Assembly: GCA_965198945.1 (NCBI GenBank)
Contig: CBDAQI010000012.1
Location: 42,910 to 106,909, forward strand
DNA from: Thermodesulfobacteriota bacterium
Lineage (GTDB): Bacteria; Desulfobacterota_D; UBA1144; Nemesobacterales; Mycalebacteriaceae
Length of the DNA: 64,000 nt
Reading direction: 5' to 3'
Shown here: piece after piece, positions 1-64,000 of the stretch
How the letters are laid out: every line of letters begins with the position of its first letter
How positions within the stretch are numbered: position 1 is the stretch's first letter
The notes under the pieces: model-generated
Told to the model about the DNA's origin: nothing
The model's database searches: none
What the model saw: only the letters and a program-made list of their open reading frames with translations
Made by a program: the position numbers and the translations under genes

Positions 1-2
1 AG

Positions 3-868
3 CATCTTGAGTATGAAAGAAGCCTGTCTCCGAACACCGTACGCGCATATGTGAGTGATGTGGGGCAGTTCACGGATTTTTTGCTCAAGAAAAAAAATCA
101 GGTCTTCATTCCGTGGATTTGAGACAGATAAACCGCTATGTGGCAAAGCGTTTTGAGTCTAATTCCAAAACTTCAACGGCCCGCAAGGTTGCCGCCGTCA
201 GGACTTTTTTCAGGTTTCTTAACATTGAGAAAATAACGGAACAGAACCCAGCCGCAAGCGCCTCCGTGCCGAAAACGGGGCGCCCTCTTCCGTCTTTTCT
301 TTCGGTGGATGAAATTGACGCCATTTTGAGAAAAGTGGAGACCGGGGAAGACACTCCGTTTTCTCTCAGAGACAAGGCGATGTTTGAACTCGCTTATTCT
401 TCGGGACTCAGGGTGAGCGAGCTTGTTTCACTCAAAATTGACGATATTGATTTTGAACGGGGCGCGGTAAGGGTTTTCGGAAAGGGCGCCAAAGAGAGGA
501 TTGTTCCGTTCGGCTCAAAAGCCGCGGCCGCGCTTGGGAAATATGTGAAAGCAAGGGGGTCTCTCAAGCCGAAAACCGACAATGTTTTTGTCGGCTCAAA
601 AAAAACCGGCATAACTTCAAGAAGCGTCTCAAGGATTTTGAAACATTACGCCGTCGCATCGGGAATAAGCAAGAACGTGTCGCCTCACACTTTAAGGCAC
701 AGTTTTGCCACCCACCTGCTCGCTTCAGACGGCGGCGCCCAAAAGGACAAACTCAGGGCAATACAGGCCATGCTCGGACATTCAAGTCTTTCTTCAACAC
801 AAAAATACACTCATGTATCCGTTGAACAGTTGATGGACGTGTATGACAATGCCCATCCGAGGTCTTAA
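3..868 (+). CDS. xerC: Tyrosine recombinase XerC/XerD family. The 5' end lies beyond the window. The reading frame is broken by a 1-nt frameshift in an A8 run at about 90-97.
   Basis: Frame 3 (3-120) encodes ...ERSLSPNTVRAYVSDVGQFTDFLLKKK, matching the XerD N-terminal motif NT..AYRRDL. After the A8 tract the protein continues in the frame of ORF 113..868 with RDKAMFELAYSSGLRVSELV, HTLRHSFATHLL and LGHSSLSSTQKYTHV, the catalytic R..HxxR..Y motifs. It is followed directly by hslVU, as in the codV-clpQ-clpY arrangement. Confidence 0.85.
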
Positions 869-1417
869 ATGGCTGCTTCACAGACAGAAACATTTCACGG
901 CACCACAATTCTCTGCGTAAGAAAAGACGGCTCAACCGCAATGGGGGGAGACGGGCAGGTTACTCTCGGAGATGTGTCGGTAAAGCATTCCGCCAATAAG
1001 ATAAGAAAAATTCATTCGGGCGGTGTCTGTGTGGGGTTTGCGGGTTCAACAGCGGATGCGATAACACTTTTTGACAGATTTGAGTCAAAGATTGAAGAAT
1101 TCGGCGGAAATCTCAAACGTGCCGCCGTGGAGCTTGGAAAAGATTGGAGAACCGACAGAATTTTGCGCAGGCTGGAAGCTCTGCTCGCGGTTGCCGACAG
1201 GGAAAATATGTTTATAATATCTGGCGCGGGAGACATTCTTGAACCTGATGACGGAATAATCTCCATAGGTTCGGGAGGTTCTTACGCAAGAGCTGCGGCA
1301 AAGGCTCTTGTAGATTTCTCAGAGTTGAAAGCAGAAGAAATTGTCCGCAGTTCTCTTTTGATAACGTCCGAGATTTGCATATACACAAACGATAAAATAC
1401 GCATTGAAACTCTTTAA
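869..1417 (+). CDS. hslV: ATP-dependent protease subunit HslV
   Basis: N-terminal [10 protein letters not shown]... Thr-protease start. The protein is 182 aa, and the start codon abuts the xerC stop. Confidence 0.95.
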
Positions 1418-1420
1418 ATA

Positions 1421-2791
1421 ATGGCAGACAACTCTTTTTTTACCCCGCGGGAAATAGTTTCCGAACTTGACAAATACATAATCGGTCAGCACAAAGCCAA
1501 ACGCTCCGTTTCAATTGCTTTGAGAAACAGATGGCGCCGTCAGAACGTGACCCCGGAGATGAGGGATGAAATTGTTCCGAAAAACATCCTGATGATGGGC
1601 CCCACGGGTGTTGGCAAAACTGAAATAGCCCGGAGGCTTGCAAAACTTTCCCAAGCTCCGTTTGTTAAGGTTGAGGCGTCAAAGTTTACCGAAGTCGGCT
1701 ACATGGGCAGGGATGTTGAGTCCATGGTGAGAGACATTACCGAGATATCAATCAAGATGGTCTCAGATGATGAGACGAAAAAAGTTATGGCAAAAGCCGA
1801 GGAAATCGCCGAGGAAAGAATGCTTGACCTGCTTTTGCCGCCGCCTTCAAAAACTCCGGCGGACGGTCCGGACGGTGAAAAGACTGCAGAGCCGCCTCCC
1901 CGCAAAGAGTCTGAGAAAAAAACCAAAGAAAAACTCAGAAAACTTCTGCGTCAGGGCAAACTGGATGACAAAACTGTTCAGCTGGAGGTTTCCACGGCGG
2001 CAATGCCTTTTCAGGTTCTGGGCGCTCAGGGAGTTGACGAAATAGACTTGAATCTGCCGGAAATGCTCGGAGGGCTTATGCCGAAGCAGACGAAGACAAA
2101 AAAGGTGAACGTGCCGTCTGCGATGGAGATACTCGTCAGGGAGGAGTCACAAAAACTGGTTGATATGGAAAGGGTGGTCAAGCTCGCCATTGAAAAGGTT
2201 GAAAATACGGGGATCATTTTCATTGACGAAATAGACAAAATAGCCGGAGGCAAATCAAATTCCGGTCCCGACGTTTCAAGGGAGGGAGTTCAGAGGGATT
2301 TGCTTCCCATAATAGAGGGCTCAACAGTCAACACCAAGCATGGAATGGTGAAGACCGACCACATTATGTTTATCGGAGCCGGCGCTTTTCATGTCTCAAA
2401 GCCGTCTGACCTTATACCGGAAATTCAGGGACGCTTTCCCGTGCGCGTTGAACTTGAGGCTTTGGGCAGAGAGGAGATGGTCAAAATACTTACCGAGACG
2501 AAAAACGCGCTGACGAAACAGTATGCGGCGCTGCTTGAAACCGAAGGCATAACACTTGTTTTCAAAAAAGACGCAATTGAAGAGATTGCCGGAATTGCAA
2601 TGGAAGTTAACAATTCAACTGAAAACATAGGAGCGAGAAGGCTGCACACAATACTTGAGACAATTCTGGATGACATATCTTTTCAGGCTCCAGATATGTC
2701 AAAGAGGAAAATTGAAATAAACGCCGCTTATGTGAAGGAAAAGGTTTCCGGGATTGCGGCGGACAAGGACCTGAGCAAATACATACTTTAG
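1421..2791 (+). CDS. hslU: ATP-dependent protease ATPase subunit HslU
   Basis: Walker [20 protein letters not shown] and Walker [11 protein letters not shown], with a charged I-domain insert. The protein is 456 aa and lies immediately after hslV. Confidence 0.95.
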
Positions 2792-2855
2792 AAAAACGTA
2801 TCCCTTGCGGCGGTTCCGGGTTTTTACCGAACCGTCCTTTTCAGGTGTGGTAATA

Positions 2856-3725
2856 ATGGATAAAGCCAAAACCCTTGCCGAAGCGCTGCCTTACATAAAG
2901 CAGTTTCACGGCAAAAATGTCGTTGTTAAATACGGCGGAAGCATAGTCGGAAAAGATATTGCCGGTTTTGCAAAAGACATAGTGCTTATGAAGTTTGTCG
3001 GAATCAACCCGGTCGTGGTTCACGGCGGCGGCAGGCAGATAGAGCGGGAACTGAGCAGGCGCGGTATTGAGTCCAGATTTATAGCGGGGCTCAGGGTTAC
3101 GGATAAAAAAACAATGAAAGCCGTTGAGAAAGTGCTCGGGAAAATAATCAACGGGCGCATAGTTTCGGAGATAGAAAAAAACGGGGCGAAAGCCGTCGGC
3201 ATAACCGGAGCAGCAGGCAAAACAATTTCCGCCGCAAAGGCTGATATAGTGAAAATAGCCCGTGAAAACGGTTTGTCCGTTGAGCCGGGCGCAGATCTCG
3301 GAATGGTGGGAGACATAAGGAAGATACACACCGCGCTGATAAGACGCTGTGAAAAAGAGGGCGGCATACCCGTTATCGCCCCCATCGGGACTGACGGCAA
3401 AGGCAACTCGTATAACATCAACGCGGACCATGCCGCGGGCAAGATTGCTTCTGCTCTGAAGGCTGAAAAACTTATAATGTTGACCGATGTGCCGGGCATA
3501 AAAGGCGGAAATGGGCGGCTAATATCTTCACTCGCTTTCAGGCGGGCTCAGAAACTTATAAGAGACGGAGTGATTTCCAAAGGTATGCGTCCCAAAACCA
3601 AATGCTGCATGGAAGCCATTTCCGAGGGAGTGGGCAAGGCGCACATAATAGACGGCCGTGTGGACCATGCACTTATACTTGAAATTTTTACCAACGCCGG
3701 AATCGGAACCGAGATAAAGAAATGA
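2856..3725 (+). CDS. argB: Acetylglutamate kinase
   Basis: MDKAKTLAEALPYIKQFHGKNVVVKYGGS, the amino-acid kinase family N-terminus. The ORF opens at 2805, but the likely start is the Met at 2856. Confidence 0.9.
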   Translation: MDKAKTLAEALPYIKQFHGKNVVVKYGGSIVGKDIAGFAKDIVLMKFVGINPVVVHGGGRQIERELSRRGIESRFIAGLRVTDKKTMKAVEKVLGKIINGRIVSEIEKNGAKAVGITGAAGKTISAAKADIVKIARENGLSVEPGADLGMVGDIRKIHTALIRRCEKEGGIPVIAPIGTDGKGNSYNINADHAAGKIASALKAEKLIMLTDVPGIKGGNGRLISSLAFRRAQKLIRDGVISKGMRPKTKCCMEAISEGVGKAHIIDGRVDHALILEIFTNAGIGTEIKK

Positions 3726-4927
3726 GCCGCGAAGAAATAATTTCCGTAATTGACGCAAATACAATGAACACTTACGGCCGCTTCCAAATCGCGGTAAAAA
3801 AAGGTGACGGAGCGTGGCTGTGGGATACCAAAGGGAAAAAGTATCTGGACTTCACATCGGGAATAGCCGTAACAACACTCGGACATTCGCACCCGGCTTT
3901 CATCAAAGCCGCGAGAAAACAGCTGGAGAGCATCGTCCATACATCAAACCTTTTCTACACAGAGCCTCAGGCGCGCCTTGCTTTTCTCTTAACCGCAAAT
4001 TCTTTTGCGGACAGGGTGTTTTTATGCAACAGCGGGACGGAGGCTTCCGAGGGTGCAATAAAACTGGCAAGAAAATGGGCGTCTGAAAACGGTCGTGAAA
4101 AAACAATAGTATGCGCGTCCGGGTCATTTCACGGCAGAACTCTGGGGGCGCTTTCCGCCACAAGCGGGCCCAAATACCGAAAAGGTTTTGAGCCTTTGCC
4201 GGAGGGGTTTGTTTTTGTTCCCTACGGTGATTCGCAAAAAATTTCAGAAGCGATTAGGGAGCACCGGGCCTGCGCTTTTATGGTTGAGCCGATACAGGGA
4301 GAAAACGGAGTGGTTATTCCGCATGAAGGTTATTTGCCCGAAGCGCGAGGAATTTGTTCTGAAAACGGAGCTCTTCTTATTCTTGATGAAATCCAGACGG
4401 GAATGGGAAGAACGGGAAAGATGTTCTGTTACGAACACTCAAACATAGAGCCGGATATTGCCGTGATTGCAAAGGGTCTTGGCGGCGGAGTGCCGTGCGG
4501 AGCCGTGCTGGCACGCGAGGATGCCGCAAGGCATTTTACTCGCGGCTCACACGGAAGCACTTTCGGCGGAGGACCGTTTGCTTGCGCGTGCGCCGTTTCG
4601 GTGATGGAGGAAATTTTCCGCTCTTCGCTGATGGAAAATGCGGAGCGGAGCGGTGACAGGCTGCTTTCAGGATTGAGGGGCGCCGAAATAGCGGGCTCCG
4701 CCGCGGTAAAAGAGGCCAGGGCAATGGGCTTGATTGCGGGACTTGAATTCAACCTACCCGAAGACGCGGAAAGGGTTGTGGAACTCTGTGCGGAGAAGGG
4801 TCTTCTCACAATTCTGACCGCCGGGCGTGTTATCAGAATGCTTCCTCCGCTTACCATAAAGTATGGGGAGGTGGATTTTGCCCTGTCCGTAATTGAAGAT
4901 TCCATTCGGGAGGTTTGCAGTCGGTGA
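3722..4927 (+). CDS. argD: Acetylornithine aminotransferase (class III PLP aminotransferase)
   Basis: Class-III aminotransferase motifs (LCNSGTEA.., ILDEIQTG.GRTG). There is an ATGA overlap with the argB stop. Confidence 0.9.
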   Translation: MSREEIISVIDANTMNTYGRFQIAVKKGDGAWLWDTKGKKYLDFTSGIAVTTLGHSHPAFIKAARKQLESIVHTSNLFYTEPQARLAFLLTANSFADRVFLCNSGTEASEGAIKLARKWASENGREKTIVCASGSFHGRTLGALSATSGPKYRKGFEPLPEGFVFVPYGDSQKISEAIREHRACAFMVEPIQGENGVVIPHEGYLPEARGICSENGALLILDEIQTGMGRTGKMFCYEHSNIEPDIAVIAKGLGGGVPCGAVLAREDAARHFTRGSHGSTFGGGPFACACAVSVMEEIFRSSLMENAERSGDRLLSGLRGAEIAGSAAVKEARAMGLIAGLEFNLPEDAERVVELCAEKGLLTILTAGRVIRMLPPLTIKYGEVDFALSVIEDSIREVCSR

Positions 4928-5853
4928 AAAAAGATTTATTAAGTGTTTTTGATGTTTCAAGAACAGATATGGCGGGGATAATCTCCCGTTCTTTTGAACA
5001 CAGGGAGATGCATAAAACGTCCGCCCTTGGCAAGTCGCTTGAGGGCAAAACGGTGGGAATTGTTTTTGAAAAACCGTCAACCCGCACAAGGGTTTCATTT
5101 GAAACCGCCGCCGCGCTGCTCGGCGCTCATCCGGTTTTCATTGATGCCGGCAGCACTCAGATAAACCGGGGGGAAACGTTGGAAGACACGGCGAGAGTCC
5201 TTTCTTCCTACCTTGATATCATAGTGCTGAGAACGCATGAGCAGGAGCGTCTTGAGAGTTTTGCCGCGAGTTCCTCGGTTCCGGTCATAAACGCCTTGAG
5301 TGAGTTGGAGCACCCGACCCAGGCGCTTACGGACATATTTACGATTGCCTCTCAAGACATTGACATAGAGAGTTTCAAGCTTGCGTATTTGGGAGACGGT
5401 AACAATGTTGCAAACTCGCTGGTCGGAATTTCTTCAATTCTGGGATTTGACATAGCGGTCGCCTCACCGCCCGGTTGCGAGCCGGATGAGCAAATGCTTC
5501 AGAGAAGCGGGAAAAGTAACGGCAGGTCTGCGCACATCACAATTACGGACAGTCCCGTTGAAGCGGTTGAAGACGCGGATGTAATCTACACCGATGTCTG
5601 GCTCAGCATGGGACAGGAGGGTGACGCAGACCGAATAATAAAAAATTTTGCCCCCTATCAGGTGAACCCGGAGCTTTTATCGCACGCTCCCTCCGATGCC
5701 GTCATAATGCACTGCCTTCCCGCACACAGAGGCGAAGAGATCACCGCCGAGGTTATGGACGGCGGCAGATTTATCGCTTTTGAGCAGGCTGAAAATAAAC
5801 TACATGTAGCAAAAGCCGTGCTGGAGTTCTGTCTGGGCTGGAAAGGGGAATAG
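4915..5853 (+). CDS. argF: Ornithine carbamoyltransferase
   Basis: STRTRVSFE carbamoyl-phosphate binding motif and HCLPAHRGEE. The protein is 312 aa. The start is TTG 4915 or GTG 4924, 10 nt after a GGGAGG. Confidence 0.9.
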   Translation: MQSVKKDLLSVFDVSRTDMAGIISRSFEHREMHKTSALGKSLEGKTVGIVFEKPSTRTRVSFETAAALLGAHPVFIDAGSTQINRGETLEDTARVLSSYLDIIVLRTHEQERLESFAASSSVPVINALSELEHPTQALTDIFTIASQDIDIESFKLAYLGDGNNVANSLVGISSILGFDIAVASPPGCEPDEQMLQRSGKSNGRSAHITITDSPVEAVEDADVIYTDVWLSMGQEGDADRIIKNFAPYQVNPELLSHAPSDAVIMHCLPAHRGEEITAEVMDGGRFIAFEQAENKLHVAKAVLEFCLGWKGE

Positions 5854-5868
5854 AGATGCGCCGGGTTG

Positions 5869-6429
5869 TTAAATTTTTGAAATCTTCGGCGGCGTAATTC
5901 CCTTCTGTTTCTGATACTTTCCCTTCTTGTCGGCATAGGATTTTTCACAGGCTTCGTCGCCTTCAAAAAACAGAACCTGTGCTATGCCCTCTCCGGCATA
6001 TATTTTTGCGGGGAGCGGGGTTGTGTTTGAGATTTCAAGCGTTACGAATCCCTCCCATTCGGGCTCAAAAGGCGTTACATTCACTATTATTCCGCAACGC
6101 GCATATGTTGATTTGCCTACACACAGGGTCAGCACATTGCGCGGGATTCTGAAATATTCAACCGTTCTTGCAAGGGCAAAGGAATTCGGAGGAATTACGC
6201 AGTCTCCTTTAATTGACACAAACGATTTTTTATCAAAGTTTTTTGGGTCAACAAAAGTGCTGTGAATGTTTGTAAAGACCTGGAATTCACTGCTCACCCT
6301 TATGTCGTAACCATATGAGGAAAGCCCGTATGATATTTTGCCCTTGCTCACTTGTGATTTCACAAACGGCTCTATCATCCCGGACTCGCGAGCCATTTTT
6401 TTTATCCATCCGTCTGATTTTATTCCCAT
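5869..6429 (-). CDS. dcd: dCTP deaminase
   Basis: 186 aa. The N-terminus [15 protein letters not shown] and the overall pattern match Dcd. Confidence 0.85.
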
Positions 6430-6456
6430 TGCTTCAACTCCTTAAAATTTAAGGCG

Positions 6457-7497
6457 TTATGAAAACTGTCTTAAAAATCTTAAGTCGTTTTCAAAAAAAA
6501 GTCTTATGTCGTCAATTCCGAATTTAAGCATTGCCATCCTTTCAATCCCCATACCAAAGGCAAAACCCGAACATTCATCGGGGTCGTATCCCACATTTTT
6601 GAACACCGCCGGGTCAACCATTCCGCAACCGAGAACCTCAATCCATCCGGTTTTTTTACATACCCTGCAACCTTTCCCGCGGCATATTACGCACTCTATG
6701 TCAACCTCGGCGCTCGGCTCGGTGAACGGGAAAAAACTGGGTCTGAACCTGACATTGGGCTCATCGTCAAAGTACATGTTTATGAAGAATGTTATAACCG
6801 ATTTCAGGTTTGCAAAACTCACTTCACTGTCAACCATAAGCCCTTCAATCTGGTGAAACATCGGCGAATGGGAAACATCGCTGTCACACCTGTAAACTTT
6901 GCCCGGAACAATCACCCTCAGGGGAGGGGGCTGTTTTTCCATGACACGAATCTGAACGGGGGAGGTGTGGGTGCGCAGAACTATGTCGTCCGATATGTAG
7001 AAAGTGTCCTGCATGTCGCGCGCCGGGTGGTCTTTGGGAATGTTAAGAGCTTCAAAATTATAGTAGTCAAGCTCCACTTCGGGGCCGTCCATTATTGTGA
7101 ATCCCAGCCTCTCAAATATGCCGGAGATCTCCTTTATAACGATATTTACGGGATGAAAAGAGCCGGTCTCCGTCCCGCGTCTTCCGGGAAGAGTAACGTC
7201 TATTTTTTCCTCCGAGACCGATTTCTCAGAACTTATGCGCTTTATTTCAAGAATTTTCTTCCTTGCTGAACTCTCAATTTCGTCTCTGGACTGGTTCAGG
7301 ACGGTTCCCAGATTCCTTTTTTCTTCAATGGAAAGGTCTTTCAGAGACTTCATCATGGAAGTTACCGAGCCGTTTCTGCCCGTGTAGAGAGATTTTATTT
7401 TATGTACCGAAGACTCATCCTTTGCGCGTGCGATCTCCTCTTGCGCCTTCCCGGTTTCCCGTCTGGCGCGTTCGGCTATTTTCGCGGTTTCACTCAA
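6457..7497 (-). CDS. pheS: Phenylalanine--tRNA ligase alpha subunit
   Basis: 346 aa with class II aaRS motifs (FHPVN..., FRPSFFPFTEPSAEVD, GMGIERMAML). Confidence 0.92.
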   Translation of the reverse strand: MSETAKIAERARRETGKAQEEIARAKDESSVHKIKSLYTGRNGSVTSMMKSLKDLSIEEKRNLGTVLNQSRDEIESSARKKILEIKRISSEKSVSEEKIDVTLPGRRGTETGSFHPVNIVIKEISGIFERLGFTIMDGPEVELDYYNFEALNIPKDHPARDMQDTFYISDDIVLRTHTSPVQIRVMEKQPPPLRVIVPGKVYRCDSDVSHSPMFHQIEGLMVDSEVSFANLKSVITFFINMYFDDEPNVRFRPSFFPFTEPSAEVDIECVICRGKGCRVCKKTGWIEVLGCGMVDPAVFKNVGYDPDECSGFAFGMGIERMAMLKFGIDDIRLFFENDLRFLRQFS

Positions 7498-8402
7498 CTG
7501 ACGCCGCCTTTTTGTTTTCTCATTTTTACAACAAACCAGGCTGCGACAAAAATTGACGAATAGGTTCCCGCAACCACTCCGACAATAAGCGTGAAAGCGA
7601 AATTGTGTATGACCGAGCCGCCGAGAAGGAATAGCGGAATAAGAACTATGAATACGGTGATGGTGGTTAGCACGGTTCTTGAAAGAGTGCGCGTGATGCC
7701 TTTGTTTACTGCGCCGATGAAGTCGGAATTTTCTTCATCGGCGAGAGTTTCTCTTATACGGTCAAAGATGACTATTGTGTCGTTTACCGAATAACCCACA
7801 ACCATGAGGAGGGCGGCTATTATGGATAGGGTAATCTCTTTGTCCAGAAAAGCCATGAGTCCCATTGTTATGGTAACGTCGTGCAGAAGGGCGACAACAG
7901 CTCCGGTTGCATATCCGATTTCAAACCTTATTATCAGGTATAAAAGAATGGCCGTACAGCCGAGCATCAGCGAGACTACGGCTTTTTGAATAAACTCCCG
8001 GCCGACATTCGGTCCTATGTAATCAATTCTCAAAATCTGCGCTTCCCGGAAACGAAGATCTTTTCCGGCGGATGAATGGAAAACGTTTTTGAATACATTG
8101 ACTTTGTCCGATGAAAGTTTATCCGCGGGAAATTTAATGAGAAACTCGTTGTCTGACGCTATTCCAAATCTCTGAACCGAAACGGGCTCGTAACCGGAAG
8201 AATTGAGCATTTCAATCACATCCGTTTCGGTTGCTCCGGGGCCGACCGGAGGAACCTTTATATGAACCTCGGTTCCGCCCGTGAATTCAACACCGGGTCT
8301 GGGGCCTCCGTCCATAACAATTGCGGTGATGCAGGCGGTTATCAAAAGCACCGAGAAAACCGACGCTTTCCCGAACCATGATGTAAAATTGAAGACTTTC
8401 AT
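7494..8402 (-). CDS. secF: Protein translocase subunit SecF
   Basis: Multi-TM protein with SecD/SecF family C-terminal TM motifs. The ORF runs to 8498, but the likely start is the Met at 8402, overlapping the secD 3' end. Confidence 0.85.
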   Translation of the reverse strand: MKVFNFTSWFGKASVFSVLLITACITAIVMDGGPRPGVEFTGGTEVHIKVPPVGPGATETDVIEMLNSSGYEPVSVQRFGIASDNEFLIKFPADKLSSDKVNVFKNVFHSSAGKDLRFREAQILRIDYIGPNVGREFIQKAVVSLMLGCTAILLYLIIRFEIGYATGAVVALLHDVTITMGLMAFLDKEITLSIIAALLMVVGYSVNDTIVIFDRIRETLADEENSDFIGAVNKGITRTLSRTVLTTITVFIVLIPLFLLGGSVIHNFAFTLIVGVVAGTYSSIFVAAWFVVKMRKQKGGVS

Positions 8403-8419
8403 AATACGGTCCGCCACAC

Positions 8420-10012
8420 CTAAACGCCTGCTTTTTTCTCCCGCCAAATGACGCTTGAGATTAGACGCGCGATGATAAGATTGCTGAACACCGTGCATAC
8501 TATTCCGGCACAGAGGGTTGCGGCAAAACCTTTTATCGGGCCGTTGCCGAACCAGAACAGGACGAGCCCGGCGAGCAGCGTGGTAACATTTGCGTCCAGA
8601 ATGGTTCTGACCGACCGCTTATATCCCATTTCAATGGCGTGGATGTGAGATTTCCCCGTTTTTATTTCTTCCCTGATTCTCTCAAATATGATTATGTTGC
8701 CGTCAACCGCGATGCCGAGAGTCAGAATCATTCCGGCTATTCCCGGAAGTGTGAGCGTTACGCCGAACGCGGCAAGAAGCCCCGTTATCAGAAGCATGTT
8801 CAGCCCCAGAGCCAGATCCGCTACAATACCGTGTGTGCCGTAGTAAAAGGCCATAAATATAATTACCAGAACTCCTCCCACGAGCATTGAGAGTTTTCCT
8901 TTTTGTATGGAATCTTTTCCTAGCGAGGGTCCTATAAGCCTTTCCTGTTCAACAAAAACCGGAACGGGCAGAGCCCCGGAACGCAGAATAAGAGCCAGGT
9001 CTTTTGCTTCTGATTGAGTGAAAGTTCCCGTTATCTGGCCCTCAAAAGTTATACGGCTCTGAACCACCGGAGCCGATTCAACAACTCCGTCAAGAACTAT
9101 CGCAAGACGGTTTCCTATGTTTTCTTCCGTAAGTTTGCCGAATTTTCCCGCTCCTTTGTTTGAGAAACTGAATGAGACCGAAGGGTTGCCGAAGCCGTCA
9201 AATGCGAGTCTCGCATCGGATATGTATTCCCCGGTGACTGAGCTTTTTGAGTCAGTCACGAAGAAGTTTTCATTTCCCCCTTCAAAAGAGGGGTGGATGG
9301 AGAGGTTTTTTTCTTCAAGCTCTTTGTCGGATTTGAGGCCAGCATCCGCGATCGCCTGCTCGCGGGAAAACCCCTGTCCGCGAACTATCTTGAATTCCAG
9401 AACGGCGGTCTTTTTGATTATGTCAACTATTCTGTCTCTGTCTTTTTCCGAGGCTCCGGGAACCTGTATGACAATCCTGTCATCTCCCAGCTTCGTTATT
9501 GACGGCTCTACGAGGCCGAAATCAAGAACGCGGTTTTCTATGACCCGCCTTACCTGTTCAATGGAGTCTTCCCTCATGAGTGATGTTTTATATTCACCCG
9601 GGAAAACCCTGACGGTCAGGTTTTTCTCATCGGCTTCAAGTGTCAATTCTTCAAACCTTTTCTCAAGAAACCTTCGGGCTTTAGCAAATGATTCAGGGTT
9701 TGAAAACTCCATTGTGAGCGTAAGGTCTTCCACTCCCGCAGAGGTGACCGCATCAGCGCCTTCCTCAAATTCTTCTTTGACGGAATCCATTATGTTTTCA
9801 AGCTGCCTGCTGACCCCCCGGTCAGTTTCAACTCCAAGCTGGATGAAAACCCCGCCTTTCAAATCAAGCCCCATGCGTATTCCCCGCGAGGGAAAAACCT
9901 TTGACCACCAACCCGGCAGGTCGCCCCCGGAAATGTTCGGAGCCAGAAAAATTAATGACAGAACAACGAAAAGAGCTACGGTGGCCAGTGAAAGTTTTGA
10001 AACCCGGCCCAA
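8420..10012 (-). CDS. secD: Protein translocase subunit SecD
   Basis: 530 aa with a signal-anchor and a large periplasmic domain followed by a 6-TM C-terminus. It lies directly downstream of yajC. Confidence 0.9.
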   Translation of the reverse strand: MGRVSKLSLATVALFVVLSLIFLAPNISGGDLPGWWSKVFPSRGIRMGLDLKGGVFIQLGVETDRGVSRQLENIMDSVKEEFEEGADAVTSAGVEDLTLTMEFSNPESFAKARRFLEKRFEELTLEADEKNLTVRVFPGEYKTSLMREDSIEQVRRVIENRVLDFGLVEPSITKLGDDRIVIQVPGASEKDRDRIVDIIKKTAVLEFKIVRGQGFSREQAIADAGLKSDKELEEKNLSIHPSFEGGNENFFVTDSKSSVTGEYISDARLAFDGFGNPSVSFSFSNKGAGKFGKLTEENIGNRLAIVLDGVVESAPVVQSRITFEGQITGTFTQSEAKDLALILRSGALPVPVFVEQERLIGPSLGKDSIQKGKLSMLVGGVLVIIFMAFYYGTHGIVADLALGLNMLLITGLLAAFGVTLTLPGIAGMILTLGIAVDGNIIIFERIREEIKTGKSHIHAIEMGYKRSVRTILDANVTTLLAGLVLFWFGNGPIKGFAATLCAGIVCTVFSNLIIARLISSVIWREKKAGV

Positions 10013-10014
10013 GC

Positions 10015-10386
10015 TCAGTTACCAGCCTTTTCTTCCACTTTTGAAGCGGCCGCGGACACCGATGCCTTCACCGTTACACCTTTTGCTATCTCAAGTCTGA
10101 GGGTGTCACCGTCTCTCTCGGTTATTGTGGCGTATATGCCGCCGCCTGTTATGATTTCATCTCCGCGTTTGAGATCTTTGAGCATGTTCTCACGGCTGCG
10201 CGAGCGTTTCTGCTGCGGGCGTATAATCAAAAAATAGAAAAGCGCAAAAAGAAGCACAAAGGGGAGGAGCCCGGTAAACAGAGACTGTCCTCCGCCTTCA
10301 CCGCTTTGGGCGGAAGCATCCGCCAGAGGTGTGAAAAGGGACAAAAAAGAGGCAAGTATAAAAATTCCGCCGTTAAAAATGTTCAA
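10015..10386 (-). CDS. yajC: Preprotein translocase subunit YajC
   Basis: 123 aa with a single TM, then GDEIITGGGIYATITE..., the YajC core. Confidence 0.85.
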   Translation of the reverse strand: MNIFNGGIFILASFLSLFTPLADASAQSGEGGGQSLFTGLLPFVLLFALFYFLIIRPQQKRSRSRENMLKDLKRGDEIITGGGIYATITERDGDTLRLEIAKGVTVKASVSAAASKVEEKAGN

Positions 10387-10503
10387 ATCAGAAAGCCCTC
10401 CGAAGTTTTTAAGAGTTGTTTTTAAGTAAAAAATACCAGTCAGAGCAACTTTATAACCATTCCGACTTTTATTTTCAACACCGCCCTTTTGAATAATGGA
10501 ATT

Positions 10504-11286
10504 TCACAGGCCGAGCACCTCCTTCATTCCGTATATCCCCGCGGGTTTTCCGTAAATCCATCTTGCGGCCCTGAGCGCCCCGGTGGCAAATATTTCTCTG
10601 TTGCGCGCCCTGTGTGAAAATTCAAGCCTTTCACCGTTGCCAAGGAAGAAAACCGTGTGGTCTCCGGGCATGTCACCCCCTCTGATGCTCTGTATGCCTA
10701 TCTCGCTTTTCTTCCGCGGCGCCGTGTTTTCCCTTCTTGAATAAATCGCTGAGTTTTCAAGGGTCAGGTTTCTTGCTTCAGCCGCCGTGCGCGCAAGGGC
10801 GAGGGCGGTTCCGCTGGGTGAGTCAATTTTCGCCGAGTGGTGCGCTTCAAGAACCTCTATGTCAAAATCATCTCCCAGTTTTTTTGAAGCGAGCGAAACA
10901 ATCCGTTCAAGCAGATTGACTCCGATGCTCATGTTCGGTGAGAGCACACAAGGGAAACTCTTCGCCGTTTCCGCAAGTTCGTTTTTTTCTTCCGTCGTAA
11001 ATCCGGTTGTTCCGACCACAAGGGCTTTGCCCGTCTCCGCGCAGTAGCGCGCATGGCTGAGGGTGGCTTGCGGAGAAGTGAAATCCACAATTACATCCGC
11101 CTTCTCTGATGCTTCTTCAATGCTGTCCGATATTTTTTTTCCACCGATCTTTCCGCCGATTCGGTCATGCCCTTTTCTTTCGTAAAGACCCGTGATTTCA
11201 ATGTCCGGCGCCTTTGCGGTTTCCGAAATCACGGCTCCGCCCATGCGCCCCGCCGCCCCCGCTACGGATATTTTAATAATTTCCAT
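10504..11286 (-). CDS. dapB: 4-hydroxy-tetrahydrodipicolinate reductase
   Basis: N-terminal Rossmann motif KISVAGAAGRMGGAV. The protein is 260 aa. Confidence 0.85.
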   Translation of the reverse strand: MEIIKISVAGAAGRMGGAVISETAKAPDIEITGLYERKGHDRIGGKIGGKKISDSIEEASEKADVIVDFTSPQATLSHARYCAETGKALVVGTTGFTTEEKNELAETAKSFPCVLSPNMSIGVNLLERIVSLASKKLGDDFDIEVLEAHHSAKIDSPSGTALALARTAAEARNLTLENSAIYSRRENTAPRKKSEIGIQSIRGGDMPGDHTVFFLGNGERLEFSHRARNREIFATGALRAARWIYGKPAGIYGMKEVLGL

Positions 11287-11385
11287 TTTTACACTGCGGA
11301 AAAATTGAAGTAGAGTGATTCATTATCGCGGATTAGGTTAAACTCCACACGCGGAATTTCAAGAAAGATTTCAAGACACCCGAAA

Positions 11386-12261
11386 ATGAAGAGCATGACA
11401 GGCTTCGGAAGAAGCGAAACAGAAGTTAAGGACGGCAGGCTTATTGTTGAAGCGCGGAGCGAAAACCACAGGTTTTTTGATGCGCGTGTTCAAGTTCCCG
11501 AAACGGTGGCTTTTCTTGAATCCGACATTCTCAAACAACTGAAAAAAGTGATTTTAAGAGGCAAGGTAAAGGTTGCCGTCACATATGAAACTGAACGGGA
11601 GCTGAGTCGGGCAATAGACCCGCGCGCCGCGCGCGCCGCGCTTTCAAGTCTGAAAAAACTTCAAAACAGCTTGAATCTCAAGGGTGAAATAACCTTGGAA
11701 CACATTTTATCCCTAGGGGATTTAATCAAAGCGCCGCCTGAACGGCACCGTCCCGGCGGCAGAGAGGCGGCGGTGATAAAGAAAGCGTTTGTGAGCGCGA
11801 TTGAAAAACTGGATGAGAGCAGAAGCCGTGAGGGAAAACGCCTAAAAAAAGATCTGCTTCTGCGCTCCGGCAAATGCAAACGGACTGTGAAAGAAATCAA
11901 AAATGAGCGCGGAAAGTATGAGAAAGAAATAAAGCGCAAAATCGCCGAGAAAACCAAATCTCTGCTCAAAGATAAAAATATGGACGAGACGGGAATTTAT
12001 CAGGAAATGGCCGCCGTCGCGGAGAAGAGCGACACAACTGAAGAGATAGTCAGAATGAATTCTCATCTTTCCCGGTTTTCCGAGTTCCTGTCCAAAACCG
12101 GCCTTTCGGTCGGCAGGGAGTTGGATTTTCTCACTCAGGAAATGAACCGGGAGTCCGGAACCATTTCCGCAAAATCAAAGTCTCCGGCCATATCACATCT
12201 GGCGATTGATTTGCGGTCTGAGATAGAGAAAATGCGTGAACAGATCCAAAACGTTGAGTAG
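11386..12261 (+). CDS. yicC: YicC family protein (UPF0701, stress-induced endoribonuclease-like)
   Basis: MKSMTGFGRSE... N-terminus is diagnostic of the YicC family. The protein is 291 aa. Confidence 0.85.
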   Translation: MKSMTGFGRSETEVKDGRLIVEARSENHRFFDARVQVPETVAFLESDILKQLKKVILRGKVKVAVTYETERELSRAIDPRAARAALSSLKKLQNSLNLKGEITLEHILSLGDLIKAPPERHRPGGREAAVIKKAFVSAIEKLDESRSREGKRLKKDLLLRSGKCKRTVKEIKNERGKYEKEIKRKIAEKTKSLLKDKNMDETGIYQEMAAVAEKSDTTEEIVRMNSHLSRFSEFLSKTGLSVGRELDFLTQEMNRESGTISAKSKSPAISHLAIDLRSEIEKMREQIQNVE

Positions 12262-12352
12262 GCGGTTTTGAAACATGGGCAGGTTATGTTAGCATTGGCG
12301 GGGCTTTTCAACAGCTTTTGCTGAATTTCGGATTGTATGGAGCGGCGGAAAT

Positions 12353-13228
12353 ATGAGCGTTCTCGTTAATAAAAACACCAAAGTAATAGTTCAGGGAATC
12401 ACCGGAAGCGCCGGGCTTTTTCATGCCATGCAGTGCAGAGAATACGGGACTTCCGTTGTCGGAGGCGTAACTCCCGGAAAAGGCGGGGCCGAAGTTGAAG
12501 GGTTTCCGGTTTTTGGCACTGTTTCACAAGCCGTAAAGGAAACGGGAGCCGACGCTTCGCTGATATTTGTGCCCGCGCCCTTCGCGCTTGATTCCATGCT
12601 TGAAGCCGCCGAAGCCGGAGTGGGTTTGATAATCTGCATAACCGAGGGAATTCCGACCCGCGATGTGATGATAGTGAAAAATTTTCTCAAAAATACGGAT
12701 TCCCGCCTTGTGGGGCCGAACTGCCCGGGAGTCATAACACCGGGAGAGGCAAAAGTCGGCATAATGCCCGGATACATACATAAGCCCGGCAGGGTCGGAG
12801 TAATTTCCCGCAGCGGAACCCTGACATATGAAGCGGTCTGGCAGCTTTCCAACCTGGGCATAGGGCAGTCCACATGCGTGGGTATAGGCGGAGACCCGAT
12901 TATAGGAACAACTTTTACCGACGCGCTGGGATTGTTTGAAAATGACCCTGACACCGATGCCATAGTGCTCATCGGTGAGATAGGGGGAAGTGATGAGGAA
13001 GAGGCCGCTGACTACATAAAAGACAAGGTAACCAAACCCGTAGCCGCTTTTGTCGCCGGGGCGACCGCGCCTCCGGGTAAAAGGATGGGCCATGCGGGCG
13101 CCATTATTTCATCAAGTTCTGGCGCCGCGGAGGACAAATTCCGCGCCCTTGAACTCGCCGGAGCCGCCATTTGCAGAAGCCCGGCAGAAATGGGCGAGAC
13201 TCTGAAGCTGAAAATGGAGAACGGTTAG
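12353..13228 (+). CDS. sucD: Succinate--CoA ligase (ADP-forming) alpha subunit
   Basis: [45 protein letters not shown] is near-identical in pattern to the E. coli SucD N-terminus. The protein is 291 aa. No sucC is adjacent. Confidence 0.9.
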
Positions 13229-13258
13229 TTTTCCGTTTTTGGGAAAAGAAAAGAGTTT

Positions 13259-14983
13259 TTGAAAAGAACAACAAGCATACCCTCTCTTCTCAAGAGGCAT
13301 AAACCGCAGCTTATTGCCGGGTTTCTCACTCTTTCAGCGGTTGATTTGATTCAGATGGCTATTCCGCTTGTTATCAGGCGGGCGACTGATGCGTTTACCT
13401 CAGGGGCGCCTGATGCGGCGGACATTGTAAGGGTTTGTGCTTTTTATATTTTTGGCATGGGGCTTGTAATGGCGGTTTTCCGTCTGGGATGGCGCTATTT
13501 CATAATGGGGTCGGCGCGCAAAATAGAACAAAGCCTCAGAAACGAATTTTTCTCACACATCCAGAGACTTGACATGACACATTTGTCTTCGCGAAAAGTG
13601 GGGGATTTGATGGCTCACACCGTTAATGACATAGAAACCCTCAAATTTGCCTGCGGTCTCGGTGTGCTTGTCGCATATGACGGTCTGTTTCTGCTGGTCT
13701 TCATAATGGCGGCGATGTTTCTCATATCTCCTCCGGTTGCGGCGGTGCTGTGCGTGCCGTTTTTTCTCATGATGGTTTTTGTTATAAAAGGCGGCAGGGA
13801 GATAGAGAAACGTTTCAGAAAAACCCAGGAGTCTTTTTCATCTCTCACCGAGAGCGCAAGGAGGCCCGTTCACGGCATCAAGGCCGTAAAGTCTCTGTGT
13901 GCGGAGGATTCGGAGACCGGAAATTTCCTCCGGTCAAGTATGCACTATGCTCAAAGCAACATAAACTTTGCCAGACTGTGGGCCGTGTATCAGCCCGCAA
14001 TATCGCTGTGCGTCGGAATTGCCGGAGTGTCGTTTCTTTTTCTGGGCGGCGAGCGCACTATGACCGGCTCAATGACGCTTGGGGATTTTACCGCGCTGCT
14101 TGTTTATCTGTCAATGCTGACATGGCCGATGATGGCAATGGGATGGGCTCAGGACATTCTGCGGAGAGGAAACTCTTCAATCGGCAGGCTCAACTCCATA
14201 TTCAAACTTGAGCCGGAGGCGGAAGTGACCGGGGAAGAGAATTTTCCGCGAATGAGAGGAGAAAACCTTGAGGTTTGTGGAATTGTCCATTCTCTCGGCG
14301 GCGCGAAAATTCTAAACGGCTGTTCTTTGAAAGCCGCGGCGGGCGAAACCGTCTGCATAGTCGGAAGAATGGGCTCCGGCAAATCCACGCTTGCGGCAAT
14401 AATCGGCGGAGACATTGAGCCCGATGCCGGAGATGTGCTGATTGGCGGCGGAGACACGAGGCAAATGAGCCGTAAGCAGTTGAAAAAACAGGTTGTCTGC
14501 GTTGACCGCAAAGCTTTTATCTTCAGCGGAACGGTTCGTGAAAACATAAACTTTATGAGCACCCGCCGAGAACCGCAAACCCTGAAAGCGGCGGAAATAT
14601 GCGGAATAAAAGAAGAAATTGAAAGTTTTGAGATGGGGATGGATTCAGTTCTCGGAGAGAGAGGAATCAATCTTTCCGAAGGTCAGAAACAGAGAATATC
14701 AATCTCCCGTTCAATCGTATTTGAACCGGCGGTTTTAATCCTTGATGACTCGCTTTCGTCGGTTGATCTTTCCACCGAGGCAAAAGTTATGAAAAATCTG
14801 CGGCTCTGGGCGAAAGAAACGCAAACCGTCCTGATAATTATTTCCAGCCGCACAAACTCCTCCCGCCTTGCCGACCGCATTATGGTTCTGGAAGGCGGAA
14901 GAGTGCTTGAACGGGGAACACACGAAGAACTTATTTTGAAAAACGGCATATACGCCGCCATGTACAGGATACAGGCCGGATGA
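13259..14983 (+). CDS. ABC exporter permease/ATPase fusion, subunit 1 of a heterodimeric pair
   Basis: Six-TM N-terminus plus an NBD with Walker A GRMGSGKST and a canonical signature LSEGQKQR. Walker B ILDDS has D in place of the catalytic E. Confidence 0.85.
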   Translation: MKRTTSIPSLLKRHKPQLIAGFLTLSAVDLIQMAIPLVIRRATDAFTSGAPDAADIVRVCAFYIFGMGLVMAVFRLGWRYFIMGSARKIEQSLRNEFFSHIQRLDMTHLSSRKVGDLMAHTVNDIETLKFACGLGVLVAYDGLFLLVFIMAAMFLISPPVAAVLCVPFFLMMVFVIKGGREIEKRFRKTQESFSSLTESARRPVHGIKAVKSLCAEDSETGNFLRSSMHYAQSNINFARLWAVYQPAISLCVGIAGVSFLFLGGERTMTGSMTLGDFTALLVYLSMLTWPMMAMGWAQDILRRGNSSIGRLNSIFKLEPEAEVTGEENFPRMRGENLEVCGIVHSLGGAKILNGCSLKAAAGETVCIVGRMGSGKSTLAAIIGGDIEPDAGDVLIGGGDTRQMSRKQLKKQVVCVDRKAFIFSGTVRENINFMSTRREPQTLKAAEICGIKEEIESFEMGMDSVLGERGINLSEGQKQRISISRSIVFEPAVLILDDSLSSVDLSTEAKVMKNLRLWAKETQTVLIIISSRTNSSRLADRIMVLEGGRVLERGTHEELILKNGIYAAMYRIQAG

Positions 14984-16848
14984 GCGGGGAAAAGAGCGAA
15001 AAAACAATCTTCGGCGCCATGTATGACAGAAGGATGCTGTCATGGCTGTTCGGTTTTATCAAACGGTGGAAATGGTTTCTGGCTGCTTCTTTTTTTCTTA
15101 TGACATTCGCGGCGGCTCTGGAAGTTGCGGTGCCCTACATAACCAGACAGGCCGTTGACAATTACATATCCCTGCCTCGGGTTAAAAATCCGGACGGTGA
15201 AATTGTTGATGCGTCATCACGCGGAAAAAACGGCGTTTCGTCCGAAAAATACCTTGTGGTTGACATAACTGACCCGCTTTCCGAGTCTTCAAAAATTGCG
15301 GCGCGCCATCCCGAACTTTTTGTCCGGAAGGACGGGGCGGCGCACATAAGTGGAGAAGATTTGCGCTCTTTGCCAAAACGGGAGATCAAAACGCTCAGGG
15401 CCCGTGATTCCGACGGCATATTGCGTCTGACGGCTTTGATGGCACTTTGCGTTCTGGGAATTTTTGCCTCTTCCTCACTCTCAAACTACCTGCTCAAGGT
15501 TTCCGGAGAGAGAATTATTCACGACATCAGGGACGGAACTTTCAGGCATATCATGTCTCTGCCGCAGAAATTTTTTGACGAAAATCCAACCGGCAGAATC
15601 ACAACAAGGGTTACAAACGATTTGAACTCCGTAAGCGAGATGTATTCGTCTGTGATTGTTCAAACCATTAAAGATCTGCTGGTGTTTGCGGGCGTTACGG
15701 TTGTGATGTTCCGGCTCAACTCCGAACTCGCTCTCATAATGCTCTGCATAGTGGGAGCCGCCGGTTTTGCCGCACATCTTTTCCGCAAAAAACTCAGATT
15801 TTCTCACCGCAGAATAAGACGCTCAATAGCGAGGCTTAATTCATTTGTGCAGGAAAGTGTCAGAGGAATGCGAATTATAAAAGACTACGGAAGAGAGCAG
15901 TCCAATCTGCGCAGATTTAAGAAACCGAACAGTGAAAATTTTCTCGCCAATATGGAGCAGCTATGGGTTTATGTGATTTTCCGTCCCTTTATTGAGTATG
16001 CCGCAATTGCGGCCATAGGAATTATCATCTGGTATGGAGGCGTGGGAGTTATAGAAGGCGATTTCACCGCCGGAACACTGATTGCCTTTCTCTATTACAC
16101 GAGGATGATGTTCAGACCCGTGCTTGAGATTTCGGAGAAATACAACGTTCTTCAGTCTGCCATGGCGGCGACCGAAAATATTTATGACATAAACAGGATT
16201 GACCCCGAAAGATTAGGCGGCGCCGGGTTTTCCGAAGAAGAAGGAGACCTTGAGTTTCAAAATGTCTGGTTTTCCTACGGGGATGACAAATGGGCGCTCA
16301 GGGATGTTTCTTTCAAAGTGCCTCCCGGTCAGTGGGTGGCGATAGTCGGCCTCACGGGTTCGGGCAAATCCACCATATTCAACCTGATGTTCCGTCTTTA
16401 TGAGCCGCAGAGGGGAAAGATAATTTTTAACGGCTCCGACATAGCGGAAACGGAACTGAAGCGGCTCAGAAAATGCATTGTCCCGGTTTTTCAGGAAAGA
16501 AAAGATTATGAAAAAAAAGACGATTGCGCGGTTAGTTTGTCTTCGGGTGAGGAACAGGTCAGAAACATTGAAGAGGTTTTGTCGGGCAGTCCCTCGGTGG
16601 TTATCATGGATGAGGCGACTTCCAACATGGACGCGGAAACGGAAGTGGAAACCATCAAAAAAGTCAGAGAATTGTCGCGCCGCAAAGGCTTCAGTCTCGT
16701 AACCATAGCCCACCGGCTCTCAAGCATCAGGGAAGCGGACAAAATCATGGTTGTTCACGAGGGCGGAATAGTTGAGTCCGGCACTCATGCGGAACTCATG
16801 GCGCTCGGAGGCATTTATCACTCACTGGATAAATTTGCGGGCGGCTGA
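14980..16848 (+). CDS. ABC exporter permease/ATPase fusion, subunit 2 of a heterodimeric pair
   Basis: TMD plus an NBD with Walker A GLTGSGKST and Walker B VIMDEATS. The signature is degenerate (LSSGEEQ) with an insert. The start overlaps the previous stop. Confidence 0.85.
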   Translation: MSGEKSEKTIFGAMYDRRMLSWLFGFIKRWKWFLAASFFLMTFAAALEVAVPYITRQAVDNYISLPRVKNPDGEIVDASSRGKNGVSSEKYLVVDITDPLSESSKIAARHPELFVRKDGAAHISGEDLRSLPKREIKTLRARDSDGILRLTALMALCVLGIFASSSLSNYLLKVSGERIIHDIRDGTFRHIMSLPQKFFDENPTGRITTRVTNDLNSVSEMYSSVIVQTIKDLLVFAGVTVVMFRLNSELALIMLCIVGAAGFAAHLFRKKLRFSHRRIRRSIARLNSFVQESVRGMRIIKDYGREQSNLRRFKKPNSENFLANMEQLWVYVIFRPFIEYAAIAAIGIIIWYGGVGVIEGDFTAGTLIAFLYYTRMMFRPVLEISEKYNVLQSAMAATENIYDINRIDPERLGGAGFSEEEGDLEFQNVWFSYGDDKWALRDVSFKVPPGQWVAIVGLTGSGKSTIFNLMFRLYEPQRGKIIFNGSDIAETELKRLRKCIVPVFQERKDYEKKDDCAVSLSSGEEQVRNIEEVLSGSPSVVIMDEATSNMDAETEVETIKKVRELSRRKGFSLVTIAHRLSSIREADKIMVVHEGGIVESGTHAELMALGGIYHSLDKFAGG

Positions 16849-16859
16849 GAGTTATATTA

Positions 16860-17636
16860 CTAAAAGACTTCAAACAGTTTGAGTCCCGAAAGCGCCACCG
16901 CGACCACAAGAAACCAGCGCACGGCTGACATGCCTTTTTTTACGGAAATTTTTGCTCCCCACCATCCGCCCAGAGCCGCACCCGCCGCGAGGTTGAGTCC
17001 TTTGAAAATGTCAACATTGCCGAAAAAGAAAAATATGCACAAAGCGGGAACCGTATAGATTGTGACGATGAAAATTTTGCGGGCATTGACCGAAGCGATG
17101 TTTCCGCCGACCAGATGAAAAAGAAGAGCCATAATTACCAGACCGATTCCGACCTGTATAAAACCGCCGTAAAAGCCCGCCGCCAGCATCCCCGGATAGA
17201 TAAGCCATCGGTTTTTCCCTTGTTTTTCTCCTTCGTTCCCGGTTTTCAACGAAGGAAGAAACATTGAGATTGCCACCGAAATTGTGGCCACCGCGGCTAT
17301 CTTTTTGAAAAGCCCGTCATCAATTGTCACCGCAACAAAAACACCGCATACCATTCCGGGCAAAGTAAAAAGCGAGTATTTAAGCGACTGCCGGAGTTCC
17401 AACACACGCTCTTTTGAAAAGGATGCGCAAGCGGAGATGTTCTGAATCATTATGGAAAGGCGGTTTGTTCCGTTTGCTTCAGCTCCCTCCAGTCCGAGAA
17501 AAATAAGAGCCGGAAGCGACAGCGCAGAGCCGCCGCCACTGGTAACATTTATAACTCCCACCACTATTCCCACAAGAAAAAGAAGAAGCGGATGAAATAT
17601 CAATCCTGAAATGGCTGGAAATAAAGTTTCCGGCAT
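16860..17636 (-). CDS. TauE/SafE family sulfite-exporter-like membrane protein
   Basis: 258 aa polytopic membrane protein with a repeated GGGS...P motif, typical of DUF81/TauE. Confidence 0.7.
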   Translation of the reverse strand: MPETLFPAISGLIFHPLLLFLVGIVVGVINVTSGGGSALSLPALIFLGLEGAEANGTNRLSIMIQNISACASFSKERVLELRQSLKYSLFTLPGMVCGVFVAVTIDDGLFKKIAAVATISVAISMFLPSLKTGNEGEKQGKNRWLIYPGMLAAGFYGGFIQVGIGLVIMALLFHLVGGNIASVNARKIFIVTIYTVPALCIFFFFGNVDIFKGLNLAAGAALGGWWGAKISVKKGMSAVRWFLVVAVALSGLKLFEVF

Positions 17637-18364
17637 TATTCAGCCTTGAGATGCTCCACTCCCTGAGCTCCTGAAACCAGGATGTCGGTCGTGGTTGTGA
17701 GAAAAAGACCGTGCTCAACAATTCCCGACCTCCACACCAGAGATTCGGCGATGATTTTCAAGTCGTAGATGGGCCCGAAATCACAGTCCAGTATGTAGTT
17801 TTTCTCATCCGTTTTGAAGATTCCGCCGTTTTCATCTTTTCTGAGTTCCATTGAGGCGGCGCCCAGAGAGGAGATAAACCTCCGCGCCGGTTTTACCGCA
17901 AAAGGTATTACTTCAACTGGAAGACGGCAGCGTGTTCCCAGTTTTTCCGACAATTTGCTTTGGTCAACAACTATTATGTTTCTTGAACTTTCCTGCGCCA
18001 CAACTTTTTCGCGCAGCATCGCCCCCCCCCCCCCTTTTATGACATTGAGTTTGCGGTCAACCTCGTCCGCCCCGTCTATTGTTATGTCTATGGCCTTGTC
18101 CCGGGTGAACTCGCTGTCTATTTTAAGGCCGAGAGATTTTGCGTATTTTTCAGTCTTAATTGAGCTCGGCACACAGGCTATGTTTTCAATCAGCTCCGCG
18201 CGGAACTTTTCGGCAAGATATTCAATCGCAAAGGTGGCGGCTTTGCCCGTGCCCAAACCCACCACCATGTCCGAGCAGACAAAATCAACGGCCATTGAAG
18301 CCGATCTTTTTATTGCCTCGTCCGGAACCTCCCGCCTCGGAGGTTTGCCTTTGTAAATACCCAT
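17636..18364 (-). CDS. rpiA: Ribose-5-phosphate isomerase A
   Basis: MVVGLGTGKAATFAIEYL and the conserved KGGGGAMLREK motif. The ORF extends to 18412, but the likely start is the Met at 18364. Confidence 0.88.
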   Translation of the reverse strand: MGIYKGKPPRREVPDEAIKRSASMAVDFVCSDMVVGLGTGKAATFAIEYLAEKFRAELIENIACVPSSIKTEKYAKSLGLKIDSEFTRDKAIDITIDGADEVDRKLNVIKGGGGAMLREKVVAQESSRNIIVVDQSKLSEKLGTRCRLPVEVIPFAVKPARRFISSLGAASMELRKDENGGIFKTDEKNYILDCDFGPIYDLKIIAESLVWRSGIVEHGLFLTTTTDILVSGAQGVEHLKAE

Positions 18365-18430
18365 CGGAAAACTACGTGCTTGAAATATACTGAAGACGCA
18401 AAGCGTGCTCAATGATTTTAATCAGATACT

Positions 18431-20149
18431 TCACCGGAGACCGAGCAGTTTTGCAACTTCAGAAATTCCGTTTTCAACTTCGGATACGAATTTTATCTGA
18501 ACAACTTTTCTTCCGCGGCTTTCAAGAGCTTCTCTGTCACCGAGCATCTGGGCTTCTTTGAGAGCTTCAAACGGCGCTCCCCCGCTTTCGGGCGTATCCG
18601 GCGGAACCCGAATGCCGCTCCGGCATTTGCCGCTCATCTGTATGAAAAAACCGTTTCCCCGGTCTCCCTTGTGTATTTGCCCGGAAGAGTGGAGGTAACA
18701 GGGGCCCCAATCGGCGGTAACCGTAACGCCAAATGCTTTTGAAAGAGAATAGCGAAAAGACTCAAGGGCTTCACTCATTTTTTTGTCAGAGCTGTTCAGA
18801 AACGCCTGAATTGAAAAATAACCTTCTTTTTTTCTTTCTCCGGCGTTTTTCTCAAAATACGAGCGGAGCTCACCGGCGTTGCGCAGCGAGTCCGAAGTTC
18901 TGAATTCAATGTCTCCGTGTTTGAAGTCCGGTTTGGAAAAAGGCAGCCCCCCTTTTTCACGGCGGATTTTCATAAAACGGCGCGTCTGAGATTTGGCGCT
19001 CTCCACATCGGGTTGGTCAAAAGGGTTGACTTCCCAAAGCGCTCCCAGAACCGCAACTGCCATTTCCCACCTGAAAATTTCTCCCCCGAGCGCATTTGTG
19101 TCTTCAAGAAGCGTCATCACAACCGGTGTTCCCCCGGCGGCCGTTTTCCGTGCGTGCGAGATGAGTTCCGTATCATTCTTCAGGCAGACAAAAAAAGTGC
19201 CGGGCGATTTTTCATCTCCGGAAAACGGATGCGCGACCGGCAGAACAGATCTCCCTTCTTTGCCGAGACTTTCTCCGACTATCTGCTCAATAAATCTGTC
19301 AAAACCCTCTATGGCTTTTGAACAGCGCAGATGAAAAGCGCCGCCGCCCTTTTTGCAGAAAAAGTCAACTGCCGCGGCGAGTCGCAGAGCCGTGTTAGGA
19401 TTTGCTCCTGATGCATTGCCGCTTCCCAGTTTGCCGGCCATTGCCGCGGCGGAAGAGAGAATTTTCTCCGCGTTTGCCCCTATTGCCGAGCCCGGAATCA
19501 TTCCGAACAGGGAAAGGGGTGAAAACCGTCCGCCGACTGTTTCATCTCCGGCAAACACTGTGAATCCCCGCTTTTCAGAGATTTCACAAAGCGGTGTGCC
19601 CGGGTCTGTTATTGCGGCAAATTGTTCCGCCGTTTTCCGGTCTCCGATTTTGTCGCGGCACTTCTCAAAAAAAAAGTCCGCCACGGAAACCGTCTCAATG
19701 GTTCCGCCGGATTTTGATGAGACAATAAAAAATGTTTTTGTGAAATCAATTTTCCCGCAAACTTCCGCGATTGTATCGGGAACCGTTGTGTCCAGAACCG
19801 TGAGACGCGCAGAGCCCGGGGGTGAAAAAGCTTTCCCGAAAACTTTTGACATAAGCGCGGAGCCGCCCATTGCGATGAGAACAATATCCCGGATTCCCGC
19901 CGCGCGCAGACGTTCGGCAAATTTATTGATTTCCGGCAGAGACCGGGCCGTGTTTTCCGGCAGAGAAAGCCACCCGAGCCTGTTGCCGATCAGTTCACAA
20001 TTGCCTTTCCACAGAGAACGGTCCCGCTTCCATATTCGTTCCATGATGCGGCTGAGTTCCGCATTTTCCAGTGAATTTTCAAACTCTCGGGCGCCGGCGC
20101 CGAGAAGTTCAATCCAGCCATTTTCAAGAGAATCGCTTTCGTCCGTCAT
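18431..20149 (-). CDS. pgi: Glucose-6-phosphate isomerase (SIS-domain PGI)
   Basis: 572 aa with two SIS-like halves (IVLIAMGGSALMSKVF...). The start overlaps the tkt stop. Confidence 0.75.
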   Translation of the reverse strand: MTDESDSLENGWIELLGAGAREFENSLENAELSRIMERIWKRDRSLWKGNCELIGNRLGWLSLPENTARSLPEINKFAERLRAAGIRDIVLIAMGGSALMSKVFGKAFSPPGSARLTVLDTTVPDTIAEVCGKIDFTKTFFIVSSKSGGTIETVSVADFFFEKCRDKIGDRKTAEQFAAITDPGTPLCEISEKRGFTVFAGDETVGGRFSPLSLFGMIPGSAIGANAEKILSSAAAMAGKLGSGNASGANPNTALRLAAAVDFFCKKGGGAFHLRCSKAIEGFDRFIEQIVGESLGKEGRSVLPVAHPFSGDEKSPGTFFVCLKNDTELISHARKTAAGGTPVVMTLLEDTNALGGEIFRWEMAVAVLGALWEVNPFDQPDVESAKSQTRRFMKIRREKGGLPFSKPDFKHGDIEFRTSDSLRNAGELRSYFEKNAGERKKEGYFSIQAFLNSSDKKMSEALESFRYSLSKAFGVTVTADWGPCYLHSSGQIHKGDRGNGFFIQMSGKCRSGIRVPPDTPESGGAPFEALKEAQMLGDREALESRGRKVVQIKFVSEVENGISEVAKLLGLR

Positions 20150-22140
20150 TTCCCGACAAGTTTCTTTGCAATGGAGAAAATATTTTTTTCTTCAAACCCG
20201 AACTCTTTCATAACTTCGCCGCCCGGCGCCGATTCCCCGAAACTGTCAATCCCGAGAGAAAAGGTTTTTTCTCCCGCACCGGTATACCGTTTCCACCCGA
20301 AAGTTGAAGCCGCTTCAACTGAAAGACGGGTTTTTACACTTGGCGGAAGCACGGAATCTTTGTATTTCCGCGGTTGGCGGTCAAAAATTTCCCAGCAGGG
20401 CATGCTGACAACCCTTGATTTTATTCCTTCCCCGGCAAGCATTTTATGGACTTCCATACAGGGTGCGACCTCCGAACCCGTGGCAATTATTATAATCTCC
20501 GGATTTTCTCCGCCGCCCGCAACAACATAACCGCCTCTGTGTGCCAGTGCTGAAACTGACAAATCAACATCCAGAACTGGAACGTTCTGACGTGTGAGCG
20601 CGAGCGCAGCGGGCTTGCGCGACTCAATAATTTCGGGCCACAGGGCTCTCAGTTCATTGCCGTCAGCGGGTCTTATGACATCAACTCCGGGGGTTGCCCT
20701 GAGAGCCGCGAAATGCTCAATCGGCTGGTGTGTGGGACCGTCTTCTCCGACTCCTATGCTGTCGTGCGAAAATACATACACGACCGGTTGCCGCATCAGA
20801 GCTGACAACCTGAGCGCGGGCTTGAGATAGTCCGAGAAAACAAAGTAGCACGAAGCATATGGCCTGAGACCGCTGAGCGCGAGGCCGTTGCAGAAAGCCG
20901 CCATTGAATGCTCGCGCACACCGAAACGGAAATTTCTGCCGCTCCGTTCTTTTGCGCTGAAATATCCGGCTGATTTTATGTTGGTTTTTGTTGAATCCGC
21001 TACGTCGGCCGAGCCTCCGACAAACCAGGGGATTTTTTCGCTTATCTCTTCAATGATTTTGCCATTGCATGTTCTTGTTGCGACGGAGGTGCCGGGCTCA
21101 AAAACCGGAAGTTCACCGGCCCATCCTTCCGGCAGTCTGTTCTCGCAAATTGAGCGGAACTCCGAAGCCGGAACGGGATACGTTTTTGCGTATTTTTCAA
21201 AAAGCGTTTTCCATTCCCGCTCAAGTCTTTCCCCTTTTTTCAGGACCGAGGCTCTGTATTCGGAAACTTCTTGAGGAATCTGGAAATCTTTTCCGGGATC
21301 AAGCCCGTAGAATTTTTTCGCCATTGCAGCCTCTTCTTTTCCCAGAGGAGCTCCATGCGCTTCGGGTGTGTTTTCCTTGCCGGGGCTTCCGAAACCTATC
21401 CTGCTTTTGATTGAGATAAGTGAAGGCAGGCTGCTTTTTGAAGCTTTGGTGAGAGATTTTTCCAGGGCCGCAAAGTCGTTAGCGTCTGAAACACGAAAAA
21501 TATCCCATCCGTAAGACGCAAACCTGTCCGTCACATTTTCCGAAAATGAAATTTCCGTTTCGCCGTCAATGGTTATGCCGTTGTCATCGTATATCCAGAC
21601 GAGGTTGTCAAGCTGCAGGTGTCCCGCAAGCGAAGCGGCCTCCGAAGTGATTCCCTCCATCATATCGCCGTCACTGAGAATGGAAAAAACGTTGTATCCG
21701 GCTATTTCAAAGCCAGGTTTATTGAAGCGGTTTGATAGCCATTTGCCCGCGGATGCCATCCCCACCGAAGTTGCCGCGCCCTGACCAAGCGGCCCCGTTG
21801 TCGTTTCAATGCCGGGTATGAGACCGTATTCGGGATGCCCCGCGCATTTTCCTCCAAGACGCCTGAATTTTTTAATGTCCGTGACAGAGACTTCGTAGCC
21901 CGATATGTGGAGGATTGAATACAGAAGCATTGAGGCGTGCCCGGCGGACAGCACAAAACGGTCACGCGCCGGCCAGAGGGGATTTGAGGGATTGTGCCTT
22001 ATGAATCCGTCCCAAAGTTTGAAGGCGATGGGAGCAAGCGCCATCGGTGTGCCGGGGTGGCCCGACCGGGCTTTTTCAACAGCGTCAATTGAAAGACCTC
22101 TGGCACAATTGACGATTTTCATTGTTTCAGCTGTTTTCAT
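20146..22140 (-). CDS. tkt: Transketolase
   Basis: MKTAETMKIVNCARGLSIDAVEKARSGHPGTPMALAPIAF thiamine-diphosphate N-terminus. The protein is 664 aa. Confidence 0.95.
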   Translation of the reverse strand: MKTAETMKIVNCARGLSIDAVEKARSGHPGTPMALAPIAFKLWDGFIRHNPSNPLWPARDRFVLSAGHASMLLYSILHISGYEVSVTDIKKFRRLGGKCAGHPEYGLIPGIETTTGPLGQGAATSVGMASAGKWLSNRFNKPGFEIAGYNVFSILSDGDMMEGITSEAASLAGHLQLDNLVWIYDDNGITIDGETEISFSENVTDRFASYGWDIFRVSDANDFAALEKSLTKASKSSLPSLISIKSRIGFGSPGKENTPEAHGAPLGKEEAAMAKKFYGLDPGKDFQIPQEVSEYRASVLKKGERLEREWKTLFEKYAKTYPVPASEFRSICENRLPEGWAGELPVFEPGTSVATRTCNGKIIEEISEKIPWFVGGSADVADSTKTNIKSAGYFSAKERSGRNFRFGVREHSMAAFCNGLALSGLRPYASCYFVFSDYLKPALRLSALMRQPVVYVFSHDSIGVGEDGPTHQPIEHFAALRATPGVDVIRPADGNELRALWPEIIESRKPAALALTRQNVPVLDVDLSVSALAHRGGYVVAGGGENPEIIIIATGSEVAPCMEVHKMLAGEGIKSRVVSMPCWEIFDRQPRKYKDSVLPPSVKTRLSVEAASTFGWKRYTGAGEKTFSLGIDSFGESAPGGEVMKEFGFEEKNIFSIAKKLVGK

Positions 22141-22306
22141 TCATAAGTGTCCGGAGCTCAAATTGGGCAAATCATATATCAAATATCTACTCGTGAACAG
22201 ACAAGAATTTTTCTTGTTTTTTAAGATTCCTATGCTAACATAAGACGATTATAAAATACGAATTACTAACTCTTGCCGAACTAAGTCATAATACAGGGAG
22301 AGAGGG

Positions 22307-23764
22307 ATGAGCGCTGAAATGAAAAATTTGCCAAACTCATTTGACAGAGAATATTCTTTTAACTGGCCGATTTTTCCGAAAGACGAGACTGAAAGTGAGC
22401 TCAGGATAACTGAAGTCGCAATGAGGGAAGGAGCGGACGGGTTTCCCGAATCCGAATCCTCGGTTCTTTCAACCACGGAAAATGAAATAGTAGGCAGAAT
22501 AAGAAGATTCTACGTTTCGGTTCTTGAGATTCTCTCAAACAAATTTATTCAGCTTGGTGAGGAAACTGCAAATATAAAAATCTTTCTGGAAAGGTTTGAT
22601 TTGACACAAATTCCGGTCCAGCTTAAGGGGAAAATTGAAAGAGAAGTAATCGATGCGAATGTGACTATTAGCGGCCTTGCCTCCCAGGCCAGGATTGCCA
22701 GGGAGAATCTGGAGATTTTCAAACGCGAAAACGGTCTGGAGAGAGAGCCGATTTATTCGGATTCGTGGAGGCATATCTGGGGGCCTTTCGTCATTGTTTT
22801 CCTGTTTGTTTTTGAGGTCATATTGAACGGGGCCCTTGTCAGCGGAGTGGTTGACGGCCTCATTGGCGGAGTCGCAATTTCCATCACGGTTGCGACCATC
22901 AATGTTGTTCTTTCAGTTCTTGTCGGGAAAAATCTTTTCCCGCAGTTAAACAAAGTTCAAACCCTGGCGCGGAAATTGGGAGTGACATTAGTTTGCTTTC
23001 TATACGGGCTTTCCATCATTTACCTGAACCTTGTTTTCGGGGTGTTCAGGAGTAGCGTTCTTGAGTTGAGAAACGTAAGGTCGTGGGAGGATGCGGGAAC
23101 CGCACAAACTGTGGTGAGCGCTTTGAAACCGTGGGAAGGTCTGCCCACATTGACGGATATTCCGTCACTTTTTGTGATTGGCGTGGGGATAACCTTTGCC
23201 ATTATAGCGGCGCTTGACGGATACAGACTGGACGACCCGTACCCCGGATTCGGAGATGTTCACAGAAAGTTCACCGAAGCGGTAAAACCGTTTGAAGAGG
23301 CAAAGAAACAACTGACCGATAAAGTCCTTAAAATTATTGACGAATCCTCCGTTTTGATGGAAAACAGAATAACGGAGTTTGAATCAAAACTGGCGCGCTG
23401 GGGAACCATAGAGAACATGGCAAGGCAGCAGTTTTCAAGTTATGTGGTTTGGATAAGCCAACTGGAGCTGGATGCGAATAAATTTCTTAACGATTACAGG
23501 GCCGCAAACATCAAAGGCAGACACTCGGTCTACAGCACAAAAAAGTCTCCGGATTATTTTGAAATGAAATGGACTTTCTCTGAGCAGGAAAAAGATCCTT
23601 CAAAAACTTTCTCTCATTTGACATATCTGCTCAATAACGGCACTGAAGCTTTTGAAAATAAAATCATTCAGACACAGCAGGAAATGATTTCCATCCGAGA
23701 TGAGAGTTTTGAGAATCTGCGCAGATTCTTGCAGGCGGCTGATGAAAAATTTGAGAAAAGTTAA
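22307..23764 (+). CDS. Hypothetical membrane protein. A roughly 170-aa cytoplasmic N-terminal domain, four predicted TM helices and a C-terminal coiled-coil-rich domain.
   Basis: Strong SD (GGGAGAGAGGG) before the ATG. Hydrophobic stretches at residues around 165-190, 195-220, 240-265 and 290-310. GC is clearly lower than the flanking genes. I recognise no family. Confidence 0.6.
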   Translation: MSAEMKNLPNSFDREYSFNWPIFPKDETESELRITEVAMREGADGFPESESSVLSTTENEIVGRIRRFYVSVLEILSNKFIQLGEETANIKIFLERFDLTQIPVQLKGKIEREVIDANVTISGLASQARIARENLEIFKRENGLEREPIYSDSWRHIWGPFVIVFLFVFEVILNGALVSGVVDGLIGGVAISITVATINVVLSVLVGKNLFPQLNKVQTLARKLGVTLVCFLYGLSIIYLNLVFGVFRSSVLELRNVRSWEDAGTAQTVVSALKPWEGLPTLTDIPSLFVIGVGITFAIIAALDGYRLDDPYPGFGDVHRKFTEAVKPFEEAKKQLTDKVLKIIDESSVLMENRITEFESKLARWGTIENMARQQFSSYVVWISQLELDANKFLNDYRAANIKGRHSVYSTKKSPDYFEMKWTFSEQEKDPSKTFSHLTYLLNNGTEAFENKIIQTQQEMISIRDESFENLRRFLQAADEKFEKS

Positions 23765-23785
23765 CATGCTGTCCAAGGGGACGGA

Positions 23786-24721
23786 ATGAAAAAGATATTA
23801 ATATTTTCTTTCATATTTCTATGCGCTTTGTCGCTTTCTGCGGGAGTTGCCACGGCTGAAGAACTGCCCGTATTGCCTGCGAGTGAAAGAGATCCCAGAA
23901 CCTTTTGTCCATATGAGCCCGGGTTTTCAGATGAGCATTTGCTGATTTTTGTTGATGTGACGGACGGGATATCGGAGCAGCAGTTGAGCCTGCTTAAAAA
24001 TGATGTTCTTACAGACAAGCTTCTGGAAAATGTCGGTCTTTACGGAAAGGTGTCTCTTATGGTTATGGATGGCAATGAGCCTGTCACGAGCCTTGAGCCT
24101 CAACTTACAGTCTGCCGCCCCAAAAGCGGCAAAAAAACTTCCGCTGACGCAAGAGACCATTTTGATATTTTGACCGAAAACCGTCAGAGGCTTGAGCTTG
24201 AGTATCAGATTGGCTACCTGCGCAGGTTCAGAGAGAATTCTATTAAAATAATCAAAGAGAAGGCTGAAAAAACACACAGTAAAAGCGGATCAACTCCTCT
24301 TATGGAAGCCATTCATGAAATAGCTCGTTCTTCAGCAATAGGTTTTGGTGAAGATTACGACAAGAAAAAACTCATTATAGTTTCAAATATGTATCACAAT
24401 TCCGTGAGTCTTCCTCTGGATAAAATTTGCGTGAAAAGAATCTACAGGCAAAGTTTTTCGTTTTACCGCTACAGAAGCGTCTGGAAGTGTCCTTCCTTCA
24501 AAGATATTAGAAAAAAGGGAGCGAACAAGTTTTATCTGGAGACAAAAATAAGACCCAAGTTCAAAGGTGAGACTGATATCAAGCTTTGGATTCTTCACAG
24601 GCAGCAGGAGGCCGGCGGCATTAAGGATTCCTCGCTTCTCACTTTCTGGCAGGATTATTTTGATCATGTTCTGGGAGATGTAACTCTTCTTGAACCCGAA
24701 TTTGAATCCGACCCGTCTTAA
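23786..24721 (+). CDS. Hypothetical secreted protein (signal peptide MKKILIFSFIFLCALSLSAGVATA)
   Basis: SD AAGGGGA 6 nt upstream and a typical Sec signal peptide. It has the same low-GC composition as the upstream gene and is probably co-transcribed with it. Confidence 0.6.
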   Translation: MKKILIFSFIFLCALSLSAGVATAEELPVLPASERDPRTFCPYEPGFSDEHLLIFVDVTDGISEQQLSLLKNDVLTDKLLENVGLYGKVSLMVMDGNEPVTSLEPQLTVCRPKSGKKTSADARDHFDILTENRQRLELEYQIGYLRRFRENSIKIIKEKAEKTHSKSGSTPLMEAIHEIARSSAIGFGEDYDKKKLIIVSNMYHNSVSLPLDKICVKRIYRQSFSFYRYRSVWKCPSFKDIRKKGANKFYLETKIRPKFKGETDIKLWILHRQQEAGGIKDSSLLTFWQDYFDHVLGDVTLLEPEFESDPS

Positions 24722-24737
24722 TATCCGGCTTTTTACC

Positions 24738-25457
24738 TTGTCACAAAAAATTAAAGCCGCATTGGTTACCGGTGCCGCCAAAAGAATCGGTGCGGGTGTT
24801 TGCGTTCATCTTGCCGGGATGGGGTATGATATTGCACTGCACTACCGGGATTCGTTGGAAGAAGCCCGGAAAACCGCCATGCTTGTGAAAGAGAAGGGAG
24901 TTCGTTGTGAATTGTTTCGCGCTGATATTTCCAAGCCTGCGAACGCCCGGAAGCTTGTGGAGAGAGCAAGCCGTAAATTTGGCGGTCTTTCCGTTCTTAT
25001 AAACAACGCTTCGGTGTTTAAGGAATCCAAGTTCGGTGAAATAACCGAACCGATGCTTGAGGATGAAATGGCGATAAACTTCAAAGCGCCCTTCTTTGCG
25101 TCTCAAGAGTTTGCCCGGCAAAACCTCAGCGGTCTTATTGTGAACATGATTGATTCGCGTTTGATGAAAAACCACACTACGCATTTTGTCTACAACATCA
25201 GCAAGAAGTGTCTTTATAGTTTCACTCTTGCCGCGGCAAAAGATCTTGGTCCCCGGATAAGGGTTAACGCCATTTGTCCGGGCCCGATTCTTCCCGCTGC
25301 TGATGCCGAGGAGAAAACTTTTAGAAAAATTGCCCGCCAAACCCCTTTGGGAAAAATCGGAGATGTGGCCTATATCAATATGGCCGTTGAGTATCTTGTG
25401 AAAAACTCATTTGTTACCGGTGAAACGCTTTTTGTTGACGGAGGGCAGCATCTTTGA
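24738..25457 (+). CDS. folM: SDR-family pteridine reductase / FolM-like alternative dihydrofolate reductase
   Basis: TGAAKRIG fits the TGX3RXG motif characteristic of the FolM/PTR1 subfamily. The gene lies immediately upstream of folB. The start is ambiguous (ATG 24690 overlaps the previous gene; in-frame TTG at 24738). Confidence 0.7.
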   Translation: MSQKIKAALVTGAAKRIGAGVCVHLAGMGYDIALHYRDSLEEARKTAMLVKEKGVRCELFRADISKPANARKLVERASRKFGGLSVLINNASVFKESKFGEITEPMLEDEMAINFKAPFFASQEFARQNLSGLIVNMIDSRLMKNHTTHFVYNISKKCLYSFTLAAAKDLGPRIRVNAICPGPILPAADAEEKTFRKIARQTPLGKIGDVAYINMAVEYLVKNSFVTGETLFVDGGQHL

Positions 25458-25807
25458 CGGTAATTAAAATAGAAAACCTCAGGCTCAGAACCATTATAGG
25501 AGTTTTTGAGTGGGAGAAAAAAAAACCTCAGGAGTTGGTTATAAACGTGGAAGTGGAGATTGACTGCCCCGACCCCGAAGCTATCGGCGATGATATTTCC
25601 GGCACACTGGACTACAAGGGGCTTAACAAAAAAATCATCAATTTTATTGAGGGCGGAAAATTTTCCCTTCTGGAAACGGTTGCCGGGGAGATAGCAAAAA
25701 TGGCCCTGGCAGAAAAAAAAGCGCTGAAAGCAACCGTAAGGGTCAATAAACCCGCGGCTCTCAGATTTGCTGACTCGGTCTCCGTTACATACACGGCCGG
25801 AAAATAA
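25454..25807 (+). CDS. folB: Dihydroneopterin aldolase
   Basis: 117 aa. IKIENLRLRTIIGVFEWEK... matches the FolB N-terminal pattern. TTG start overlapping the folM stop. Confidence 0.85.
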   Translation: MTVIKIENLRLRTIIGVFEWEKKKPQELVINVEVEIDCPDPEAIGDDISGTLDYKGLNKKIINFIEGGKFSLLETVAGEIAKMALAEKKALKATVRVNKPAALRFADSVSVTYTAGK

Positions 25808-25828
25808 TACGGAAATAGGCGCACGGGT

Positions 25829-27622
25829 TTGAAACAGTCAAAGAACTATAAGGCAAAAGGCGTAAGATGGGATTTGTCAGACCTTTTCAGAGGTGTGGAC
25901 GACCCGGAAATCGCCAAGTCTCTAAGCGGCTGCATTCGCCGGGCCCGTAATTTTGAGAAAAAGTATAAAAACAAGGTTTCGGGCGCAAAACTCTCCGCAA
26001 AAGAGTTTCTTGTCATGCTCGGAAAACTTGAATCAATAAGCGAATCTCTTGCAAAAATTTCCTCATATGCCCAGCTTCTGCACGCTTCAAACACTGACGA
26101 CCCGAAGGCGGGAGCGCTTCTGCAGTATTTGAGTGAACGGCGCGCGGAGATAAACGGGCATCTGCTTTTTTTTGATATTGAGTGGGTAAATACTCCCGAA
26201 AAAAAGGCGCAAACCCTTCTGAAAAACAAAACGCTTGCTCCGTATCAGCATTTTTTGGAAACAAAATTTTCCTACAAACCCCATACGCTCACCGAGAAGG
26301 AAGAGAAAGTTGTTATGGAGAAGTCCGTCACCGGAGCGGGCGCGTTCAAGAGGCTTTTTGACGAACTTATGGCGGATATGCGTTTTGAGGTTGATATGAG
26401 AGGCAAAAAACGCAGGCTCAACGAAACCGAGGTGCTTTCACTGCTTTACAGCGCCGACGGAAAAACAAGAAAGAATGCCGCCAAAGCCCTCACGGAAGGG
26501 TTGCGTGACAGTTCAAAGGTTCTCACTTTTATCTTTAACACACTCGCCGCCGACCATTACCTGAATGACAGAATGAGGGATTACAAAAACCCGATATCTT
26601 CAAGAAATCTTCACAACGAAGTTGATGACGAGCTTGTTGAGAGGCTGCTTGAGGCGTGCGAGGCTCACTATGGGATTGTGAGACGCTATTACAAATTCAA
26701 GAAAAAACTGCTGGGTCTGAAGACCTTCGCCGATTATGACAGATATGCCCCGGTCTCGGCGCTGCAAAAGAAAATCAGTTTTGACGAGGCGAAAGAAACC
26801 GTTCTCGGTTCCCTGAAAAAATTCTCATCCGAGATGGAAGAAACCGCACGGCTTTTTTTCGTTAAAAACTGGATAGAAGCCGAGTGCCGGAACGGAAAAT
26901 ACGGCGGAGCTTTCAGCCACTCCACGGTCCCTTCCGCACATCCGTATATTTTGATGAACTATCAGGGCTCTCCGCGTGATGTTATGACGCTTGCCCACGA
27001 GCTCGGGCACGGCATTCACCAGTTTCTTTCAAGAAAAAACGGGTATTTCCAGAGCGACGCTCCCATCACGACTTCCGAAACCGCAAGCGTTTTTTCAGAG
27101 ATGCTTGTTTTTCAAGAGATAAAAAACCGCTCCGGCAGAAAAGACAGGCTGGCTCTTCTTTGCGGAAAACTTGAAGAATCTTTTGCAACCGTTTTCCGCC
27201 AGACCGTGATGACAAGATTTGAGCAGTCTTTTCATGAAGCAAGACGTTCTGAGGGCGAACTCACCGCGGCGCGCATTGGTGAGTTATGGACGAAGGCGAA
27301 CCGCGCCATGTTCGGAAATTCGGTAAGTTTGACCGCTGACTACGGGCTCTGGTGGATGTATATACCCCACTTTATACATTCTCCTTTCTACTGTTACTCA
27401 TATTCTTTCGGGCAGATTCTGGTTTTCTCACTCTATGAAGAGTATATGCGCCGCGGAAGTGAATTTGTGTCGGGATATGTTGAACTGCTTTCTTCGGGGG
27501 GGAGCGGCAAACCTCAGGAGTTAATTAAAAAGACCGGTGTTGACATATCGGAGCCGGAGTTCTGGAGCCTGGGCTTCGGTCTGCTTGAAGACTGGCTTGA
27601 GGAAGCGGTTTCACTTGCTTGA
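25829..27622 (+). CDS. pepF: Oligoendopeptidase F (M3B family)
   Basis: HELGHGIHQF HEXXH zinc motif. The protein is 597 aa and the N-terminus VRWDLSDLF is PepF-like. Confidence 0.9.
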   Translation: MKQSKNYKAKGVRWDLSDLFRGVDDPEIAKSLSGCIRRARNFEKKYKNKVSGAKLSAKEFLVMLGKLESISESLAKISSYAQLLHASNTDDPKAGALLQYLSERRAEINGHLLFFDIEWVNTPEKKAQTLLKNKTLAPYQHFLETKFSYKPHTLTEKEEKVVMEKSVTGAGAFKRLFDELMADMRFEVDMRGKKRRLNETEVLSLLYSADGKTRKNAAKALTEGLRDSSKVLTFIFNTLAADHYLNDRMRDYKNPISSRNLHNEVDDELVERLLEACEAHYGIVRRYYKFKKKLLGLKTFADYDRYAPVSALQKKISFDEAKETVLGSLKKFSSEMEETARLFFVKNWIEAECRNGKYGGAFSHSTVPSAHPYILMNYQGSPRDVMTLAHELGHGIHQFLSRKNGYFQSDAPITTSETASVFSEMLVFQEIKNRSGRKDRLALLCGKLEESFATVFRQTVMTRFEQSFHEARRSEGELTAARIGELWTKANRAMFGNSVSLTADYGLWWMYIPHFIHSPFYCYSYSFGQILVFSLYEEYMRRGSEFVSGYVELLSSGGSGKPQELIKKTGVDISEPEFWSLGFGLLEDWLEEAVSLA

Positions 27623-27705
27623 AATGAACTGCTTTGCATTGAAACGGCGGGTCTCTGTGTTACTTTAATGAAGTTTTTGAGCGTCTTTGGTCTTTTGGGG
27701 TGTCA

Positions 27706-27834
27706 ATGGGATATTTTATAGCCTCGTGTGTTGTTACATGGCTGGCGCTTGGCTTCTATGTTCTTGTTCTTTTTTCAAAAAGCCGCCGCCTGCGTGAAAG
27801 TATTAACGAAGACGGAAATCCGACGAGGGACTGA
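27706..27834 (+). CDS. ccmD: Candidate heme exporter protein CcmD (42 aa, single TM). Not present in the supplied ORF track.
   Basis: MGYFIASCVVTWLALGFYVLVLFSKSRRLRESINEDGNPTRD has a W/Y-containing TM followed by a basic stretch like CcmD. It sits 10 nt upstream of ccmE. Confidence 0.45.
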   Translation: MGYFIASCVVTWLALGFYVLVLFSKSRRLRESINEDGNPTRD

Positions 27835-27843
27835 AATTTCGGA

Positions 27844-28275
27844 TTGAGATTTGTCACAATGTTTTCTCCCGGTTTTAAGATTGCAGTTCCGGTGTTTGTG
27901 ATTCTGCTTTCCGTCACTTATCTGGTTTATGACGGAGTCAGCGACACTATGGTTTATTACTTGACGGTTTCCGAACTCAAAGAAACCGCCTCTCCGGGTA
28001 AAAGATACAGGGTATCCGGGTCAGTCGCCGAAGGCAGTATTGTTAAGAAGCCGGGCGGCGAACTGACTTTTTCAATAAATGACAATGAAAATGACAGTCT
28101 TTCTGTTTCATACAGAGGGACGGTTCCCGACACTTTCAGAGAAGGTGTTGAAGCCGTTGTCGAAGGGGTTTACCGGAATGCGGAAAATTTTAATGCGGAT
28201 CTTCTTCTGGCAAAGTGTCCGACCAAATATGAGTCTGCGGCCGAAATTTATCCGGAGAGCGGCAAATCCAGATGA
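27844..28275 (+). CDS. ccmE: Cytochrome c-type biogenesis heme chaperone CcmE
   Basis: N-terminal TM anchor, then YYLTVSELKE...YRVSGSV...GGELTFSIND...FREGVEAVVEGVY. This is the CcmE OB-fold pattern with C-terminal heme-binding His and Tyr residues. Confidence 0.9.
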   Translation: MRFVTMFSPGFKIAVPVFVILLSVTYLVYDGVSDTMVYYLTVSELKETASPGKRYRVSGSVAEGSIVKKPGGELTFSINDNENDSLSVSYRGTVPDTFREGVEAVVEGVYRNAENFNADLLLAKCPTKYESAAEIYPESGKSR

Positions 28276-30212
28276 ATTTGCATGAGCTGGGTTCAGCCGC
28301 GATTTCCTTTTGTTTTTTTCTCTCTATTTATTCCCTTGTCTGCTCTTTCGCGGGAGGCGCACTGCGCAAATCCGCTCCGGTTAAAAGCGCTGAAAACGGC
28401 ATTGTTGCCATTTTTTTTCTTCTGGTTATTGCAACGGCAATTCTGCTTTTTGAGCTGGTTTCTCTCAATTTTGAATTGAAATACGTTGCGATGAACACAA
28501 GCTCCGACCTGCCGCTCATCTACCGTATTACGGCGCTCTGGGCCGGGCAGTCCGGCTCGCTGGTGCTCTGGTGCCTTATCCTTTCGGCTTATTCCTCGGT
28601 ATTTGTTCTGTATGCGCGCGCCGCCGAGGGGTGGTCTTTCAAACCATATGTTACGGGAGTTTTATCAGGCGTTTCGGCGTTTTTTATTTTCCTGATAGCT
28701 TTTATTGAAAACCCGTTTGAAACGCTTCCGTTTACTCCTAATGACGGAAGGGGGCTGAACCCCATACTTCAAAATCCCTATATGGCAATTCATCCTTTGG
28801 CTCTTTATGTCGGCTATGTGGGTGTGACCGTTCCATATGCTCTTGGAATGGGGGCGCTTATGGGGGGGAAAGCGGATTCTTTCTGGGTTAATCAGTCGCG
28901 CAGGTGGGCTCTTTTTTCGTGGGTGTTTCTCAGCCTGGGTTTGCTGCTCGGAGCAAGGTGGGCTTATCTGGAGCTTGGATGGGGAGGCTACTGGGCCTGG
29001 GATCCGGTTGAAAACGCCGCTTTTATGCCCTGGCTTTCCGGCACCGCTTTTCTTCACTCAATTATGGTCCAAAAGCGAAGAAATATGTTTATGAAATGGA
29101 ACATCTGGCTGCTGTCAATCACATTTCTTCTTTCAATTTTTGGAACTTTCATAACCCGCAGCGGCATTGTTTCATCTGTTCATTCCTTTGCCCTTTCAGA
29201 CATAGGCCCGATGTTCGCGGGTTTCCTTGCCTTTATGGCGGTTTTCTCGTCAGCCGTTTTTTTTCTCCAAAAAAAGAGTTTCGGTCGGGAAAGCGGATTT
29301 GATTCCGCGCTTTCAAGGGAGAGCGCTTTTGTTTTCAATAACGTCCTTTTTCTGGCTGCCGCTTTTGTGGTTTTCCTCGGAACCATTTTCCCCATTCTTT
29401 CGGAAGCCATAACGGGAGACCGTGTGCTTGTGGGCCCCCCTTATTTCAACCGTCTTAACGTTCCCATCGGTCTTGTTCTGATAGCGCTTATGGGGGTGGG
29501 GCCTCTTCTGCCATGGCGTAAAGCCCCTTCGGCCGTTTTTTTGCGGGCATTCTCAGTTCCGATAGCCTGCGCTTTGCTGACGGTTGCGGTCCTTGTTGCC
29601 TACGGAATCAGAGAGGTGTCTGCGGTCGCCGCCTTTGCGCTGTGCGTTTTCTCATCCGTATCGGCTTTTTATGAGATTTACAAAGGGTTGAGAGTTTCAG
29701 GAATCAGGCGTTTTTTGTCTTCGGGTTCAAAAAGATACGGCGGCTATGTTGTTCACATAGGAGTTGCACTGATAGTCGCGGGTATTACGGCATCATCCGT
29801 TTTTCCGGAAAAAAGCGAGGCTTCCCTTGTTCCGGGAGAAACATTTTCCGTCGGCGGTTACAAATTGAAATATGAGTCAATTGAGCGTCGTGTTACTCCG
29901 GCAAAAGAGGTTGTCTCCGCACGAATTGCGGTTTCAAGAGACGGGGAGACGCCGCGCATTCTCTTGGCTGAAAAAAACCTTTATATGTATATGGGAAACA
30001 GAGAAATCAACCGGGAAACCGAGGTTGGTCTGCTGTCGTCCTGGAGAGATGATCTCTATGTTGTGCTTCTGGAGGCCGGTGAAGACGGTTCTGCCGTGAT
30101 GACTGCGGTGCTCAATCCCATGGTCTCGTGGATATGGGCGGGCGGTTTTGTGGTTCTTTTCGGCGCTTTAATGGCTTTTTCCGGAATGCGCGGCGGGGAG
30201 AAATCCGGATGA
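28272..30212 (+). CDS. ccmF: Cytochrome c-type biogenesis protein CcmF
   Basis: 646 aa polytopic protein with the WGGYWAWDPVEN WWD-domain motif. ATGA overlap with ccmE. Confidence 0.92.
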   Translation: MNLHELGSAAISFCFFLSIYSLVCSFAGGALRKSAPVKSAENGIVAIFFLLVIATAILLFELVSLNFELKYVAMNTSSDLPLIYRITALWAGQSGSLVLWCLILSAYSSVFVLYARAAEGWSFKPYVTGVLSGVSAFFIFLIAFIENPFETLPFTPNDGRGLNPILQNPYMAIHPLALYVGYVGVTVPYALGMGALMGGKADSFWVNQSRRWALFSWVFLSLGLLLGARWAYLELGWGGYWAWDPVENAAFMPWLSGTAFLHSIMVQKRRNMFMKWNIWLLSITFLLSIFGTFITRSGIVSSVHSFALSDIGPMFAGFLAFMAVFSSAVFFLQKKSFGRESGFDSALSRESAFVFNNVLFLAAAFVVFLGTIFPILSEAITGDRVLVGPPYFNRLNVPIGLVLIALMGVGPLLPWRKAPSAVFLRAFSVPIACALLTVAVLVAYGIREVSAVAAFALCVFSSVSAFYEIYKGLRVSGIRRFLSSGSKRYGGYVVHIGVALIVAGITASSVFPEKSEASLVPGETFSVGGYKLKYESIERRVTPAKEVVSARIAVSRDGETPRILLAEKNLYMYMGNREINRETEVGLLSSWRDDLYVVLLEAGEDGSAVMTAVLNPMVSWIWAGGFVVLFGALMAFSGMRGGEKSG

Positions 30213-30301
30213 GTCTTGAAGATTTAATCATAGTTGTCGTTTCGCTTGCCGTTTCGCTTTTTGTGGTGCTTCCCTTTTTTATGCAAAACCGCGAGAAATA
30301 A
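30209..30301 (+). CDS. Small hydrophobic ORF (30 aa), translationally coupled to ccmF. Not in the ORF track.
   Basis: The ATG overlaps the ccmF TGA (ggATGA). The peptide is MSLEDLIIVVVSLAVSLFVVLPFFMQNREK, a single TM. It ends 9 nt before the cytochrome c gene. Confidence 0.35.
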   Translation: MSLEDLIIVVVSLAVSLFVVLPFFMQNREK

Positions 30302-30310
30302 GAATAAAAA

Positions 30311-31558
30311 ATGATTTTCCGTATTTTTGCCGCGTTTTTTATCCTGCTGGTTTCTAATTATTACGGTGCGCCCGTCTACGCTCTGGAAGGAGGGGAACTG
30401 TTTGTAAGTAAGAGGTGTGTCCGTTGCCACACAATCGGTCGGGGAAGGTTTGTCGGTCCCGATCTTAAAGCTGTTTTTGACAAATACCCAAGAGAGAAAA
30501 TTGTTCTCTGGATAACGAATCCTTCCGCGGTTTATGCTGCGGAAGGTATGCCGGTCAACGAGGGCTATCCTCCGATGCCCCGGACGGATGTGAGCCCGGA
30601 GGATGCGGAAAAAATTGCGGACTATCTGTTTTCTCTAAATGACATTGCGCCCGTCCCTCCGGATGGTGTTTTTGTCGGCAGGGTTATCAATGAAACAACC
30701 GGCTCTCCCGCGGCGGGGATGGAAGTTTCGCTGGGCTCATTTATGGGTGACCGCCCGATTTCAATCCTTGCTGAAAATACCGGGGAGGATGGCGGTTTCA
30801 TTTTTGAAGGGCTTTCCTGGGGGGCTTCTCATAAAATCTCAATTCAAAAAGACGGCGTCTTGTATGAGACGGACAAGATGGTTTTTCAACCGGGGCAGAA
30901 AGAGATAAGGGTCAGTTTGCCGGTATACGAAACCACAAAAGACGACCGCTCCATATCCCTTGAGTTTAACCACCTGATAGTTGAGCCTTTTGAAGATGCG
31001 GTCAGGGTCGCGGAACTTGCCGGGTTCGTCAACAGCGGGAAAGTCGTGGTTGTTTCAGATGAGAACAATAAGGATCCCTCCACTCTGCGTTTGGGTGTTC
31101 CCGCGGCCGCAACAAATCTGAATTTCATCCACCGGGGCGGGGATTCCGGAGACGTTTCCGAACAAACCCCCGCTTTCACACTTCCCATGCTTCCGGGATC
31201 CAAAACGGTTTTGTTCTCATATGAGATTCCATTTTCAGGCGGAATATTCGGTTCTGAAAAAGCCGTTTTCACGAAAACTCTTCAATACGACACCGCTTCT
31301 TTTGTTGTTCTTTCACCCGCTCTTGAAGGTGTTCGGGTTGAGGGGCTTGGGGACGGCGGCCGCGTAAGCGGAAAGGACGGAAAGGTTTTTATAAATTGGG
31401 AAGGCGGCTGGCTCAAAAAGGGCGACAAAGTGAAAATTTCCGTGTCTTTAGACGGCGGAAAGAGACCGGTGTGGTTTTTTCCTTTCCTTATTTTTACATT
31501 TGTTCTGACTGCTGCGGTTTTGTTTCGCGTTCTGAGGGGAAATCGGTCTTCCGTTTAG
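30311..31558 (+). CDS. Membrane-anchored c-type cytochrome with a large beta-rich (carboxypeptidase-regulatory-like) domain
   Basis: Signal peptide, then a single CxxCH (KRCVRCHTIG) with a mono-heme class I-like domain. This is followed by about 250 aa rich in G/V/S and a C-terminal TM (WFFPFLIFTFVLTAAVLF). Confidence 0.75.
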   Translation: MIFRIFAAFFILLVSNYYGAPVYALEGGELFVSKRCVRCHTIGRGRFVGPDLKAVFDKYPREKIVLWITNPSAVYAAEGMPVNEGYPPMPRTDVSPEDAEKIADYLFSLNDIAPVPPDGVFVGRVINETTGSPAAGMEVSLGSFMGDRPISILAENTGEDGGFIFEGLSWGASHKISIQKDGVLYETDKMVFQPGQKEIRVSLPVYETTKDDRSISLEFNHLIVEPFEDAVRVAELAGFVNSGKVVVVSDENNKDPSTLRLGVPAAATNLNFIHRGGDSGDVSEQTPAFTLPMLPGSKTVLFSYEIPFSGGIFGSEKAVFTKTLQYDTASFVVLSPALEGVRVEGLGDGGRVSGKDGKVFINWEGGWLKKGDKVKISVSLDGGKRPVWFFPFLIFTFVLTAAVLFRVLRGNRSSV

Positions 31559-33111
31559 ATGTTTTTACTGAAAAATTCGCTCATGGCATCAGCCAAGCCC
31601 TCGCCGATATGTTTTTTTGCAATAACCGACGGTTTGAATCCCGCTTCTTCAATGGTTTTTGCGGTGATGGGACCTATGCAGCCGATTGCGGTTTTGCTCA
31701 AAATCTCATTGGCATTTTTGAAAATGGAGGAAAAATTCGCAGCTGAAGACGAACTCGTGAAAACAACCATATCCACCGCCCCGTCAAGCATTTCACGCCC
31801 GACCGCCCTGATTACGGCGGGGTCGTGTTTCGGGATCCGTGTCCGGTAACAAGTCGCCGTTTCAACCTTGGCGCCCATTTTCAAAAGACCTTCAGGCAAT
31901 ACTTCTCTGGCTTTTTCCGCTCTCGGAATAAAAAATGTTTTTCCGCGCACTTTGTGTTTTTTCAGTTCCGCAAGTATCCCTTCGGCGGTAAAATTTTTCG
32001 GAACAATGTCCGCCGTAACTCCGTATTGGTTCAGGGTATCCGCGGTTTTGCTTCCTATTGAAACGGTTTTTACGCCCGAAAGAGTCCTTGAATCAAAAAC
32101 TTTCCTGCGCAGTCTCGCAAAAAATCTCTCAATTCCGTTAACACTTGTGAAAATAAGAAAATCACAGACGGAAAGATTTTTTATCAAACTGTCCGTCTCT
32201 TTCCAGGAAGCGGGCGGAATAATCTCAATGCACGGAAAAGATATTACCTCCGCTCCGCGCTGCTGCAGCAGTTTGACAAAATCCGCCGACTGTCCCGCCG
32301 GTCTTGTAACGACTATTTTTTTCCCGAAAAGCGGTTTTTTTTCAAACCAGTTCAGTTTTTCTCTCATTCCTATTGCGCCGCCCACCATAAAAACCGCCGG
32401 GGCCAGGTTTTTCCGTTCTCCGCGGATTTTTTCACATATGTTTTCAAGTGTGCCGACAACGGTTTTCTGTTTTCCCGTTGTTCCGCGCGAGGTTACCATC
32501 ACGGATGTGTCCGGAGGTTTGTTCGCCTTTGTCAGCAGCTTGATTATCTCCTCAATGTTGTTCAAAGACATCAGAAACACAACCGTTTCCATTGCCGCAA
32601 GAGACTCCCAGTTCAGCCCCGATTCTTTCCCGGGTTTTTCATGCCCGGTTACGACCGCAAAAGATGAATTAAAATCCCTGTGAGTGAGGGGCACGCCCGA
32701 ATACGCGGGAACCGAGTAAACTGAACTCACACCCGGAACTATCTCAACCGTGATTCCGGCTGATACCAGCGCTTCGGTCTCTTCTCCCCCCCTTCCAAAC
32801 ACAAACGGATCTCCTCCCTTGAGGCGAACAACTGTTTGGCCTCGCTTTGCGCGGTCAATCAGAAGGCGGTTTATCTCTTTCTGTTCAAATGTCTTGAACC
32901 CCTTTTTTTTCCCGGCGAAAATCATCTCCGCTCCGGCGGGAGCAAATTCCAGAAGTGAATCGTTCGCCAGAGCATCGTAGACAATCACATCCGCCACGGC
33001 GAGTATTTCCATTCCCTTTACAGTAATCAGTCCCGGATCGCCCGGCCCCGCGCCCACAAGATAGACCGCCGCCCGTCCGTAGTCTGATTTTTCCCTTTTT
33101 TTCATAAACAC
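31555..33111 (-). CDS. cobA: Bifunctional uroporphyrinogen-III C-methyltransferase / uroporphyrinogen-III synthase
   Basis: N-terminal VYLVGAGPGDPGLITVKG SUMT motif and a C-terminal HemD-like half. The protein is 518 aa. Confidence 0.88.
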   Translation of the reverse strand: MFMKKREKSDYGRAAVYLVGAGPGDPGLITVKGMEILAVADVIVYDALANDSLLEFAPAGAEMIFAGKKKGFKTFEQKEINRLLIDRAKRGQTVVRLKGGDPFVFGRGGEETEALVSAGITVEIVPGVSSVYSVPAYSGVPLTHRDFNSSFAVVTGHEKPGKESGLNWESLAAMETVVFLMSLNNIEEIIKLLTKANKPPDTSVMVTSRGTTGKQKTVVGTLENICEKIRGERKNLAPAVFMVGGAIGMREKLNWFEKKPLFGKKIVVTRPAGQSADFVKLLQQRGAEVISFPCIEIIPPASWKETDSLIKNLSVCDFLIFTSVNGIERFFARLRRKVFDSRTLSGVKTVSIGSKTADTLNQYGVTADIVPKNFTAEGILAELKKHKVRGKTFFIPRAEKAREVLPEGLLKMGAKVETATCYRTRIPKHDPAVIRAVGREMLDGAVDMVVFTSSSSAANFSSIFKNANEILSKTAIGCIGPITAKTIEEAGFKPSVIAKKHIGEGLADAMSEFFSKNI

Positions 33112-33216
33112 ATTAGCAATAACAACGGGCTCGGTCTTGTCAAGGCCGGCGCGCTTGACAAACTCACATTTTTTTTTAGTTTTATATTCAGCGGTGAGAC
33201 CCGCGGGGAGGCTTTT

Positions 33217-33831
33217 ATGATATCCGGACGGTCCTTTCTTTATTGTTTGGCGGCGGCTTTTTTCGTCGTTTTGCTTAATCCTTCCGTTTCACGGGCGGAC
33301 AGCGATTGCCCTTCTTCAGACCACGAGGAAGATAAAGAATTTTCGGAAAGATGGTTTTCACACAGCAAAAGTCATCATGATCATGACGACCATCATGAAT
33401 ACCCCAAAAACTACAAAAGCAAAAGTCATGATGATGACCGTCATGGATACCGCAAAGATTACAAGTACAAGAAAAGTTCCCGGCACAAGTGGAAGCGGCG
33501 GGCCGGGCCTTTCTGGTGGAGAACCTCTTTCATGGCGGAGCGTTTGAGTCTAAGTGAACAGCAGATTTCAAAACTGGATGGAATCGCCGTTTCGTATACG
33601 CCGCGTATTTCAGAGGCTTATCATGAAATGTATGAAGCGAAGCTGGAGTTTAACAGAGCGGTTGCAGACCCGGAATCTTCGTCCAAAAAAATCAAGGCGG
33701 CGGCTGATAAAAAATACAAGGCATGGGTGGATAAAAAAATGATTAAGCTGGACATGCTTCTTGAAATGCGAAAAGTCCTGACGCCTGAACAGATTAGAGA
33801 TTTGACGCTTTTGAAAATGAAAAACAAGTGA
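33217..33831 (+). CDS. Periplasmic CpxP/Spy/ZraP-family protein with a His-rich N-terminal region
   Basis: Signal peptide, a His/Asp-rich tract ([14 protein letters not shown]...HDDDRHGY) and two LTxxQ-type motifs ([16 protein letters not shown]). Confidence 0.7.
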
Positions 33832-35706
33832 AAATTCATGCGGATTCGGGGACGGGCGAGCGGAGTTTTAATCTCCACAGTGAATTTGAACCGGCGGGAG
33901 GGCAGCCCGGAGCCATAGAACAGATTATATCGCGGCTTCGTGACGGCATTCCCGACCAGGTTCTTCTCGGTGTGACCGGCAGCGGAAAGACCTTTACCGT
34001 TGCTCACGCGATTGCACGCACGGGGCGGCCGGCGCTTGTTCTTGCGCACAACAAAATCCTCGCCGCACAGCTCTACGGAGAGTTCAAAAACCTGTTTCCG
34101 GACAACGCCGTTCACTATTTCATAAGTTACTACGATTACTATCAGCCTGAAGCGTATATACCTCAGAGCAACACTTACATAGAGAAAGATGTTGCAATCA
34201 ACGACCATATAGACAAGATGCGCCATGCGGCCACCACGGCGCTTTTTGAACGCCGCGACATAATAGTTGTGGCCAGTGTGTCAGCCATATACGGCATCGG
34301 AGCCCCGCAGGACTATTACGGAATGATGAACTTCATTCAACCGGGCGCAAAAACGGACAGAGATGTTTTTCTGTCAAGACTTGCGGGTATTCAATATGAA
34401 AGGAGCGGTGAAGTTCTGCAAAGGGGAACCTTCAGGGTTCGCGGCGATGTTGTTGATGTTATGCACTCCCACGGCGAAAATGAGGCTGTGAGAATTGAGT
34501 TTTTCGGTGAAACGGTTGAGAGCGTGAGTGCGATTGACGGCAATACCGGAGCTTTTCTACGCCATATGGAAAAGGCCTCTTTTTATCCCGCCTCCCACTA
34601 TGTTGCTCCGAGAGAAAAGCTGCTCGCCGCCATAGATTCAATCAAGAAAGAGCTTGAGGAGAGAATCGCGTATTTTTCCTCCCGTGCAATGGAGGAGGAA
34701 AAAAACAGAATACGGGAACGAACCCGGAGAGATATTGAGTTTCTTGAAACCATGGGATTTTGTCCCGGAATAGAAAACTATTCCCGGCACCTTTCCGGGA
34801 GAGCCGAGGAGGAGCCTCCGTTCACTCTTCTTGACTATTTTCCCGATGATTTTATTTGTGTGATAGATGAGAGCCACCAGACCGTTCCGCAGATTCGCGG
34901 CATGCACGCCGGAGACAGGAGCCGCAAACAGACACTTGTTGAACACGGTTTCAGGCTTCCGTCCGCAATAGACAACAGGCCTCTCAACTTTGATGAGTTT
35001 GCCGAAAGGGTCGGCCAGGTTATTTACGTTTCCGCCACTCCGGCGCAGTATGAAATCAGAAAATCCGCCGGTTCGGTTGCCGAACAGATAATCCGTCCGA
35101 CCGGTCTTGCCGACCCGGAGGTTGAAGTTCGTCCCGCCCGCGGCCAGGTTGAAGACCTTCTCGGAGAGGTCCGCACTGCGGCCCGTGCGGGCGAGCGGGT
35201 TCTTGTTTCCACACTCACGAAAAAAATGGCGGAGGATCTGACAGATTATTACAGGGAGGCGGGCGTGAGGGTGCGTTATATGCATTCTGAAATAGAGACT
35301 CTTGAGAGGGTTCGCATAATACGGGATTTGAGAAGCGGTGAATTTGATGTTCTTGTCGGCATTAACCTTCTGCGCGAGGGGCTTGATATCCCGGAAGTGG
35401 CTTTGTTTGCGGTGCTTGACGCGGACAGGGAAGGTTATTTGCGCAGTGAGACTTCTTTGATTCAGATGTTCGGCAGAGCGGCCAGAAAACAGCGCGGGCA
35501 GAGTAATAATGTATGGCGATGAAACAACCGGCTCAATGAGAGCCGCCATGCGCGAGACTGCGCGGCGAAGACAAATGCAGCTTGAATATAATGAGAAAAA
35601 CGGCATAGTTCCCTCCGATATCAGAAAAAATATCAACGGGGCCATGGGGCTTGTTTGCGATGCAGACTATGTTGATTTTTCCGAAGATGAGGCAGTCCCC
35701 GTCTGA
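33828..35706 (+). CDS. uvrB: Excinuclease ABC subunit B. It is interrupted by a 1-nt frameshift near 35500-35510.
   Basis: Aligns along its length with E. coli UvrB ([33 protein letters not shown]). ORF 33828..35522 and ORF 35509..35706 (...[32 protein letters not shown]) are consecutive UvrB segments in different frames. Confidence 0.9.
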
Positions 35707-36008
35707 CATTGCCCCGGAAAAGATACCGGGGGGTCATAAAGTCTCTCACGGCTGAGATGAAAAAAAAGCGCGGATGGTCTGGAATTTGAGAAGGCGGCCG
35801 GGTTTGAAAAAAAGAATAAGAAAACTTAAAGAAATGGAAGCGGAGTATATTGCGGGAATGAACGGCCGCGGAGCCTGATTTTTCTTTTTTTACAATCAGG
35901 GTTTTAATTCTTTTCCGGTTTGACGGATGACTTGCAGGTGGTTTCCGTCAACTTGCTTAAAAACTGCGGTTTGATTAAAATAACCGGCGGACAGCCACTG
36001 GTTTTGCA

Positions 36009-36032
36009 GAAGCGGGCCCGCGAGCCCGCTTC
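36009..36032 (+). promoter_or_regulatory. Perfect 9-bp-stem hairpin (GAAGCGGGC-ccgcga-GCCCGCTTC) in the rimP 5' leader
   Basis: Seen directly in sequence, 15 nt upstream of the GGAGG SD of rimP and within a 348-bp intergenic region. Confidence 0.4.
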
Positions 36033-36054
36033 TGTGTAGTCGGGCGGAGGTTTT

Positions 36055-36513
36055 ATGAACGGCACAACGGTGAAAAGACTGTCTGATATAGTTGAAAAAG
36101 TTATCTGTGGAACTCCGTTTGAGCTTGTGGATTTACGCTTTGCGGGGGGCGGAAAGGTTGCGGTTTTTGTTGACAGACCGGGCGGTGTGAGCATAGGAGA
36201 GTGCTCGGAATTGAGCAGGGAAATAGGAGTTTTGATTGATATTGAAGAGGTCATGAGCGGCCGTTACACGCTTGAAGTGTCATCCCCGGGGCCGGAAAGA
36301 CCCCTGAAAAAACCGGGTGACTATAAAAGGTTCTGCGGAAGAAGAGCCAAGATAAGAACAAAGGAGATTCTGAATGGTCGCAAGGTGTTTATAGGACGCA
36401 TAGACGGAATAGAAAACGGTTTTGTGAGGATGTCCGCCGAAGAAACGGCTGACGAAGTTTTTTCCATCCCGTTTGAAGATATAGAGAAGGGAAATTTGAA
36501 ACTGGAGTTATGA
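36055..36513 (+). CDS. rimP: Ribosome maturation factor RimP
   Basis: 152 aa. ...YTLEVSSPGPERPLKKPGDYKRF matches the RimP signature. It is the first gene of the nusA-infB operon. Confidence 0.9.
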   Translation: MNGTTVKRLSDIVEKVICGTPFELVDLRFAGGGKVAVFVDRPGGVSIGECSELSREIGVLIDIEEVMSGRYTLEVSSPGPERPLKKPGDYKRFCGRRAKIRTKEILNGRKVFIGRIDGIENGFVRMSAEETADEVFSIPFEDIEKGNLKLEL

Positions 36514-36517
36514 CAAA

Positions 36518-37954
36518 ATGTCCACGGAGTTGAACAGAGTTATAGAAACTGTGGTGAAAGAGAAAAGTCTCAAGAAGCAGGAAGTGATCAAAGCCGTTGA
36601 AGACGCGGTCATAAGCGCGGTTGAGAGCGTTGCCAAAAGAGACTACGAAACCGGCGAGTTTGAGGTTCAATACAACGAACAGGAAGGCATTATTGAATTG
36701 TTCCAATATAAAGATGTGGTTGAGGAGGTCTCAGACCCCACAAGACAGATAGACATAAAAAAAGCCGTGCAACTTGACCATGAAGCTGAAATCGGAGAGG
36801 AAATAGGGGTTCGCGTCTGGACTTCGGAGTCTTTTCCCGGAAAAGAGTCTTCAAACGGAGAACCCGGTGACGAGATGTTTTCCCATAAGGGATTTACGCG
36901 TGTTGCTATCCATAACGCCAAACAGAAAATAATGCAGAAGGTTAAAGAGGCGGAGGGCAGGTTTATCTACGAGGAGTTCATAAACTACAAAGGCAGGCTT
37001 GTGAACGGGATTGTAAGAAGAATAGAGAGGAGAAGCGTTGTGGTTGATCTTGGCAGAACCGAGGCGATTCTTCCCTACTCACACAAAGCCCCCAAAGAGT
37101 TTTATGAACCCAAAGACCGTATCAAGGCTCTTTTGCTTGAAATTGACAATGAAAAAAGAATCCCGCGCCTAATACTGTCAAGGGTTGCTCCGGATTTTGT
37201 AAAAAGGCTTTTTGAAAGCGAGATTCCCGAAATAGCGGACGGGATAATTGAGATAAAGGCAATCGCCAGAGACCCGGGTTCAAGGATGAAAATAGCCGTT
37301 TATTCTCATGACCCCGATGTTGACCCGGTCGGCGCTTGTGTCGGAATACGAGGCGCCAGAGTGCAGAACCTGATTCAGGAACTCCAGGGAGAAAAAATAG
37401 ACATAGTTCCGTGGTCTGCCAACCTGGGACGTTTTGTTTCAGATTCCCTGTCTCCCGCGGTTGTAAATAAAGTGATAATTGATGAAAGCGCAAAACAGAT
37501 GGAGGTTGTTGTTGATGAAGACCAGCCCACTCTGGCGATAGGGCGCGGCGGGCAGAATGTGCGTCTTGCCTCCAATTTGACTGAGTGGAAGATAGATATC
37601 AAGACCGAAGAACAGGTGAAAAAAGAGAAAGAGCAGTCTCTTGCGATTCTTACAAGTCTTCCTTCAGTCGGCAATGTAGCGGCGAACCTTCTTTTCAACG
37701 AAGGTTTCAGAGGACTGGAGGATGTTGTTTTCGCCGACCCGGCAAACATAAAGTCCGTTTTGAAAGAGTTGAGTGATGAAGAAATTGAATCAATGATTTC
37801 ATTTGCGAGGGTTGCCCTCAAAGAAAGCGTGAAGGAGCAGACGGGACAGGAAGCCGCGGAGCCGGTTTCAAATTCCGAAGAGACAAAATCCGCTGAAGCG
37901 GACTCGTTAAAGATGGAGGATGACGCACGGTCCGGCACATCCGAGCGGAACTGA
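36518..37954 (+). CDS. nusA: Transcription termination/antitermination factor NusA
   Basis: 478 aa with S1/KH domains (GIVRRIERRSVVVDLG, GACVGIRGARVQNLIQEL). Confidence 0.95.
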   Translation: MSTELNRVIETVVKEKSLKKQEVIKAVEDAVISAVESVAKRDYETGEFEVQYNEQEGIIELFQYKDVVEEVSDPTRQIDIKKAVQLDHEAEIGEEIGVRVWTSESFPGKESSNGEPGDEMFSHKGFTRVAIHNAKQKIMQKVKEAEGRFIYEEFINYKGRLVNGIVRRIERRSVVVDLGRTEAILPYSHKAPKEFYEPKDRIKALLLEIDNEKRIPRLILSRVAPDFVKRLFESEIPEIADGIIEIKAIARDPGSRMKIAVYSHDPDVDPVGACVGIRGARVQNLIQELQGEKIDIVPWSANLGRFVSDSLSPAVVNKVIIDESAKQMEVVVDEDQPTLAIGRGGQNVRLASNLTEWKIDIKTEEQVKKEKEQSLAILTSLPSVGNVAANLLFNEGFRGLEDVVFADPANIKSVLKELSDEEIESMISFARVALKESVKEQTGQEAAEPVSNSEETKSAEADSLKMEDDARSGTSERN

Positions 37955-37977
37955 GACGCGGGCGCTTTTGGCGGTAT

Positions 37978-40335
37978 ATGAAGTTGACGGGAGTAAATGA
38001 ACTTGCAAAGGAACTTGGAGTTTCAAGCGCGGATGTTGTATCCGCCGCTAAGGATATTGGAGTAAATCTCTCAATGTATCCGAGTTCTGTGGATACTGAA
38101 ACTGCGGAAAAAATAAGAAAAGTTTTTTCGTCCGTTCCCGGAGCGGAAAATTCCGGGGGCGGGGTGAAGGTTGTTGAATTCGGCTCTGGTGACAAAAAAA
38201 TTACCGAGACCAGAACCTCCGGCCGTGTTGTAAGACGCAGAATCAAGGTTGAGAAACCCGCGGAGCAAAAACCGGAGGAAGTTGAATTGCCTGAAAAACG
38301 GACGGCCGCCCAGGCTGCCTGGAGCGCACCGGACGGAGTTCCCGCCAAGGAACCTGAAAAAAAATCCGTGAAGGAAAAACCGGCTGTTCAAGACCCGGAG
38401 AAAGAAAAACTTGCCCGGAAAATAGAGGGCGCGCTTGCTCCAAAACTTACCGCCAGAAAAAAAGAATACATTGTTGATGAGAAGAGCTTCCGCAGAAAGC
38501 AGGAAATCAGGAGAAGAAAACCTCCGCAGCCTCAGACTTCTTCGCCCGCGCCAAAGCCGGCACAGTCTCAGCCACCCGGCAGAAAGAATGTAAAGATAGG
38601 AGAGTCCATCACGCTTGAAGACCTTGCGCGCAGAATGGAAATGAAGCTGAAGGATGTCAGGGCAAAGGCCAGGAGCATTGGTATTGAAAGCTTTTCAAAA
38701 AAACAGCTTGATTATGAGACTGCAATTCTTATCGCCGCCGAATACGGTCTTGATGTTGAGGTTGACAGATTTGACGAAAGTGCCTATCTGAATGACAGTG
38801 AGGCGGGCTTGGCCAATGAGGCGCCGCGCCCTCCGGTTGTGAGCATCATGGGGCATGTTGATCACGGAAAAACAACCCTTCTTGACACTCTGCGCAAATC
38901 AAATGTCGCTTCCGGGGAGGCGGGGGGAATCACTCAGCGGATCGGGGCCTACAAAGTTGCCTCCGGAGAAAGACAGGTTGTTTTCATAGACACGCCCGGC
39001 CATGAGTCGTTTACTTCAATGAGGGCGCGCGGAGCCATGATAAACGATATGGTGATACTTGTTGTCGCCGCTGATGACGGGGTGAAAGCGCAGACAATTG
39101 AGGCCATCAGCCATGCAGGTGCGGCCGGGGTTCCGGTAATTGTTGCCGTTAATAAAATTGACAAAGACGGAGCGGACCCCGAAAACGTTAAAAGACAGCT
39201 TTCCGAGCACGGGCTTGTGGCGGAAGATTGGGGAGGCGACACGCTTTTTGTGGAAATATCGGCAAAAACCGGACAGGGGCTCAAAGAGCTTCTTGAGATT
39301 ATTCTTCTTCAGGCCGATATTCTTGAGCTCCGGGCTCCGCAAACCGGTATTGCAAGGGGAATTGTTCTTGAGTCACGGCTTGACAAAGGCCGGGGTGCGA
39401 TTGCGGATGTAATTATCAAAAAGGGCGGTCTGAAAGTGGGGGATCATGTTATTGCGGGTATTTTCACCGGAAGAGTCAGGTCCCTTTCCGATGAAAACGG
39501 CGTAAAACTGAAAACCGCCGGGCCTTCAATGCCGGTTGAAATTATGGGTCTTTCAGGAGTTCCCGATGCGGGCGAGAATTTTTATGTCGTGCGAGACGAG
39601 AAAACCGCCCGCTCCATAGCTGACAACAGACGGTTGAAAATCGGGCAGAGTGAGGCCGCGGCGGCACAGACACCGTCTCTTGATGCGATTGAAATGATGC
39701 GGGAAAGTCAGGAGAATGCGCCGAAGGAGCTTTCCCTTATAATCAAGGGCGACACCCGGGGCTCCATTGAGGCCATCAGGGACTCCATTGGAAAAATTGA
39801 ATCGGAAAAATGCACTGTCAAAATAGCGCATTCCGGGGTTGGAGGCATAACCGGCAACGATGTTGATCTTGCCCATGTTACCAATTCTTCAATACTGGGA
39901 TTCAACGTCCGTCCCGATCCGAAAGCAGCCTCGGAAGCTTCCAGGCGCGGAATTTTGATTGAGACCCATTCAATTGTCTATGAGATTCTGGAGAGAATAA
40001 AGCAGATTATGGAAGGCCTTCTTGATCCCCTGGTTGAGGAGGAAACCGTCGGAAACGCCAGGGTTCTGGAAATATTCCGTGTTTCGGGGCAGAGAGCCGT
40101 TGCGGGCTGTATTGTTGATGAAGGCAAAGTTTTGAGAGGGGGGAGCGTAAGAATTGTGCGGGACGGAGCGGTGGTTTATGAAAGTAAAATCGGCTCATTG
40201 AAGAGGTTCAAAGATGATGTCAGAGAGGTTCAGTCGGGTTATGAGTGCGGGCTCACAGTAGAGAATTTCAGCGATGTGAAGGTGGGTGATGTGCTTGAAA
40301 TTTATTCCGTAAAGGAAACCGCCCAGCAGTTATAG
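37978..40335 (+). CDS. infB: Translation initiation factor IF-2
   Basis: 785 aa with the GTPase G-domain (IMGHVDHGKTTLLD, DTPGHESF, NKID). Confidence 0.95.
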   Translation: MKLTGVNELAKELGVSSADVVSAAKDIGVNLSMYPSSVDTETAEKIRKVFSSVPGAENSGGGVKVVEFGSGDKKITETRTSGRVVRRRIKVEKPAEQKPEEVELPEKRTAAQAAWSAPDGVPAKEPEKKSVKEKPAVQDPEKEKLARKIEGALAPKLTARKKEYIVDEKSFRRKQEIRRRKPPQPQTSSPAPKPAQSQPPGRKNVKIGESITLEDLARRMEMKLKDVRAKARSIGIESFSKKQLDYETAILIAAEYGLDVEVDRFDESAYLNDSEAGLANEAPRPPVVSIMGHVDHGKTTLLDTLRKSNVASGEAGGITQRIGAYKVASGERQVVFIDTPGHESFTSMRARGAMINDMVILVVAADDGVKAQTIEAISHAGAAGVPVIVAVNKIDKDGADPENVKRQLSEHGLVAEDWGGDTLFVEISAKTGQGLKELLEIILLQADILELRAPQTGIARGIVLESRLDKGRGAIADVIIKKGGLKVGDHVIAGIFTGRVRSLSDENGVKLKTAGPSMPVEIMGLSGVPDAGENFYVVRDEKTARSIADNRRLKIGQSEAAAAQTPSLDAIEMMRESQENAPKELSLIIKGDTRGSIEAIRDSIGKIESEKCTVKIAHSGVGGITGNDVDLAHVTNSSILGFNVRPDPKAASEASRRGILIETHSIVYEILERIKQIMEGLLDPLVEEETVGNARVLEIFRVSGQRAVAGCIVDEGKVLRGGSVRIVRDGAVVYESKIGSLKRFKDDVREVQSGYECGLTVENFSDVKVGDVLEIYSVKETAQQL

Positions 40336-40356
40336 GGTTTCCCGGAGAAGTTTGGT

Positions 40357-40716
40357 TTGGCAAGCGGCCGCAGTTTCAGTTACGAGAGAAGGGAGCGTGT
40401 GGGGGACCTTCTTCTGAAAGAAATAGCATTGATAATCAGCGAGGGCAAAATCCGTGACACCCGTGTCTCGCGGGCCGTTATAACAAATGTTTCGCTGTCA
40501 CGCGATATGTCTTGCGCAAGGGTGTTTTTTACACATCTCAAAGGCGGTTCCACGGACTCAATGCTTGACGCTTTGAACGGAATGTCGGGTTTTTTCCGAA
40601 AGCAGGTTGCGTCCCGGCTGCATTTGAAAAAAGTTCCTTCAATAGAGTTTAGAAAAGATGACGTTCTGGCTTCCGCACAAAAAGTGGAAGAGATTATCAA
40701 GGGTTTTGACGGTTGA
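40357..40716 (+). CDS. rbfA: Ribosome-binding factor A
   Basis: 119 aa with an RbfA KH-like core (RVSRAVITNVSLSRDMSCARVFFT). Confidence 0.88.
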   Translation: MASGRSFSYERRERVGDLLLKEIALIISEGKIRDTRVSRAVITNVSLSRDMSCARVFFTHLKGGSTDSMLDALNGMSGFFRKQVASRLHLKKVPSIEFRKDDVLASAQKVEEIIKGFDG

Positions 40717-41687
40717 GAATTCCGGTTCAAATAAGGAAGGTTTTTGAAGAGGGAAGCAGTTTTCTTCTCACTTCCCATGAGTCTCCCGACTCAGATGCCC
40801 TGGGCTCAATGCTTGGGCTTGCAAACCTGCTTGAATCGCTTGGCAAATCCGTTTTTCTCTATAACCGGAGCGGTATTCCTTCTTTCCTGAAATTTCTTCC
40901 CGGTTCGGAAAAAATAGAGAGAAGCCTCCCGAAAGCCGGGAAACCCGTTTTTGATGCGTTGGTTGTTCTTGATTGTCCGGCGGCCTCACGCGCCGGGAGT
41001 GACTTTGAAAATTATGTCTCATCATCCGGAACCCCGCTTGTCATTATTGACCATCACAAAGAGGCTCCCGGAGGGGAGATGTTGAAATGGGTTGAGACTG
41101 AGTCCCCGGCCACGGGTGTTCTGGTTTATGAGATTTTCAGAGAATTCGCATCGCCTTTTTCACGCGACAGCGCAACATGCATTTTCGCCGCGATTGCCGG
41201 TGACACGGGTTCTTTCAGATTTAATGCGACGGCACAGTCTTTTGCCATAGCGTCCGAAATGGTTTCATCCGGAGCCGACCCGCAGAAAATTTCAAGCGAG
41301 ATTTATGAGAATAATTCCGTCCGCAAACTGAAGCTGCTGTCCCGGGTTCTTGAAACTCTGAAAACAGACAAGACCGGGAAAATAGCGTGGGTTCGCATTG
41401 ACGCGGATATGTTTGAATCAACCGGAACATCAGCGGAAGACAGCGAGGGAATGGTTGACATTCCAATGAGTCTGGCAGGGGTGGAAGTGGCGATGCTTTT
41501 CAGGCGGCAGTCCACTGAAGCAAAATCTTTCTGGAAGGCGAGCATAAGGTCGCGCGGGGATATTGACGTATGCGCGGTGGCAAACACTTTTGGCGGGGGA
41601 GGCCATAAAAATGCTTCGGGTTTCACATTTGAGAGTGATTTTGACGGGACGATTGAGAAAATAGTGGACAGAATAAAGCGGGCATGA
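40713..41687 (+). CDS. nrnA: DHH-family phosphoesterase (NrnA-like bifunctional oligoribonuclease/pAp phosphatase)
   Basis: DHH motifs (LTSHESPDSDALGS, VIIDHHKE) and a C-terminal DHHA1 GGGH motif. Confidence 0.8.
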   Translation: MRIPVQIRKVFEEGSSFLLTSHESPDSDALGSMLGLANLLESLGKSVFLYNRSGIPSFLKFLPGSEKIERSLPKAGKPVFDALVVLDCPAASRAGSDFENYVSSSGTPLVIIDHHKEAPGGEMLKWVETESPATGVLVYEIFREFASPFSRDSATCIFAAIAGDTGSFRFNATAQSFAIASEMVSSGADPQKISSEIYENNSVRKLKLLSRVLETLKTDKTGKIAWVRIDADMFESTGTSAEDSEGMVDIPMSLAGVEVAMLFRRQSTEAKSFWKASIRSRGDIDVCAVANTFGGGGHKNASGFTFESDFDGTIEKIVDRIKRA

Positions 41688-42598
41688 ACGGAATAGTGGT
41701 AATTGACAAACCGGATGGCATAACCTCAAGCGGGGTTGTGAACAGAGTCAAAGGGATTCTCAAAATACGAAAAGCCGGACACACCGGAACCCTTGATAAG
41801 TTTGCCACCGGGGTTCTTCCCGTCTGCCTTGGAGAAGCCACCAAGGCTATTCCCTATCTTGACGAGTCTTTCAAAGAGTATGAGGCTACAATGAAAATGG
41901 GCGAGGCCACAGACACTTTTGACCTTTCCGGCAAGATCACCCGCACTGGCGGCATTGGAAAAGTTTCCCGGAATGATATAATCTCGTGTTTCAGAGAAAA
42001 CACCGGAACTTTTTTGCAGGTTCCGCCCATGTTTTCCGCCGTCAAGAAAAACGGGGTAAGGCTTTCAAAGATTGCCCGACTTGGCAGGGAGGTTGAAAGG
42101 AGCGCCAGAAGGATAACGGTTGAGAGGCTTGACTTGCTTGCATTTGCGCCGCCGCTGGCGGATTTTTTTGTTAAATGTTCGCGCGGCACATATGTCAGAG
42201 CTCTGGCGTCCGAAATGGGGGAAAGTCTCGGCTGTATGGCTCATCTGGTGCGGCTCCGGCGTGTCAGCAGCGGAGCGTTTTCCATGGAACAGTCATCCAC
42301 TCTTGAAGATTTGGAGTCCGGGGATTACAAGTTGATAAGTGTTGAAGAAGCCCTTTCTCATATCAAATCGGTTTGTATCAGCCGGCGGGCCGCGCATGTT
42401 GCGTGTAACGGCGGGAAGTTATTGGGAAAGCATTTTAAGGGTTGCGGAGTTTCGGATTTGCAACAGGGTGAAACGGTCAGGCTGACATATTCGGGCAAGG
42501 CGGTTTCAATGGCAAAGTGTCTGGCTGACGGCGGCTCATTTGAAACTTTAAAAGAGGAACCGGTTTTCAAACAGACCAGGGTGTTCGGTTCTCACTAA
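41684..42598 (+). CDS. truB: tRNA pseudouridine(55) synthase
   Basis: GIVVIDKPDGITSSGVVNRVK...GHTGTLD. This is the TruB catalytic Asp motif. Confidence 0.92.
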   Translation: MNGIVVIDKPDGITSSGVVNRVKGILKIRKAGHTGTLDKFATGVLPVCLGEATKAIPYLDESFKEYEATMKMGEATDTFDLSGKITRTGGIGKVSRNDIISCFRENTGTFLQVPPMFSAVKKNGVRLSKIARLGREVERSARRITVERLDLLAFAPPLADFFVKCSRGTYVRALASEMGESLGCMAHLVRLRRVSSGAFSMEQSSTLEDLESGDYKLISVEEALSHIKSVCISRRAAHVACNGGKLLGKHFKGCGVSDLQQGETVRLTYSGKAVSMAKCLADGGSFETLKEEPVFKQTRVFGSH

Positions 42599-42618
42599 AA
42601 AAATCGGAGGATAATGAT

Positions 42619-42888
42619 TTGCCTTTAGACAAAGATGAAAAACGCAAAGTTATAGAGGAATTTGCGGAGAAGCCCGGAGATGTGGGCTCTTCAGCTGTGC
42701 AGGTTGGCATACTTTCCAGACGCATAGAGCAGATATCCGCTCACACGGCCGTTATGAAAAAGGATTTTCATTCGCGCAGAGGTCTTGTCAGGCTTGTGGC
42801 GAAAAGAAGAAAACTTTTGAATTACATGAAGGGGACGAACCCGCGCAAATACGCCGAACTGATTAAGAAGCTCGGCCTCAGACATTAA
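42619..42888 (+). CDS. rpsO: 30S ribosomal protein S15
   Basis: 89 aa with the typical S15 sequence (GSSAVQVGILSRRIEQISAH...). Confidence 0.95.
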   Translation: MPLDKDEKRKVIEEFAEKPGDVGSSAVQVGILSRRIEQISAHTAVMKKDFHSRRGLVRLVAKRRKLLNYMKGTNPRKYAELIKKLGLRH

Positions 42889-42904
42889 AATTTATCGGGG
42901 GATA

Positions 42905-45013
42905 TTGAATTTGTCACAAAAAACAGTTGAGAAGACCCTTTTCGGGTCAAAGTATAAAATAGAAACCGGAAAGGTTGCCAGACAGGCGGGCGGCGCTGTT
43001 CTTATGAGCTGCGCGGACACGGTTGTTCTTGCGACGGTCGTGGCGTCGGATGAAAAAATCAAGGAAGACTTTCTTCCGCTTACGGTTAACTATCAGGAAA
43101 AAACATATGCCGCGGGGAAAATTCCGGGAGGTTTTTTCAGAAGGGAGGGAAGGCCCAGTGAACATGAGATTCTGACTTCAAGACTCATAGACCGCACAAT
43201 CAGGCCGCTCATAACAAAAAAGTTCACTTATTCCACTCAAGTAATGGTTACCGTTCTTTCGGCTGACATGAAATCAGACCCCGGTGTGCTTTCCATAACG
43301 GCGGCTTCGGCGGCCCTTGCTCTTTCCGATGTGCCGTTTGACGGCCCGGTTGCCGGAGTGAAAATCGGAAAAATAGGCGGACAGCTGGTCTGTAATCCCG
43401 GATATGAAGATCTTGAGTCAAGCGACATGGATATAGTGGTTGCGGGGACGAAAGACGCGGTTGTGATGGTGGAAGGCGGAGCGAAGCAGGTTTCCGAACC
43501 GGACATGATTGAAGCGCTTATGTTTGCCCATGATCGCATAAAAGAGCTTATTGAAATACAGGATGAACTCGCCTCCGGCATAGCTCCGGCAAAACGCATT
43601 CCTAAAGAATGGGATGTTTCTCAAAAACAGGAGATCTCCGCCGCGGTAAGAGCGTTTGCTTCCGCGCCGCTTGAGAATTCGATCGTCAAACCCTCCAAGG
43701 AGATGCGTCGGGAAGAAATATCAAAACTGCGCGCTCAGACTTTTGAAGAAGTGGGTCGGAATTTTCCCGAAAGCGAGTCCGCCATATCGGACGCTTTTGA
43801 AAGTTTGACCAAAGAAGTTGTGCGTTCTCTGATTGTGAACAAAGGCGTGCGTCCCGACTCGCGCGATTACAAAACAATCCGTGACATAGATTCCGAGGTC
43901 GGCATTCTTCCCCGCTCCCATGGTTCAGCGCTTTTTACGCGCGGCGAAACACAGGCCCTTGTCGCCACCACTCTCGGAACTTCCTATTACGAGCAGAGAA
44001 TAGACTCTCTTGAGGGCGATTTGAAAAAGAGTTTTATGCTTCACTATAACTTTCCCCCTTATTCCGTGGGTGAGACAAGCAACCGCCTCGCTCCGGGCAG
44101 GAGGGAGATAGGGCACGGCGCTCTTGCCGAAAGGGCGGTGAAGCCGCTCCTGCCGTCAAAAGAGGATTTTCCCTACACAATCAGGGTTGTTTCTGAAATT
44201 CTGGAGTCAAACGGTTCGTCCTCCATGGCTACGGTTTGCGGCGCTTCAATGTCTCTTATGGACGCCGGTGTCCCGCTTCGTGCCGCGGTGGGCGGAATTG
44301 CTATGGGTCTCATCAAGGAAGGGGACAAACTTGTGGTTCTGTCCGATATTCTCGGAGATGAAGACCACTTGGGCGATATGGATTTCAAGGTTGCCGGCAC
44401 GGAAAACGGAATTACCGCACTGCAGATGGACATTAAAATAGACGGCGTTACAAAGGAAATTTTATCTGACGCCCTTAATCAGGCAAAAACCGCGCGTCTT
44501 CATGTTCTGGCTGAAATGGGCAAAACAATCGCCGCTCCGGAAAACGATATTTCCGCACATGCTCTGCGCATAATGTCAATGAAAATTCATCCCGACAAGA
44601 TACGTGATGTGATCGGTTCGGGCGGCAAGGTTATAAACAAACTTATTGAGGAAACCGGCGCCCAGATAGACATTCAGGATGACGGCAAAGTGCTCATTTC
44701 CTCTCCGGATAAAGAGTCGTGTGAAAATGCGATGAAAAAGATAGGCAAAATTGTAGAGGAAATAGAACCGGGCAAGATATATTTCGGTAAGGTCAAAAGG
44801 CTTCTTGATTTCGGGGCAATTGTGGAAATGGATAACGGAAGGGACGGGCTTGTTCACATTTCAGAACTGGAAGAGGGCAGGGTTGAGAAGGTTGCCGATG
44901 TGGTGAATGAGGGTGATGAACTTCTGGTCAAATGTATTTCAAAGGAGAGAGACGGCAAGATAAGGCTCAGCCGCAGGGAAGCTCTCGGGGAAAACATAGA
45001 GGACTACAGATAA
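42905..45013 (+). CDS. pnp: Polyribonucleotide nucleotidyltransferase (PNPase)
   Basis: 702 aa with two RNase PH domains, a KH domain and a C-terminal S1 domain (GKIYFGKVKRLLDFGAIVEM). Confidence 0.95.
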   Translation: MNLSQKTVEKTLFGSKYKIETGKVARQAGGAVLMSCADTVVLATVVASDEKIKEDFLPLTVNYQEKTYAAGKIPGGFFRREGRPSEHEILTSRLIDRTIRPLITKKFTYSTQVMVTVLSADMKSDPGVLSITAASAALALSDVPFDGPVAGVKIGKIGGQLVCNPGYEDLESSDMDIVVAGTKDAVVMVEGGAKQVSEPDMIEALMFAHDRIKELIEIQDELASGIAPAKRIPKEWDVSQKQEISAAVRAFASAPLENSIVKPSKEMRREEISKLRAQTFEEVGRNFPESESAISDAFESLTKEVVRSLIVNKGVRPDSRDYKTIRDIDSEVGILPRSHGSALFTRGETQALVATTLGTSYYEQRIDSLEGDLKKSFMLHYNFPPYSVGETSNRLAPGRREIGHGALAERAVKPLLPSKEDFPYTIRVVSEILESNGSSSMATVCGASMSLMDAGVPLRAAVGGIAMGLIKEGDKLVVLSDILGDEDHLGDMDFKVAGTENGITALQMDIKIDGVTKEILSDALNQAKTARLHVLAEMGKTIAAPENDISAHALRIMSMKIHPDKIRDVIGSGGKVINKLIEETGAQIDIQDDGKVLISSPDKESCENAMKKIGKIVEEIEPGKIYFGKVKRLLDFGAIVEMDNGRDGLVHISELEEGRVEKVADVVNEGDELLVKCISKERDGKIRLSRREALGENIEDYR

Positions 45014-45939
45014 AAGCCGGGGTCGGGCAAAAACGTATTGTCGCAGTTGTCGGGCCCACAGCATCGGGGAAAACCGATTTCGGATTGCGTCTCGCCTCCG
45101 AAGTGTCCGGGGCCGTGGTGGGCGCGGACTCTCTTCAGGTTTATAAATATTTTGACATAGGAAGCGCCAAACCGCCCGCCGAACAGATGGGTGCGATCTC
45201 CCATTTTATGACTGACATAGTCGAGCCGGGTGAGGATTTTAACGCGGGCATATACAAGGCCCGTGCGGAACCCATAATTGAAAAACTGTTTTTGGAAAAA
45301 ACACCTCCGATTGTAGTAGGCGGCACTTTTCTTTATGTTCGCGCTCTGCTTGAGGGGCTTATTGAAAGCCCGTCCGACCCTGAGGTCAGAAAAAGTATTG
45401 AAGGCGAGGAGAGAAAATACGGAACCCGCTGGCTTTACGAAAAATTGGAAGACATGGACGCGGCTTCGGCCTCAGAAATTCACCCCAATGATTCCGTGCG
45501 CATAAGGCGGGCGCTTGAAATCTGCCATTTGTCTGGCTCGCCGGCTTCCGAGGTAAGGCGCGCTCACGGTTTTTCCGGCTGCGGATTTGACTGCCTGAAA
45601 ATCGGCATTGCCACGGAAAGGGACGCGCTTGTTGAGAGGATAAACGTCAGAACACGGGAGATGTTTGAGGAGGGTATTGTGGAGGAGACTGAAAAAATCC
45701 GTGATATGGGGTATTCAAGCGATATTAAGCCGATGAAGGCCATAGGTTATCGTCAGGCGAATCTTTTCATTGACGGAGAGATCACCGGGCCCGAAGCGGT
45801 TGAGACAGCCGCCAGAGACACAAGACGCCTTGCCAAAAGGCAGATGACATGGCTGAGAAAAGAAAAAGACATACAATGGTTTCCGGCTGAAGGTCTTAGC
45901 GAAGCGGTTGATCAGTGCCGAAGGTTTTTTGGACTATAG
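44932..45939 (+). CDS. miaA: tRNA dimethylallyltransferase
   Basis: RIVAVVGPTASGKT P-loop and an overall MiaA pattern. The only in-frame ATG (44932) overlaps the pnp 3' end by about 80 nt, so the true start is uncertain. Confidence 0.85.
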   Translation: MYFKGERRQDKAQPQGSSRGKHRGLQIKAGVGQKRIVAVVGPTASGKTDFGLRLASEVSGAVVGADSLQVYKYFDIGSAKPPAEQMGAISHFMTDIVEPGEDFNAGIYKARAEPIIEKLFLEKTPPIVVGGTFLYVRALLEGLIESPSDPEVRKSIEGEERKYGTRWLYEKLEDMDAASASEIHPNDSVRIRRALEICHLSGSPASEVRRAHGFSGCGFDCLKIGIATERDALVERINVRTREMFEEGIVEETEKIRDMGYSSDIKPMKAIGYRQANLFIDGEITGPEAVETAARDTRRLAKRQMTWLRKEKDIQWFPAEGLSEAVDQCRRFFGL

Positions 45940-45997
45940 GCGTGTTTTATCCACAGATGTGCCGGATTGCCGTCGGTGTCGATTTTCCGGATTACCG

Positions 45998-46360
45998 CTA
46001 CTTTGTGTTTCTGCGAACAAATAGTGTTGCAAACACCACTCCGGTAATGACGGCCGCAAGCGGAAGCAGCCAGGCGACCAGGCTGAATCCCTTCATCGGC
46101 GGTTCTGCGAGTATTGTGTCTCCGTATTTGCTCTGAAACCATAGAATTATTTCCTCGTCCGACTCTCCGTTCCGAATTTTCTTTTTAATTATTTTCCGCA
46201 TATCCCGCGCGAGGTCGGAGTTTGATTCGGCGACGCTCTGCCCGGCGCAGACCGGACACATCAGCTGTCTTGCAATCGCGTCTGTGCGTTCCGTTACCGT
46301 TTCAGCAAACGCTGGAGTGGCAAGGAGTAGAAAGACTGAAAGAATTGTGAGAATTTTCAT
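45998..46360 (-). CDS. ccmH: Cytochrome c-type biogenesis protein CcmH/NrfF
   Basis: Signal peptide, LMCPVCAGQSVAESNSDLARDMR (the CcmH LRCxxC-type motif) and a C-terminal TM. The pattern is very close to E. coli CcmH. Confidence 0.88.
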   Translation of the reverse strand: MKILTILSVFLLLATPAFAETVTERTDAIARQLMCPVCAGQSVAESNSDLARDMRKIIKKKIRNGESDEEIILWFQSKYGDTILAEPPMKGFSLVAWLLPLAAVITGVVFATLFVRRNTK

Positions 46361-46423
46361 TTAGTTATTTATAAGTTCACAGTTTAACGGGGAGTCCTGA
46401 TGTTTTCTCCGTTTTATCCGGGG

Positions 46424-48343
46424 TCAAAGCCATTTTTCTTTCCACATCTGAAACACGAGAAGGTTCCATATTCTTTTACCGTCAAACGAGTGCTTATAAA
46501 ACTTATCCATCCACTCGGATACCGTTGCGGGGTTGAAAATGTTCTCCCGTTTCAGAGACTCTTCGCTCAGATAATCTTGAACAAGCGGAAGCAGTTTTCC
46601 TCTCATCCATGAGTCTATGGGTGAGCCGAAACCCATTTTTTTTCTGTCAAACAACTCTCTGGGCAGATGTTTTTCCAGAACCTTTTTCAGAATGTATTTT
46701 GACTCCCCGTTTCTGTATTTATATTCGGAGGGAATTCTTGCGGTAAATTCCATAAGCCGGTGGTCAAGAAGCGGTTCCCTTGATTCAAGCCCCACGCTCA
46801 TTGTTGCCCGGTCAACCTTTGTCAAAATGTCATCGGGAAGCCAAACTGCAAAGTCGGCGGCAAGCATCTGGCTCATCAGGTCTCTTTTTTCAACCTCTTC
46901 AAACTGTTCGGAAAAAGTATTGTCGTTAAATTTCCCCGTATGGTTCAATATTCCGTCAATTTCTTCATCCAGCCATGTTCCGATTGAATATTTGAACATC
47001 CCCGCCATGTCGCCTTTGTTCATAAGGAGAAATGCTCCGCGCCTCTTGACATATCCGCGCCTGAGCCGCTTTATGCGGTCAACTCCCGTCATGTTTACGG
47101 CTCTCTCAAACCGTTCAGCGTTGAGGGCGTTTAGTCCGGCACATATCAAATTGCGTAAGAGACCGGGGATTCTTAAAGATTTGTCCGCAATCTTCAGATA
47201 GGAAGTGTAGTGGTTGTATCCGCAGAAAAGTTCATCTCCCCCGTCTGCGGAAAGCGCCACCTTCACATCACGGCGTGCTATCTGCGAAACAAGAAGAGTA
47301 GGTATTGTGGAATTGTCCGCGAAGGGTTCATCATAGATATCAGGAAGCTGCGGAACTATTTCCAGCGCTTCGTCTTCAGATATGTAATGCTCGGTATGGT
47401 CGGTTCCGAGGTGTTCGGCGATTTTTTTTGCATGATGGGCTTCATTGTGTTTTGTGCTGTCAAACCCGATTGTAAAGGTTTTAATCGGCTCCGAGACATT
47501 TCTCTGCAAAAGCGCGGCGACTATGCTTGAATCTATTCCGCCTGAGAGGAAAAGACCCACCGGCACATCGGAAACAAGCCGATATTTGAAAGAATCAACA
47601 AGTATTCTCTCAAGTTCTTCGGTTATTTCCTCTTCGGAACCGGAATGAGGAGTCATATTGTAATAGTCGGCTATATTCCAATATCTGTGTTTTTTAATCT
47701 CTCCGTTTTTGACGCTCATCCAGTGTCCGGGTTCAAGCTTGAATGTATCTTGAAGAATTGTGCCGGGGCTTTTTATGTAATCATATCTCAGGAAAAGGGC
47801 CAGTCCGTCGCTGTCTATCCGTTTGGGAAATGCCGGGTGTTTCATTATTGATTTCAACTCCGATGCGAACAGAAAAAGCCCGTTTTTGCGGTAGTAATAA
47901 AGAGGTTTTACTCCGGCTCTGTCCCGCGCGAGAAAGAGTGTTTTTTTCCGTGCATCCCAGATTGCAAGAGCAAACATTCCTATAAATTTGTGGAGGCACT
48001 GCATTCCCCACTGTTCGTAGGATTTGACGACAACCTCGGTGTCAGAATCGCTCATCAATGAGTGTCCTTTGCCTTCCAGTTCTTTTCTGATTTCGCGGTA
48101 GTTATAGATTTCACCGTTATAGCTCACCGTTATGGTTCCGTCAGAGTTTGACATCGGTTGCTTTCCTCTCTCTGACAGGTCTATGATGGAGAGCCGTGTG
48201 TGTCCGAGACCCACATTGCTTTGCGCGTCCACGAAAAAGCCCGAATCGTCCGGCCCTCTGTGGATTAGAGCCTCCGTCATTTCTGAAAGGACGGACTGCT
48301 CAATCCTTTTCCCGGTGCTGTAAATGCCTGCTATGCCGCACAT
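46424..48343 (-). CDS. asnB: Asparagine synthase (glutamine-hydrolysing) family amidotransferase
   Basis: MCGIAGIY Ntn-amidotransferase start and an SGGIDSS PP-loop. The protein is 639 aa and is adjacent to polysaccharide genes. Confidence 0.88.
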   Translation of the reverse strand: MCGIAGIYSTGKRIEQSVLSEMTEALIHRGPDDSGFFVDAQSNVGLGHTRLSIIDLSERGKQPMSNSDGTITVSYNGEIYNYREIRKELEGKGHSLMSDSDTEVVVKSYEQWGMQCLHKFIGMFALAIWDARKKTLFLARDRAGVKPLYYYRKNGLFLFASELKSIMKHPAFPKRIDSDGLALFLRYDYIKSPGTILQDTFKLEPGHWMSVKNGEIKKHRYWNIADYYNMTPHSGSEEEITEELERILVDSFKYRLVSDVPVGLFLSGGIDSSIVAALLQRNVSEPIKTFTIGFDSTKHNEAHHAKKIAEHLGTDHTEHYISEDEALEIVPQLPDIYDEPFADNSTIPTLLVSQIARRDVKVALSADGGDELFCGYNHYTSYLKIADKSLRIPGLLRNLICAGLNALNAERFERAVNMTGVDRIKRLRRGYVKRRGAFLLMNKGDMAGMFKYSIGTWLDEEIDGILNHTGKFNDNTFSEQFEEVEKRDLMSQMLAADFAVWLPDDILTKVDRATMSVGLESREPLLDHRLMEFTARIPSEYKYRNGESKYILKKVLEKHLPRELFDRKKMGFGSPIDSWMRGKLLPLVQDYLSEESLKRENIFNPATVSEWMDKFYKHSFDGKRIWNLLVFQMWKEKWL

Positions 48344-48443
48344 TGTTTATTTTGGAAAACAAAAATTGGAGTATTTAATATATAATACACAAAAGGGTTT
48401 CCGGTTTATATGCTCTTTTGTCTTTGTTCCGAATATTGACGTA

Positions 48444-49754
48444 ATGCGAGAACACCAGGACGAAACAAAAAGTCTGAAAAAAGACGCTCTGACGCTTTTT
48501 GCCGGAGGCATGGGCGGGGCGGTTTTTACCGCCATAGAACTTGTTCTTATCGCACGTTTTCTCGGTCTGGAACAGTTTGGTGTGTTCACTCTTGTTTTGT
48601 CTTACGTGACCCTTGTTAATACCTTTATTGATTTCAGAATAAGGGAGGCCTCAGTCAAATATGTCTCGGAGTATTTTGAAAAGGGAGATAGAGAATCCGT
48701 GCTTTCATTTATCAAATTTTTCTATTTGATAGATTTTCTCGGTGGAATTCTGTCGTTTGCAGTCTGCATTGCTCTTGCGGGAATTGCAAATGAATTTTTT
48801 ATTAAATCTGAAAATAGTTTTCAGTATGTTTTCATACTGTCTTTAAGTCTTTTTGTTCTTACCGTCAACCAGAATTCCAACTCCATACTTCAGGCTTTGA
48901 AGAAATTCAGAGAATCCGCTTTTCTTAAAGTCATGGACTCTTTTGTCAGGCTTGTGCTGATTGTGTTTTGTTTCGTTCTGGGATTTGGCTTGAAGGGCTT
49001 TTTTGTCGCCTATGTTGTTGCGGCGGTTATAAATTTTGCCATCCTGCAATTTTATGTAAATAAAATTTTGAAACTTGAGAGGATGAATGGTTGGTTGTCA
49101 TCCAGTATCATGAGAATCAGAGGGAAGATGCGCGAAGTGCTCTGGTTTGTTATGAACATCAATGCGACCGGTTTTGTTTCTTTTTCATTCTCCATACATG
49201 TTCCTATTCTTCTTCTTGGTTATTTTTGGGGCAGTGAGGCATCGGGACTTTACAAAGTTGCAAGAGGAGTGGTTTCCGCGGCAAACAAGATAACGGGACC
49301 CGTTTATTCCGTGCTCTATCCCGCTCTTGTGCGTCTTGAGACAAGAAAATCCTACGAGGAATTTGGGCGTCTCATAATCTATTCAGTCAGGGAAATAATG
49401 AAGTTTTTATTGCCTGTTTGTATTTTTCTTTTTGTATTTGCATATGAATTTATAGAAATTGTTTTCGGTAGCGAGTTCACTCAAGCAGCTGGCGCGATGA
49501 TGGTTTTTGCGGGTGCCGCGGCTTTCGGTAATGTCTGCAAATGGTCGGATTATGCACTGTTGGCCTTTGGAATGCCGGGAGTCAAAACTGTTCTTTCAAT
49601 TTTATTTGCATGCATATCATTGTCATCCATGTTTATTCTTGTGCCTGATTATTCATATCTCGGAGCGGCATGGGCGGCTTTTATAACTGAGTTTTTGACT
49701 ATTTTTGTGGGTGTTTTTGTGTTTGTGCATATTCGCGCAATGGAGAGAAGATAA
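48444..49754 (+). CDS. Polysaccharide flippase (Wzx/MOP-family oligosaccharide flippase)
   Basis: About 12 predicted TM helices. The region is low-GC. The ORF opens at 48324, but the first Met after divergence from asnB is at 48444. Confidence 0.7.
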   Translation: MREHQDETKSLKKDALTLFAGGMGGAVFTAIELVLIARFLGLEQFGVFTLVLSYVTLVNTFIDFRIREASVKYVSEYFEKGDRESVLSFIKFFYLIDFLGGILSFAVCIALAGIANEFFIKSENSFQYVFILSLSLFVLTVNQNSNSILQALKKFRESAFLKVMDSFVRLVLIVFCFVLGFGLKGFFVAYVVAAVINFAILQFYVNKILKLERMNGWLSSSIMRIRGKMREVLWFVMNINATGFVSFSFSIHVPILLLGYFWGSEASGLYKVARGVVSAANKITGPVYSVLYPALVRLETRKSYEEFGRLIIYSVREIMKFLLPVCIFLFVFAYEFIEIVFGSEFTQAAGAMMVFAGAAAFGNVCKWSDYALLAFGMPGVKTVLSILFACISLSSMFILVPDYSYLGAAWAAFITEFLTIFVGVFVFVHIRAMERR

Positions 49755-50662
49755 TGACAAATAATAATTTGCCTTTGGTGAGTGTTATCATTCTTTCGTA
49801 CAACAGAAAGAATTGGTTGAGGCAGAGTTTGGATTCAATATTAGGTCAGGATTACCCAAATATTGAAATAATTGCTTGTGATGATGCTTCCACAGACGGA
49901 AGCCAGGATGTTTTGCGTGAGTATAAAGAGAAAAATTCCCACAGAAGGTTTGTTCTGTCTCTTTCACCTCAAAACGATGGAATCACGGCAAATCAAAACA
50001 AAGGACTTTCTCTTTATCAGGGCAAATATGTTGTTTTCTCTGCGGATGATGACATTATGCTTCCGAGTAAAATTTCCAAGCAAGTTCAATTTATGGAGAA
50101 TGACCCCGACTGTTCAATTTGTTACCACAATATGGAAGTTTTTTATGATAACACAAATAAAATTTTGAAGTTTTTCAACAATAAAAAAAACAGCCACGAA
50201 GGCGGCGTGGAACTTGCTATAAAATACGGGATGTTTTGCGGAGCTCCTTCATGCATGTTCAGGGCTGAAAAAATTCCCGACGATGGCTGCAATCCCATAA
50301 TTACCAATGCGTCTGATTGGCTTCTTGTGATAGAAGTTTTAATAGGGGGAGGCAGTATACGCTACATTGACGAAATTCTTGTGAGATACAGGAGACACAT
50401 TAACGCCGATTCCATGAAAACCTATGACATGAATCCCGGCGATTTGGATACCCTGAATATATGTAACATTTTAATTACAAAATATCCTCATCTTTTCAAT
50501 GAGGCAATTTATGCATATTCAAGATCCCTTGAAAAACTCAGAAATAAAAAAGGAATTAATTATATGTCCGCTCTAATATCCAGCCTGCGACTGAGATTCA
50601 GGCTGAGTGCATTTGTTAGATTGCTTGCCTGTCTTTTTTCATTTGGCAGATTTAAATCTTAA
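49754..50662 (+). CDS. Family 2 glycosyltransferase
   Basis: VSVIILSYNRKNWL...ACDDASTDGS and a DDD motif. The region is low-GC. Confidence 0.85.
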   Translation: MTNNNLPLVSVIILSYNRKNWLRQSLDSILGQDYPNIEIIACDDASTDGSQDVLREYKEKNSHRRFVLSLSPQNDGITANQNKGLSLYQGKYVVFSADDDIMLPSKISKQVQFMENDPDCSICYHNMEVFYDNTNKILKFFNNKKNSHEGGVELAIKYGMFCGAPSCMFRAEKIPDDGCNPIITNASDWLLVIEVLIGGGSIRYIDEILVRYRRHINADSMKTYDMNPGDLDTLNICNILITKYPHLFNEAIYAYSRSLEKLRNKKGINYMSALISSLRLRFRLSAFVRLLACLFSFGRFKS

Positions 50663-50671
50663 AAGACTTTT

Positions 50672-51796
50672 TTATAGACCAACCTTCTCAAAAATTCTCT
50701 GGGATCTTTCCGCCATTTTTTCAATGTTGAAATTTTCCGCGTGTTTTTTTGCGGCCCCGCCCATTTTTTTTGCCGTCACTTTATCCTCAATAAGTCTCAA
50801 TATCGCCCCTGCCATTGCCTTTGGAGAATTCACCGGAACTAAAAGACCGCTTGCGCCGTCTTGAATAATTTCATCCGCTCCGAATGGGTGGTTTGTTGAC
50901 ACAATCGGCATTCCAAGCACGGCGGCTTCAATCAGCGAGTTTGAAAACCCCTCCTGTTCGGACGGGCAGACGAACACATCGCACTTCGCGGTAAATCTGT
51001 GCGGATTTTTTTCCCGTGACAGAAAATCTATTTTGTCAGAGATTCCGATTTCCCGCGCATGAGCCATGAGCTCTTTTTTGGATTTCCCGTCTCCCAGAAC
51101 CAGAAGACGCACGGATTTTTTCTCGTTCACTATTTTCAGCGCTTCAATCAAATCTCCAACCCCTTTGTGAGGCGCAAGGCGGCAGACTGATATTATCAGC
51201 GGCGTTTCCGCTCCAAACCATTTGTGCTCGGCATTTTCACTTGATTTGCTCTCTATTCCTTTTGTGTCTATGCAGTTATAAGCGATTTCGGGAGTCTTTT
51301 TCAGTTTATACATATCCCGAATTTCATCGGCGAGACCTTTTGAATTCGCGGTTATCAAATCCGCATGGCTTACGGCAAGACGGTGCGCAAGAAACAGAAG
51401 CGGATTTGTTTTTTTCAAAAACATTGCTCCGTTTCCCTCACTCCAGACAGTTCTTATTCCAAAAAATTTCCCGATTATAACATTCGGGATTTTCGTCCAA
51501 TGCCTTGAGTAGAGAATGTCCGGTTTTTCTTTTGACACCGAACGTGCAAGGGCGAAAATTCCCCAGATAACCGACAGGAAACGGAACTTTTTAATAAACG
51601 AAGGGTGGCATGGGCTTGCAACTTTGACTGCAGAGTGGATTTCATTGTCAATTTCTCCGCGTTCAAGCGTGAAAATTAAGCACTTTACACCTCTTCTGGA
51701 AAGACCGTTTGCGATTGCAACCGTCTGTTTTTGGGCGCCGCCGAGGCTGAGGTTGGGCAGGGAAAGAAAAACTGAAAAATTTTTTCTGTCACTCAT
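50672..51796 (-). CDS. Family 4 (GT-B, group 1) glycosyltransferase
   Basis: A C-terminal EGFSNSLIEAAVLGMPIVST-type motif (E-x7-E). The protein is 374 aa. Confidence 0.8.
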   Translation of the reverse strand: MSDRKNFSVFLSLPNLSLGGAQKQTVAIANGLSRRGVKCLIFTLERGEIDNEIHSAVKVASPCHPSFIKKFRFLSVIWGIFALARSVSKEKPDILYSRHWTKIPNVIIGKFFGIRTVWSEGNGAMFLKKTNPLLFLAHRLAVSHADLITANSKGLADEIRDMYKLKKTPEIAYNCIDTKGIESKSSENAEHKWFGAETPLIISVCRLAPHKGVGDLIEALKIVNEKKSVRLLVLGDGKSKKELMAHAREIGISDKIDFLSREKNPHRFTAKCDVFVCPSEQEGFSNSLIEAAVLGMPIVSTNHPFGADEIIQDGASGLLVPVNSPKAMAGAILRLIEDKVTAKKMGGAAKKHAENFNIEKMAERSQRIFEKVGL

Positions 51797-51868
51797 AACT
51801 CTTACGGGTCAGAATACTTTTGCGGAAGCGTATTCTTATCAGTCTCAACGGGCAAGCGCTTTGTCCGC

Positions 51869-53122
51869 TCACTCATGTCTCAACGCTTCCACAGGATTCA
51901 TTATTGACGCTTTTCTTGCGGGATAAATTCCGAAGAAAACACCCACAAGGGCGGAAAAACCGCAAGCGACCAAAACCGCTGAAAACGATATTTCAGCGGG
52001 CCAGCCCGTGAACAGAGAGGCGGTTTTTGAGATTGCGGCTCCAAGTATTATTCCCGCAATTCCCCCGACGAGTGAAAGCGTGAGAGATTCAACGAGAAAT
52101 TGCCTCATTATGTCTTTCCGCCTTGCTCCGACAGCCATTCTTATTCCTATCTCCTTTGTCCTTTCGCTGACCGAAACCAGCATTATATTCATAATTCCCA
52201 CACCTCCCACTATAAGAGATATTGACGCGATACTAATAAGCAGAATTTTCAAAATCTGTGTTATTTCGGCTATTCGTTCAAGATTCTGCGAGTTGTTCCT
52301 GATGGCAAAATCATCTTTGTCTTCAGTTCCTATTTTATGATTCTTTCTCAAAACAATGTTAATCTCCGCAATCGCCTCCATTATCCTGTCCGCGCTTCTG
52401 ACCGCAAGAGAGATTTTTTCAATGTTTTTTTCCGAAAGCACTCTTTTTTGCAAGGTTGAATAGGGCATCAGAATTATATCGTCCTGGTCTATTCCGTTCG
52501 GTTTTACTCCGAGTTTCTGCATAGTTCCCACAACCTCACAGGTAAGATTGTCTATTCTTATTTTTCCACCCATCGCAGATAACGTTCCAAACAGTTTTTT
52601 CTCAACGGTTTTACCCACCACACAGACCGGACGCGAATTTTCCGTATCATCGGAACTGAAAAAAGTTCCGCTTACGGGGAACCAATCATTGATAAAAGTA
52701 AAATCCCGCGAAACTCCGACAATTTTTGTGTCCCACTGGTTTTTACCGTAAACGACCGTTTTCTGCGTTCCGATGATTTCAGAAACAAATTCAACACTCG
52801 GCAGCCTCCTTATTGAATCCGCGTCCCGAACGGTAAGGGGTTTGCCGCCCGAAAACCTGAACGGATTCCCGCTCGGACGCACCGTGCTTATAAGCATTGA
52901 TTTCCCGCCCAGGCGCTCAAATTGCTCGCCTATCATCCTGCTCGCCCCTTGAGTTGTGGACACAAGCGACACCACAGCGGCGACTCCGATTATCACTCCG
53001 AGAGAGGTGAGCAACGAGCGGGCTTTGTTTGACATAATTGCCCTGTAGGCGATTGTTAAAGATCTGAAAGGCGGCATGGCTTTTGCCTGATTATAATACA
53101 GAAAAGGGCTTTGCGTCCGCAA
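51869..53122 (-). CDS. ABC transporter permease, MacB/LolE-like (FtsX domain)
   Basis: N-terminal TM, a periplasmic MacB_PCD-like domain and a C-terminal FtsX 3-TM bundle. No adjacent ATPase gene. Confidence 0.75.
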   Translation of the reverse strand: MRTQSPFLYYNQAKAMPPFRSLTIAYRAIMSNKARSLLTSLGVIIGVAAVVSLVSTTQGASRMIGEQFERLGGKSMLISTVRPSGNPFRFSGGKPLTVRDADSIRRLPSVEFVSEIIGTQKTVVYGKNQWDTKIVGVSRDFTFINDWFPVSGTFFSSDDTENSRPVCVVGKTVEKKLFGTLSAMGGKIRIDNLTCEVVGTMQKLGVKPNGIDQDDIILMPYSTLQKRVLSEKNIEKISLAVRSADRIMEAIAEINIVLRKNHKIGTEDKDDFAIRNNSQNLERIAEITQILKILLISIASISLIVGGVGIMNIMLVSVSERTKEIGIRMAVGARRKDIMRQFLVESLTLSLVGGIAGIILGAAISKTASLFTGWPAEISFSAVLVACGFSALVGVFFGIYPARKASIMNPVEALRHE

Positions 53123-53168
53123 ATTTAGAGTTCAGGCGGCAAAAAGCCGCACGTGAGCGGGGCGGCTT

Positions 53169-54761
53169 TCAGTCAAAACTTCTGTAACGCCCCTTTTGAA
53201 TTATCACTACCGCCAGCAGGCGAAGTGCGAGCCCCAGGGCGCACGCCGTTATAAGAAGCATTCCAAGCTCCGAATAGTTCGCTGCGGTTTGTATGATTTG
53301 AGTCGCTCCGTTTCTGATTTCGCGCGTTACGACAAAGATTTCATTCATATATTTTGTTCCGAGGCTGCTTGCCGACAGTGAAATGTTTGAAAATGACGCA
53401 AAGACTGCAAAAAAGGTCGCTTTGAGGTGTTCCGGGGCGTTTTTTGCTATCCATGCAAGCATTGGTATCATCGCCACCTGTCCGAACGGGGATTCAAGAG
53501 CCGTGTTTACGATCGCTATGAACTTTGCATCCACGACTCCGTTTGTGTGTGCGGCGGTCCATTCATGAATTCCGTAAAAAAGCCCGATTCCGGGAAGCGC
53601 CATAACCGCATCAAGAATTGATAAAAACAATATGATGCCCACTATGCTGACCCTGCTCATCAGCGGCAGAGAGACCATCATTCCCACAAGCGTGAAAACG
53701 GAAACTATCAGATACAGATAAGACAGAAATTGCTCGTCAAACCCGAGTTCGTCTATTTGAAACCATCCCTCTCCCGGTCCCACTCCCGGAACGGCACGAA
53801 AAACAAAAATGATCACCGCCGTTCCTATGAGTGTCGCTCGTGATTTGTCCGGCAGTTCGGCAATCAGTTTTCTCATAAGGAAGATGATGATTGCCATTGA
53901 ACCCGCAAAAACTATTTCCTGGGAATAGGCTATTCCCGAAAGTCCCGTTCCGATTGTGAACGCCACAAAAATCATGCTTCCGCCGAGAATCCACCAGTTG
54001 ACCGAAATATTGGAATTTTCTCTTTCCCTGCTTATTCTGCCCTTCCTTTTAAGAAATTCGGCGAAAACAACTCCAATTATGGAGACAAGAGGAATTGCAA
54101 GCGCCATAAGATAGATATTGCCGTAAGTGATGACTTTCTGTTCCTCGCTCAGTTCTGAGACTCCGCTGAAAGCTATGATATTGATTATTGAAACCAGAAC
54201 GGTGCCTCCGATAATCGCTACTCTGCCGAGAGTCTGCATTGTGGTATGCATGGATTTCAGGGTTTTTTCATCAAATTTTTCACCGTTTTCATCTTTTTCG
54301 GGAACTGCCTCAACGGTCATCGCGTCTGCAACCACATCCTGAAGCATGTATCCAACCGGGCTTATAATTACGCTCAGAATAAACCAGCTTGAACCCGACA
54401 TGAACTGTTTCATATAAGCGGTGTGCGCTATCAGACCGTAGACAATCAGAAGTCCCGCCGAAATCAGCGCCGCCCCTAAGAAAATCAGTATGGATTTCCA
54501 GCGCCATATCAGGTCAACAATGTGTCCGATTGGCATTTTCAGAGCCCACGGAAGGCCCGCCCAGAAGCCCAGTCCCGCGAGGAAAGCGGCCGACAGATCA
54601 AGGTAGTCTTTGATAAAAAATGTGCCGACAATTCCGGTAATTCCCGATATTCCGGCCGCCAGATACACCATGAGCGGCGGGATGTAGCTAAGCCGCATCT
54701 GTCTGAAAAGATTTATGAGATCGGTTGCGAAGGATATGAAATTGCGGATTAGTCTATTCAT
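53169..54761 (-). CDS. Folate-biopterin transporter (BT1/FBT family MFS)
   Basis: FIKDYLDLSAAFLAGLGFWAGLPWALKMPIGHIVD matches the BT1-family YLKDDL..LPW.iKP.yG..SD signature. There are about 12 TM helices. Confidence 0.7.
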   Translation of the reverse strand: MNRLIRNFISFATDLINLFRQMRLSYIPPLMVYLAAGISGITGIVGTFFIKDYLDLSAAFLAGLGFWAGLPWALKMPIGHIVDLIWRWKSILIFLGAALISAGLLIVYGLIAHTAYMKQFMSGSSWFILSVIISPVGYMLQDVVADAMTVEAVPEKDENGEKFDEKTLKSMHTTMQTLGRVAIIGGTVLVSIINIIAFSGVSELSEEQKVITYGNIYLMALAIPLVSIIGVVFAEFLKRKGRISRERENSNISVNWWILGGSMIFVAFTIGTGLSGIAYSQEIVFAGSMAIIIFLMRKLIAELPDKSRATLIGTAVIIFVFRAVPGVGPGEGWFQIDELGFDEQFLSYLYLIVSVFTLVGMMVSLPLMSRVSIVGIILFLSILDAVMALPGIGLFYGIHEWTAAHTNGVVDAKFIAIVNTALESPFGQVAMIPMLAWIAKNAPEHLKATFFAVFASFSNISLSASSLGTKYMNEIFVVTREIRNGATQIIQTAANYSELGMLLITACALGLALRLLAVVIIQKGRYRSFD

Positions 54762-55147
54762 TTTTTAGGAAGGCGGGTTTTGAAGCCAAGAGGGTAATTT
54801 ATTGGATGTTTTTTGCAAATTGGCTTGGTAGGAGGGAGTGAAAATTTTCCGTAGTTAAGTTTTTCTTCCTGAAAAGATTTCAGGTTGTGATTTTTTGCCG
54901 ACAATTACATTATGAATACTGGATTCCCGTTTGCAAGGGAATGACGATGGGGAGTTTTTCCCGCAATTCCCATTTTCCCGTCATTTCCGCAAAAGCATGT
55001 CCCCGTGAAAGCTTGTCCTCATGAAAATGGGGACGGCAATTCAGAAGGCATGGGGAGCAAAACATAGCAAGCGGGACACCAAGTCATATTTCACTCAGTT
55101 CAAACAGAAGTATGAACAGGGGGGTGAGCGGAGCCGAACCCCGAAAC

Positions 55148-55447
55148 GTTGTGAATTGAGGGCAGGTTTCAGTCAGTTACAATTCCTTGAGTTGTCCACA
55201 ATTTTCAACACTAGTTGTGAATTGAGGGCAGGTTTCAGTCAGTTACAATCTGGGAGCAAAGCGAATGGGGGGCGAAACAGTTGTGAATTGAGGGCAGGTT
55301 TCAGTCAGTTACAATTCCTTGAGTTGTCCACAATTTTCAACACTAGTTGTGAATTGAGGGCAGGTTTCAGTCAGTTACAATCTGGGAGCAAAGCGAATGG
55401 GGGGCGAAACAGTTGTGAATTGAGGGCAGGTTTCAGTCAGTTACAAT
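55148..55447 (+). CRISPR. CRISPR array with five 36-bp direct repeats (GTTGTGAATTGAGGGCAGGTTTCAGTCAGTTACAAT) and four 30-bp spacers. Spacer 1 equals spacer 3 and spacer 2 equals spacer 4.
   Basis: Repeats lie at 55148-55183, 55214-55249, 55280-55315, 55346-55381 and 55412-55447 and are identical. The spacers are tccttgagttgtccacaattttcaacacta and ctgggagcaaagcgaatggggggcgaaaca, each present twice. The array is adjacent to cas2. Confidence 0.95.
55157..55183 (+). promoter_or_regulatory. Putative repeat-embedded sigma70-like promoter (TTGAGG, 16 nt, TACAAT). It recurs in every CRISPR repeat.
   Basis: Within the repeat, TTGAGG sits at repeat positions 9-14 and TACAAT at 31-36, 16 nt apart. The arrangement resembles the repeat-internal promoters described for Neisseria type II-C arrays. 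Confidence 0.45.
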
Positions 55448-55497
55448 AGCTATCCCTCAAATGCAATGGTGGCAAGGGGTTATGGCTCTCCGGCAAA

Positions 55498-55827
55498 TCA
55501 AAAAAGAGTGATTTGCTGGGGAGTTGTCTCCGCCTTCTTCCGTTTCTTCCCATAAAACACCTGCATTCGTCCGAACTGTTTGTCCGTAATAATAATCACC
55601 CGCACTTCTCCTTGCGGAGGCAGCCACTCTCTCACTCTTCCCGAATGAACAAATGCATTTTCTTCACTTGCGCAATGTCTGGCATATACGGAGAACTGCA
55701 TCATTATAAATCCGTCCCGCATAATATGCTTTCTAAATCTTGCGTAGTCTTTCCGTGCCTTCTTCGTGTCTGTTGGAAGGTCAAACATCACTATTACCCA
55801 CATAGTTCTGTATCCTCCGAAAGCCAT
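55498..55827 (-). CDS. cas2: CRISPR-associated endoribonuclease Cas2 (type II)
   Basis: VIVMFDLPTDTKKARKDYARFRKHIMRDGFIMMQFSVYARH parallels S. pyogenes Cas2 ([39 protein letters not shown]). Confidence 0.92.
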   Translation of the reverse strand: MAFGGYRTMWVIVMFDLPTDTKKARKDYARFRKHIMRDGFIMMQFSVYARHCASEENAFVHSGRVREWLPPQGEVRVIIITDKQFGRMQVFYGKKRKKAETTPQQITLF

Positions 55828-55829
55828 TT

Positions 55830-56738
55830 CTAAACCTCAATTCTCATTTGTCTGTTTTCAATCAGTTCCGGTATTTTCAAACACTCAACCCCTTCTGAAA
55901 AAGCTTTCTTAAGGCTCGCCGCCATATGCTGGTTTGCCACCATCATCGGCAGTTTCTTTCCTTCAAACAGAACATCTTCTGAAAGAAGAGACAGCAATGA
56001 CATTTTTGTTGTAGTATCAATCTCATTTCTCCCATGCTCGTTCAGTTCATAAACACGTCTGTCAACAAGAGGACGCAACGGTTCAATAAGGTCGTCCGCA
56101 AGGCACATCGGGTTATATTGGTTGTGGTGATGAATCCCGAGCGCCGGATGAAGCCCCGTTCCGCACAAAGCACGGGCGACGGATGCTCTGACGATGCTGT
56201 ATCCGTAGTTGAGTAGAGAGTTGATTCCTTCTTCTTTGTAATTTCTGGAAAACTGTTTTCCAAACAGTTTTGACCAGTATACCCTCGCCGCCTGCGCCTC
56301 AATATTTCTCGTGTCACCGCTTAAGACTCTTTTTTTGAATCCGGGAAGAGGGGAGGGGTCTTTTTTGAAAAAAAGCAGTGTCCGAATCTGTGCTTCTGTT
56401 TTGGCAATTATGACTTTCTGCCAGAGTCGTTTTTTTAGAGGTTTTTTGACGCCCGTCTGTAAATTGAGGACTTTGCTGTGGGTTGAATTGCCGGAAAGGG
56501 GTAGCAAAACGGAAACCGGAAGATGGCTCCGGTCACAAAAAACTATTATGCAGTTGTTTTTCTGACATTCGGCTATGAGGCTCTGAGAGATTGAAATTGC
56601 GGGATTGGCAAGTATGAGAATTCCCATGTCTTCTACGGGAATACTGCTTTCTTTTTCACCGTCTTTTTTGATAATCATCTGATAATCTTTCAGATGAAGA
56701 TATGCAGGGTTGCTGACTTCAGTGATTCGCTTGATCAT
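55830..56738 (-). CDS. cas1: CRISPR-associated endonuclease Cas1 (type II)
   Basis: 302 aa. ...VYWSKLFGKQFSRNYKE...NYGYSIVRASVARAL...HHHNQYNPMCLADDLIEPLRPLVD matches the type II Cas1 catalytic core. Confidence 0.92.
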   Translation of the reverse strand: MIKRITEVSNPAYLHLKDYQMIIKKDGEKESSIPVEDMGILILANPAISISQSLIAECQKNNCIIVFCDRSHLPVSVLLPLSGNSTHSKVLNLQTGVKKPLKKRLWQKVIIAKTEAQIRTLLFFKKDPSPLPGFKKRVLSGDTRNIEAQAARVYWSKLFGKQFSRNYKEEGINSLLNYGYSIVRASVARALCGTGLHPALGIHHHNQYNPMCLADDLIEPLRPLVDRRVYELNEHGRNEIDTTTKMSLLSLLSEDVLFEGKKLPMMVANQHMAASLKKAFSEGVECLKIPELIENRQMRIEV

Positions 56739-56744
56739 TATGGA

Positions 56745-59700
56745 CTAAATTGTGTTTGTAAGGCTAAAACCTAAAGAGTTAATGGACTCTTTTTGCAATT
56801 TGTATTTAGTCATTAGGATGGAAATTGTCCTGCTTAGTTTTTCTTCATTATTATCGAGCGTGGCGGCGGAGTGAAGTCTTAGCCATAGTATTTCTCCTTC
56901 TCTTTGGAATTTTTGCACTCTGTAAAATCTTCTTTCTCCTTTTTCTTCTACACTTACCGTATCATTTATGCACAAGCTCATAATAAATTTCCAGTCTTCT
57001 CCATGGTCAGTTTTAACAATCGGTTCTCTTGTAATTCTTACTTTTTTTTGCGGCTTCCATTGTGGTTACAAAAACACCTTTGGATCTGTTTGTTTTTTTA
57101 TTCTTGATTATTTCTACATGGTGGCTGTTTCCATAAATCATTACACTTAATATTTTGTTACTGTTTTTCTTGGGTTTAAGCCAGTAATTTTTTTCACTAA
57201 ACTCATTAGTTACCCAAACTTTTGCCCGTCTGACAATATCTCCGGTTTTTGGATGCTTAAAAGCTTCTTCTTGCAGTTTTTTTTGAGCGCTTTTTAAGCC
57301 TCCTCTCATATTTACATATTGTTCAAATCCTTCTCTGATTGCCGGACATACTATATTTCTCAAATTTTTGTCCGTCATACCAGTCAGATTTTTGCTAACG
57401 ACGATTCTCTTTTTACCATTGTCTTCTTTTATTCCATATGCGGTATCTTCATGGAATGCTCCCGTCAGTTTTCTATTTGTCGCGTGAGAGACAATCATTT
57501 TATTTGTCGCGCTTTCCAACTCATTCCTAAGGTTTTCAAGCACCTGCGGTATTTCCAATCCCGATTCTGGAGATATGGAATCATCATCCGCTTTTGAAGC
57601 GAGATGTACCACCTTTTGATATAGGCTTCTGTTTGTAAGGGCAATGACCGTTGCGTCAATCGCGTGATGCCTATGGTCGTTACGGTTTTTCTCTCCCGTA
57701 TCTCCAAGGATGTTGTTCAGTCCCCATTGTCTTCGGAGCCAGCTTGTTATTCCGCCTTTGGTGAAAGTTACATCACAGCCGAGTGTTCTAATGTAATTTC
57801 CCGTTTCTTTTGCGATATAGCGGGCGTCTGATAACTGGCTGTTGATGAAATCTTCAATTCCATCCAACTTTTTTGTCAGAATTTTTCTGCGTTTTGCTTC
57901 GGGATAATTCTTGAGTTTTGCTATGGCTTCAATATTTTCCCATTGCTCTGTATTACCAAATGCTTCCCATGGTGTTCTGTTGCCTTTCTTCCTATTTTCC
58001 TCCGCAAGACAGACCGTCTTGTTCATATAGTAATTATCAAGACTCCTGCTGTATGGGAGTATGTGGTCTATTTCAACATCAGCAGACCAGAGTTGTGTCA
58101 GTCCTATAGGTTTCCCACTGTATAAACATTTACCTTCATTTTCTTTCCAGAGTCTGTATTTCTGTTTGTCCTGATGGCTTATGTATGTTTTCAACTGCAG
58201 GCCGGGTTCCTGCTCTTTTATGCTGTTGTATTTTTCTTCCGCTTCTTCATTTTCTTCTGTGTTTTTCTTTTGTCTTTCCAGTGCTTTTCTGTATTTCTCC
58301 GTATTCATTTCCAAATCACGAGACATTTCTATTCGTATCGCGGTTGGTTTTCCATATTCTTTGATAATTGCATTTACGACACGGCGAACTTCATATAACG
58401 CCTTTGTAACAATGGGGTTTGGTATAAAGGGAATTTCTCCAAGAGTTTCTTTGTTTCCGGTTTCCGGCGTTGTAATATCTTCGTAACCGGCAATTTGAAC
58501 CGCTCCTTTTTCTTCTTCTATGTCACTTTCTCGGCTGTAAACCCTGCCTTGCTTAAGGTGAGGCAGAATTTTGTTTATTGCTTTCAGGGACAGATTTCCG
58601 TGTCCCTTTTCCAATTCAAGAACCGCAAGTTTTGTTGCTTTTTCCGAGTCAATATCCGGGTAGTTTTGAAGACGTTTTTTCAGTCCCTTTTTGGATTCGT
58701 ATGAAATCAGATCTTCCACAAGCTGTTTTTGTTTTTTCTCATCAAAGGAGTCCCACAAGTCTCCAATTATTTCTCTGATTCCACAGGCGGTTTTGTTTCC
58801 CTGAATGCCTTTTCTGCTTTTTCCTTCAACTTTGTACAAATTGAACTTTGTTTTCTTATTCAGGTTGAGGATTTCTTTTCCTCTGATCTTTGCCCATGTC
58901 AGATTTCTGTTTTTTTTCAAGTGCTTCGGCAATCAGTTTTTTCTGATCTGGCGAGGGTTTTGCATCTTTTTCTCCCGTTTCAGTGTCATCCCAACTTAAA
59001 TTGTTTATGTCCTGCCAGTAACGGAATTGCTGAAACTCAAGTCGTCCCATATCTACTCTTCTCTTTTTTGGTTCAAGAGAGCAGTTTCCTATGGTTTTCT
59101 TGTCCCAGGTTACGGGACGTTGGTGAAAGATAATTTTCTCAATTGCGCTTCTTACATCTTCAGTGTAAATCTTCGGGTTTAGTTCGGACTGTTTACGGAA
59201 GATTTTTTCAAACTCTTCCTGATACATTCTGCGGTCTGTTCTGAGGTCATGAAGTTCTCCTCTGTTGCGTTTTCGGGGCAGGGTTGCAAGATACTCACCG
59301 AGAGTCCTTTTCCCATTTTCGCTTATCTTCTCTCGGAGCTTTTTAATATCTTCTTTGAATTTGCCTTCATCTTTGTCGGTTTCCGCGGCTTCGTCTTCAA
59401 TTTCAAGGATTTCCCGCGCTTCCAAATCTTCACGCAAGTTTCCAAATCCCGTTTTGCGGTTGCTTAAAAATCCCCGTCGTGTTCCCAGATGCATTATTGC
59501 GCGTCCAAACTCATGTGGGGTCAAAATATCATCTAATCCTTTCGCTCTTATCTGATATGGATCTCCAAGCTTATTAAATTCCGATTCCAGGTTTGGCTCG
59601 TCTTTGAGCGTCTCCGGCAGAAATCCCCTGCTTATAAGGTAGTTGCGAAGACGCAATTTACGTCTGTGCCGCCGTTCAATGACACGCCTTAAAAGACGTT

Positions 59701-59884
59701 TTGCTCTGCGGTGTTGGTTTTTCGGAGTGGGTGTTTTGTCTTCAACGGAGCGTATGAATATACGGCTTCCACAATCAATAAAATTTTTCGGTTTGCCTTG
59801 TTCTTCCTCAATGACGCTCCAGCCGATTGAGTTTGTGCCCATATCAAGACCAATTGCATATTCAGATAGTTTTGTCTTTTTCAT
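56745..59884 (-). CDS. cas9: Cas9 (compact, type II-C-like, about 1046 aa). Its reading frame is split into three ORFs by two single-base frameshifts in A8/T8 homopolymers, at about 58910-58917 and 57042-57049.
   Basis: N-terminal RuvC-I motif YAIGLDMGTNSIGWSVIEE in ORF 58856..59884. HNH motif (DHILPYSRSLDNYYMNKTVCLAEENRKKGNRTPWEAF) and RuvC-III in ORF 57013..58932. The C-terminal PI-like tail is ORF 56745..56981 (...LWLRLHSAATLDNNEEKL...). Removing one A from each A8 run joins the three frames seamlessly. Confidence 0.9.
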
Positions 59885-59934
59885 TTTCTCATCCCTTGAC
59901 AGAATTTTTTCTGTAGTATAGTAATATTAGTATA

Positions 59935-60053
59935 TTATAATTGACTGAAACCTGTCCAAGCATTTTTTCTATTCATAACAAGAAACTAATGTTTCGCAGG
60001 ATAACCAGGGTAAACCTAATCGCCTCTCGCCTTAGGGCAGGGGCGATTTTTTT
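59935..60053 (+). ncRNA. Putative tracrRNA, encoded divergently from cas9
   Basis: An anti-repeat at 59943-59985 (TGACTGAAACCTGTCC...ATTCATAACAAG) is complementary to the 5' half of the CRISPR repeat, with a central bulge. A TATAAT at 59936-59941 overlaps its start. A downstream hairpin TCGCC-N10-GGCGA plus a T7 run (60047-60053) looks like an intrinsic terminator. Confidence 0.7.
60021..60053 (+). terminator. Rho-independent terminator of the putative tracrRNA
   Basis: GC-rich hairpin (ctcgcc ttagggcagg ggcga) followed by ttttttt. Confidence 0.6.
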
Positions 60054-60093
60054 ATCTTCTTTCAAGTATGTAAACTCACTTCCGTAGCAAAAA

Positions 60094-61527
60094 ATGAAAA
60101 TCCCTCTCCAATTTCAATCCGATTTCCCCCCTGCGGGCGAGCTTGAAGTCACAACCCCTTTTAACGGTCAAGTTATCGCAACTGTGGAAACGGCCGGGGA
60201 AAAACATCTGGACGGTCTTTTTGAAACCGCAAAAAAACTTTATGAAAACCGTGAGGGCTGGCTTACCGTTCACCAAAGGGCGCAAATTCTGGAACGGGCT
60301 TCTTCAATAATCACCGAACGCATGGACGATTTGATAATTCAGGCGGCGCGTGAGGGTGGAAAACCCTATAACGATTCAAAAGTGGAAATTTACAGAGCGG
60401 CGGACAGCGCAAAAATCGCCGCGGAAACAATTCGCACCGAAGCGGGAAATGTTATTCCGATGGGCGGTGATCTTTACAGCGCGAACAGAGCGGCTTTTAC
60501 ACAAAAAGAGCCGATTGGGGTTGTCGTTGCGGTCAGCGCTTTTAATCATCCGCTTAACCTTATAGTTCATCAGGCGGGCGCCGCAATTGCCGCCGGATGT
60601 CCGGTTATCATCAAGCCCGCGAGTGAAACGCCGCTTTCATGCATATCCTTCAAAAACATACTCGTTGAAGCGGGGCTGCCGCCCGACTGGTGTCAGGTTG
60701 TTGTTACCGATTCAAACGAAACGGCTCAACTGCTCGCAACCGACAGGAGGACGGCGTTTTTCAGTTTTATAGGAAGCTCGCGGGTCGGCTGGATGCTGCG
60801 CTCCAAACTCGCTCCGGGAACACGCTGCGCCCTTGAACACGGCGGAGTGGCGCCGGCGCTTGTGTATGAAGACTCGGATATTGAACGCACCGCGTCTCTG
60901 CTTGCCAAAGGAGGCTTCTATCACGCGGGGCAGGTTTGCGTTTCCACCCAGCGCGTCTATGTGCAAAAAAATATCGCACCGAACTTTCTCTCATTTTTCC
61001 GCAGCGAAGCGGAAAGTCTTAAAGTCGGAGACCCCGCGCTTGAATCAACTCAAGTGGGGCCGCTTATCCGCCCGTCGGAAGTCAGGCGCGTTCACGAGTG
61101 GGTTTGTGAGGCCGTCAGCGAGGGAGCTGAACTTGTCTGCGGCGGAAACATTCTGTTTGACAGATGTTACGAACCGACCATTTTGCTCAACCCTCCGGAT
61201 GCCGTTCGCGCCAGCCGTGAGGAAATTTTCGGTCCCGTGGTCTGCGTTTATGAGGTTGACGACATGGAAGATGCGATTGCGCGCGCGAACGGTCTTGGCA
61301 TGGCGTTTCAATCTTCGGTTTTTACAAAAAATCTTGACACCGCTCTTGCCGCCGTGAAAAAATTGAGCGCTTCAGGCGTTATGGTGAATGATCACACCGC
61401 GTTCCGCATAGACGGAATGCCCTTCGGAGGGCTGAAGCAGTCCGGCCTCGGAACCGGCGGCATTCCGCACACAATCAGAGATATGAGCATGGAGAAAATG
61501 GTTGTTTTCCGCTCAGACGCGATTTAG
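60094..61527 (+). CDS. NAD(P)-dependent aldehyde dehydrogenase family protein
   Basis: 477 aa with the ALDH family pattern (catalytic region ...EHGGVAPALV..., GQVCVSTQRVYV with the catalytic Cys, and a glycine motif). Confidence 0.85.
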   Translation: MKIPLQFQSDFPPAGELEVTTPFNGQVIATVETAGEKHLDGLFETAKKLYENREGWLTVHQRAQILERASSIITERMDDLIIQAAREGGKPYNDSKVEIYRAADSAKIAAETIRTEAGNVIPMGGDLYSANRAAFTQKEPIGVVVAVSAFNHPLNLIVHQAGAAIAAGCPVIIKPASETPLSCISFKNILVEAGLPPDWCQVVVTDSNETAQLLATDRRTAFFSFIGSSRVGWMLRSKLAPGTRCALEHGGVAPALVYEDSDIERTASLLAKGGFYHAGQVCVSTQRVYVQKNIAPNFLSFFRSEAESLKVGDPALESTQVGPLIRPSEVRRVHEWVCEAVSEGAELVCGGNILFDRCYEPTILLNPPDAVRASREEIFGPVVCVYEVDDMEDAIARANGLGMAFQSSVFTKNLDTALAAVKKLSASGVMVNDHTAFRIDGMPFGGLKQSGLGTGGIPHTIRDMSMEKMVVFRSDAI

Positions 61528-61537
61528 TTTTTCCGTT

Positions 61538-62325
61538 TTACAAGTTTCCGCCGCAAACCTTTTCCGCATATCGCTCGGCGGCCTCGGCGATTTCCGGAAG
61601 CGGTTTGTTCAGTGAAATTCTCACCAGTTCCGCGCAGGCGGACTTCAAGTCTCCGGTTCTCACTTGAGCGTCCGCCAGATTCAGCCGGGCTTCATTGTAT
61701 CCCGGAGCGAGTTCCAGAGCCGATTTGAACTGTTTTACGGCTCTTTTTCCCTTGAAAGTTTTACAAGCAGTTTCCCGTATTCGTTTCTGGAATAAATATT
61801 TGACGGCTCAAGTCTGATTGATTGTTTGAAAAAGCGCTCGGCGGAAACCGGATCACCTTTCATTTCATACCCTCTTGCAACGTTGACAAGCGCAGCGTAA
61901 CGAAGAGGATAGCCGATGTCTTGTGTTACAATCAGGCATTGCTCAATTGCTTCATCAAATTTGCCCGTTTTAATATACAAACCGCAAAGGTTGTATCGGG
62001 CTTTTGCATAGTCGTTTTTAATCTCAAGAGCTTTTTTGTAGCTCATTTCCGCGGCGGCAAATTCCCGCAGACCGAAATACGCTATCCCCTTTATCAAATA
62101 CAGTTCGGGATCGTCTTCGTTTTGGACTTCAGCTTTTTTCATTTCTGTTATGGCCCCCGTAAAATCCCCTCCCCGCACATATGAAGCGGCGAGATTTTTA
62201 CGGTTGCGCAGAGTCATGGGAGCGTTTTTTTGCGGCTCCTCCGCAGGAACAAAAAAGCAGCGGAAGGGCGAGAAGCGCTGAAAAAAAGCCGAACTGTTTT
62301 TTCCCATTAAAACGCATTGCCGCAA
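61538..62325 (-). CDS. Tetratricopeptide-repeat protein. The frame is broken by a 1-nt frameshift near 61755-61765 (GGGAAAAA tract).
   Basis: ORF 61735..62325 carries several TPR units. The 3' continuation in the adjacent frame (…AVKQFKSALELAPGYNEARLNLADAQVRTGDLKSACAEL…) is clearly TPR-like and runs to a TAA at 61538. Confidence 0.7.
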
Positions 62326-62331
62326 GCGGGG

Positions 62332-63234
62332 TTATATTTGAGACATCCTGAAAAAGTCGCCCAGACGGCTTTCAAATTGGTCTTTTTTCAGGTTTTTTAT
62401 GCTTTCAGTTCCGAGTTTTTCCACCGTGAAAGAAGCAAGCACTGAGCCGTGAATAACGGCTCTTTTCAGATTTTCATGACCGTTATGTCCGTTTTCACTC
62501 AAATATCCCATAAACCCGCCCGCAAAAGTGTCTCCGGCTCCGGTCGGGTCAACCGCCCGCTCCACCGGATATGCGGGTGAGCAGAACATTCCTTTGTCAG
62601 AGACCATCATGCAGCCGAATTCCCCTCTTTTGATTATGACAATTTGCGGCCCCATTTTCCTTATCGCGCGCGCCGCCGCAATCGTGGAAGACTCTCCGCT
62701 CAGAGACAGCGCTTCGGAATTATTTATTATCAGTATGTTGACCATTTTCAGAGTTTTTTTAAGGTCCGGCAGGCTGTTGTCTATCCAGAAGTTCATCGTG
62801 TCACAAGCGACAATGCGCGGTGATTTCATCTGTTTGATAATTTCCATCTGTATTACCGGGTCCATGTTTGCAAGAAACACGGACTCCGCATTTCTGAGAC
62901 GTTCAGACAGATTCGGTCTGAAGTTTTCAAACACATTGAGATTGACGGAAAGCGTCTCCGGATCAGGTATGTTTCCGGAGTATCTGCCTTTCCAGCGGAA
63001 AGTTTTTCCGTCCGCGGTTTCAAGGCCCCGTGTGTCAACTCCGGCTTTCCTGAGAAGGTCTGAGTGCGGAGCCGGAAAGTCTTTTCCTATCACCGCCGAG
63101 ATGCTCACTTTTGTGAACAGAGACGCGCCGAGGCATGAATACACCGCGGAGCCGCCGAGGACTTCCTCGCCTCTGTCAAGCGGTGTTTCTATGGAGTCAA
63201 TCGCCACCGTTCCCACTATCAAAAGTTTGCTCAT
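62332..63234 (-). CDS. PfkB-family carbohydrate/nucleoside kinase
   Basis: 300 aa with a ribokinase-like fold and the DPTGAGDTFAGGFMGYL anion-hole/catalytic motif. Confidence 0.8.
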   Translation of the reverse strand: MSKLLIVGTVAIDSIETPLDRGEEVLGGSAVYSCLGASLFTKVSISAVIGKDFPAPHSDLLRKAGVDTRGLETADGKTFRWKGRYSGNIPDPETLSVNLNVFENFRPNLSERLRNAESVFLANMDPVIQMEIIKQMKSPRIVACDTMNFWIDNSLPDLKKTLKMVNILIINNSEALSLSGESSTIAAARAIRKMGPQIVIIKRGEFGCMMVSDKGMFCSPAYPVERAVDPTGAGDTFAGGFMGYLSENGHNGHENLKRAVIHGSVLASFTVEKLGTESIKNLKKDQFESRLGDFFRMSQI

Positions 63235-64000
63235 TTGGTAAACCTCTCTATTATTATTCCGAGCCTTTTTTTCGCATCGTCACTGATGGCTTCGGGCGGA
63301 GTGATAATTGCGTTTTCAAGAGCGCAGTCACAGGCGCAGTCTCTTGTTTTTCCGAGCTTTTCCAGAGTTTTTTTGATGATTTTTTTTGCGGTTTCAACAT
63401 TGCTTGAGAGAATCTCTATCACATCTTCCACGGTTACCGCATCGTGCCCCTCCCGCCAGCAGTCATAGTCGGTCGCCATTGCGAGGGTTGCGTAGCACAT
63501 CTCGGCCTCTCTTGCGAGTTTTGCTTCGGGCATGTTTGTCATGCCTATTATGTCAACTTCCCAGTTTTTGTAGAGAATGCTTTCAGCGCGTGATGAAAAC
63601 TGCGGGCCTTCAATGCAGATGTATGTTCCACCTTCGTGTGTTGCCGCTCCGGCGCCGGACGCGGCTCCGAGAAGCTCCGCCGCAAGTTCCCCGCAAACCG
63701 GCTCCGCCATTGATATATGAGCCGCGACTCCGTTTCCGAAAAATGAGTTTTCTCTTTTTTTTGTATGGTCTATGAACTGTGACGGGACGACAACATCTCC
63801 CGGTCTGATGTGCTCTCTCATGCTTCCCACGGCGCTGACGGAGATTATTCTCTCCACTCCCAGACTTTTCAGCGCATAAATGTTTGCCCTGTAGTTTATT
63901 TCGGATGGAAGAACCGTGTGGCTGAGTCCGTGACGGGGAAGAAACGCCACATTTGCGTCTCCGACCGTCCCGGTCATTATGGGAGCCGAGGGTTTCCCCC
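63231..64000 (-). CDS. mtnP: S-methyl-5'-thioadenosine phosphorylase / purine nucleoside phosphorylase family protein. The 5' end lies beyond the window.
   Basis: ...SAPIMTGTVGDANVAFLPRHG...PSEINYRANIYALKSLGVERIISVSAVGS matches the MTAP/PNP-I family. It continues upstream of the ORF's first Met to the window edge. Confidence 0.8.
   Translation of the reverse strand, partial: GKPSAPIMTGTVGDANVAFLPRHGLSHTVLPSEINYRANIYALKSLGVERIISVSAVGSMREHIRPGDVVVPSQFIDHTKKRENSFFGNGVAAHISMAEPVCGELAAELLGAASGAGAATHEGGTYICIEGPQFSSRAESILYKNWEVDIIGMTNMPEAKLAREAEMCYATLAMATDYDCWREGHDAVTVEDVIEILSSNVETAKKIIKKTLEKLGKTRDCACDCALENAIITPPEAISDDAKKRLGIIIERFTK

What the first reader, a model, noticed from the sequence alone, without database searches (positions are those of the whole stretch)
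55148..55447. CRISPR array in which a spacer-repeat-spacer-repeat unit (132 bp) is tandemly duplicated
Only two distinct spacers exist, in the order A-B-A-B. Adaptation inserts unique spacers, so the identical duplication of a two-spacer block points to a recombination/slippage event between repeats or to an assembly collapse or expansion. If real, it doubles the dosage of two crRNAs.
Basis: seen in the sequence. Interest (0 to 1): 0.55.

Follow-up and report, generated by a model that had tools for sequence, protein, structure and literature searches.

The report
Duplicated spacer block in CRISPR array
This is a genuine small type II-C CRISPR array in which a two-spacer block has been copied once. 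That is a known, occasional by-product of recombination or slippage between identical repeats, and here it sits beside a cas9 gene that looks broken, so it is ordinary and probably has no functional effect.

Summary
Window 55148-55447 holds five identical 36-nt repeats separated by four 30-nt spacers in the order A-B-A-B, and the 132-nt unit 55148-55279 recurs at 55280-55411 with 100% identity.

It is a real CRISPR array:
- cas2, cas1 and cas9 lie directly beside it on the minus strand, with no csn2 or cas4, which is the type II-C gene set.
- A tracrRNA candidate conserved in one relative sits upstream of cas9.
- The same repeat occurs next to cas2 in seven loci from related uncultured bacteria. 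Four of these hold complete arrays (3, 5, 11 and 19 spacers), and no spacer is duplicated in any of them.

The best explanation is one unequal recombination or replication-slippage event between repeats of an ancestral R-A-R-B-R array. This class of event is documented: about 3% of spacers in CRISPRCasdb are duplication candidates.

An assembly artefact cannot be excluded, because no reads and no second assembly of this organism are available.

cas9 carries two +1 frameshifts in A-runs, while a 13-nt G-run in rpiA and about 18 other long homopolymer runs elsewhere are in frame. The "doubled crRNA dosage" therefore probably has no effect.

Neither spacer has a detectable target. Interest is low.

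The parts
55148..55447 (+). CRISPR array: 5 identical 36-nt repeats (starts 55148, 55214, 55280, 55346, 55412) and 4 spacers of 30 nt, in the order A-B-A-B
55148..55279 (+). Copy 1 of the 132-nt duplicated unit (repeat, spacer A, repeat, spacer B). This is the cas-distal, older end.
   Evidence: 100% identical to 55280-55411
55280..55411 (+). Copy 2 of the 132-nt unit, followed by the terminal repeat at 55412-55447
55184..55213 (+). Spacer A, first copy (second copy at 55316-55345). No protospacer found.
55250..55279 (+). Spacer B, first copy (second copy at 55382-55411). No protospacer found.
55448..55497 (+). 50-nt flank between the last repeat and the cas2 stop codon. It is conserved in L001 and L002 and is the presumed integration (leader-like) side of a II-C array.
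   Evidence: alignment A1. The cas-distal flank is not conserved. Polarity follows PMC12080349.
55498..55827 (-). cas2 (109 aa, intact)
   Evidence: PF09827, 3.2e-18; TIGR01573
55830..56738 (-). cas1, type II (NMENI) subfamily (302 aa, intact)
   Evidence: PF01867; TIGR03639, 286 bits against a cutoff of 120
56745..59884 (-). cas9 split into three reading-frame pieces by two +1 frameshifts in A8 runs (plus-strand T8 at 58910-58917 and 57042-57049). Removing one A from each run gives a 1045-aa Cas9.
   Evidence: 71% identity end to end with the intact 1062-aa Cas9 of L002; TIGR01865, 657 bits
59930..60053 (+). tracrRNA candidate: anti-repeat with an internal bulge, downstream hairpins and an intrinsic terminator. 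The ends are approximate.
   Evidence: terminator 60027-60046 plus a T-run; conserved in L002; duplex -41.8 kcal/mol against -13.5 +/- 3.2 for shuffled repeats
55070..55105 (+). Possible degenerate ('fossil') repeat, 20/36 identical with 11/12 in the 3' half. Weaker in-phase matches start at 54810, 54876 and 54938. A spacer-B-like 17/21 stretch lies at 55045-55064. This is weak evidence.

Best explanation
A small type II-C CRISPR array that once read repeat-A-repeat-B-repeat was expanded by a single unequal homologous recombination or replication-slippage event. The third repeat misaligned with the first, 132 nt away, and the product was repeat-A-repeat-B-repeat-A-repeat-B-repeat. The array is read on the + strand, towards cas2. 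As in other II-C systems, each repeat ends in a -10-like TACAAT that could start a crRNA inside the following spacer, so the duplication would nominally double the templates for crRNA-A and crRNA-B. However, cas9 in this genome carries two +1 frameshifts, so interference is probably off. Spacer acquisition is probably off as well, because type II adaptation needs Cas9 (from my own knowledge, not tested here). The duplication is therefore best seen as neutral repeat-mediated turnover in a locus that is no longer, or not currently, functional. What the sequence shows directly: the array structure, the cas genes, the tracrRNA pairing and the frameshifts. What is inferred: the recombination mechanism, promoter use, and the absence of a functional consequence.
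For: The structure is exact, with both junctions inside identical repeats. The CRISPR identity rests on Cas2, Cas1 and Cas9, the tracrRNA, and the same repeat next to cas2 in seven related loci. Four of those loci hold complete arrays of 3, 5, 11 and 19 spacers, and no spacer is duplicated in any of them. Polarity: the cas-proximal flank is conserved. In L002 the three cas-proximal repeats share a derived G11A change while the distal repeat does not. PMC12080349 states that II-C spacers enter at the last repeat and that each repeat carries its own promoter. A promoter-like TTGAGG-16-TACAAT site is present in every repeat. Duplication is the commonest non-canonical event in arrays: about 3% of spacers are duplication candidates, 86% of those are simple duplications and about 1% are re-acquisitions (PMC11472070); 1-11% of spacers are duplicated within arrays (PMC4524480). 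The assembly appears homopolymer-accurate. A G13 run in rpiA is in frame, about 18 other runs of 8 nt or more lie inside intact ORFs, and the housekeeping genes tested give full-length domain matches. This argues that the contig is of good quality and that the cas9 lesions are real.
Against: There are no reads and no independent assembly of this organism. The exact Cas2 sequence is recorded on only one 147,963-bp contig, and the look-ups of window proteins returned nothing, so the repeat count cannot be verified. No strain with the un-duplicated A-B array was found. The 100% identity of the two copies fits a very recent event but fits an assembly expansion equally well. The -35-like part of the repeat promoter is not conserved among relatives. 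No expression data exist.
Confidence: 0.72

Rival explanations
1. Assembly artefact. The true array is R-A-R-B-R (or has another copy number), and the assembler expanded or mis-resolved the 132-nt tandem unit.
For: The two copies are 100% identical. The source appears to be a single metagenome-derived contig with no second assembly. CRISPR arrays are known trouble spots for assemblers (noted in PMC4524480).
Against: By general assembler behaviour (my inference, not a tool result), repeat collapse is the usual error and expansion is rare. The whole array is only 300 nt and would be spanned by single long reads or read pairs. The contig reads a 13-nt G-run and about 18 other long homopolymer runs in frame, and its housekeeping genes are intact, so it is not a low-quality consensus.
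Confidence: 0.2
2. Independent re-acquisition. Spacers A and B were each captured twice from the same invader, in the same order, by normal adaptation.
For: Repeated capture of favoured protospacers happens in type II systems (from my own knowledge). Re-acquisitions are recorded at about 1% of duplicate events (PMC11472070).
Against: It requires two coincidences: the same two 30-mers with identical boundaries, and the same order. cas9, which type II adaptation needs, is frameshifted. Simple duplication is roughly 80-fold more frequent than re-acquisition among duplicate events.
Confidence: 0.03
3. Selected dosage increase. The block duplication was retained because two extra repeat-promoter units raise the level of crRNA-A and crRNA-B against a prevalent invader.
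For: Each II-C repeat can act as a promoter, so template number should scale with copy number.
Against: cas9 carries two frameshifts. No target was found for either spacer. None of the related arrays shows a duplication.
Confidence: 0.05

Closest known systems
[quoted passage not shown]
   Same: The gene set is cas9-cas1-cas2 only. The repeat is 36 nt, starts with GTTGT and ends with TACAAT, and the spacers are 30 nt. The array lies after cas2 and is read towards it. A -10-like box ends each repeat, a tracrRNA carries a bulged anti-repeat, and spacers enter at the cas-proximal (last) repeat (the comparison with the Neisseria repeat sequence is from my own knowledge).
   Different: The host is an uncultured lineage. 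The nearest records are labelled as a Thermodesulfobacteriota MAG and 'Candidatus Mycalebacterium zealandia'. The tracrRNA lies upstream of cas9 and is transcribed divergently from it. cas9 is frameshifted twice. The array holds only two distinct spacers.
Spacer or spacer-block duplications catalogued in CRISPR arrays (SpacerPlacer analysis of CRISPRCasdb; Kupczok et al. 2015)
   Same: Identical spacers recur within one array, and the breakpoints lie in repeats. The events are attributed to replication misalignment or recombination between repeats.
   Different: Here the duplicated block is the entire spacer content of the array, and the neighbouring effector gene is disrupted. No phylogenetic series of arrays is available to place the event in time.

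Membership tests
CRISPR array | Regularly spaced, near-identical direct repeats of 23-55 nt separated by spacers of similar length | tested here: met
   5 identical 36-nt repeats with a 66-nt period and 30-nt spacers
CRISPR array | Spacers differ from one another | tested here: not met
   Only 2 distinct spacers among 4. Related arrays with the same repeat show no duplicated spacer, so this is a secondary change and not evidence against CRISPR identity.
CRISPR array | Association with cas genes | tested here: met
   The cas2 stop codon lies 50 nt from the last repeat, followed by cas1 and cas9
Type II-C CRISPR-Cas | cas9, cas1 and cas2 present, with no csn2 (II-A) and no cas4 (II-B) | tested here: met
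   The locus is bounded by a BT1-family transporter gene and an aldehyde dehydrogenase gene. No further cas gene lies between them. Cas1 matches the type II NMENI model. The PADLOC Cas9 models do not separate subtypes.
Type II-C CRISPR-Cas | tracrRNA with an anti-repeat complementary to the crRNA repeat | tested here: met
   Anti-repeat at about 59937-59978. Duplex energy is -41.8 kcal/mol against -13.5 +/- 3.2 for shuffled repeats. A terminator follows. The region is conserved in L002.
Type II-C CRISPR-Cas | Intact Cas9 reading frame | tested here: not met
   Two +1 frameshifts in A8 runs. The frame is restored by removing one A from each. The locus belongs to the family by descent but is probably not functional.
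Type II-C CRISPR-Cas | Promoter within each repeat, with crRNA 5' ends made by transcription initiation | not testable with these tools
   Only a consensus match, TTGAGG-16-TACAAT, in each repeat. TACAAT is invariant in the relatives' repeats but the -35-like part varies. No RNA data are available.
Repeat-mediated spacer-block duplication | Duplicated unit is a whole number of repeat-spacer units, with its junctions inside repeats | tested here: met
   132 nt = 2 x 66. The copies 55148-55279 and 55280-55411 are identical.
Repeat-mediated spacer-block duplication | An un-duplicated ancestral array exists in close relatives, or reads support the copy number | not testable with these tools
   No second record of this organism exists. 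The nearest Cas2 found is only 86% identical, and the seven related loci share no spacer with the window.

The most novel reading that the evidence does not exclude
The locus may show how an array behaves once adaptation and interference are lost: it changes only by repeat-mediated duplication and deletion. Three things would fit this. The block duplication is perfect. The flank on the old end of the array holds hints of decayed, in-phase repeats and a spacer-B-like remnant (54810-55147). A second lineage with the same repeat also has a broken cas9 (L003). A related variant of this reading is that the A-run frameshifts are reversible on/off switches for cas9.
Probability: 0.07. Interest if true: 0.4.

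Novelty: new member of a known kind. Interest (0 to 1): 0.15.

Why it matters
It matters little beyond annotation. It adds one more example of spacer-block duplication, in a type II-C locus of an uncultured marine or sponge-associated lineage, and it shows that a duplicated-spacer array can sit beside a disrupted cas9. In practice, spacer-based strain typing or host-virus linking should count two spacers here, not four, and the locus should not be scored as an active defence system without checking cas9.

Tried and rejected
**Rejected: not CRISPR, only a minisatellite.** The array has adjacent cas genes, a tracrRNA, and the same repeat in relatives whose spacers are not duplicated.

**Protospacer searches found nothing significant.**
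- Window, at up to 8 mismatches: only the array copies themselves.
- The seven related loci: no match.
- IMG/VR, exact 30-mers and the 3' 20-mers of both spacers: 0 hits.
- Phage and plasmid BLAST: every hit had E >= 0.4.

**No independent assembly of this organism was found.** Exact look-ups of Cas2, Cas1, the aldehyde dehydrogenase, transketolase and P0001 were all "not on record". The repeat scan of genome and metagenome contigs returned only other species, L001 and L002.

**Rfam found nothing** at E <= 1 in 50000-64000.

**Largely rejected: the cas9 frameshifts are generic homopolymer sequencing errors.** A G13 run and about 18 other runs of 8 nt or more are in frame, and the nine housekeeping ORFs tested give full-length domain matches.

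**Rejected: the A-runs are conserved contingency tracts.** They are absent at the same sites in L002.

**Rejected as chance: the left flank is a third copy of spacer B.** The 42 nt before repeat 1 are not B-like (p = 0.58). Only the stretch at 55045-55064 is B-like (p about 0.005).

**Rejected as spurious: ORF 55021-55449 (+).** It runs through the array and is taken as a by-product of the repeats.

Full report
**Observation**

The region 55148-55447 contains five exact copies of the 36-nt sequence GTTGTGAATTGAGGGCAGGTTTCAGTCAGTTACAAT, spaced 66 nt start to start. Shuffled sequence gave no match at up to three mismatches. The four 30-nt intervening sequences are of only two kinds:
- A = TCCTTGAGTTGTCCACAATTTTCAACACTA
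- B = CTGGGAGCAAAGCGAATGGGGGGCGAAACA

They occur in the order A-B-A-B. The 132-nt unit 55148-55279 is repeated at 55280-55411 with 100% identity, and Tandem Repeats Finder reports a 132-nt period with 2.3 copies.

**It is a CRISPR array**

Three cas genes lie immediately to the right, on the minus strand:
- cas2 at 55498-55827 (PF09827, TIGR01573).
- cas1 at 55830-56738 (PF01867; TIGR03639, the type II NMENI Cas1, 286 bits).
- cas9, with HNH_4, RuvC_III and Cas9 alpha-helical-lobe matches.

The locus is bounded by a BT1-family transporter gene on the left and an aldehyde dehydrogenase gene on the right. It has no csn2 or cas4, so its gene content is type II-C.

A tracrRNA candidate lies upstream of cas9 on the + strand, at about 59930-60053. 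It has an anti-repeat interrupted by a bulge, further hairpins, and an intrinsic terminator at 60027-60046 followed by a T-run. The predicted repeat:anti-repeat duplex is -41.8 kcal/mol, against -13.5 +/- 3.2 for shuffled repeats. The anti-repeat and the adjacent 40 nt are almost identical in a relative whose Cas9 is only 71% identical.

Because the anti-repeat is on the + strand, the crRNAs must also be read from the + strand, towards cas2. Each repeat ends in TACAAT, preceded at 16 nt by TTGAGG. This matches the published II-C architecture, in which every repeat carries its own promoter and new spacers enter at the last repeat (PMC12080349).

**Relatives**

- The exact repeat was found in one genome record, L001, a MAG labelled Thermodesulfobacteriota with 5 spacers.
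- It was also found in one metagenome record, L002, with 3 spacers. Its Cas2 is named in NCBI as from 'Candidatus Mycalebacterium zealandia'.
- Cas2 homologues led to five further loci with the same or a 1-2 nt variant repeat. L007 has 19 spacers, all 29-30 nt, and an intact 1040-aa Cas9. L003 has 11 spacers. L004-L006 are contig-end fragments.
- None of these arrays contains a duplicated spacer, and none shares a spacer with the window.
- The 50 nt between the last repeat and cas2 are conserved across species, whereas the cas-distal flank is not.
- In L002 the three cas-proximal repeats share a derived G11A change that the distal repeat lacks.

The flank conservation and the G11A pattern both place the integration end next to cas2, so the repeat at 55148 is the oldest.

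**Mechanism**

The duplicated unit is exactly two repeat-spacer periods and both junctions lie inside identical repeats. The simplest history is an ancestral R-A-R-B-R array in which the third repeat misaligned with the first, during replication or recombination between sister chromosomes, giving R-A-R-B-R-A-R-B-R.

This event class is documented:
- In CRISPRCasdb about 3% of spacers are duplication candidates. Of these, 86% are simple duplications and about 1% are re-acquisitions, and the authors attribute them to replication misalignment between repeats (PMC11472070).
- Kupczok et al. found 1-11% duplicated spacers within arrays (PMC4524480).

Independent re-acquisition of both spacers in the same order is therefore much less likely.

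**Is it an assembly artefact?**

I could not test this directly. The only record of the exact Cas2 sequence is one 147,963-bp contig. Exact look-ups of four window proteins, plus a repeat look-up of Cas2 by its protein id, found no contig.

Indirect evidence favours a sound assembly:
- The nine housekeeping ORFs tested give full-length domain matches.
- A 13-nt G-run encoding the KGGGGA motif of rpiA is in frame.
- About 18 other homopolymer runs of 8 nt or more lie inside intact long ORFs.

Assemblers usually collapse tandem units and rarely expand them; that is my inference, not a tool result. I put the artefact reading at about 0.2.

**Functional context**

cas9 is split into three frame pieces: 59884-58856, 58932-57013, and a C-terminal piece ending at 56745. 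Both breaks lie in A8 runs. Deleting one A from each run gives a 1045-aa protein that aligns end to end with the intact 1062-aa Cas9 of L002 at 71% identity, and it scores 657 bits on the Cas9 equivalog model. There are no other stop codons, so the lesions are recent.

cas9 holds only 3 of the roughly 21 coding runs of 8 nt or more, yet it holds both frame-breaking ones. By my calculation, the chance of that is about 1.4%. I therefore think the frameshifts are real mutations and not random consensus errors.

With Cas9 absent, crRNA-guided interference is lost, and so is type II adaptation (established knowledge, not tested here). No target was found for either spacer in the window, the related loci, IMG/VR, or the phage and plasmid collections.

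**Weak observations in the old-end flank**

The 387-nt gap between the BT1 gene and the first repeat is much longer than in L002, where it is about 110 nt. It also lacks the conserved element and hairpin that L002 and L007 have at that position.

- It contains four non-overlapping ungapped matches of 18-20/36 to the repeat, starting at 54810, 54876, 54938 and 55070. Four such matches have a probability of about 0.002-0.004 against shuffles.
- Their offsets from 55148 are 8, 8, 12 and 12 modulo 66, which means they are nearly in phase with the array.
- A 17/21 match to spacer B lies at 55045-55064 (p about 0.005).

This could be a decayed older part of the array, but the best single match is only 56% identical, so I treat it as a lead and not a finding.

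**Verdict**

It is an ordinary example of a known kind of array rearrangement, in a probably inactive type II-C locus. Interest is low (0.15). Confidence is 0.72 that it is a genuine repeat-mediated duplication and 0.2 that it is an assembly artefact.

Noticed in passing
window 56745-59884 (-); frameshift sites at 58910-58917 and 57042-57049: cas9 is interrupted by two +1 frameshifts, both in A8 runs. Removing one A from each restores a full-length 1045-aa Cas9 that is 71% identical to the intact orthologue in L002. Elsewhere in the window long homopolymer runs are in frame, so this looks like recent pseudogenisation. Much less likely, it is an on/off switch.
   Followed up: yes
window 59930-60053 (+): A tracrRNA candidate lies upstream of cas9 and is transcribed divergently from it. 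It has a bulged full-length anti-repeat, conserved hairpins and a terminator. Rfam found nothing in 50000-64000, a range that includes this site.
   Followed up: yes
window 54810-55147 (+): Four weak matches to the repeat (18-20 of 36) lie nearly in phase with the 66-nt period, and a 17/21 match to spacer B lies at 55045-55064. They may be a decayed older part of the array. The flank is unrelated to the corresponding flank in L002 and L007.
   Followed up: partly
window 18022-18034 (C13 on +; G13 in rpiA on -): A 13-nt G homopolymer run encodes the conserved KGGGGA motif of ribose-5-phosphate isomerase A and is in frame. It is an unusually long run for an essential gene, and a useful indicator that the assembly reads homopolymers accurately.
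   Followed up: partly
L003 871-4092 (cas9) and 5381-6188 (array): A relative with the identical repeat has cas9 broken into at least three frame pieces, and the one lesion I worked out is a single-base insertion that is not in a homopolymer run. Its 11 spacers have irregular lengths of 29-43 nt, instead of the 29-30 nt seen in L007.
   Followed up: partly
L002 550-786: The oldest (cas-distal) repeat keeps G at position 11, while the three cas-proximal repeats carry A. This is consistent with spacer integration, and repeat copying, at the cas2-proximal end.
   Followed up: yes
L007 about 6630-6670 (transcriptionally upstream of the oldest repeat): A near-perfect hairpin, CCGAAATCACAAG...CTTGTGATTTCGG, directly abuts the oldest repeat. 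It resembles the terminators reported upstream of II-C arrays that block extraneous crRNA (PMC12080349). The window has no counterpart at that position.
   Followed up: no
window 54992-55040 (+): A short 16-nt tandem repeat (AAAGCATGTCCCCATG, 2.2 copies) and a GTCCCC...GGGGAC inverted repeat lie in the flank, along with recurring ATGGGGA motifs. Their meaning is unknown.
   Followed up: no

What the first reader, a model, noticed from the sequence alone, without database searches (positions are those of the whole stretch)
55148..55447. Each CRISPR repeat contains a -35/-10-like pair, suggesting repeat-embedded crRNA promoters
TTGAGG at repeat positions 9-14, a 16-nt spacer and TACAAT at positions 31-36 recur in every repeat. 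The repeat (GTTGT…TACAAT) is strikingly similar in its termini to the Neisseria meningitidis type II-C repeat (GTTGTAGC…TGCTACAAT), where each repeat drives transcription of the downstream spacer independently of RNase III. Here, transcription would run on the + strand toward cas2, opposite to the cas operon.
Basis: partly seen in the sequence, partly recalled or inferred. Interest (0 to 1): 0.55.

Follow-up and report, generated by a model that had tools for sequence, protein, structure and literature searches.

The report
Promoter motif inside type II-C CRISPR repeats
Each repeat of this small Cas9-type CRISPR array ends in a promoter-like −10 box, the hallmark already described for type II-C systems such as Neisseria and Campylobacter, so this is an ordinary new example in an uncultured (Dadabacteria-like) bacterium.

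Summary
Five identical 36-nt repeats (55148-55447, + strand) each carry TTGAGG-N16-TACAAT, with TACAAT as the last six bases.

[quoted passage not shown] The closest Cas9 relatives are Candidatus Dadabacteria.

Among 58 distinct repeats from related loci, the terminal hexamer is always TAnAnT and G sits at −14 in 49. The tracrRNA copy of the same sequence loses the motif in about a third of loci. The flank upstream of the array is not conserved and has no good promoter. This fits a repeat-embedded −10 promoter.

The −35-like TTGAGG is not conserved. Nine of the 11 closest repeats have TAGCGG, TAGAGG, TTAAGG or CTGAGG. There is also no TGn extension.

The gnTAnaaT motif at the 3' end of II-C repeats has already been published (Pearson 2015; Zhang 2013; Dugar 2013), so this is a new member of a known kind.

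Activity here is untested. cas9 carries two +1 frameshifts in A-runs, and the array holds only two spacers, duplicated.

The parts
55148..55447 (+). CRISPR array: 5 repeats of 36 nt and 4 spacers of 30 nt, of which only 2 are distinct (order S1-S2-S1-S2)
55148..55183 (+). Repeat 1. -35-like TTGAGG at 55156-55161; -10 TACAAT at 55178-55183. Predicted start about 55189-55190 (spacer nt 6-7, G/A).
   Evidence: The start position is inferred from the Nme (6th nt, PMC12477760) and Cje (5th nt, PMC3656092) precedents.
55214..55249 (+). Repeat 2. TTGAGG at 55222-55227; TACAAT at 55244-55249. Predicted start about 55255-55256 (A/G).
55280..55315 (+). Repeat 3. TTGAGG at 55288-55293; TACAAT at 55310-55315.
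55346..55381 (+). Repeat 4. TTGAGG at 55354-55359; TACAAT at 55376-55381.
55412..55447 (+). Repeat 5, next to the leader. TTGAGG at 55420-55425; TACAAT at 55442-55447. A transcript from here would run into the leader and antisense to cas2, and would yield no crRNA.
   Evidence: analogy with the R26 allele of N. meningitidis (PMC12477760)
55448..55497 (+). Conserved leader between the last repeat and the cas2 stop codon. It is the probable spacer-integration end and lies downstream of the array in the crRNA direction.
   Evidence: Conserved in L081, L083, L001, L084 and L002, whereas the cas-distal flank is not. Leader position as in Nme.
55498..55827 (-). cas2 (109 aa)
   Evidence: Pfam CRISPR_Cas2, E 3e-18
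55830..56738 (-). cas1 (302 aa)
   Evidence: Pfam Cas_Cas1, E 1e-29
56745..59884 (-). cas9 (about 1045 aa if repaired), split into three frames by +1 insertions in A-runs at 58910-58917 and 57042-57049
   Evidence: Pfam HNH_4, RuvC_III and Cas9_a; tblastn with P0002 gives three frames; comparison with relatives
59929..60053 (+). tracrRNA (5' end approximate). Anti-repeat at 59934-59957 and 59972-59979, around a 14-nt bulge. AA junction. Nexus hairpin at 59982-59995. Second hairpin about 59998-60017. Terminator stem at 60020-60046 and T7 run at 60047-60053.
   Evidence: Duplex with the repeat -41.8 kcal/mol; terminator; alignment of 10 loci with 7 of 18 pairs compensatory
59896..59901 (+). TTGACA, the probable -35 of the tracrRNA promoter, 32 nt upstream of the anti-repeat (candidate -10 elements: TATAGT at 59917-59922 or TAGTAA at 59919-59924)
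   Evidence: TGTCAA on the cas9 strand recurs at this place in many related loci; coordinates
59929..59958 (-). Repeat-like 'mirror' of the anti-repeat on the cas9 strand. It carries TATAAT (59939-59934) and TGGACA-N18-TATACT (59958..59929), 49 and 44 nt upstream of the cas9 ATG. Candidate cas9 promoter.
   Evidence: Best - strand promoter-like site in 54-64 kb, 10/12

Best explanation
This is the CRISPR array of a type II-C CRISPR-Cas9 locus from a Dadabacteria-like MAG. The last six bases of every repeat (TACAAT, preceded by G at -14) most likely act as a sigma-70-type -10 element. If so, RNA polymerase starts about 5-7 nt into the following spacer and reads on the + strand toward cas2, so each spacer has its own promoter.

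The resulting spacer-repeat transcripts pair, through almost the whole repeat, with the tracrRNA encoded on the + strand upstream of cas9. They are bound by Cas9. RNase III probably trims them inside the long duplex, but it would not be needed to make the 5' end.

The leader, where new spacers are integrated, lies at the cas2-proximal end. That end is downstream in the crRNA direction, so internal promoters are what allow the newest spacers to be expressed.

The TTGAGG at positions 9-14 may add some -35 contact in this particular genome, but it is a lineage-specific accident of the repeat sequence rather than a conserved part of the element.

Shown: the anatomy, the strand and the conservation pattern. 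Inferred: promoter activity, start site and RNase III independence.
For: 1. Type II-C layout. cas9, cas1 and cas2 are present with no csn2 or cas4. The neighbours are a BT1 transporter and an aldehyde dehydrogenase (the same synteny appears in relatives). The nearest solved Cas9s are 1082-1095-aa II-C-size enzymes.

2. Strand.
- The + strand at 59934-60053 pairs with the + sense repeat at -41.8 kcal/mol, against -30.7 for the opposite sense.
- The pairing region is followed by an AA junction, a nexus hairpin and a terminator with T7.
- 7 of 18 tracrRNA pairs show compensatory changes in 10 loci.
- Across 55 loci, repeat versus anti-repeat differences are wobble-compatible 46 times in this sense and 13 times in the other.
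- A conserved TTGACA lies upstream of the tracrRNA.

3. The -10 element.
- 58 of 58 distinct related repeats end in TAnAnT and 49 of 58 have G at -14.
- The three positions where the repeat's 3' end departs from a perfect inverted copy of its 5' end are G29, T31 and T36, which correspond to -14, -12 and -7.
- The anti-repeat copy, which needs only to pair, keeps TAnAnT in 39/57 loci and loses T36 in 11/55.

4. No alternative promoter.
- There is no match of 9/12 or better on the + strand in the 386 nt upstream of the array.
- That flank is not conserved among close relatives and holds decayed repeats. The cas2-proximal flank is conserved.

5. Precedent.
- Repeat-embedded promoters were demonstrated in N. 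meningitidis and C. jejuni.
- gnTAnaaT was described for II-C repeats across phyla.
Against: - There is no transcript data for this organism or any close relative.
- The extended -10 TG of the Neisseria and Campylobacter elements is absent (AGT instead of TGn).
- The -35-like hexamer is not conserved in the nearest relatives, so in most of the clade the element would be a bare -10 with G-14, which may be weak.
- The repeat 3' end is also the leader-proximal end. Its conservation could therefore partly reflect recognition by the Cas1-Cas2 integrase.
- The related loci share ancestry, so the counts are not independent.
- cas9 is frameshifted twice in this assembly.
Confidence: 0.72

Rival explanations
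1. The terminal TAnAnT is conserved because the repeat end next to the leader is recognised by the Cas1-Cas2 integrase (or another DNA-level step of adaptation), not because it is a promoter. crRNAs would then come from a long precursor processed by RNase III.
For: The conserved leader lies directly next to the TACAAT end of the last repeat. Leader-repeat junction sequences are needed for adaptation in type II-A systems (references cited in PMC12477760). The anti-repeat copy is not an integration substrate, so its looser conservation fits this reading as well.
Against: The invariant positions (T, A, A, T, plus G two bases upstream) are exactly the most conserved positions of a sigma-70 -10 element. 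No promoter candidate or conserved sequence exists upstream of the array to make a precursor. In Neisseria and Campylobacter the same motif was shown to start transcription. The two functions are not mutually exclusive.
Confidence: 0.12
2. The -35/-10 resemblance is a chance property of this repeat sequence and has no transcriptional role.
For: The five copies are one event. 0.4-0.8% of window 36-mers score as well. The -35 half is not conserved, and only 10 of 58 related repeats pass the 9/12 rule. Part of TACAAT follows from the terminal inverted symmetry with GTTGTG.
Against: TAnAnT occurs in 58/58 repeats against a background frequency of 0.22% per position. The deviations from terminal symmetry all point toward the -10 consensus. 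Precedents are published.
Confidence: 0.08
3. The motif is a promoter by descent, but the locus in this genome is decaying and no longer provides immunity. Any crRNAs made would have no working Cas9.
For: cas9 has two +1 frameshifts, at 58910-58917 and 57042-57049. More than 20 other homopolymers of 8 nt or longer in the window sit in intact frames. The array has only two distinct spacers, present as an exact 132-bp duplication. No protospacer was found.
Against: Both lesions are single extra A's in A7 runs, the typical form of a sequencing or assembly error. Each cas9 segment is otherwise free of stops and 47-79% identical to P0002. cas1, cas2, the tracrRNA, the leader and all five repeats are intact.
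Confidence: 0.3
4. The array is transcribed from the - strand, co-directionally with cas9-cas1-cas2 as in type II-A systems, and the + strand motif is irrelevant.
For: No terminator was found between cas2 and the array, so read-through from the cas operon could cross the array.
Against: A tracrRNA able to pair with - strand crRNA would have to run into cas9 without a terminator, and it pairs less well (-30.7 against -41.8 kcal/mol). The wobble asymmetry is 46 to 13 against this sense. The tracrRNA fold and terminator lie on the + strand, with covariation. II-C arrays are described as convergent with cas.
Confidence: 0.03

Closest known systems
Neisseria meningitidis type II-C CRISPR-Cas9 (Zhang et al. 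2013; as summarised in PMC5965381 and PMC12477760)
   Same: The gene set is cas9-cas1-cas2 only, with 36-nt repeats and 30-nt spacers. The repeat starts GTTGT and ends TACAAT (18/36 identical). The array is read antisense to the cas operon, and the leader lies at the end that is downstream in the crRNA direction. The -10 sits at the last six bases of each repeat, which predicts starts about 6 nt into the spacer.
   Different: The Neisseria repeat has the extended -10 TGcTACAAT and no -35. Here the sequence is AGTTACAAT, with a non-conserved TTGAGG 16 nt upstream. To my recollection the Neisseria tracrRNA is not in this position; here it lies upstream of cas9 and diverges from it. Cas9 is only distantly related (best solved-structure hits E 1e-67 to 1e-78). 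There is no transcript evidence here.
Campylobacter jejuni type II-C CRISPR (Dugar et al. 2013, PMC3656092)
   Same: Each repeat ends in a -10 box (GGTAAAAT) and primary crRNA starts were mapped at spacer position 5. It is a minimal three-gene system. A strain with a cas9 stop mutation expresses crRNA and tracrRNA only weakly, which is relevant to the frameshifted cas9 here.
   Different: Repeat identity is 16/36. The Campylobacter element has TGG before the -10, and its tracrRNA lies next to the array.
The gnTAnaaT motif of type II-C repeats across 132 genomes (Pearson et al. 2015, PMC4607530)
   Same: The pattern found here in 58 related repeats is the same: G at -14, T-12, A-11 and T-7 at the 3' end of the repeat, with arrays convergent with cas. 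Type II-A repeats end in C and lack it.
   Different: That survey did not include Dadabacteria or most of the MAG lineages sampled here. The contrast with the anti-repeat copy was made here; I did not check whether that paper made it.
Streptococcus pyogenes type II-A CRISPR (leader promoter, tracrRNA upstream of cas9 on the opposite strand)
   Same: The tracrRNA is placed upstream of cas9 and diverges from it. The repeat:anti-repeat duplex is suited to RNase III.
   Different: The II-A array is transcribed from one promoter in the leader, co-directionally with cas, and II-A repeats end in C without a -10.

Membership tests
Type II-C CRISPR-Cas | cas9, cas1 and cas2 as the only cas genes (no csn2, no cas4) | tested here: met
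   Pfam hits for Cas2, Cas1 and the Cas9 domains. The flanking genes are a BT1 transporter and an aldehyde dehydrogenase. The same layout is seen in L081, L083 and L084.
Type II-C CRISPR-Cas | Cas9 of the compact II-C lineage (about 1000-1100 aa) | tested here: met
   The repaired length is about 1045 aa and full-length relatives are 1033-1091 aa. The best solved-structure matches are 1082-1095-aa Cas9s. That these are NmeCas9 and GeoCas9 is from my own knowledge of the entries.
Type II-C CRISPR-Cas | tracrRNA with anti-repeat, nexus and intrinsic terminator | tested here: met
   Hybrid energy is -41.8 kcal/mol against a published II-C median of -39.4, and the AA junction matches the one described for II-C (PMC6546382). 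No Rfam family matched.
Type II-C CRISPR-Cas | Array read antisense (convergent) to the cas operon | tested here: met
   Inferred from the tracrRNA strand, pairing energies and wobble asymmetry. Not measured by RNA data.
Repeat-embedded crRNA promoters (Nme/Cje type) | -10 element (TAnnnT; gnTAnaaT) at the 3' end of every repeat | tested here: met
   AGTTACAAT in all five repeats. TAnAnT in 58/58 related repeats and G-14 in 49/58.
Repeat-embedded crRNA promoters (Nme/Cje type) | Extended -10 (TGn directly upstream of the hexamer) | tested here: not met
   AGT precedes TACAAT, and TG is present in only 3/58 related repeats.
Repeat-embedded crRNA promoters (Nme/Cje type) | Primary (5'-triphosphate) crRNA ends 5-7 nt into each spacer | not testable with these tools
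   Needs dRNA-seq or 5' RACE. Purines are available at spacer positions 6-7 in both spacers.
Repeat-embedded crRNA promoters (Nme/Cje type) | crRNA function independent of RNase III processing | not testable with these tools
   Genetic test only.
Repeat-embedded crRNA promoters (Nme/Cje type) | No external promoter or leader on the side upstream of the array in the crRNA direction | tested here: met
   No match of 9/12 or better on the + strand in 54762-55147. The cas-distal flank is not conserved among close relatives, while the cas2-proximal leader is. A consensus scan cannot exclude an atypical promoter.
   TTGAGG is present in the window and L002 only. It reads TAGCGG, TAGAGG, TTAAGG or CTGAGG in the 9 other closest repeats, and it is polymorphic within L081. 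TTG at positions 9-11 occurs in 42/58 repeats family-wide.

The most novel reading that the evidence does not exclude
The tracrRNA anti-repeat is an inverted copy of a repeat, so its opposite strand carries the repeat's promoter motif pointing at cas9. In this window the motif is improved to a consensus TATAAT (59939-59934), 49 nt upstream of the cas9 ATG, and it overlaps the best - strand promoter match of the region (TGGACA-N18-TATACT).

If this mirror element is the cas9 promoter, then crRNA and cas operon transcription would use the same repeat-derived promoter module. cas9 transcription would also start inside, and antisense to, the tracrRNA gene, which couples the expression of the two.

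In many related loci the mirror hexamer lies only 20-31 nt from the cas9 start codon. That leaves no room for another promoter downstream of it.
Probability: 0.22. Interest if true: 0.5.

Novelty: new member of a known kind. Interest (0 to 1): 0.25.

Why it matters
The result extends a known type II-C trait, one promoter per repeat with crRNAs read toward cas2, to an uncultured sponge- and marine-associated lineage (Dadabacteria-like). It also shows that the conserved part is the -10 (G-14, T-12, A-11, T-7) and not a -35/-10 pair.

In practice it fixes the crRNA and tracrRNA strands and boundaries for this Cas9 clade. That is what anyone would need to design a guide RNA for these roughly 1040-aa Cas9 enzymes.

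It does not open a new question. The only non-routine lead is the repeat-derived promoter-like copy in front of cas9.

Tried and rejected
- Rfam search of 54800-60200 at E up to 1 gave no tracrRNA or CRISPR-DR family match.
- Protospacers for the two spacers were not found in the window or in IMG/VR with the 22-nt 3' cores. No PAM-side check of orientation was therefore possible.
- The metagenome scan with the 24-nt 3' part of the repeat returned only the Ca. Mycalebacterium zealandia contig already in hand.
- Exact look-ups of the window's own Cas1 and Cas9 fragment (P0001), and of P0012, found no record. The source sample could not be examined for read support or alternative assemblies.
- Zhang et al. 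2013 and Mir et al. 2018 are not held in the paper library. Their content is cited through papers that summarise them.
- The - strand tracrRNA/crRNA model was rejected on pairing energy, the lack of a terminator and the wobble asymmetry.
- The idea that the mirror -10 in front of cas9 is conserved family-wide was weakened. It is kept in 39/57 loci, and T36 is its most often lost position.
- A leader-side promoter was searched for with a relaxed threshold. Only an 8/12 site about 235 nt upstream was found.

Full report
**Observation.** The region 55148-55447 holds five identical copies of the 36-nt repeat GTTGTGAATTGAGGGCAGGTTTCAGTCAGTTACAAT, separated by 30-nt spacers. TTGAGG lies at repeat positions 9-14, followed by 16 nt, and TACAAT forms positions 31-36. 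The consensus scan lists all five copies as 9/12 promoter-like sites on the + strand, without a TG extension, and lists none on the − strand of the array. The copies are identical, so this is one independent event. Among all other 36-mers of the window, 0.4% pass the same rule on a given strand, and 0.05% do so with the −10 ending at the last base. By itself it is moderately, not overwhelmingly, unlikely by chance.

**What the locus is.** On the − strand lie cas2 (55827..55498), cas1 (56738..55830) and cas9 (59884..56745). They have Pfam matches to Cas2, Cas1, HNH_4, RuvC_III and Cas9_a. There is no csn2 or cas4. The neighbours are a BT1-family transporter and an aldehyde dehydrogenase, and the same synteny is found in the closest relatives. 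The closest Cas9 proteins (65-72% identity) come from MAGs labelled Candidatus Dadabacteria or Candidatus Mycalebacterium zealandia. The nearest solved structures are II-C-sized Cas9s. This is a type II-C system.

**Strand of the crRNA.** Directly upstream of cas9, on the + strand, lies a sequence complementary to almost the whole repeat: 59934-59957 and 59972-59979, around a 14-nt bulge. It is followed by AA, a small hairpin (59982-59995), a second hairpin, and a G+C-rich terminator stem with seven T's (60020-60053). Several lines of evidence fix the strand.
- The duplex with the + sense repeat is −41.8 kcal/mol. The alternative, with both RNAs from the − strand, gives −30.7 kcal/mol, has no terminator and runs into cas9.
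- The published II-C median hybrid energy (−39.4 kcal/mol) and the A/AA junction fit this model (PMC6546382).
- In an alignment of the same region from ten loci, 7 of 18 predicted pairs show compensatory changes.
- A TTGACA lies 32 nt upstream of the anti-repeat and recurs at that position in many related loci.
- Across 55 loci, the differences between repeat and anti-repeat are of the kind that leaves a G·U wobble 46 times if the crRNA has the GTTG… sense, and 13 times for the opposite sense.

This is also the orientation described for II-C arrays in general.

**Comparative test of the promoter motif.** I collected 80 loci with related Cas9 genes from species-representative genomes, plus eight closer ones through exact protein look-ups. 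From these I extracted 58 distinct 36-nt repeats in crRNA sense.
- The last hexamer is TAnAnT in 58 of 58, against a background frequency of 0.22% per position in the window.
- G is at position 29 (−14) in 49 of 58.
- The two variable positions of the hexamer change freely.
- The repeat termini are roughly inverted copies of each other. The three places where the 3' end departs from a perfect inverted copy of GTTGTGAA are G29, T31 and T36, which correspond to −14, −12 and −7.

The anti-repeat offers an internal control, because it must pair with the repeat but is neither a crRNA promoter nor an integration substrate. Its repeat-sense strand keeps TAnAnT in only 39 of 57 loci and has lost T36 in 11 of 55. 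The loci are related, so these counts are not independent. Even so, the contrast shows a constraint on the array repeats that base pairing does not explain.

**The −35 half is not conserved.** Within the window's own clade, TTGAGG is found only in the window and L002. The other nine repeats have TAGCGG, TAGAGG, TTAAGG or CTGAGG. In L081 the oldest repeat has TTGAGG and the others have TTAAGG. Family-wide, TTG at positions 9-11 occurs in 42 of 58 repeats, and only 10 of 58 pass the full 9/12 rule. The TGn extension typical of Neisseria and Campylobacter is present in 3 of 58 and absent here.

**Flanks.** The 50 nt between the last repeat and the cas2 stop codon (55448-55497) are conserved among the close relatives. 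The cas-distal flank is not conserved, and in L002 and L086 it contains decayed repeats. The leader, the end where spacers are added, is therefore downstream of the array in the crRNA direction, as in N. meningitidis (PMC12477760). On the + strand between the neighbouring gene and the first repeat there is no promoter-like site of 9/12 or better; the best is 8/12, about 235 nt away. A single external promoter for a long precursor thus has neither a candidate sequence nor a conserved flank. This indirectly supports internal promoters.

**Comparison with what is known.** Repeat-embedded promoters were demonstrated in N. meningitidis, where starts map at the 6th spacer nucleotide. They were also demonstrated in C. 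jejuni, where the repeat ends GGTAAAAT and starts map at position 5. They are treated as a general II-C trait in later work. Pearson et al. 2015 described gnTAnaaT at the 3' end of II-C repeats in a survey of 132 genomes. They contrasted it with II-A repeats, which end in C, and noted the convergent orientation. The pattern I find is the same motif. The finding is therefore a new member of a known kind in a lineage not covered by those studies. It differs from the model systems in lacking the TG extension and in placing the tracrRNA upstream of cas9.

**Best explanation and rivals.** The most likely reading (about 0.7) has three parts.
- The terminal G-n-TACAAT acts as a −10 element that starts a transcript about 5-7 nt into each spacer.
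- These transcripts pair with the tracrRNA and are loaded into Cas9.
- TTGAGG is at most an accessory contact in this genome.

Four rivals remain.
- The conservation reflects integrase recognition of the leader-proximal repeat end (0.12; not exclusive of the promoter reading).
- The resemblance is chance (0.08).
- The locus is decaying, so the motif is irrelevant here (0.3; compatible with the motif being a promoter by descent).
- Transcription is from the − strand (0.03).

None of these can be settled without RNA 5'-end mapping or reporter assays.

**State of the locus.** cas9 is read in three frames. The two shifts coincide with A8 runs at 58910-58917 and 57042-57049, and removing one A from each restores a sequence that aligns with relatives. 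More than twenty other homopolymers of 8 nt or longer in the window lie in intact frames. The concentration in cas9 is therefore notable, but single-base homopolymer errors cannot be excluded. The array holds only two distinct spacers, in the order S1-S2-S1-S2, an exact 132-bp duplication. No targets were found.

**A lead outside the finding.** The cas9-sense strand of the anti-repeat is a repeat-like sequence that ends in TATAAT (59939-59934), 49 nt before the cas9 ATG. It overlaps the best − strand promoter match of the region (TGGACA-N18-TATACT, 10/12). In many related loci the equivalent hexamer lies 20-31 nt from the cas9 start codon. The cas operon might therefore be driven by a repeat-derived promoter that lies antisense within the tracrRNA gene. 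The mirror hexamer is not well conserved, however, so I give this a probability of about 0.2.

**Verdict.** The direction and the −10 part of the interpretation are well supported by comparative evidence and precedent, while the −35 part is not. The phenomenon is already described for type II-C systems, so interest is low to moderate (0.25).

Noticed in passing
window 56745-59884 (- strand); frameshift sites 58910-58917 and 57042-57049: cas9 is split into three frames by two +1 insertions, each an extra A in an A7 run. Other homopolymers of 8 nt or longer in the window lie in intact frames. Relatives L002 and L086 also show a broken 3' part of cas9. Whether this is real inactivation, phase variation or sequencing error is unresolved.
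   Followed up: partly
window 55148-55411: The array contains only two distinct spacers, in the order S1-S2-S1-S2. This is an exact 132-bp tandem duplication of two repeat-spacer units (55148-55279 and 55280-55411). It probably arose by recombination between repeats, or it is an assembly artefact.
   Followed up: partly
window 59929-59958 (- strand): A repeat-like mirror of the tracrRNA anti-repeat carries TATAAT and TGGACA-N18-TATACT, 44-49 nt upstream of the cas9 ATG. It is a possible repeat-derived cas9 promoter lying antisense within the tracrRNA gene. The mirror hexamer is kept in 39/57 related loci and lies 20-31 nt from the cas9 start in many of them.
   Followed up: partly
window 55448-55497: A roughly 50-nt non-coding stretch between the last repeat and the cas2 stop codon is conserved among six close relatives (…CCTCAA…TGGCAAGGGGTT…). 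It is the probable leader for spacer integration and lies at the end that is downstream in the crRNA direction. The cas-distal flank is not conserved.
   Followed up: yes
window 59896-59901 (+ strand) and the equivalent positions in many loci (for example L002, L040-L042, L064, L068, L077, L081, L083, L084): A consensus TTGACA lies about 30-32 nt upstream of the anti-repeat, overlapping the cas9 5' UTR on the other strand. In a gammaproteobacterial group of loci, a TATAAT on the tracrRNA strand sits in the 27-31-nt gap between the anti-repeat and the cas9 ATG. The tracrRNA and cas9 promoters must therefore overlap back to back.
   Followed up: partly
L081 (= L089) array; L081 8478-8703: In the Ca. 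Mycalebacterium zealandia array the oldest (cas-distal) repeat has TTGAGG at positions 9-14, and the three newer repeats have TTAAGG. The -35-like hexamer is thus polymorphic within one array.
   Followed up: yes
window 18022-18034: A run of 13 C's lies inside long open frames on both strands. Not examined.
   Followed up: no

Follow-up and report, generated by a model that had tools for sequence, protein, structure and literature searches.

A preliminary description of a 64,000-nt stretch of DNA (the window) had placed a minimal CRISPR-Cas locus at 55148-60053. All five of its parts, an array, cas2, cas1, cas9 and a divergent tracrRNA gene, were found there:

55148..55447, + strand: CRISPR array, five identical 36-nt repeats and four 30-nt spacers
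55498..55827, - strand: cas2, 109 aa, intact; TIGR01573
55830..56738, - strand: cas1, 302 aa, intact; TIGR03639
56745..59884, - strand: cas9, three ORFs as given; match to TIGR01865
59934..60053, + strand: tracrRNA gene, anti-repeat and terminator; 5′ end predicted

The intergenic gaps are 6 nt between cas9 and cas1, 2 nt between cas1 and cas2, and 50 nt between cas2 and the array. The neighbours had been described as a transporter and an aldehyde dehydrogenase, and these proved to be a BT1-family transporter gene beyond the array and an ALDH (aldehyde dehydrogenase) gene beyond the tracrRNA gene. No mobile-element gene adjoins the locus, again as described.

The cas1 product matches the type II Cas1 family TIGR03639 (286 bits) and PADLOC Cas1_II (3e-103), and shares 84% identity along its full length with Cas1 of the related locus L001. 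The cas2 product matches TIGR01573 (73 bits) and PADLOC Cas2_II (1.5e-46), and is 86% identical, also over its full length, to its L001 counterpart. Both large fragments of cas9 match TIGR01865, with scores of 226 and 402 bits. These family matches, together with the anti-repeat described below, bear out the type II set of cas9-cas1-cas2, array and divergent tracrRNA. The operon contains neither csn2 nor cas4, both previously noted as absent, and neither is among the defence-family matches listed for the window. A PADLOC search of 115 ORFs returned, among the 25 of 51 families listed, only Cas9, Cas1, Cas2 and the unrelated mad3 (two ORFs), and Pfam scans of the window's other large genes gave housekeeping families only.

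The array repeat, present in five identical 36-nt copies, is GTTGTGAATTGAGGGCAGGTTTCAGTCAGTTACAAT. An exact duplication of a 132-bp unit leaves the four spacers with only two different sequences, each occurring in two copies: S1 (55184-55213) is identical to S3 (55316-55345), and S2 (55250-55279) to S4 (55382-55411). Every repeat bears TTGAGG and TACAAT separated by 16 nt, the latter finishing on the repeat's final base. The anti-repeat and the tracrRNA terminator set the orientation, so that the crRNAs probably come from the + strand and run towards cas2. In relatives, loci L003, L019, L082 and L089 hold 20-43 repeats, and the spacers are distinct apart from one duplicate. Neither spacer of the window matched a protospacer in the window itself, in IMG/VR (searched with both halves of both spacers) or in GenBank phages (searched with whole spacers). 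A comparison of 132 spacers, 130 of them from relatives, with all fetched loci gave no informative match. As no protospacers were found, no PAM can be deduced.

Outside the array, the repeat core occurs only once in the 64 kb, antisense and upstream of cas9 at 59934-59957, where the chance expectation is none. This copy lies in the repeat-complementary anti-repeat of a predicted tracrRNA, whose elements are as follows:

59896..59901, + strand: -35 box TTGACA, of which TTGAC is invariant in the window and six relatives
59919-59924, + strand: weak -10 box TAGTAA, at the position of a TA-rich hexamer
59934-59957 and 59971-59979, + strand: anti-repeat, split by a U-rich bulge
59982-59995, + strand: small hairpin
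59998-60017, + strand: middle region
60005..60008, + strand: 4 nt (TTTC) deleted here by comparison with L084, with one arm and the loop of a nested hairpin gone
60019-60053, + strand: terminator hairpin and T-run (terminator prediction 60027-60053)

TTGAC sits 16-18 nt upstream of the TA-rich hexamer, and the anti-repeat begins about 8-10 nt beyond the hexamer. A consensus promoter scan missed this promoter because the -10 box of the window is without the final T. Cofolding of repeat and tracrRNA gave a predicted energy of about -70 kcal/mol, and four loci share the predicted bulged architecture. The anti-repeat covaries with the repeat in L083, L087, L088 and L089, and the hairpins of the 3′ tail are kept with compensatory pairs across relatives. 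At the deletion site the window reads AACC----AGGGT, against CCUU-UCA-AGG, CCCC-UUCG-GGGG or CUC-UACG-GAG in all nine aligned relatives, and the nested hairpin is missing from the predicted fold of the window tracrRNA. Rfam searches of the locus (at E-values up to 1) and of the whole window (at the gathering score) returned no tracrRNA or CRISPR-repeat family.

The locus had been called complete, but in the sequence given the effector gene is interrupted. Two A8 runs each contain a surplus A that causes a +1 shift, and the reading frame is split into three ORFs:

58856-59884, - strand: cas9 ORF 1, 342 aa
57013-58932, - strand: cas9 ORF 2, 639 aa
56745-56981, - strand: cas9 ORF 3, 78 aa
58910..58917, - strand: first frameshift, A8 on the coding strand (T8 on the + strand); removal of one A restores ...LEKNRNLTWAK...
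57042..57049, - strand: second frameshift, A8 on the coding strand (T8 on the + strand); removal of one A restores ...MEAAKKVRITREPIVKT...

A third A8 run of the gene, at 57277-57284, is in frame. Relatives carry A5-A7 at the two frameshift sites, with the frame open. Deletion of one A per run yields 1045 aa followed by a stop, colinear with the intact relatives and 72% identical to P0001 across 1062 columns. The 1046 aa previously given for Cas9 is thus about right, but is reached only after two single-base deletions. The protein had also been placed in a compact size class, but the chains that match best among solved structures have 1053-1095 aa, so that a length of 1045 aa is not unusually small. 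Its domains are Cas9_a (residues 262-439), HNH_4 (586-639) and RuvC_III (677-806), and the RuvC and HNH motifs are conserved in an alignment of 21 sequences (D14, E519, D606/H607, N630, H740/D743). An effector with RuvC-like and HNH nucleases is therefore obtained for the frame-corrected product only.

When the corrected Cas9 was searched against solved structures, 47 chains matched, with top E-values of 1e-81 to 1e-71. The top chains are presumably GeoCas9 and Nme1Cas9, both II-C. Chains that we take to be SaCas9-like and St1Cas9 (II-A) matched more weakly (1e-41 to 1e-35), and, judging from chain lengths, SpCas9 and FnCas9 are presumably not represented among the 47. This ranking suggests that Cas9 goes with the II-C orthologues rather than with II-A or II-B, and, together with the lack of csn2 and cas4, it is the basis on which we retain the type originally proposed. 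On sequence comparison, we assign the locus to type II-C CRISPR-Cas9, chromosomally encoded in an uncultured Dadabacteria-like bacterium.

Among named organisms, Ca. Mycalebacterium zealandia (GCA_011087705.1) is the closest relative; a search on Mycalebacterium found no papers in the literature collection covered. A contig search with a single Cas9 sequence found no relatives, and a repeat of the contig search with a Cas9 alignment gave 79 loci, of which L003 and L019 alone were close. A metagenome search with the conserved tracrRNA core gave one match, which appears to come from the same organism as L001, because L001's three spacers are identical in both.

The locus lies at the same chromosomal site, next to BT1 and/or ALDH, in five relatives (L001, L019, L082, L084 and L087), Ca. 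Mycalebacterium zealandia among them. The window and L001 are fully colinear, with the order glycosyltransferase - MacB - BT1 - array - cas2 - cas1 - cas9 - ALDH - TPR - PfkB - PNP in L001. Identity to L001 is 72-86% for the cas proteins and 62-81% for the flanking proteins, the cas genes having diverged about as much as their neighbours. The preliminary description had reported cas9 to be AT-rich relative to the genome, had considered the locus probably acquired, and had proposed a check of its presence in related genomes. The compositional difference holds within the window, where the GC content of cas9 (0.40) is 2.4 SD under the mean of the 44 other genes (0.482 +/- 0.034), and this is what favours a recently acquired defence island. 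In the relatives, however, cas9 GC is 0.39-0.43 throughout, whatever the flank GC (0.38 to 0.59). As it is low in every relative, AT-richness is a trait of the gene family, and low cas9 GC is no evidence for recent transfer here. The shared site and the matching divergence of the cas genes and their neighbours also speak against acquisition, as does the surrounding gene content: the window has no tRNA genes, and neither an integrase nor a transposase lies within 54 kb of the locus, the sole recombinase being a XerC-like gene that adjoins hslVU, 54 kb away. We therefore give recent acquisition hardly any credence. The locus appears instead to have been passed down vertically in the Dadabacteria lineage.

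We put at roughly even odds (about 0.5) the reading that the cas9 frameshifts are an assembly artefact, that is, consensus errors in a gene that is intact in an inherited II-C locus. Similar lesions occur in housekeeping genes of the same contig. In uvrB there are five single-base insertions within about 330 nt, at runs A4, C4, G6, A8 and A7 (35487, 35696, 35728-35733, 35760-35767 and 35807-35813), and xerC has one frameshift, at another A8 run (90-97). After correction by five deletions, UvrB aligns end to end with solved UvrB (E 8e-243), and the shifted part is well conserved. The cluster of five lesions is not natural decay, since UvrB is otherwise preserved in sequence; indels without substitutions do not resemble decay. 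To judge from their sequences, the lesions in uvrB and xerC look like assembly error. Corrected cas9 likewise has no stop across 3.1 kb and has suffered no large deletion, and its conserved positions are not altered unusually often (9 unique changes at otherwise invariant positions, where intact relatives have mostly 0-10, with 17 in P0036 and 11 in P0037). The reading frames of cas1 and cas2 are unbroken, unlike that of cas9, which we counted towards an artefact. The observations on uvrB, xerC and corrected cas9 also weigh against the main competing reading, in which the same inherited locus has truly been inactivated and decay is starting, as does L001, which combines an intact cas9 with three spacers only. 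Replication slippage from A7 to A8 would have occurred twice, making cas9 a pseudogene; the tracrRNA hairpin would have been lost and the array shrunk to a duplicated two-spacer relic, with cas1 and cas2 spared so far. The frame breaks are indeed present in the deposited contig, where the gene called in the source (P0026) is a fragment of 608 aa. By our own count, A8 runs are broken in two of three cases in cas9 against 2 of 23 elsewhere (p about 0.03-0.05). Since long runs elsewhere stay in frame (G13 in rpiA at 18022-18034, two A9 and about 20 A/T8), the assembly is not generally poor at homopolymers, and the many A4-A7 runs in cas9 are all unbroken, unlike those in the uvrB patch. Nor is the 4-nt loss in the tracrRNA a homopolymer-type error, and it falls in a hairpin that nine of nine relatives maintain through compensatory changes; the -10 box of the tracrRNA is also weakened. 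The array holds two distinct spacers, both duplicated, against one duplicate among the 130 spacers of relatives and the 20 or more repeats of L003, L019, L082 and L089. Finally, cas9 is frameshifted in the relative L019 too, by an independent lesion. We regard true inactivation as a serious but tentative reading, a little short of an even chance. No second assembly of the same species was found in the sequence collections searched. The argument that the frameshifts are real on the grounds that other large ORFs are intact was dropped once uvrB proved to be truncated and xerC to be shifted. An ABC exporter gene (14980-16848), considered as a further case of a frameshift at an A8 run, was rejected; its reading frame is unbroken and its nucleotide-binding domain is shortened.

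Each break falls precisely within an A8 run and calls for the same -1 correction, and cas9 is undamaged apart from these two. These features would also fit frameshifts that are real but bypassed, through RNA polymerase slippage on A8 or DNA-level phase variation, with Cas9 made at a low or switchable level. Transcriptional slippage rescues poly(A) frameshifts in insect endosymbionts and in Citrobacter tssM (PMC3017870, PMC4256274; review PMC5009743). However, two independent corrections per transcript would be required, so that the yield of Cas9 would be very low. The A8 runs of cas9 are also shorter than the 'long' runs of the Blochmannia paper, defined as 9 or more, one frameshifted run there having 11 A's (PMC3017870). 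The A8 state is not conserved, because relatives carry shorter runs with an open frame at both sites, and plain error fits better with the same pattern in uvrB and xerC. We consider a bypass quite improbable. The narrower proposal, that the A8 shifts are real and that a host-associated bacterium makes low-dose or switchable Cas9 only via slippage at both runs, we consider more improbable still. If slippage did operate, the L019 frameshift would hint at recurrent down-tuning of CRISPR immunity in the lineage. A literature search on homopolymer pseudogenes of cas9 found nothing relevant.

From the parts of the locus we infer transcription start sites, processing and cleavage along the following lines. 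The promoter-like element in each repeat would start a + strand crRNA a few bases into the next spacer, by analogy with the repeat-borne crRNA promoters of Neisseria and Campylobacter II-C systems, which it resembles. The tracrRNA, about 120 nt long and divergent from cas9, would pair with the repeat through stretches of 24 bp and 9 bp around the U-rich bulge. After processing, Cas9 (1045 aa, with all RuvC and HNH catalytic motifs) would be guided to cut matching DNA beside a PAM, and Cas1 and Cas2 would insert spacers at the array end nearest cas2. If the frameshifts are consensus errors, the organism would have an intact cas9, though only a two-spacer array and a tracrRNA minus one hairpin. 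If they are real, they would make the locus a modest case of CRISPR loss in a reduced genome.

This Cas9 is one more uncharacterised II-C orthologue of ordinary size, and its value lies mainly in cataloguing. The sequences of the repeat and the predicted tracrRNA of the Dadabacteria MAG clade can now be given, and could be used for testing the Cas9 family. As given in the assembly cas9 is unusable, because two bases need to be removed; it would be safer to start from an intact relative, for example P0001 or P0002, with the tracrRNA hairpin retained.

The locus shares several features with the II-C systems of Neisseria meningitidis (Nme1Cas9) and Campylobacter jejuni. These are the gene set cas9-cas1-cas2 with no fourth gene, 36-nt repeats of the form GTTGT...ACAAT with 30-nt spacers, a -10-like TACAAT ending every repeat, a tracrRNA upstream of cas9, and an array read towards the cas genes. 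It differs in that its anti-repeat has a U-rich bulge of about 10 nt, the -10 box of its repeat has no TG extension, and its cas9 is frameshifted in this assembly; the Cas9 proteins are also distant (phmmer E about 1e-71 to chains that we take to be Nme1Cas9). The best solved-structure match (E 8.8e-81, residues 8-836) is to a chain that we take to be GeoCas9 of Geobacillus stearothermophilus, also II-C. The lengths are similar (1082-1087 aa against 1045), but there is little identity beyond the RuvC and HNH cores, and the match does not extend to the C-terminal PAM-interacting part. Compared with Ca. Mycalebacterium zealandia and other Dadabacteria MAGs, the window has its cas9 frameshifted where theirs is open (L001, L003, L082-L084 and L086-L089, all fetched through an intact gene product except L003), its nested tracrRNA hairpin partly deleted where theirs is present, and five repeats where several of theirs hold 20-43. 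With these same genomes it has in common a Cas9 that is 57-72% identical, the repeat family, the tracrRNA and the chromosomal neighbours.

The locus occupies 55148–60053 of the window, and every part named in the preliminary description (tracrRNA, cas9, cas1, cas2 and array) was found there:

55148–55447: CRISPR array, five identical 36-nt repeats (GTTGTGAATTGAGGGCAGGTTTCAGTCAGTTACAAT) with 30-nt spacers between them
55498–55827, minus strand: cas2, 109 aa, TIGR01573 at 73 bits, 50 nt from the array
55830–56738, minus strand: cas1, 302 aa, type II Cas1 model TIGR03639 at 286 bits
56745–59884, minus strand: cas9, three ORFs as deposited
59934–59957, opposite orientation to the repeat: anti-repeat, upstream of cas9
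60027–60053, plus strand: tracrRNA terminator, a G+C-rich hairpin and a T-run

The end of the interval originally described, 60053, is the last base of the terminator T-run. No gene intervenes among cas9, cas1, cas2 and the array, and PADLOC assigned the cas genes to Cas1_II, Cas2_II and Cas9. The anti-repeat is the sole further copy of the repeat core within 64 kb, where none is expected by chance. The neighbours, described as an FBT transporter and an aldehyde dehydrogenase (ALDH), are indeed a BT1-family transporter on one side and an ALDH on the other; in Pfam scans the remaining large genes of the window matched housekeeping families only. A 142-aa ORF (55021–55449, plus strand) spans the entire array; its translation is repetitive (CELRAGFSQLQ...), and the repeats alone create this artefact, which a gene caller could list as a protein.

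Neither csn2 nor cas4 lies beside the operon, as had been stated, and both families are absent among the 25 of 51 listed by PADLOC for the 115 ORFs of the window. Type II-C is usually defined (Makarova classification) by the presence of cas9, cas1 and cas2 only, and the gene set therefore places the locus in this subtype. After correction of its reading frame, Cas9 has its top solved-structure matches (E 1e-81 to 1e-71) with chains that we take to be GeoCas9 and Nme1Cas9, both II-C, while II-A chains of the SaCas9 and St1Cas9 types match more weakly (1e-41 to 1e-35). The locus is genuine, and as a type II-C CRISPR-Cas9 system it is ordinary; the II-C-like label had suggested this subtype. The reported size of about 1046 aa holds after correction (1045 aa), but its compactness is unremarkable, since the best-matching solved Cas9 chains are 1053–1095 aa long.

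A GC content of 0.40 in cas9, compared with 0.482 ± 0.034 for 44 other genes of the window, confirms that the gene is AT-rich, which had been read as a sign of probable acquisition. Recent acquisition is contradicted by the related loci. One of them, L001, shares the complete gene order glycosyltransferase–MacB–BT1–array–cas2–cas1–cas9–ALDH–TPR–PfkB–PNP, and the locus is likewise flanked by BT1 and/or ALDH in L019, L082, L084 and L087. Protein identity to L001 is 72–86% for the cas genes and 62–81% for the flanking genes, and cas9 GC is 0.39–0.43 in all eight relatives measured, with flanks of 0.38–0.59. The window contains no tRNA gene, and its sole recombinase is a XerC-like gene adjoining hslVU at the far end. 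Synteny, matching divergence and low cas9 GC in relatives together show that the locus is old and inherited and that low GC is a trait of this cas9 family.

Only two spacer sequences, S1 and S2, occur in the array, in a 132-bp unit (repeat-S1-repeat-S2) present twice with zero differences; duplicated spacers are found in relatives at 1/130. Four relatives (L003, L019, L082 and L089) have 20–43 repeats, whereas L001, with an intact cas9, has four and L084 one. Among syntenic relatives, the arrays of L084 (at 10415, one repeat), L001 (10478–10714, four) and L089 (9395–12164, 43) show that small arrays also occur beside intact cas9. No match to either spacer was obtained in the window, in four scans of IMG/VR that used the two halves of each spacer separately, or in GenBank phages, so the PAM inference proposed earlier yielded no PAM.

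The tracrRNA was compared with ten related loci (L001, L003, L019, L082–L084 and L086–L089). An anti-repeat and conserved core (TTCATAACAAGA..CAAATGTTTCGCAGG) lie upstream of cas9 on the opposite strand in 10/10; a TTGAC −35 box is evident across seven aligned loci and the terminator across ten. Cofolding of repeat and tracrRNA from four loci gave predicted energies of about −70 to −77 kcal/mol and the same duplex, in which a U-rich bulge on the tracrRNA side separates a long helix from a short spacer-proximal one, and the anti-repeat covaries with the repeat in L083, L087, L088 and L089. The 3′ tail forms three elements: a small hairpin, a nested hairpin with compensatory changes (CCUU/AAGG, CCCC/GGGG, CUC/GAG) and the terminator. 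The nested hairpin is kept in 9/9 aligned relatives, but the window tracrRNA lacks four bases (TTTC) and with them the loop and one arm of this hairpin, which is missing from its own fold. The window −10 box reads TAGTAA, without the final T that most relatives have.

The description of the locus as complete is not supported by the sequence: cas9 is split into ORFs of 342, 639 and 78 aa, both junctions being A8 runs on the coding strand (T8 at 58910–58917 and 57042–57049 on the plus strand), where relatives have A5–A7. When each run is shortened by one A, the gene encodes 1045 aa. This product aligns unbroken over the two junctions with Cas9 of Ca. Mycalebacterium zealandia (P0001, 1062 aa; 72% identity) and contains HNH_4, RuvC_III and Cas9_a domains. 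It also retains those RuvC and HNH motifs that an alignment of 21 family members shows to be invariant or almost invariant. A 608-aa fragment in the public protein collection, from one contig, is identical to the middle ORF, indicating that the breaks were already in the deposited assembly. No second assembly of the same species was found in the collections searched. The cas9 of L019 (OZ242184.1) is likewise broken: a shift of one base in AAAAAGGG (6373–6386) divides it into 468 + 555 aa. This relative shares the ALDH and BT1 neighbours and has an array of 25 repeats.

Long ORFs cover about 93% of the window, in which eight frameshift events were identified, 7/8 of them +1. Two other genes are affected:

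33828–35870, plus strand: uvrB, stopping at 564 aa; shift sites near 35487, 35696, 35728–35733, 35760–35767 and 35807–35813
1–868, plus strand: xerC (XerC/XerD-like tyrosine recombinase) by hslV-hslU, extending beyond the window start; −1 shift at the A8 run 90–97, leaving the N-terminal domain in a different frame

The last ~115 uvrB codons pass through five successive +1 shifts (A4, C4, G6, A8, A7) within about 330 nt. With one base removed per run, the 681-aa product aligns end-to-end with solved UvrB 2fdc_A (E 8e-243), and its shifted portion is well conserved. Five indels without accompanying substitutions are unlike neutral decay, and the cluster looks like a patch of poor assembly consensus. 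Frameshifts affect 4/26 A/T runs of 8 or more; about 20 such runs are in frame, as are A9 runs. So is a G13 run in rpiA (18022–18034, C13 on the plus strand), which encodes the conserved KGGGGA motif of RpiA and serves as a control against the view that every long run is miscalled; it is unusually long for a coding homopolymer in a 48% GC genome. In the second of two adjoining ABC exporter genes (14980–16848, plus strand) the nucleotide-binding domain is shortened: the stretch from the Q-loop to a degenerate signature motif (LSSGEEQ) lacks about 40 residues, with the reading frame kept throughout. The product may be the degenerate half of a heterodimer.

The truncated uvrB and shifted xerC moved our view of the cas9 breaks from real towards assembly artefact, to which we assign a probability of about 0.5. 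The lesions in cas9 are of the same kind as those in the otherwise conserved uvrB, and the corrected gene has no stops and nine changes at conserved positions, not in excess of most intact relatives (0–10; two outliers have 11 and 17). Real frameshifts, marking a recent inactivation, are a tentative alternative. A8 runs are struck in 2/3 cases in cas9 but 2/23 elsewhere (p about 0.03–0.05, by our own count), the many shorter cas9 runs are all spared, unlike those of the uvrB patch, and the long runs noted above, including rpiA G13, stay in frame. The separate frameshift in L019 also favours inactivation, and the tracrRNA deletion and relic array each hint independently at relaxed selection. 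It is very improbable that the frameshifts are real yet bypassed by slippage, a rescue of poly(A) frameshifts that has been documented in endosymbionts (PMC3017870; review PMC5009743).

Given how the anti-repeat and terminator are oriented, tracrRNA and crRNAs would both be transcribed on the plus strand, antisense to the cas genes. The best promoter-like match of the locus (TGGACA-18 nt-TATACT, 10/12; 59929–59958, minus strand) lies inside the anti-repeat on the cas9 strand, where two anti-repeat/repeat mismatches also make a perfect TATAAT; the anti-repeat may double as a putative cas9 promoter. Each repeat ends in TTGAGG-16 nt-TACAAT. In the II-C systems of Neisseria and Campylobacter every repeat carries its own promoter, and the promoter-like sequence at each repeat end would make the window array similar to these.

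Follow-up and report, generated by a model that had tools for sequence, protein, structure and literature searches.

The Cas9 of Geobacillus stearothermophilus (GeoCas9) is a type II-C enzyme of approximately 1,087 amino acids whose guide consists of a crRNA:tracrRNA duplex and 3' hairpins. For Neisseria, Zhang et al. reportedly noted in 2013 that the 3' end of the CRISPR repeat looks like a -10 box. The curated tracrRNA family of Rfam, which we take to be RF02348, represents the Streptococcus-type RNA of type II-A systems. The type II-C arrays of Neisseria meningitidis and Campylobacter jejuni are known to be transcribed in the direction opposite to that of the cas operon (PMC3737331). The sequences of tracrRNAs are not conserved across Cas9 clades, and a location upstream of cas9 is one of the four positions in which an anti-repeat is typically found (PMC3737331). 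Our literature searches found no paper joining the Dadabacteria with Cas9 and no published guide sequence for the clade of Cas9 proteins of approximately 1,040 amino acids considered here; the scaffold motifs described below were found in no paper, and a similar repeat was found quoted in one unrelated paper on a sponge symbiont only.

Our analysis covered a stretch of 64,000 nucleotides (the window). Positions 59934-60053 of its forward (+) strand are, with a probability that we put at close to nine in ten, the gene that encodes the tracrRNA of a type II-C CRISPR-Cas9 locus in an uncultured, marine, Dadabacteria-like bacterium. An earlier note on this DNA had proposed a tracrRNA with an anti-repeat, a bulge and a terminator, divergent from cas9, and a comparison with 54 related loci supports that proposal. 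The candidate is encoded beside cas9 and a CRISPR array. The cas genes are all on the - strand and, with the array, span 59884 to 55148; the locus is flanked by genes for an MFS-like transporter and an aldehyde dehydrogenase. The main features are as follows.

55148-55447 (putative crRNA sense +): CRISPR array of five identical 36-nt repeats (GTTGTGAATTGAGGGCAGGTTTCAGTCAGTTACAAT, + strand) and four 30-nt spacers
55498-55827 (-): cas2, intact (TIGR01573, 73 bits)
55830-56738 (-): cas1, intact (TIGR03639, 286 bits)
56745-59884 (-): cas9, type II-C, approximately 1,045 amino acids if repaired, in three ORFs split by +1 frameshifts
60094-61527 (+): aldehyde dehydrogenase gene, starting approximately 40 nt past the tracrRNA terminator and on the same strand

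The operon comprises cas9, cas1 and cas2, with no fourth cas gene (neither csn2 nor cas4), and this minimal composition is that of a type II-C system. Matches to TIGR01865 run over cas9 (model positions 1-957), and the compact Cas9 is related to known II-C enzymes. The tracrRNA feature lies within the 209 nt that separate the cas9 start (59884, -) from the aldehyde dehydrogenase gene (60094, +); its anti-repeat begins at a distance of 49 nt from the cas9 ATG, on the upstream side, and the array lies 4.5 kb away, past cas1 and cas2. The same aldehyde dehydrogenase neighbour (ATGAAAATCCCT...) is present downstream of the tracrRNA of one relative, L071, so the CRISPR locus has the same chromosomal position in both genomes.

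The spacers of the array follow the order S1, S2, S1, S2, i.e., there are only two distinct spacers in a 132-bp tandem duplication of 99% identity. The 6 nt directly ahead of the first repeat, CGAAAC, resemble the end of S2. No protospacer for either spacer was found in a collection of viral contigs, and self-matches within the 64-kb window reached 11 nt at most, none of them meaningful. The ratio of G·U to A·C pairs given below points to transcription of the array from the + strand, against the direction of the cas genes. Throughout the Cas9 clade (L001-L080), all full-length repeat consensuses recovered end in TAnnnT (TACACT, TACAAT, TATACT, TAAAAT and others), usually with a G three bases before the hexamer, at the -14 position. 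These repeat ends fit repeat-internal promoters of the kind seen in Neisseria and Campylobacter, and would be compatible with crRNAs produced independently of RNase III.

The candidate RNA can be divided into a part that pairs with the repeat and a 3' scaffold, with the following elements.

59934-59957 (+): anti-repeat, distal arm ATTATAATTGACTGAAACCTGTCC, pairing with repeat positions 36 to 13
59958-59967 (+): bulge AAGCATTTTT on the tracr side only, 10 nt according to cofold and alignment, of variable length in relatives
59968-59979 (+): anti-repeat, guide-proximal arm TCTATTCATAAC, pairing with repeat positions 12 to 1
59982-59995 (+): hairpin 1, nexus-like (GAAAC-UAAU-GUUUC) by folding, directly after an AA linker
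59998-60017 (+): junction module, with conserved AGG...CCU closing pairs around hairpin 2 (helices 4 and 5)
60018-60053 (+): intrinsic terminator, a G+C-rich hairpin followed by T7 (60047-60053)

The anti-repeat is able to base-pair with the CRISPR repeat. Of the 24 positions of its distal arm, 21 are identical to the reverse complement of repeat positions 13-36; two of the others form G·U wobbles and the third is an A·C mismatch. In the proximal arm, 11 of 12 positions were counted as matching, and one G·U and one U·U are listed for it. Cofolding with the repeat gave -69.6 kcal/mol, the repeat being paired along nearly its full length with no repeat nucleotide looped out, which bears out the pairing originally proposed. 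Two strings picked out in the earlier note are genuine but were misplaced: TGACTGAAACCTGTCC, put at 59943-59958 opposite repeat positions 15-30 with two mismatches, lies at 59942-59957 and is the reverse complement of positions 13-28 with one mismatch (counted from the G at 55148), while ATTCATAAC, put at 59974-59982 opposite repeat positions 1-9, lies at 59971-59979 within the proximal arm, where the pairing extends over 59968-59979 and repeat positions 1-12. Pairing extends over all 36 nt of the repeat rather than over two short segments, and the bulge has 10 nt by cofold, not 15. When up to three mismatches are allowed, the 24-mer is confined within the 64-kb window to the five repeats and to 59934-59957 (0.00 occurrences expected from 100 shuffles). 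Searches of the window with either repeat half (up to three mismatches) and with a covariance model found no further repeat-like sequence and no other anti-repeat. The pair at repeat position 12 is compensatory, being C-G in most relatives and A-U in the window and in L009.

The 3' scaffold is structured and conserved in the clade, with one exception in the window. Hairpin 1 also forms in relatives, its G·U pair switching to A-U or G-C. Hairpin 2 has 4-5 bp in relatives (e.g., ACCTTTCAAGGT in L009) and is shortened in the window, alone of the 54 rows compared, to ACCAGGGT (60004-60011), with a loss of 4 nt; the module containing it is the weakest of 54 rows (-0.8 kcal/mol versus a median of -3.6), and the covariance-model alignment flags non-standard pairs in it. 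The hairpin and T7 of the earlier note were confirmed by a terminator scan, which places the stem at 60027-46, and by folding, which extends it to 60018-60048. This Rho-independent terminator downstream of the anti-repeat covaries in relatives (helix 6), and folding of the last 74 nt at the 3' end gave -27.8 kcal/mol, with a z-score of -4.05.

Homologues of the central cas9 ORF have 55-72% identity when labelled Candidatus Dadabacteria or Mycalebacterium and 42-46% in a larger set; their Cas9 proteins are 1,030-1,090 amino acids long. A scan of one genome per species found 80 loci with this Cas9, and L081 was added by means of a degenerate pattern in metagenomes. Most of the 80 have the order cas9-cas1-cas2-array and a related 36-nt repeat. 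Almost all loci that possess an array have, outside it, the best match to their own repeat upstream of cas9 on the divergent strand, at a distance of 40-100 nt in most loci and 340-440 nt in five SUP05-like loci. The order 3' of the anti-repeat can be aligned: the bulge, (G)CTWTTCATAMC, AA and a small hairpin, CGYAGG, hairpin 2, CC, and a G+C-rich hairpin with a T-run. The hosts include sponge-associated, Dadabacteria-like 'Thermodesulfobacteriota' MAGs, Methylococcales (methanotrophs), Binatia, SUP05-type sulfur oxidisers and others; the nearest relatives in sequence are L009, L001, L008, L070 and L071.

We aligned 54 chimeras, each joining the repeat of a locus to its own candidate tracrRNA through a GAAA linker, and RNAalifold gave a structure of 41 pairs, 25 of them with double-sided changes. 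Standard pairs filled 96.3% of the pair cells, versus 37-44% when partners were slid by 1-3 columns, and none of 500 column shuffles reached the observed values. The covariation of helix 3 (the distal duplex) is partly circular, as each candidate had been chosen as the sequence upstream of cas9 that best matched the repeat; the selection made no use of helices 1-2 (the proximal duplex), 4-5 (the junction and hairpin 2) and 6 (the terminator). Across the 54 loci, G·U cells outnumber A·C cells by 187 to 28, and one G·U (G4·U) is invariant in the proximal duplex while one U·G is present in 50 of 54 terminators. Since G·U pairs would be mismatches on the opposite strands, the strand is fixed as +; this excess, the invariant G4·U and a terminator on the + strand only all indicate that the tracrRNA is read in the same sense as the crRNAs, as the earlier note had held. 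An RNA from the opposite strand, co-directional with cas9, was considered and rejected: there are 49 nt to the ATG, there is no terminator on that strand and the G·U:A·C ratio is 187:28. A covariance model (R1) built independently of the window, from the relatives alone (alignment A3), was run on both strands of the 64 kb, and its top match was 59934-60052 (+), at 67 bits, E = 2e-12 and full model length. The next matches were the CRISPR repeats (E of approximately 0.3), as expected from the anti-repeat portion.

Some individual relatives have unusual arrangements. The tracrRNA of L025 has an internal insertion of approximately 35 nt that repeats the proximal anti-repeat arm (TTTTCATACCAATG ... 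TTTTATACCAATG). In L007, the cas9 match starts at residue 109, no anti-repeat was found upstream and the best repeat-like match is 2.2 kb away; the 5' end of this locus may be rearranged. In the SUP05-like loci L056, L064, L066, L067 and L068, a distance of 320-420 nt separates the tracrRNA gene from cas9, and all five have a lone shortened repeat between the two genes (e.g., GTTGTGATTTGCATAAGCGATAGTC; L067 locus, approximately 5580-6000). For four of the five, the 8-10 nt located 5' of the lone repeat have an exact reverse-complement copy approximately 85 nt away; flank and copy change together from locus to locus, and the copy, read on the cas9-sense strand, precedes GAAAA in three loci and AGAAA in the fourth. 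By analogy with CreR/tracr-L autoregulation, for which we found no description in type II-C systems in the literature, the lone repeat looks like a degenerate mini-CRISPR that would guide Cas9 to its own upstream region. The alternative is that the repeat flank and its copy form a plain inverted repeat.

The promoter that we propose for the tracrRNA gene lies further upstream and overlaps the leader of cas9.

59896-59901 (+): -35 box TTGACA of the putative tracrRNA promoter, from sequence reading and relatives, inside the cas9 5' leader (opposite strand)
59917-59924 (+): -10 candidates, TATAGT at 59917-22 (15-nt spacer) or TAGTAA at 59919-24 (17-nt spacer)

Transcription is predicted to start at approximately 59929-59934, which would give an RNA of approximately 117-125 nt, longer than the 110 nt or so of the earlier note. 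Relatives have TTGACN or TTGCTC, a spacer of 16-17 nt and TATAAT, TATACT or TATATT, the -10 box mostly ending 7-9 nt before the anti-repeat. The window's promoter is weaker than that of L009 (TTGACA-17-AATAAT) or L014 (TTGACC-16-TATAAT). A strict promoter scan found no + strand promoter at this site because of the weaker -10 box and spacing, i.e., a 15-nt spacer or a -10 box without its final T. The TATAAT at 59936-41 is where the earlier note had put it, and was considered as the main promoter, but it is inside the anti-repeat and probably does not have this role: relatives read TTGTAA or GTGTAA at this place and have their promoter further upstream. Two window-specific substitutions, both at non-Watson-Crick positions of the distal arm, create the palindrome ATTATAAT, which may add a start site near 59948, yet this is not the promoter of the family.

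The transcription of cas9 in the other direction must also be considered. Opposite the 5' end of the anti-repeat, the complementary strand has a -10-like hexamer directed at cas9, which reads TATAAT in the window and either TACACT or TACAAT at 38 of 57 loci, and a scan detected a - strand promoter, TGGACA-18-TATACT, from 59958 to 59929. In most loci, a TAnnnT directed at cas9 precedes its start codon by approximately 20-50 nt. The tracrRNA -35 box of many gammaproteobacterial relatives, TTGCTC, lies immediately next to the start codon of cas9 (TTGCTCAT). The anti-repeat might, then, be dual-use DNA whose complement serves as the cas9 -10 box, interleaved back to back with the tracrRNA promoter; we consider this unlikely, and approximately 10 of 57 relatives have no plausible -10 box at the position concerned. 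If it were true, binding of RNA polymerase to the two promoters would be mutually exclusive, and the DNA layout would set the ratio of guide scaffold to Cas9. The compact divergent layout is itself conserved and might couple expression of the tracrRNA and cas9.

We turn now to the alternatives. The one that survives best is that this is a tracrRNA gene by descent which has become, whether transcribed or not, a non-functional relic of a decaying CRISPR locus; we hold this to be possible at somewhat less than even odds. The cas9 gene lacks an intact reading frame in the window, with +1 frameshifts in two A8 runs (cas9 sense) at 58910-58917 (CTTGAAAAAAAACAG) and 57042-57049 (GCCGCAAAAAAAAGT), which justifies the mention of a 'repaired Cas9' in the earlier note. 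Removal of one A from each run restores LEKNRNLTWAKI and AAKKVRITREPIVKT, matching homologues. The other long homopolymers of the window (at least 8 A/T or at least 7 G/C) are mostly deep inside unbroken ORFs, which argues against systematic sequencing error. Also in keeping with decay are the weakness of the hairpin-2 module, the three non-Watson-Crick positions of the anti-repeat, an array of two distinct spacers in duplicate and the lack of protospacers in viral contigs. On the other hand, cas9 contains no stop codons once the two indels are set aside and shares 71-79% identity with an intact homologue, neither cas1 nor cas2 is disrupted, and the anti-repeat, hairpin 1, terminator and -35 box of the tracrRNA gene have all been kept. 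The frameshifts could also be homopolymer sequencing errors, and cas9 changes frame in the related MAG assemblies L006 and L071 as well. Possible explanations of the frameshifts are sequencing error, a pseudogene or the OFF state of a phase-variable gene. No near-identical metagenome copies were found against which the hairpin-2 deletion and the frameshifts could be checked. Taken together, the two frameshifts, the loss of 4 nt from hairpin 2 and an array that is a duplicated two-spacer unit suggest that the CRISPR system of this genome is probably impaired or recently inactivated. With cas9 frameshifted twice, the tracrRNA may have no working partner.

Elsewhere in the window, a run of 13 C at 18022-18034, deep in a long ORF, may be a tract prone to slippage or an artefact of the assembly.

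A second alternative places the main role of the repeat-like sequence on the opposite strand, where a repeat-derived -10 box, belonging to the promoter or leader of cas9, would drive this gene, and supposes that there is no trans-acting RNA. The cas9-facing hexamers and the - strand promoter described above are what this would predict, but it leaves unexplained both the covarying + strand scaffold with its T-run terminator and the excess of G·U pairs. Moreover, the -10 box at the cas9-facing position is poor in several relatives (e.g., TATAAA and TGTGTA). We regard this alternative as very improbable; a promoter function for cas9 would at most be an added role, not a replacement. Lastly, that the feature is a stray, degenerate orphan repeat without function as RNA, located next to a terminator by coincidence, would agree with the view that tracrRNAs derive from degenerate repeats (PMC3737331) and with the lack of an Rfam match, but is effectively refuted by the conservation of position, promoter, scaffold and terminator in 54 loci of several phyla and by compensatory changes in helices unrelated to repeat similarity.

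For a tracrRNA gene, the reading that we prefer, we propose the following mechanism. Transcription would proceed from the promoter with its -35 box in the cas9 leader and end at the hairpin and T7 (60018-60053). The 5' part of the RNA would pair with each whole 36-nt repeat of + strand CRISPR transcripts, while the 3' part would form a Cas9-binding scaffold composed of the nexus-like hairpin, the AGG/CCU-closed junction that contains hairpin 2, and the hairpin of the terminator. If the type II-C systems of Neisseria and Campylobacter are taken as a guide, the crRNA:tracrRNA duplex would load Cas9, which would then target DNA. The Neisseria analogy also suggests that crRNAs may be initiated within the repeats, each of which carries a -10-like TAnnnT box at its 3' end.

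The finding of a tracrRNA beside a type II-C cas9 is routine annotation, and this gene, as an ordinary member of a well-known class, is of minor significance alone. What it offers is the definition of a guide scaffold for a clade of Cas9 proteins of approximately 1,040 amino acids that has no Rfam model. The 54-locus alignment and its covariance model could serve as a ready sgRNA design for the enzymes of this clade. The copy in the window is unsuitable as it stands, with a truncated hairpin 2 and a cognate cas9 that needs two single-base repairs.

How does this locus compare with the known systems? An Rfam scan of 54500-60500 with E values up to 10 gave no match of any kind, including to the curated tracrRNA family. 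The window gene is thus outside that family, a result with no bearing on its functional class: as tracrRNAs are not conserved across Cas9 clades, this clade is one without a curated model. At the level of functional class there is a likeness to the Rfam family, in which an anti-repeat is likewise followed by a Cas9-binding scaffold and a terminator. The best-scoring relative of the window's Cas9 among solved structures is GeoCas9 (8jtj / 8uza, E of approximately 1e-77), and this likeness is at the protein level alone; the repeat and tracr sequences are apparently unrelated.

Nme1 and Nme2 Cas9 are also among the closest solved structures (E of approximately 1e-65 to 1e-67). As in N. meningitidis, the operon is a minimal cas9-cas1-cas2, the repeat has 36 nt, starting with GTTGT and ending with ACAAT, and the array is read opposite to the cas genes (PMC3737331). 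Both duplexes are interrupted after approximately 8-12 bp, and in both the anti-repeat is followed by AAG, hairpins and a terminator. Unlike in N. meningitidis, the tracrRNA gene of the window adjoins cas9 on its upstream side and points away from it, the putative promoters of the two genes being interleaved; the duplex is interrupted by 10 bulged nt on the tracrRNA side alone; and the scaffold has three elements, namely a small hairpin, the closed junction that contains hairpin 2, and the terminator. No sequence similarity was seen beyond the repeat ends, and the similarity of the Cas9 proteins is distant. Within its own clade, the window copy differs from the tracrRNAs of L001-L081 in the 4-nt deletion of hairpin 2, the three non-Watson-Crick positions of the distal arm and the weaker -10 box and spacing. 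It is nonetheless the same gene as theirs, and their covariance model matches it with 67 bits.
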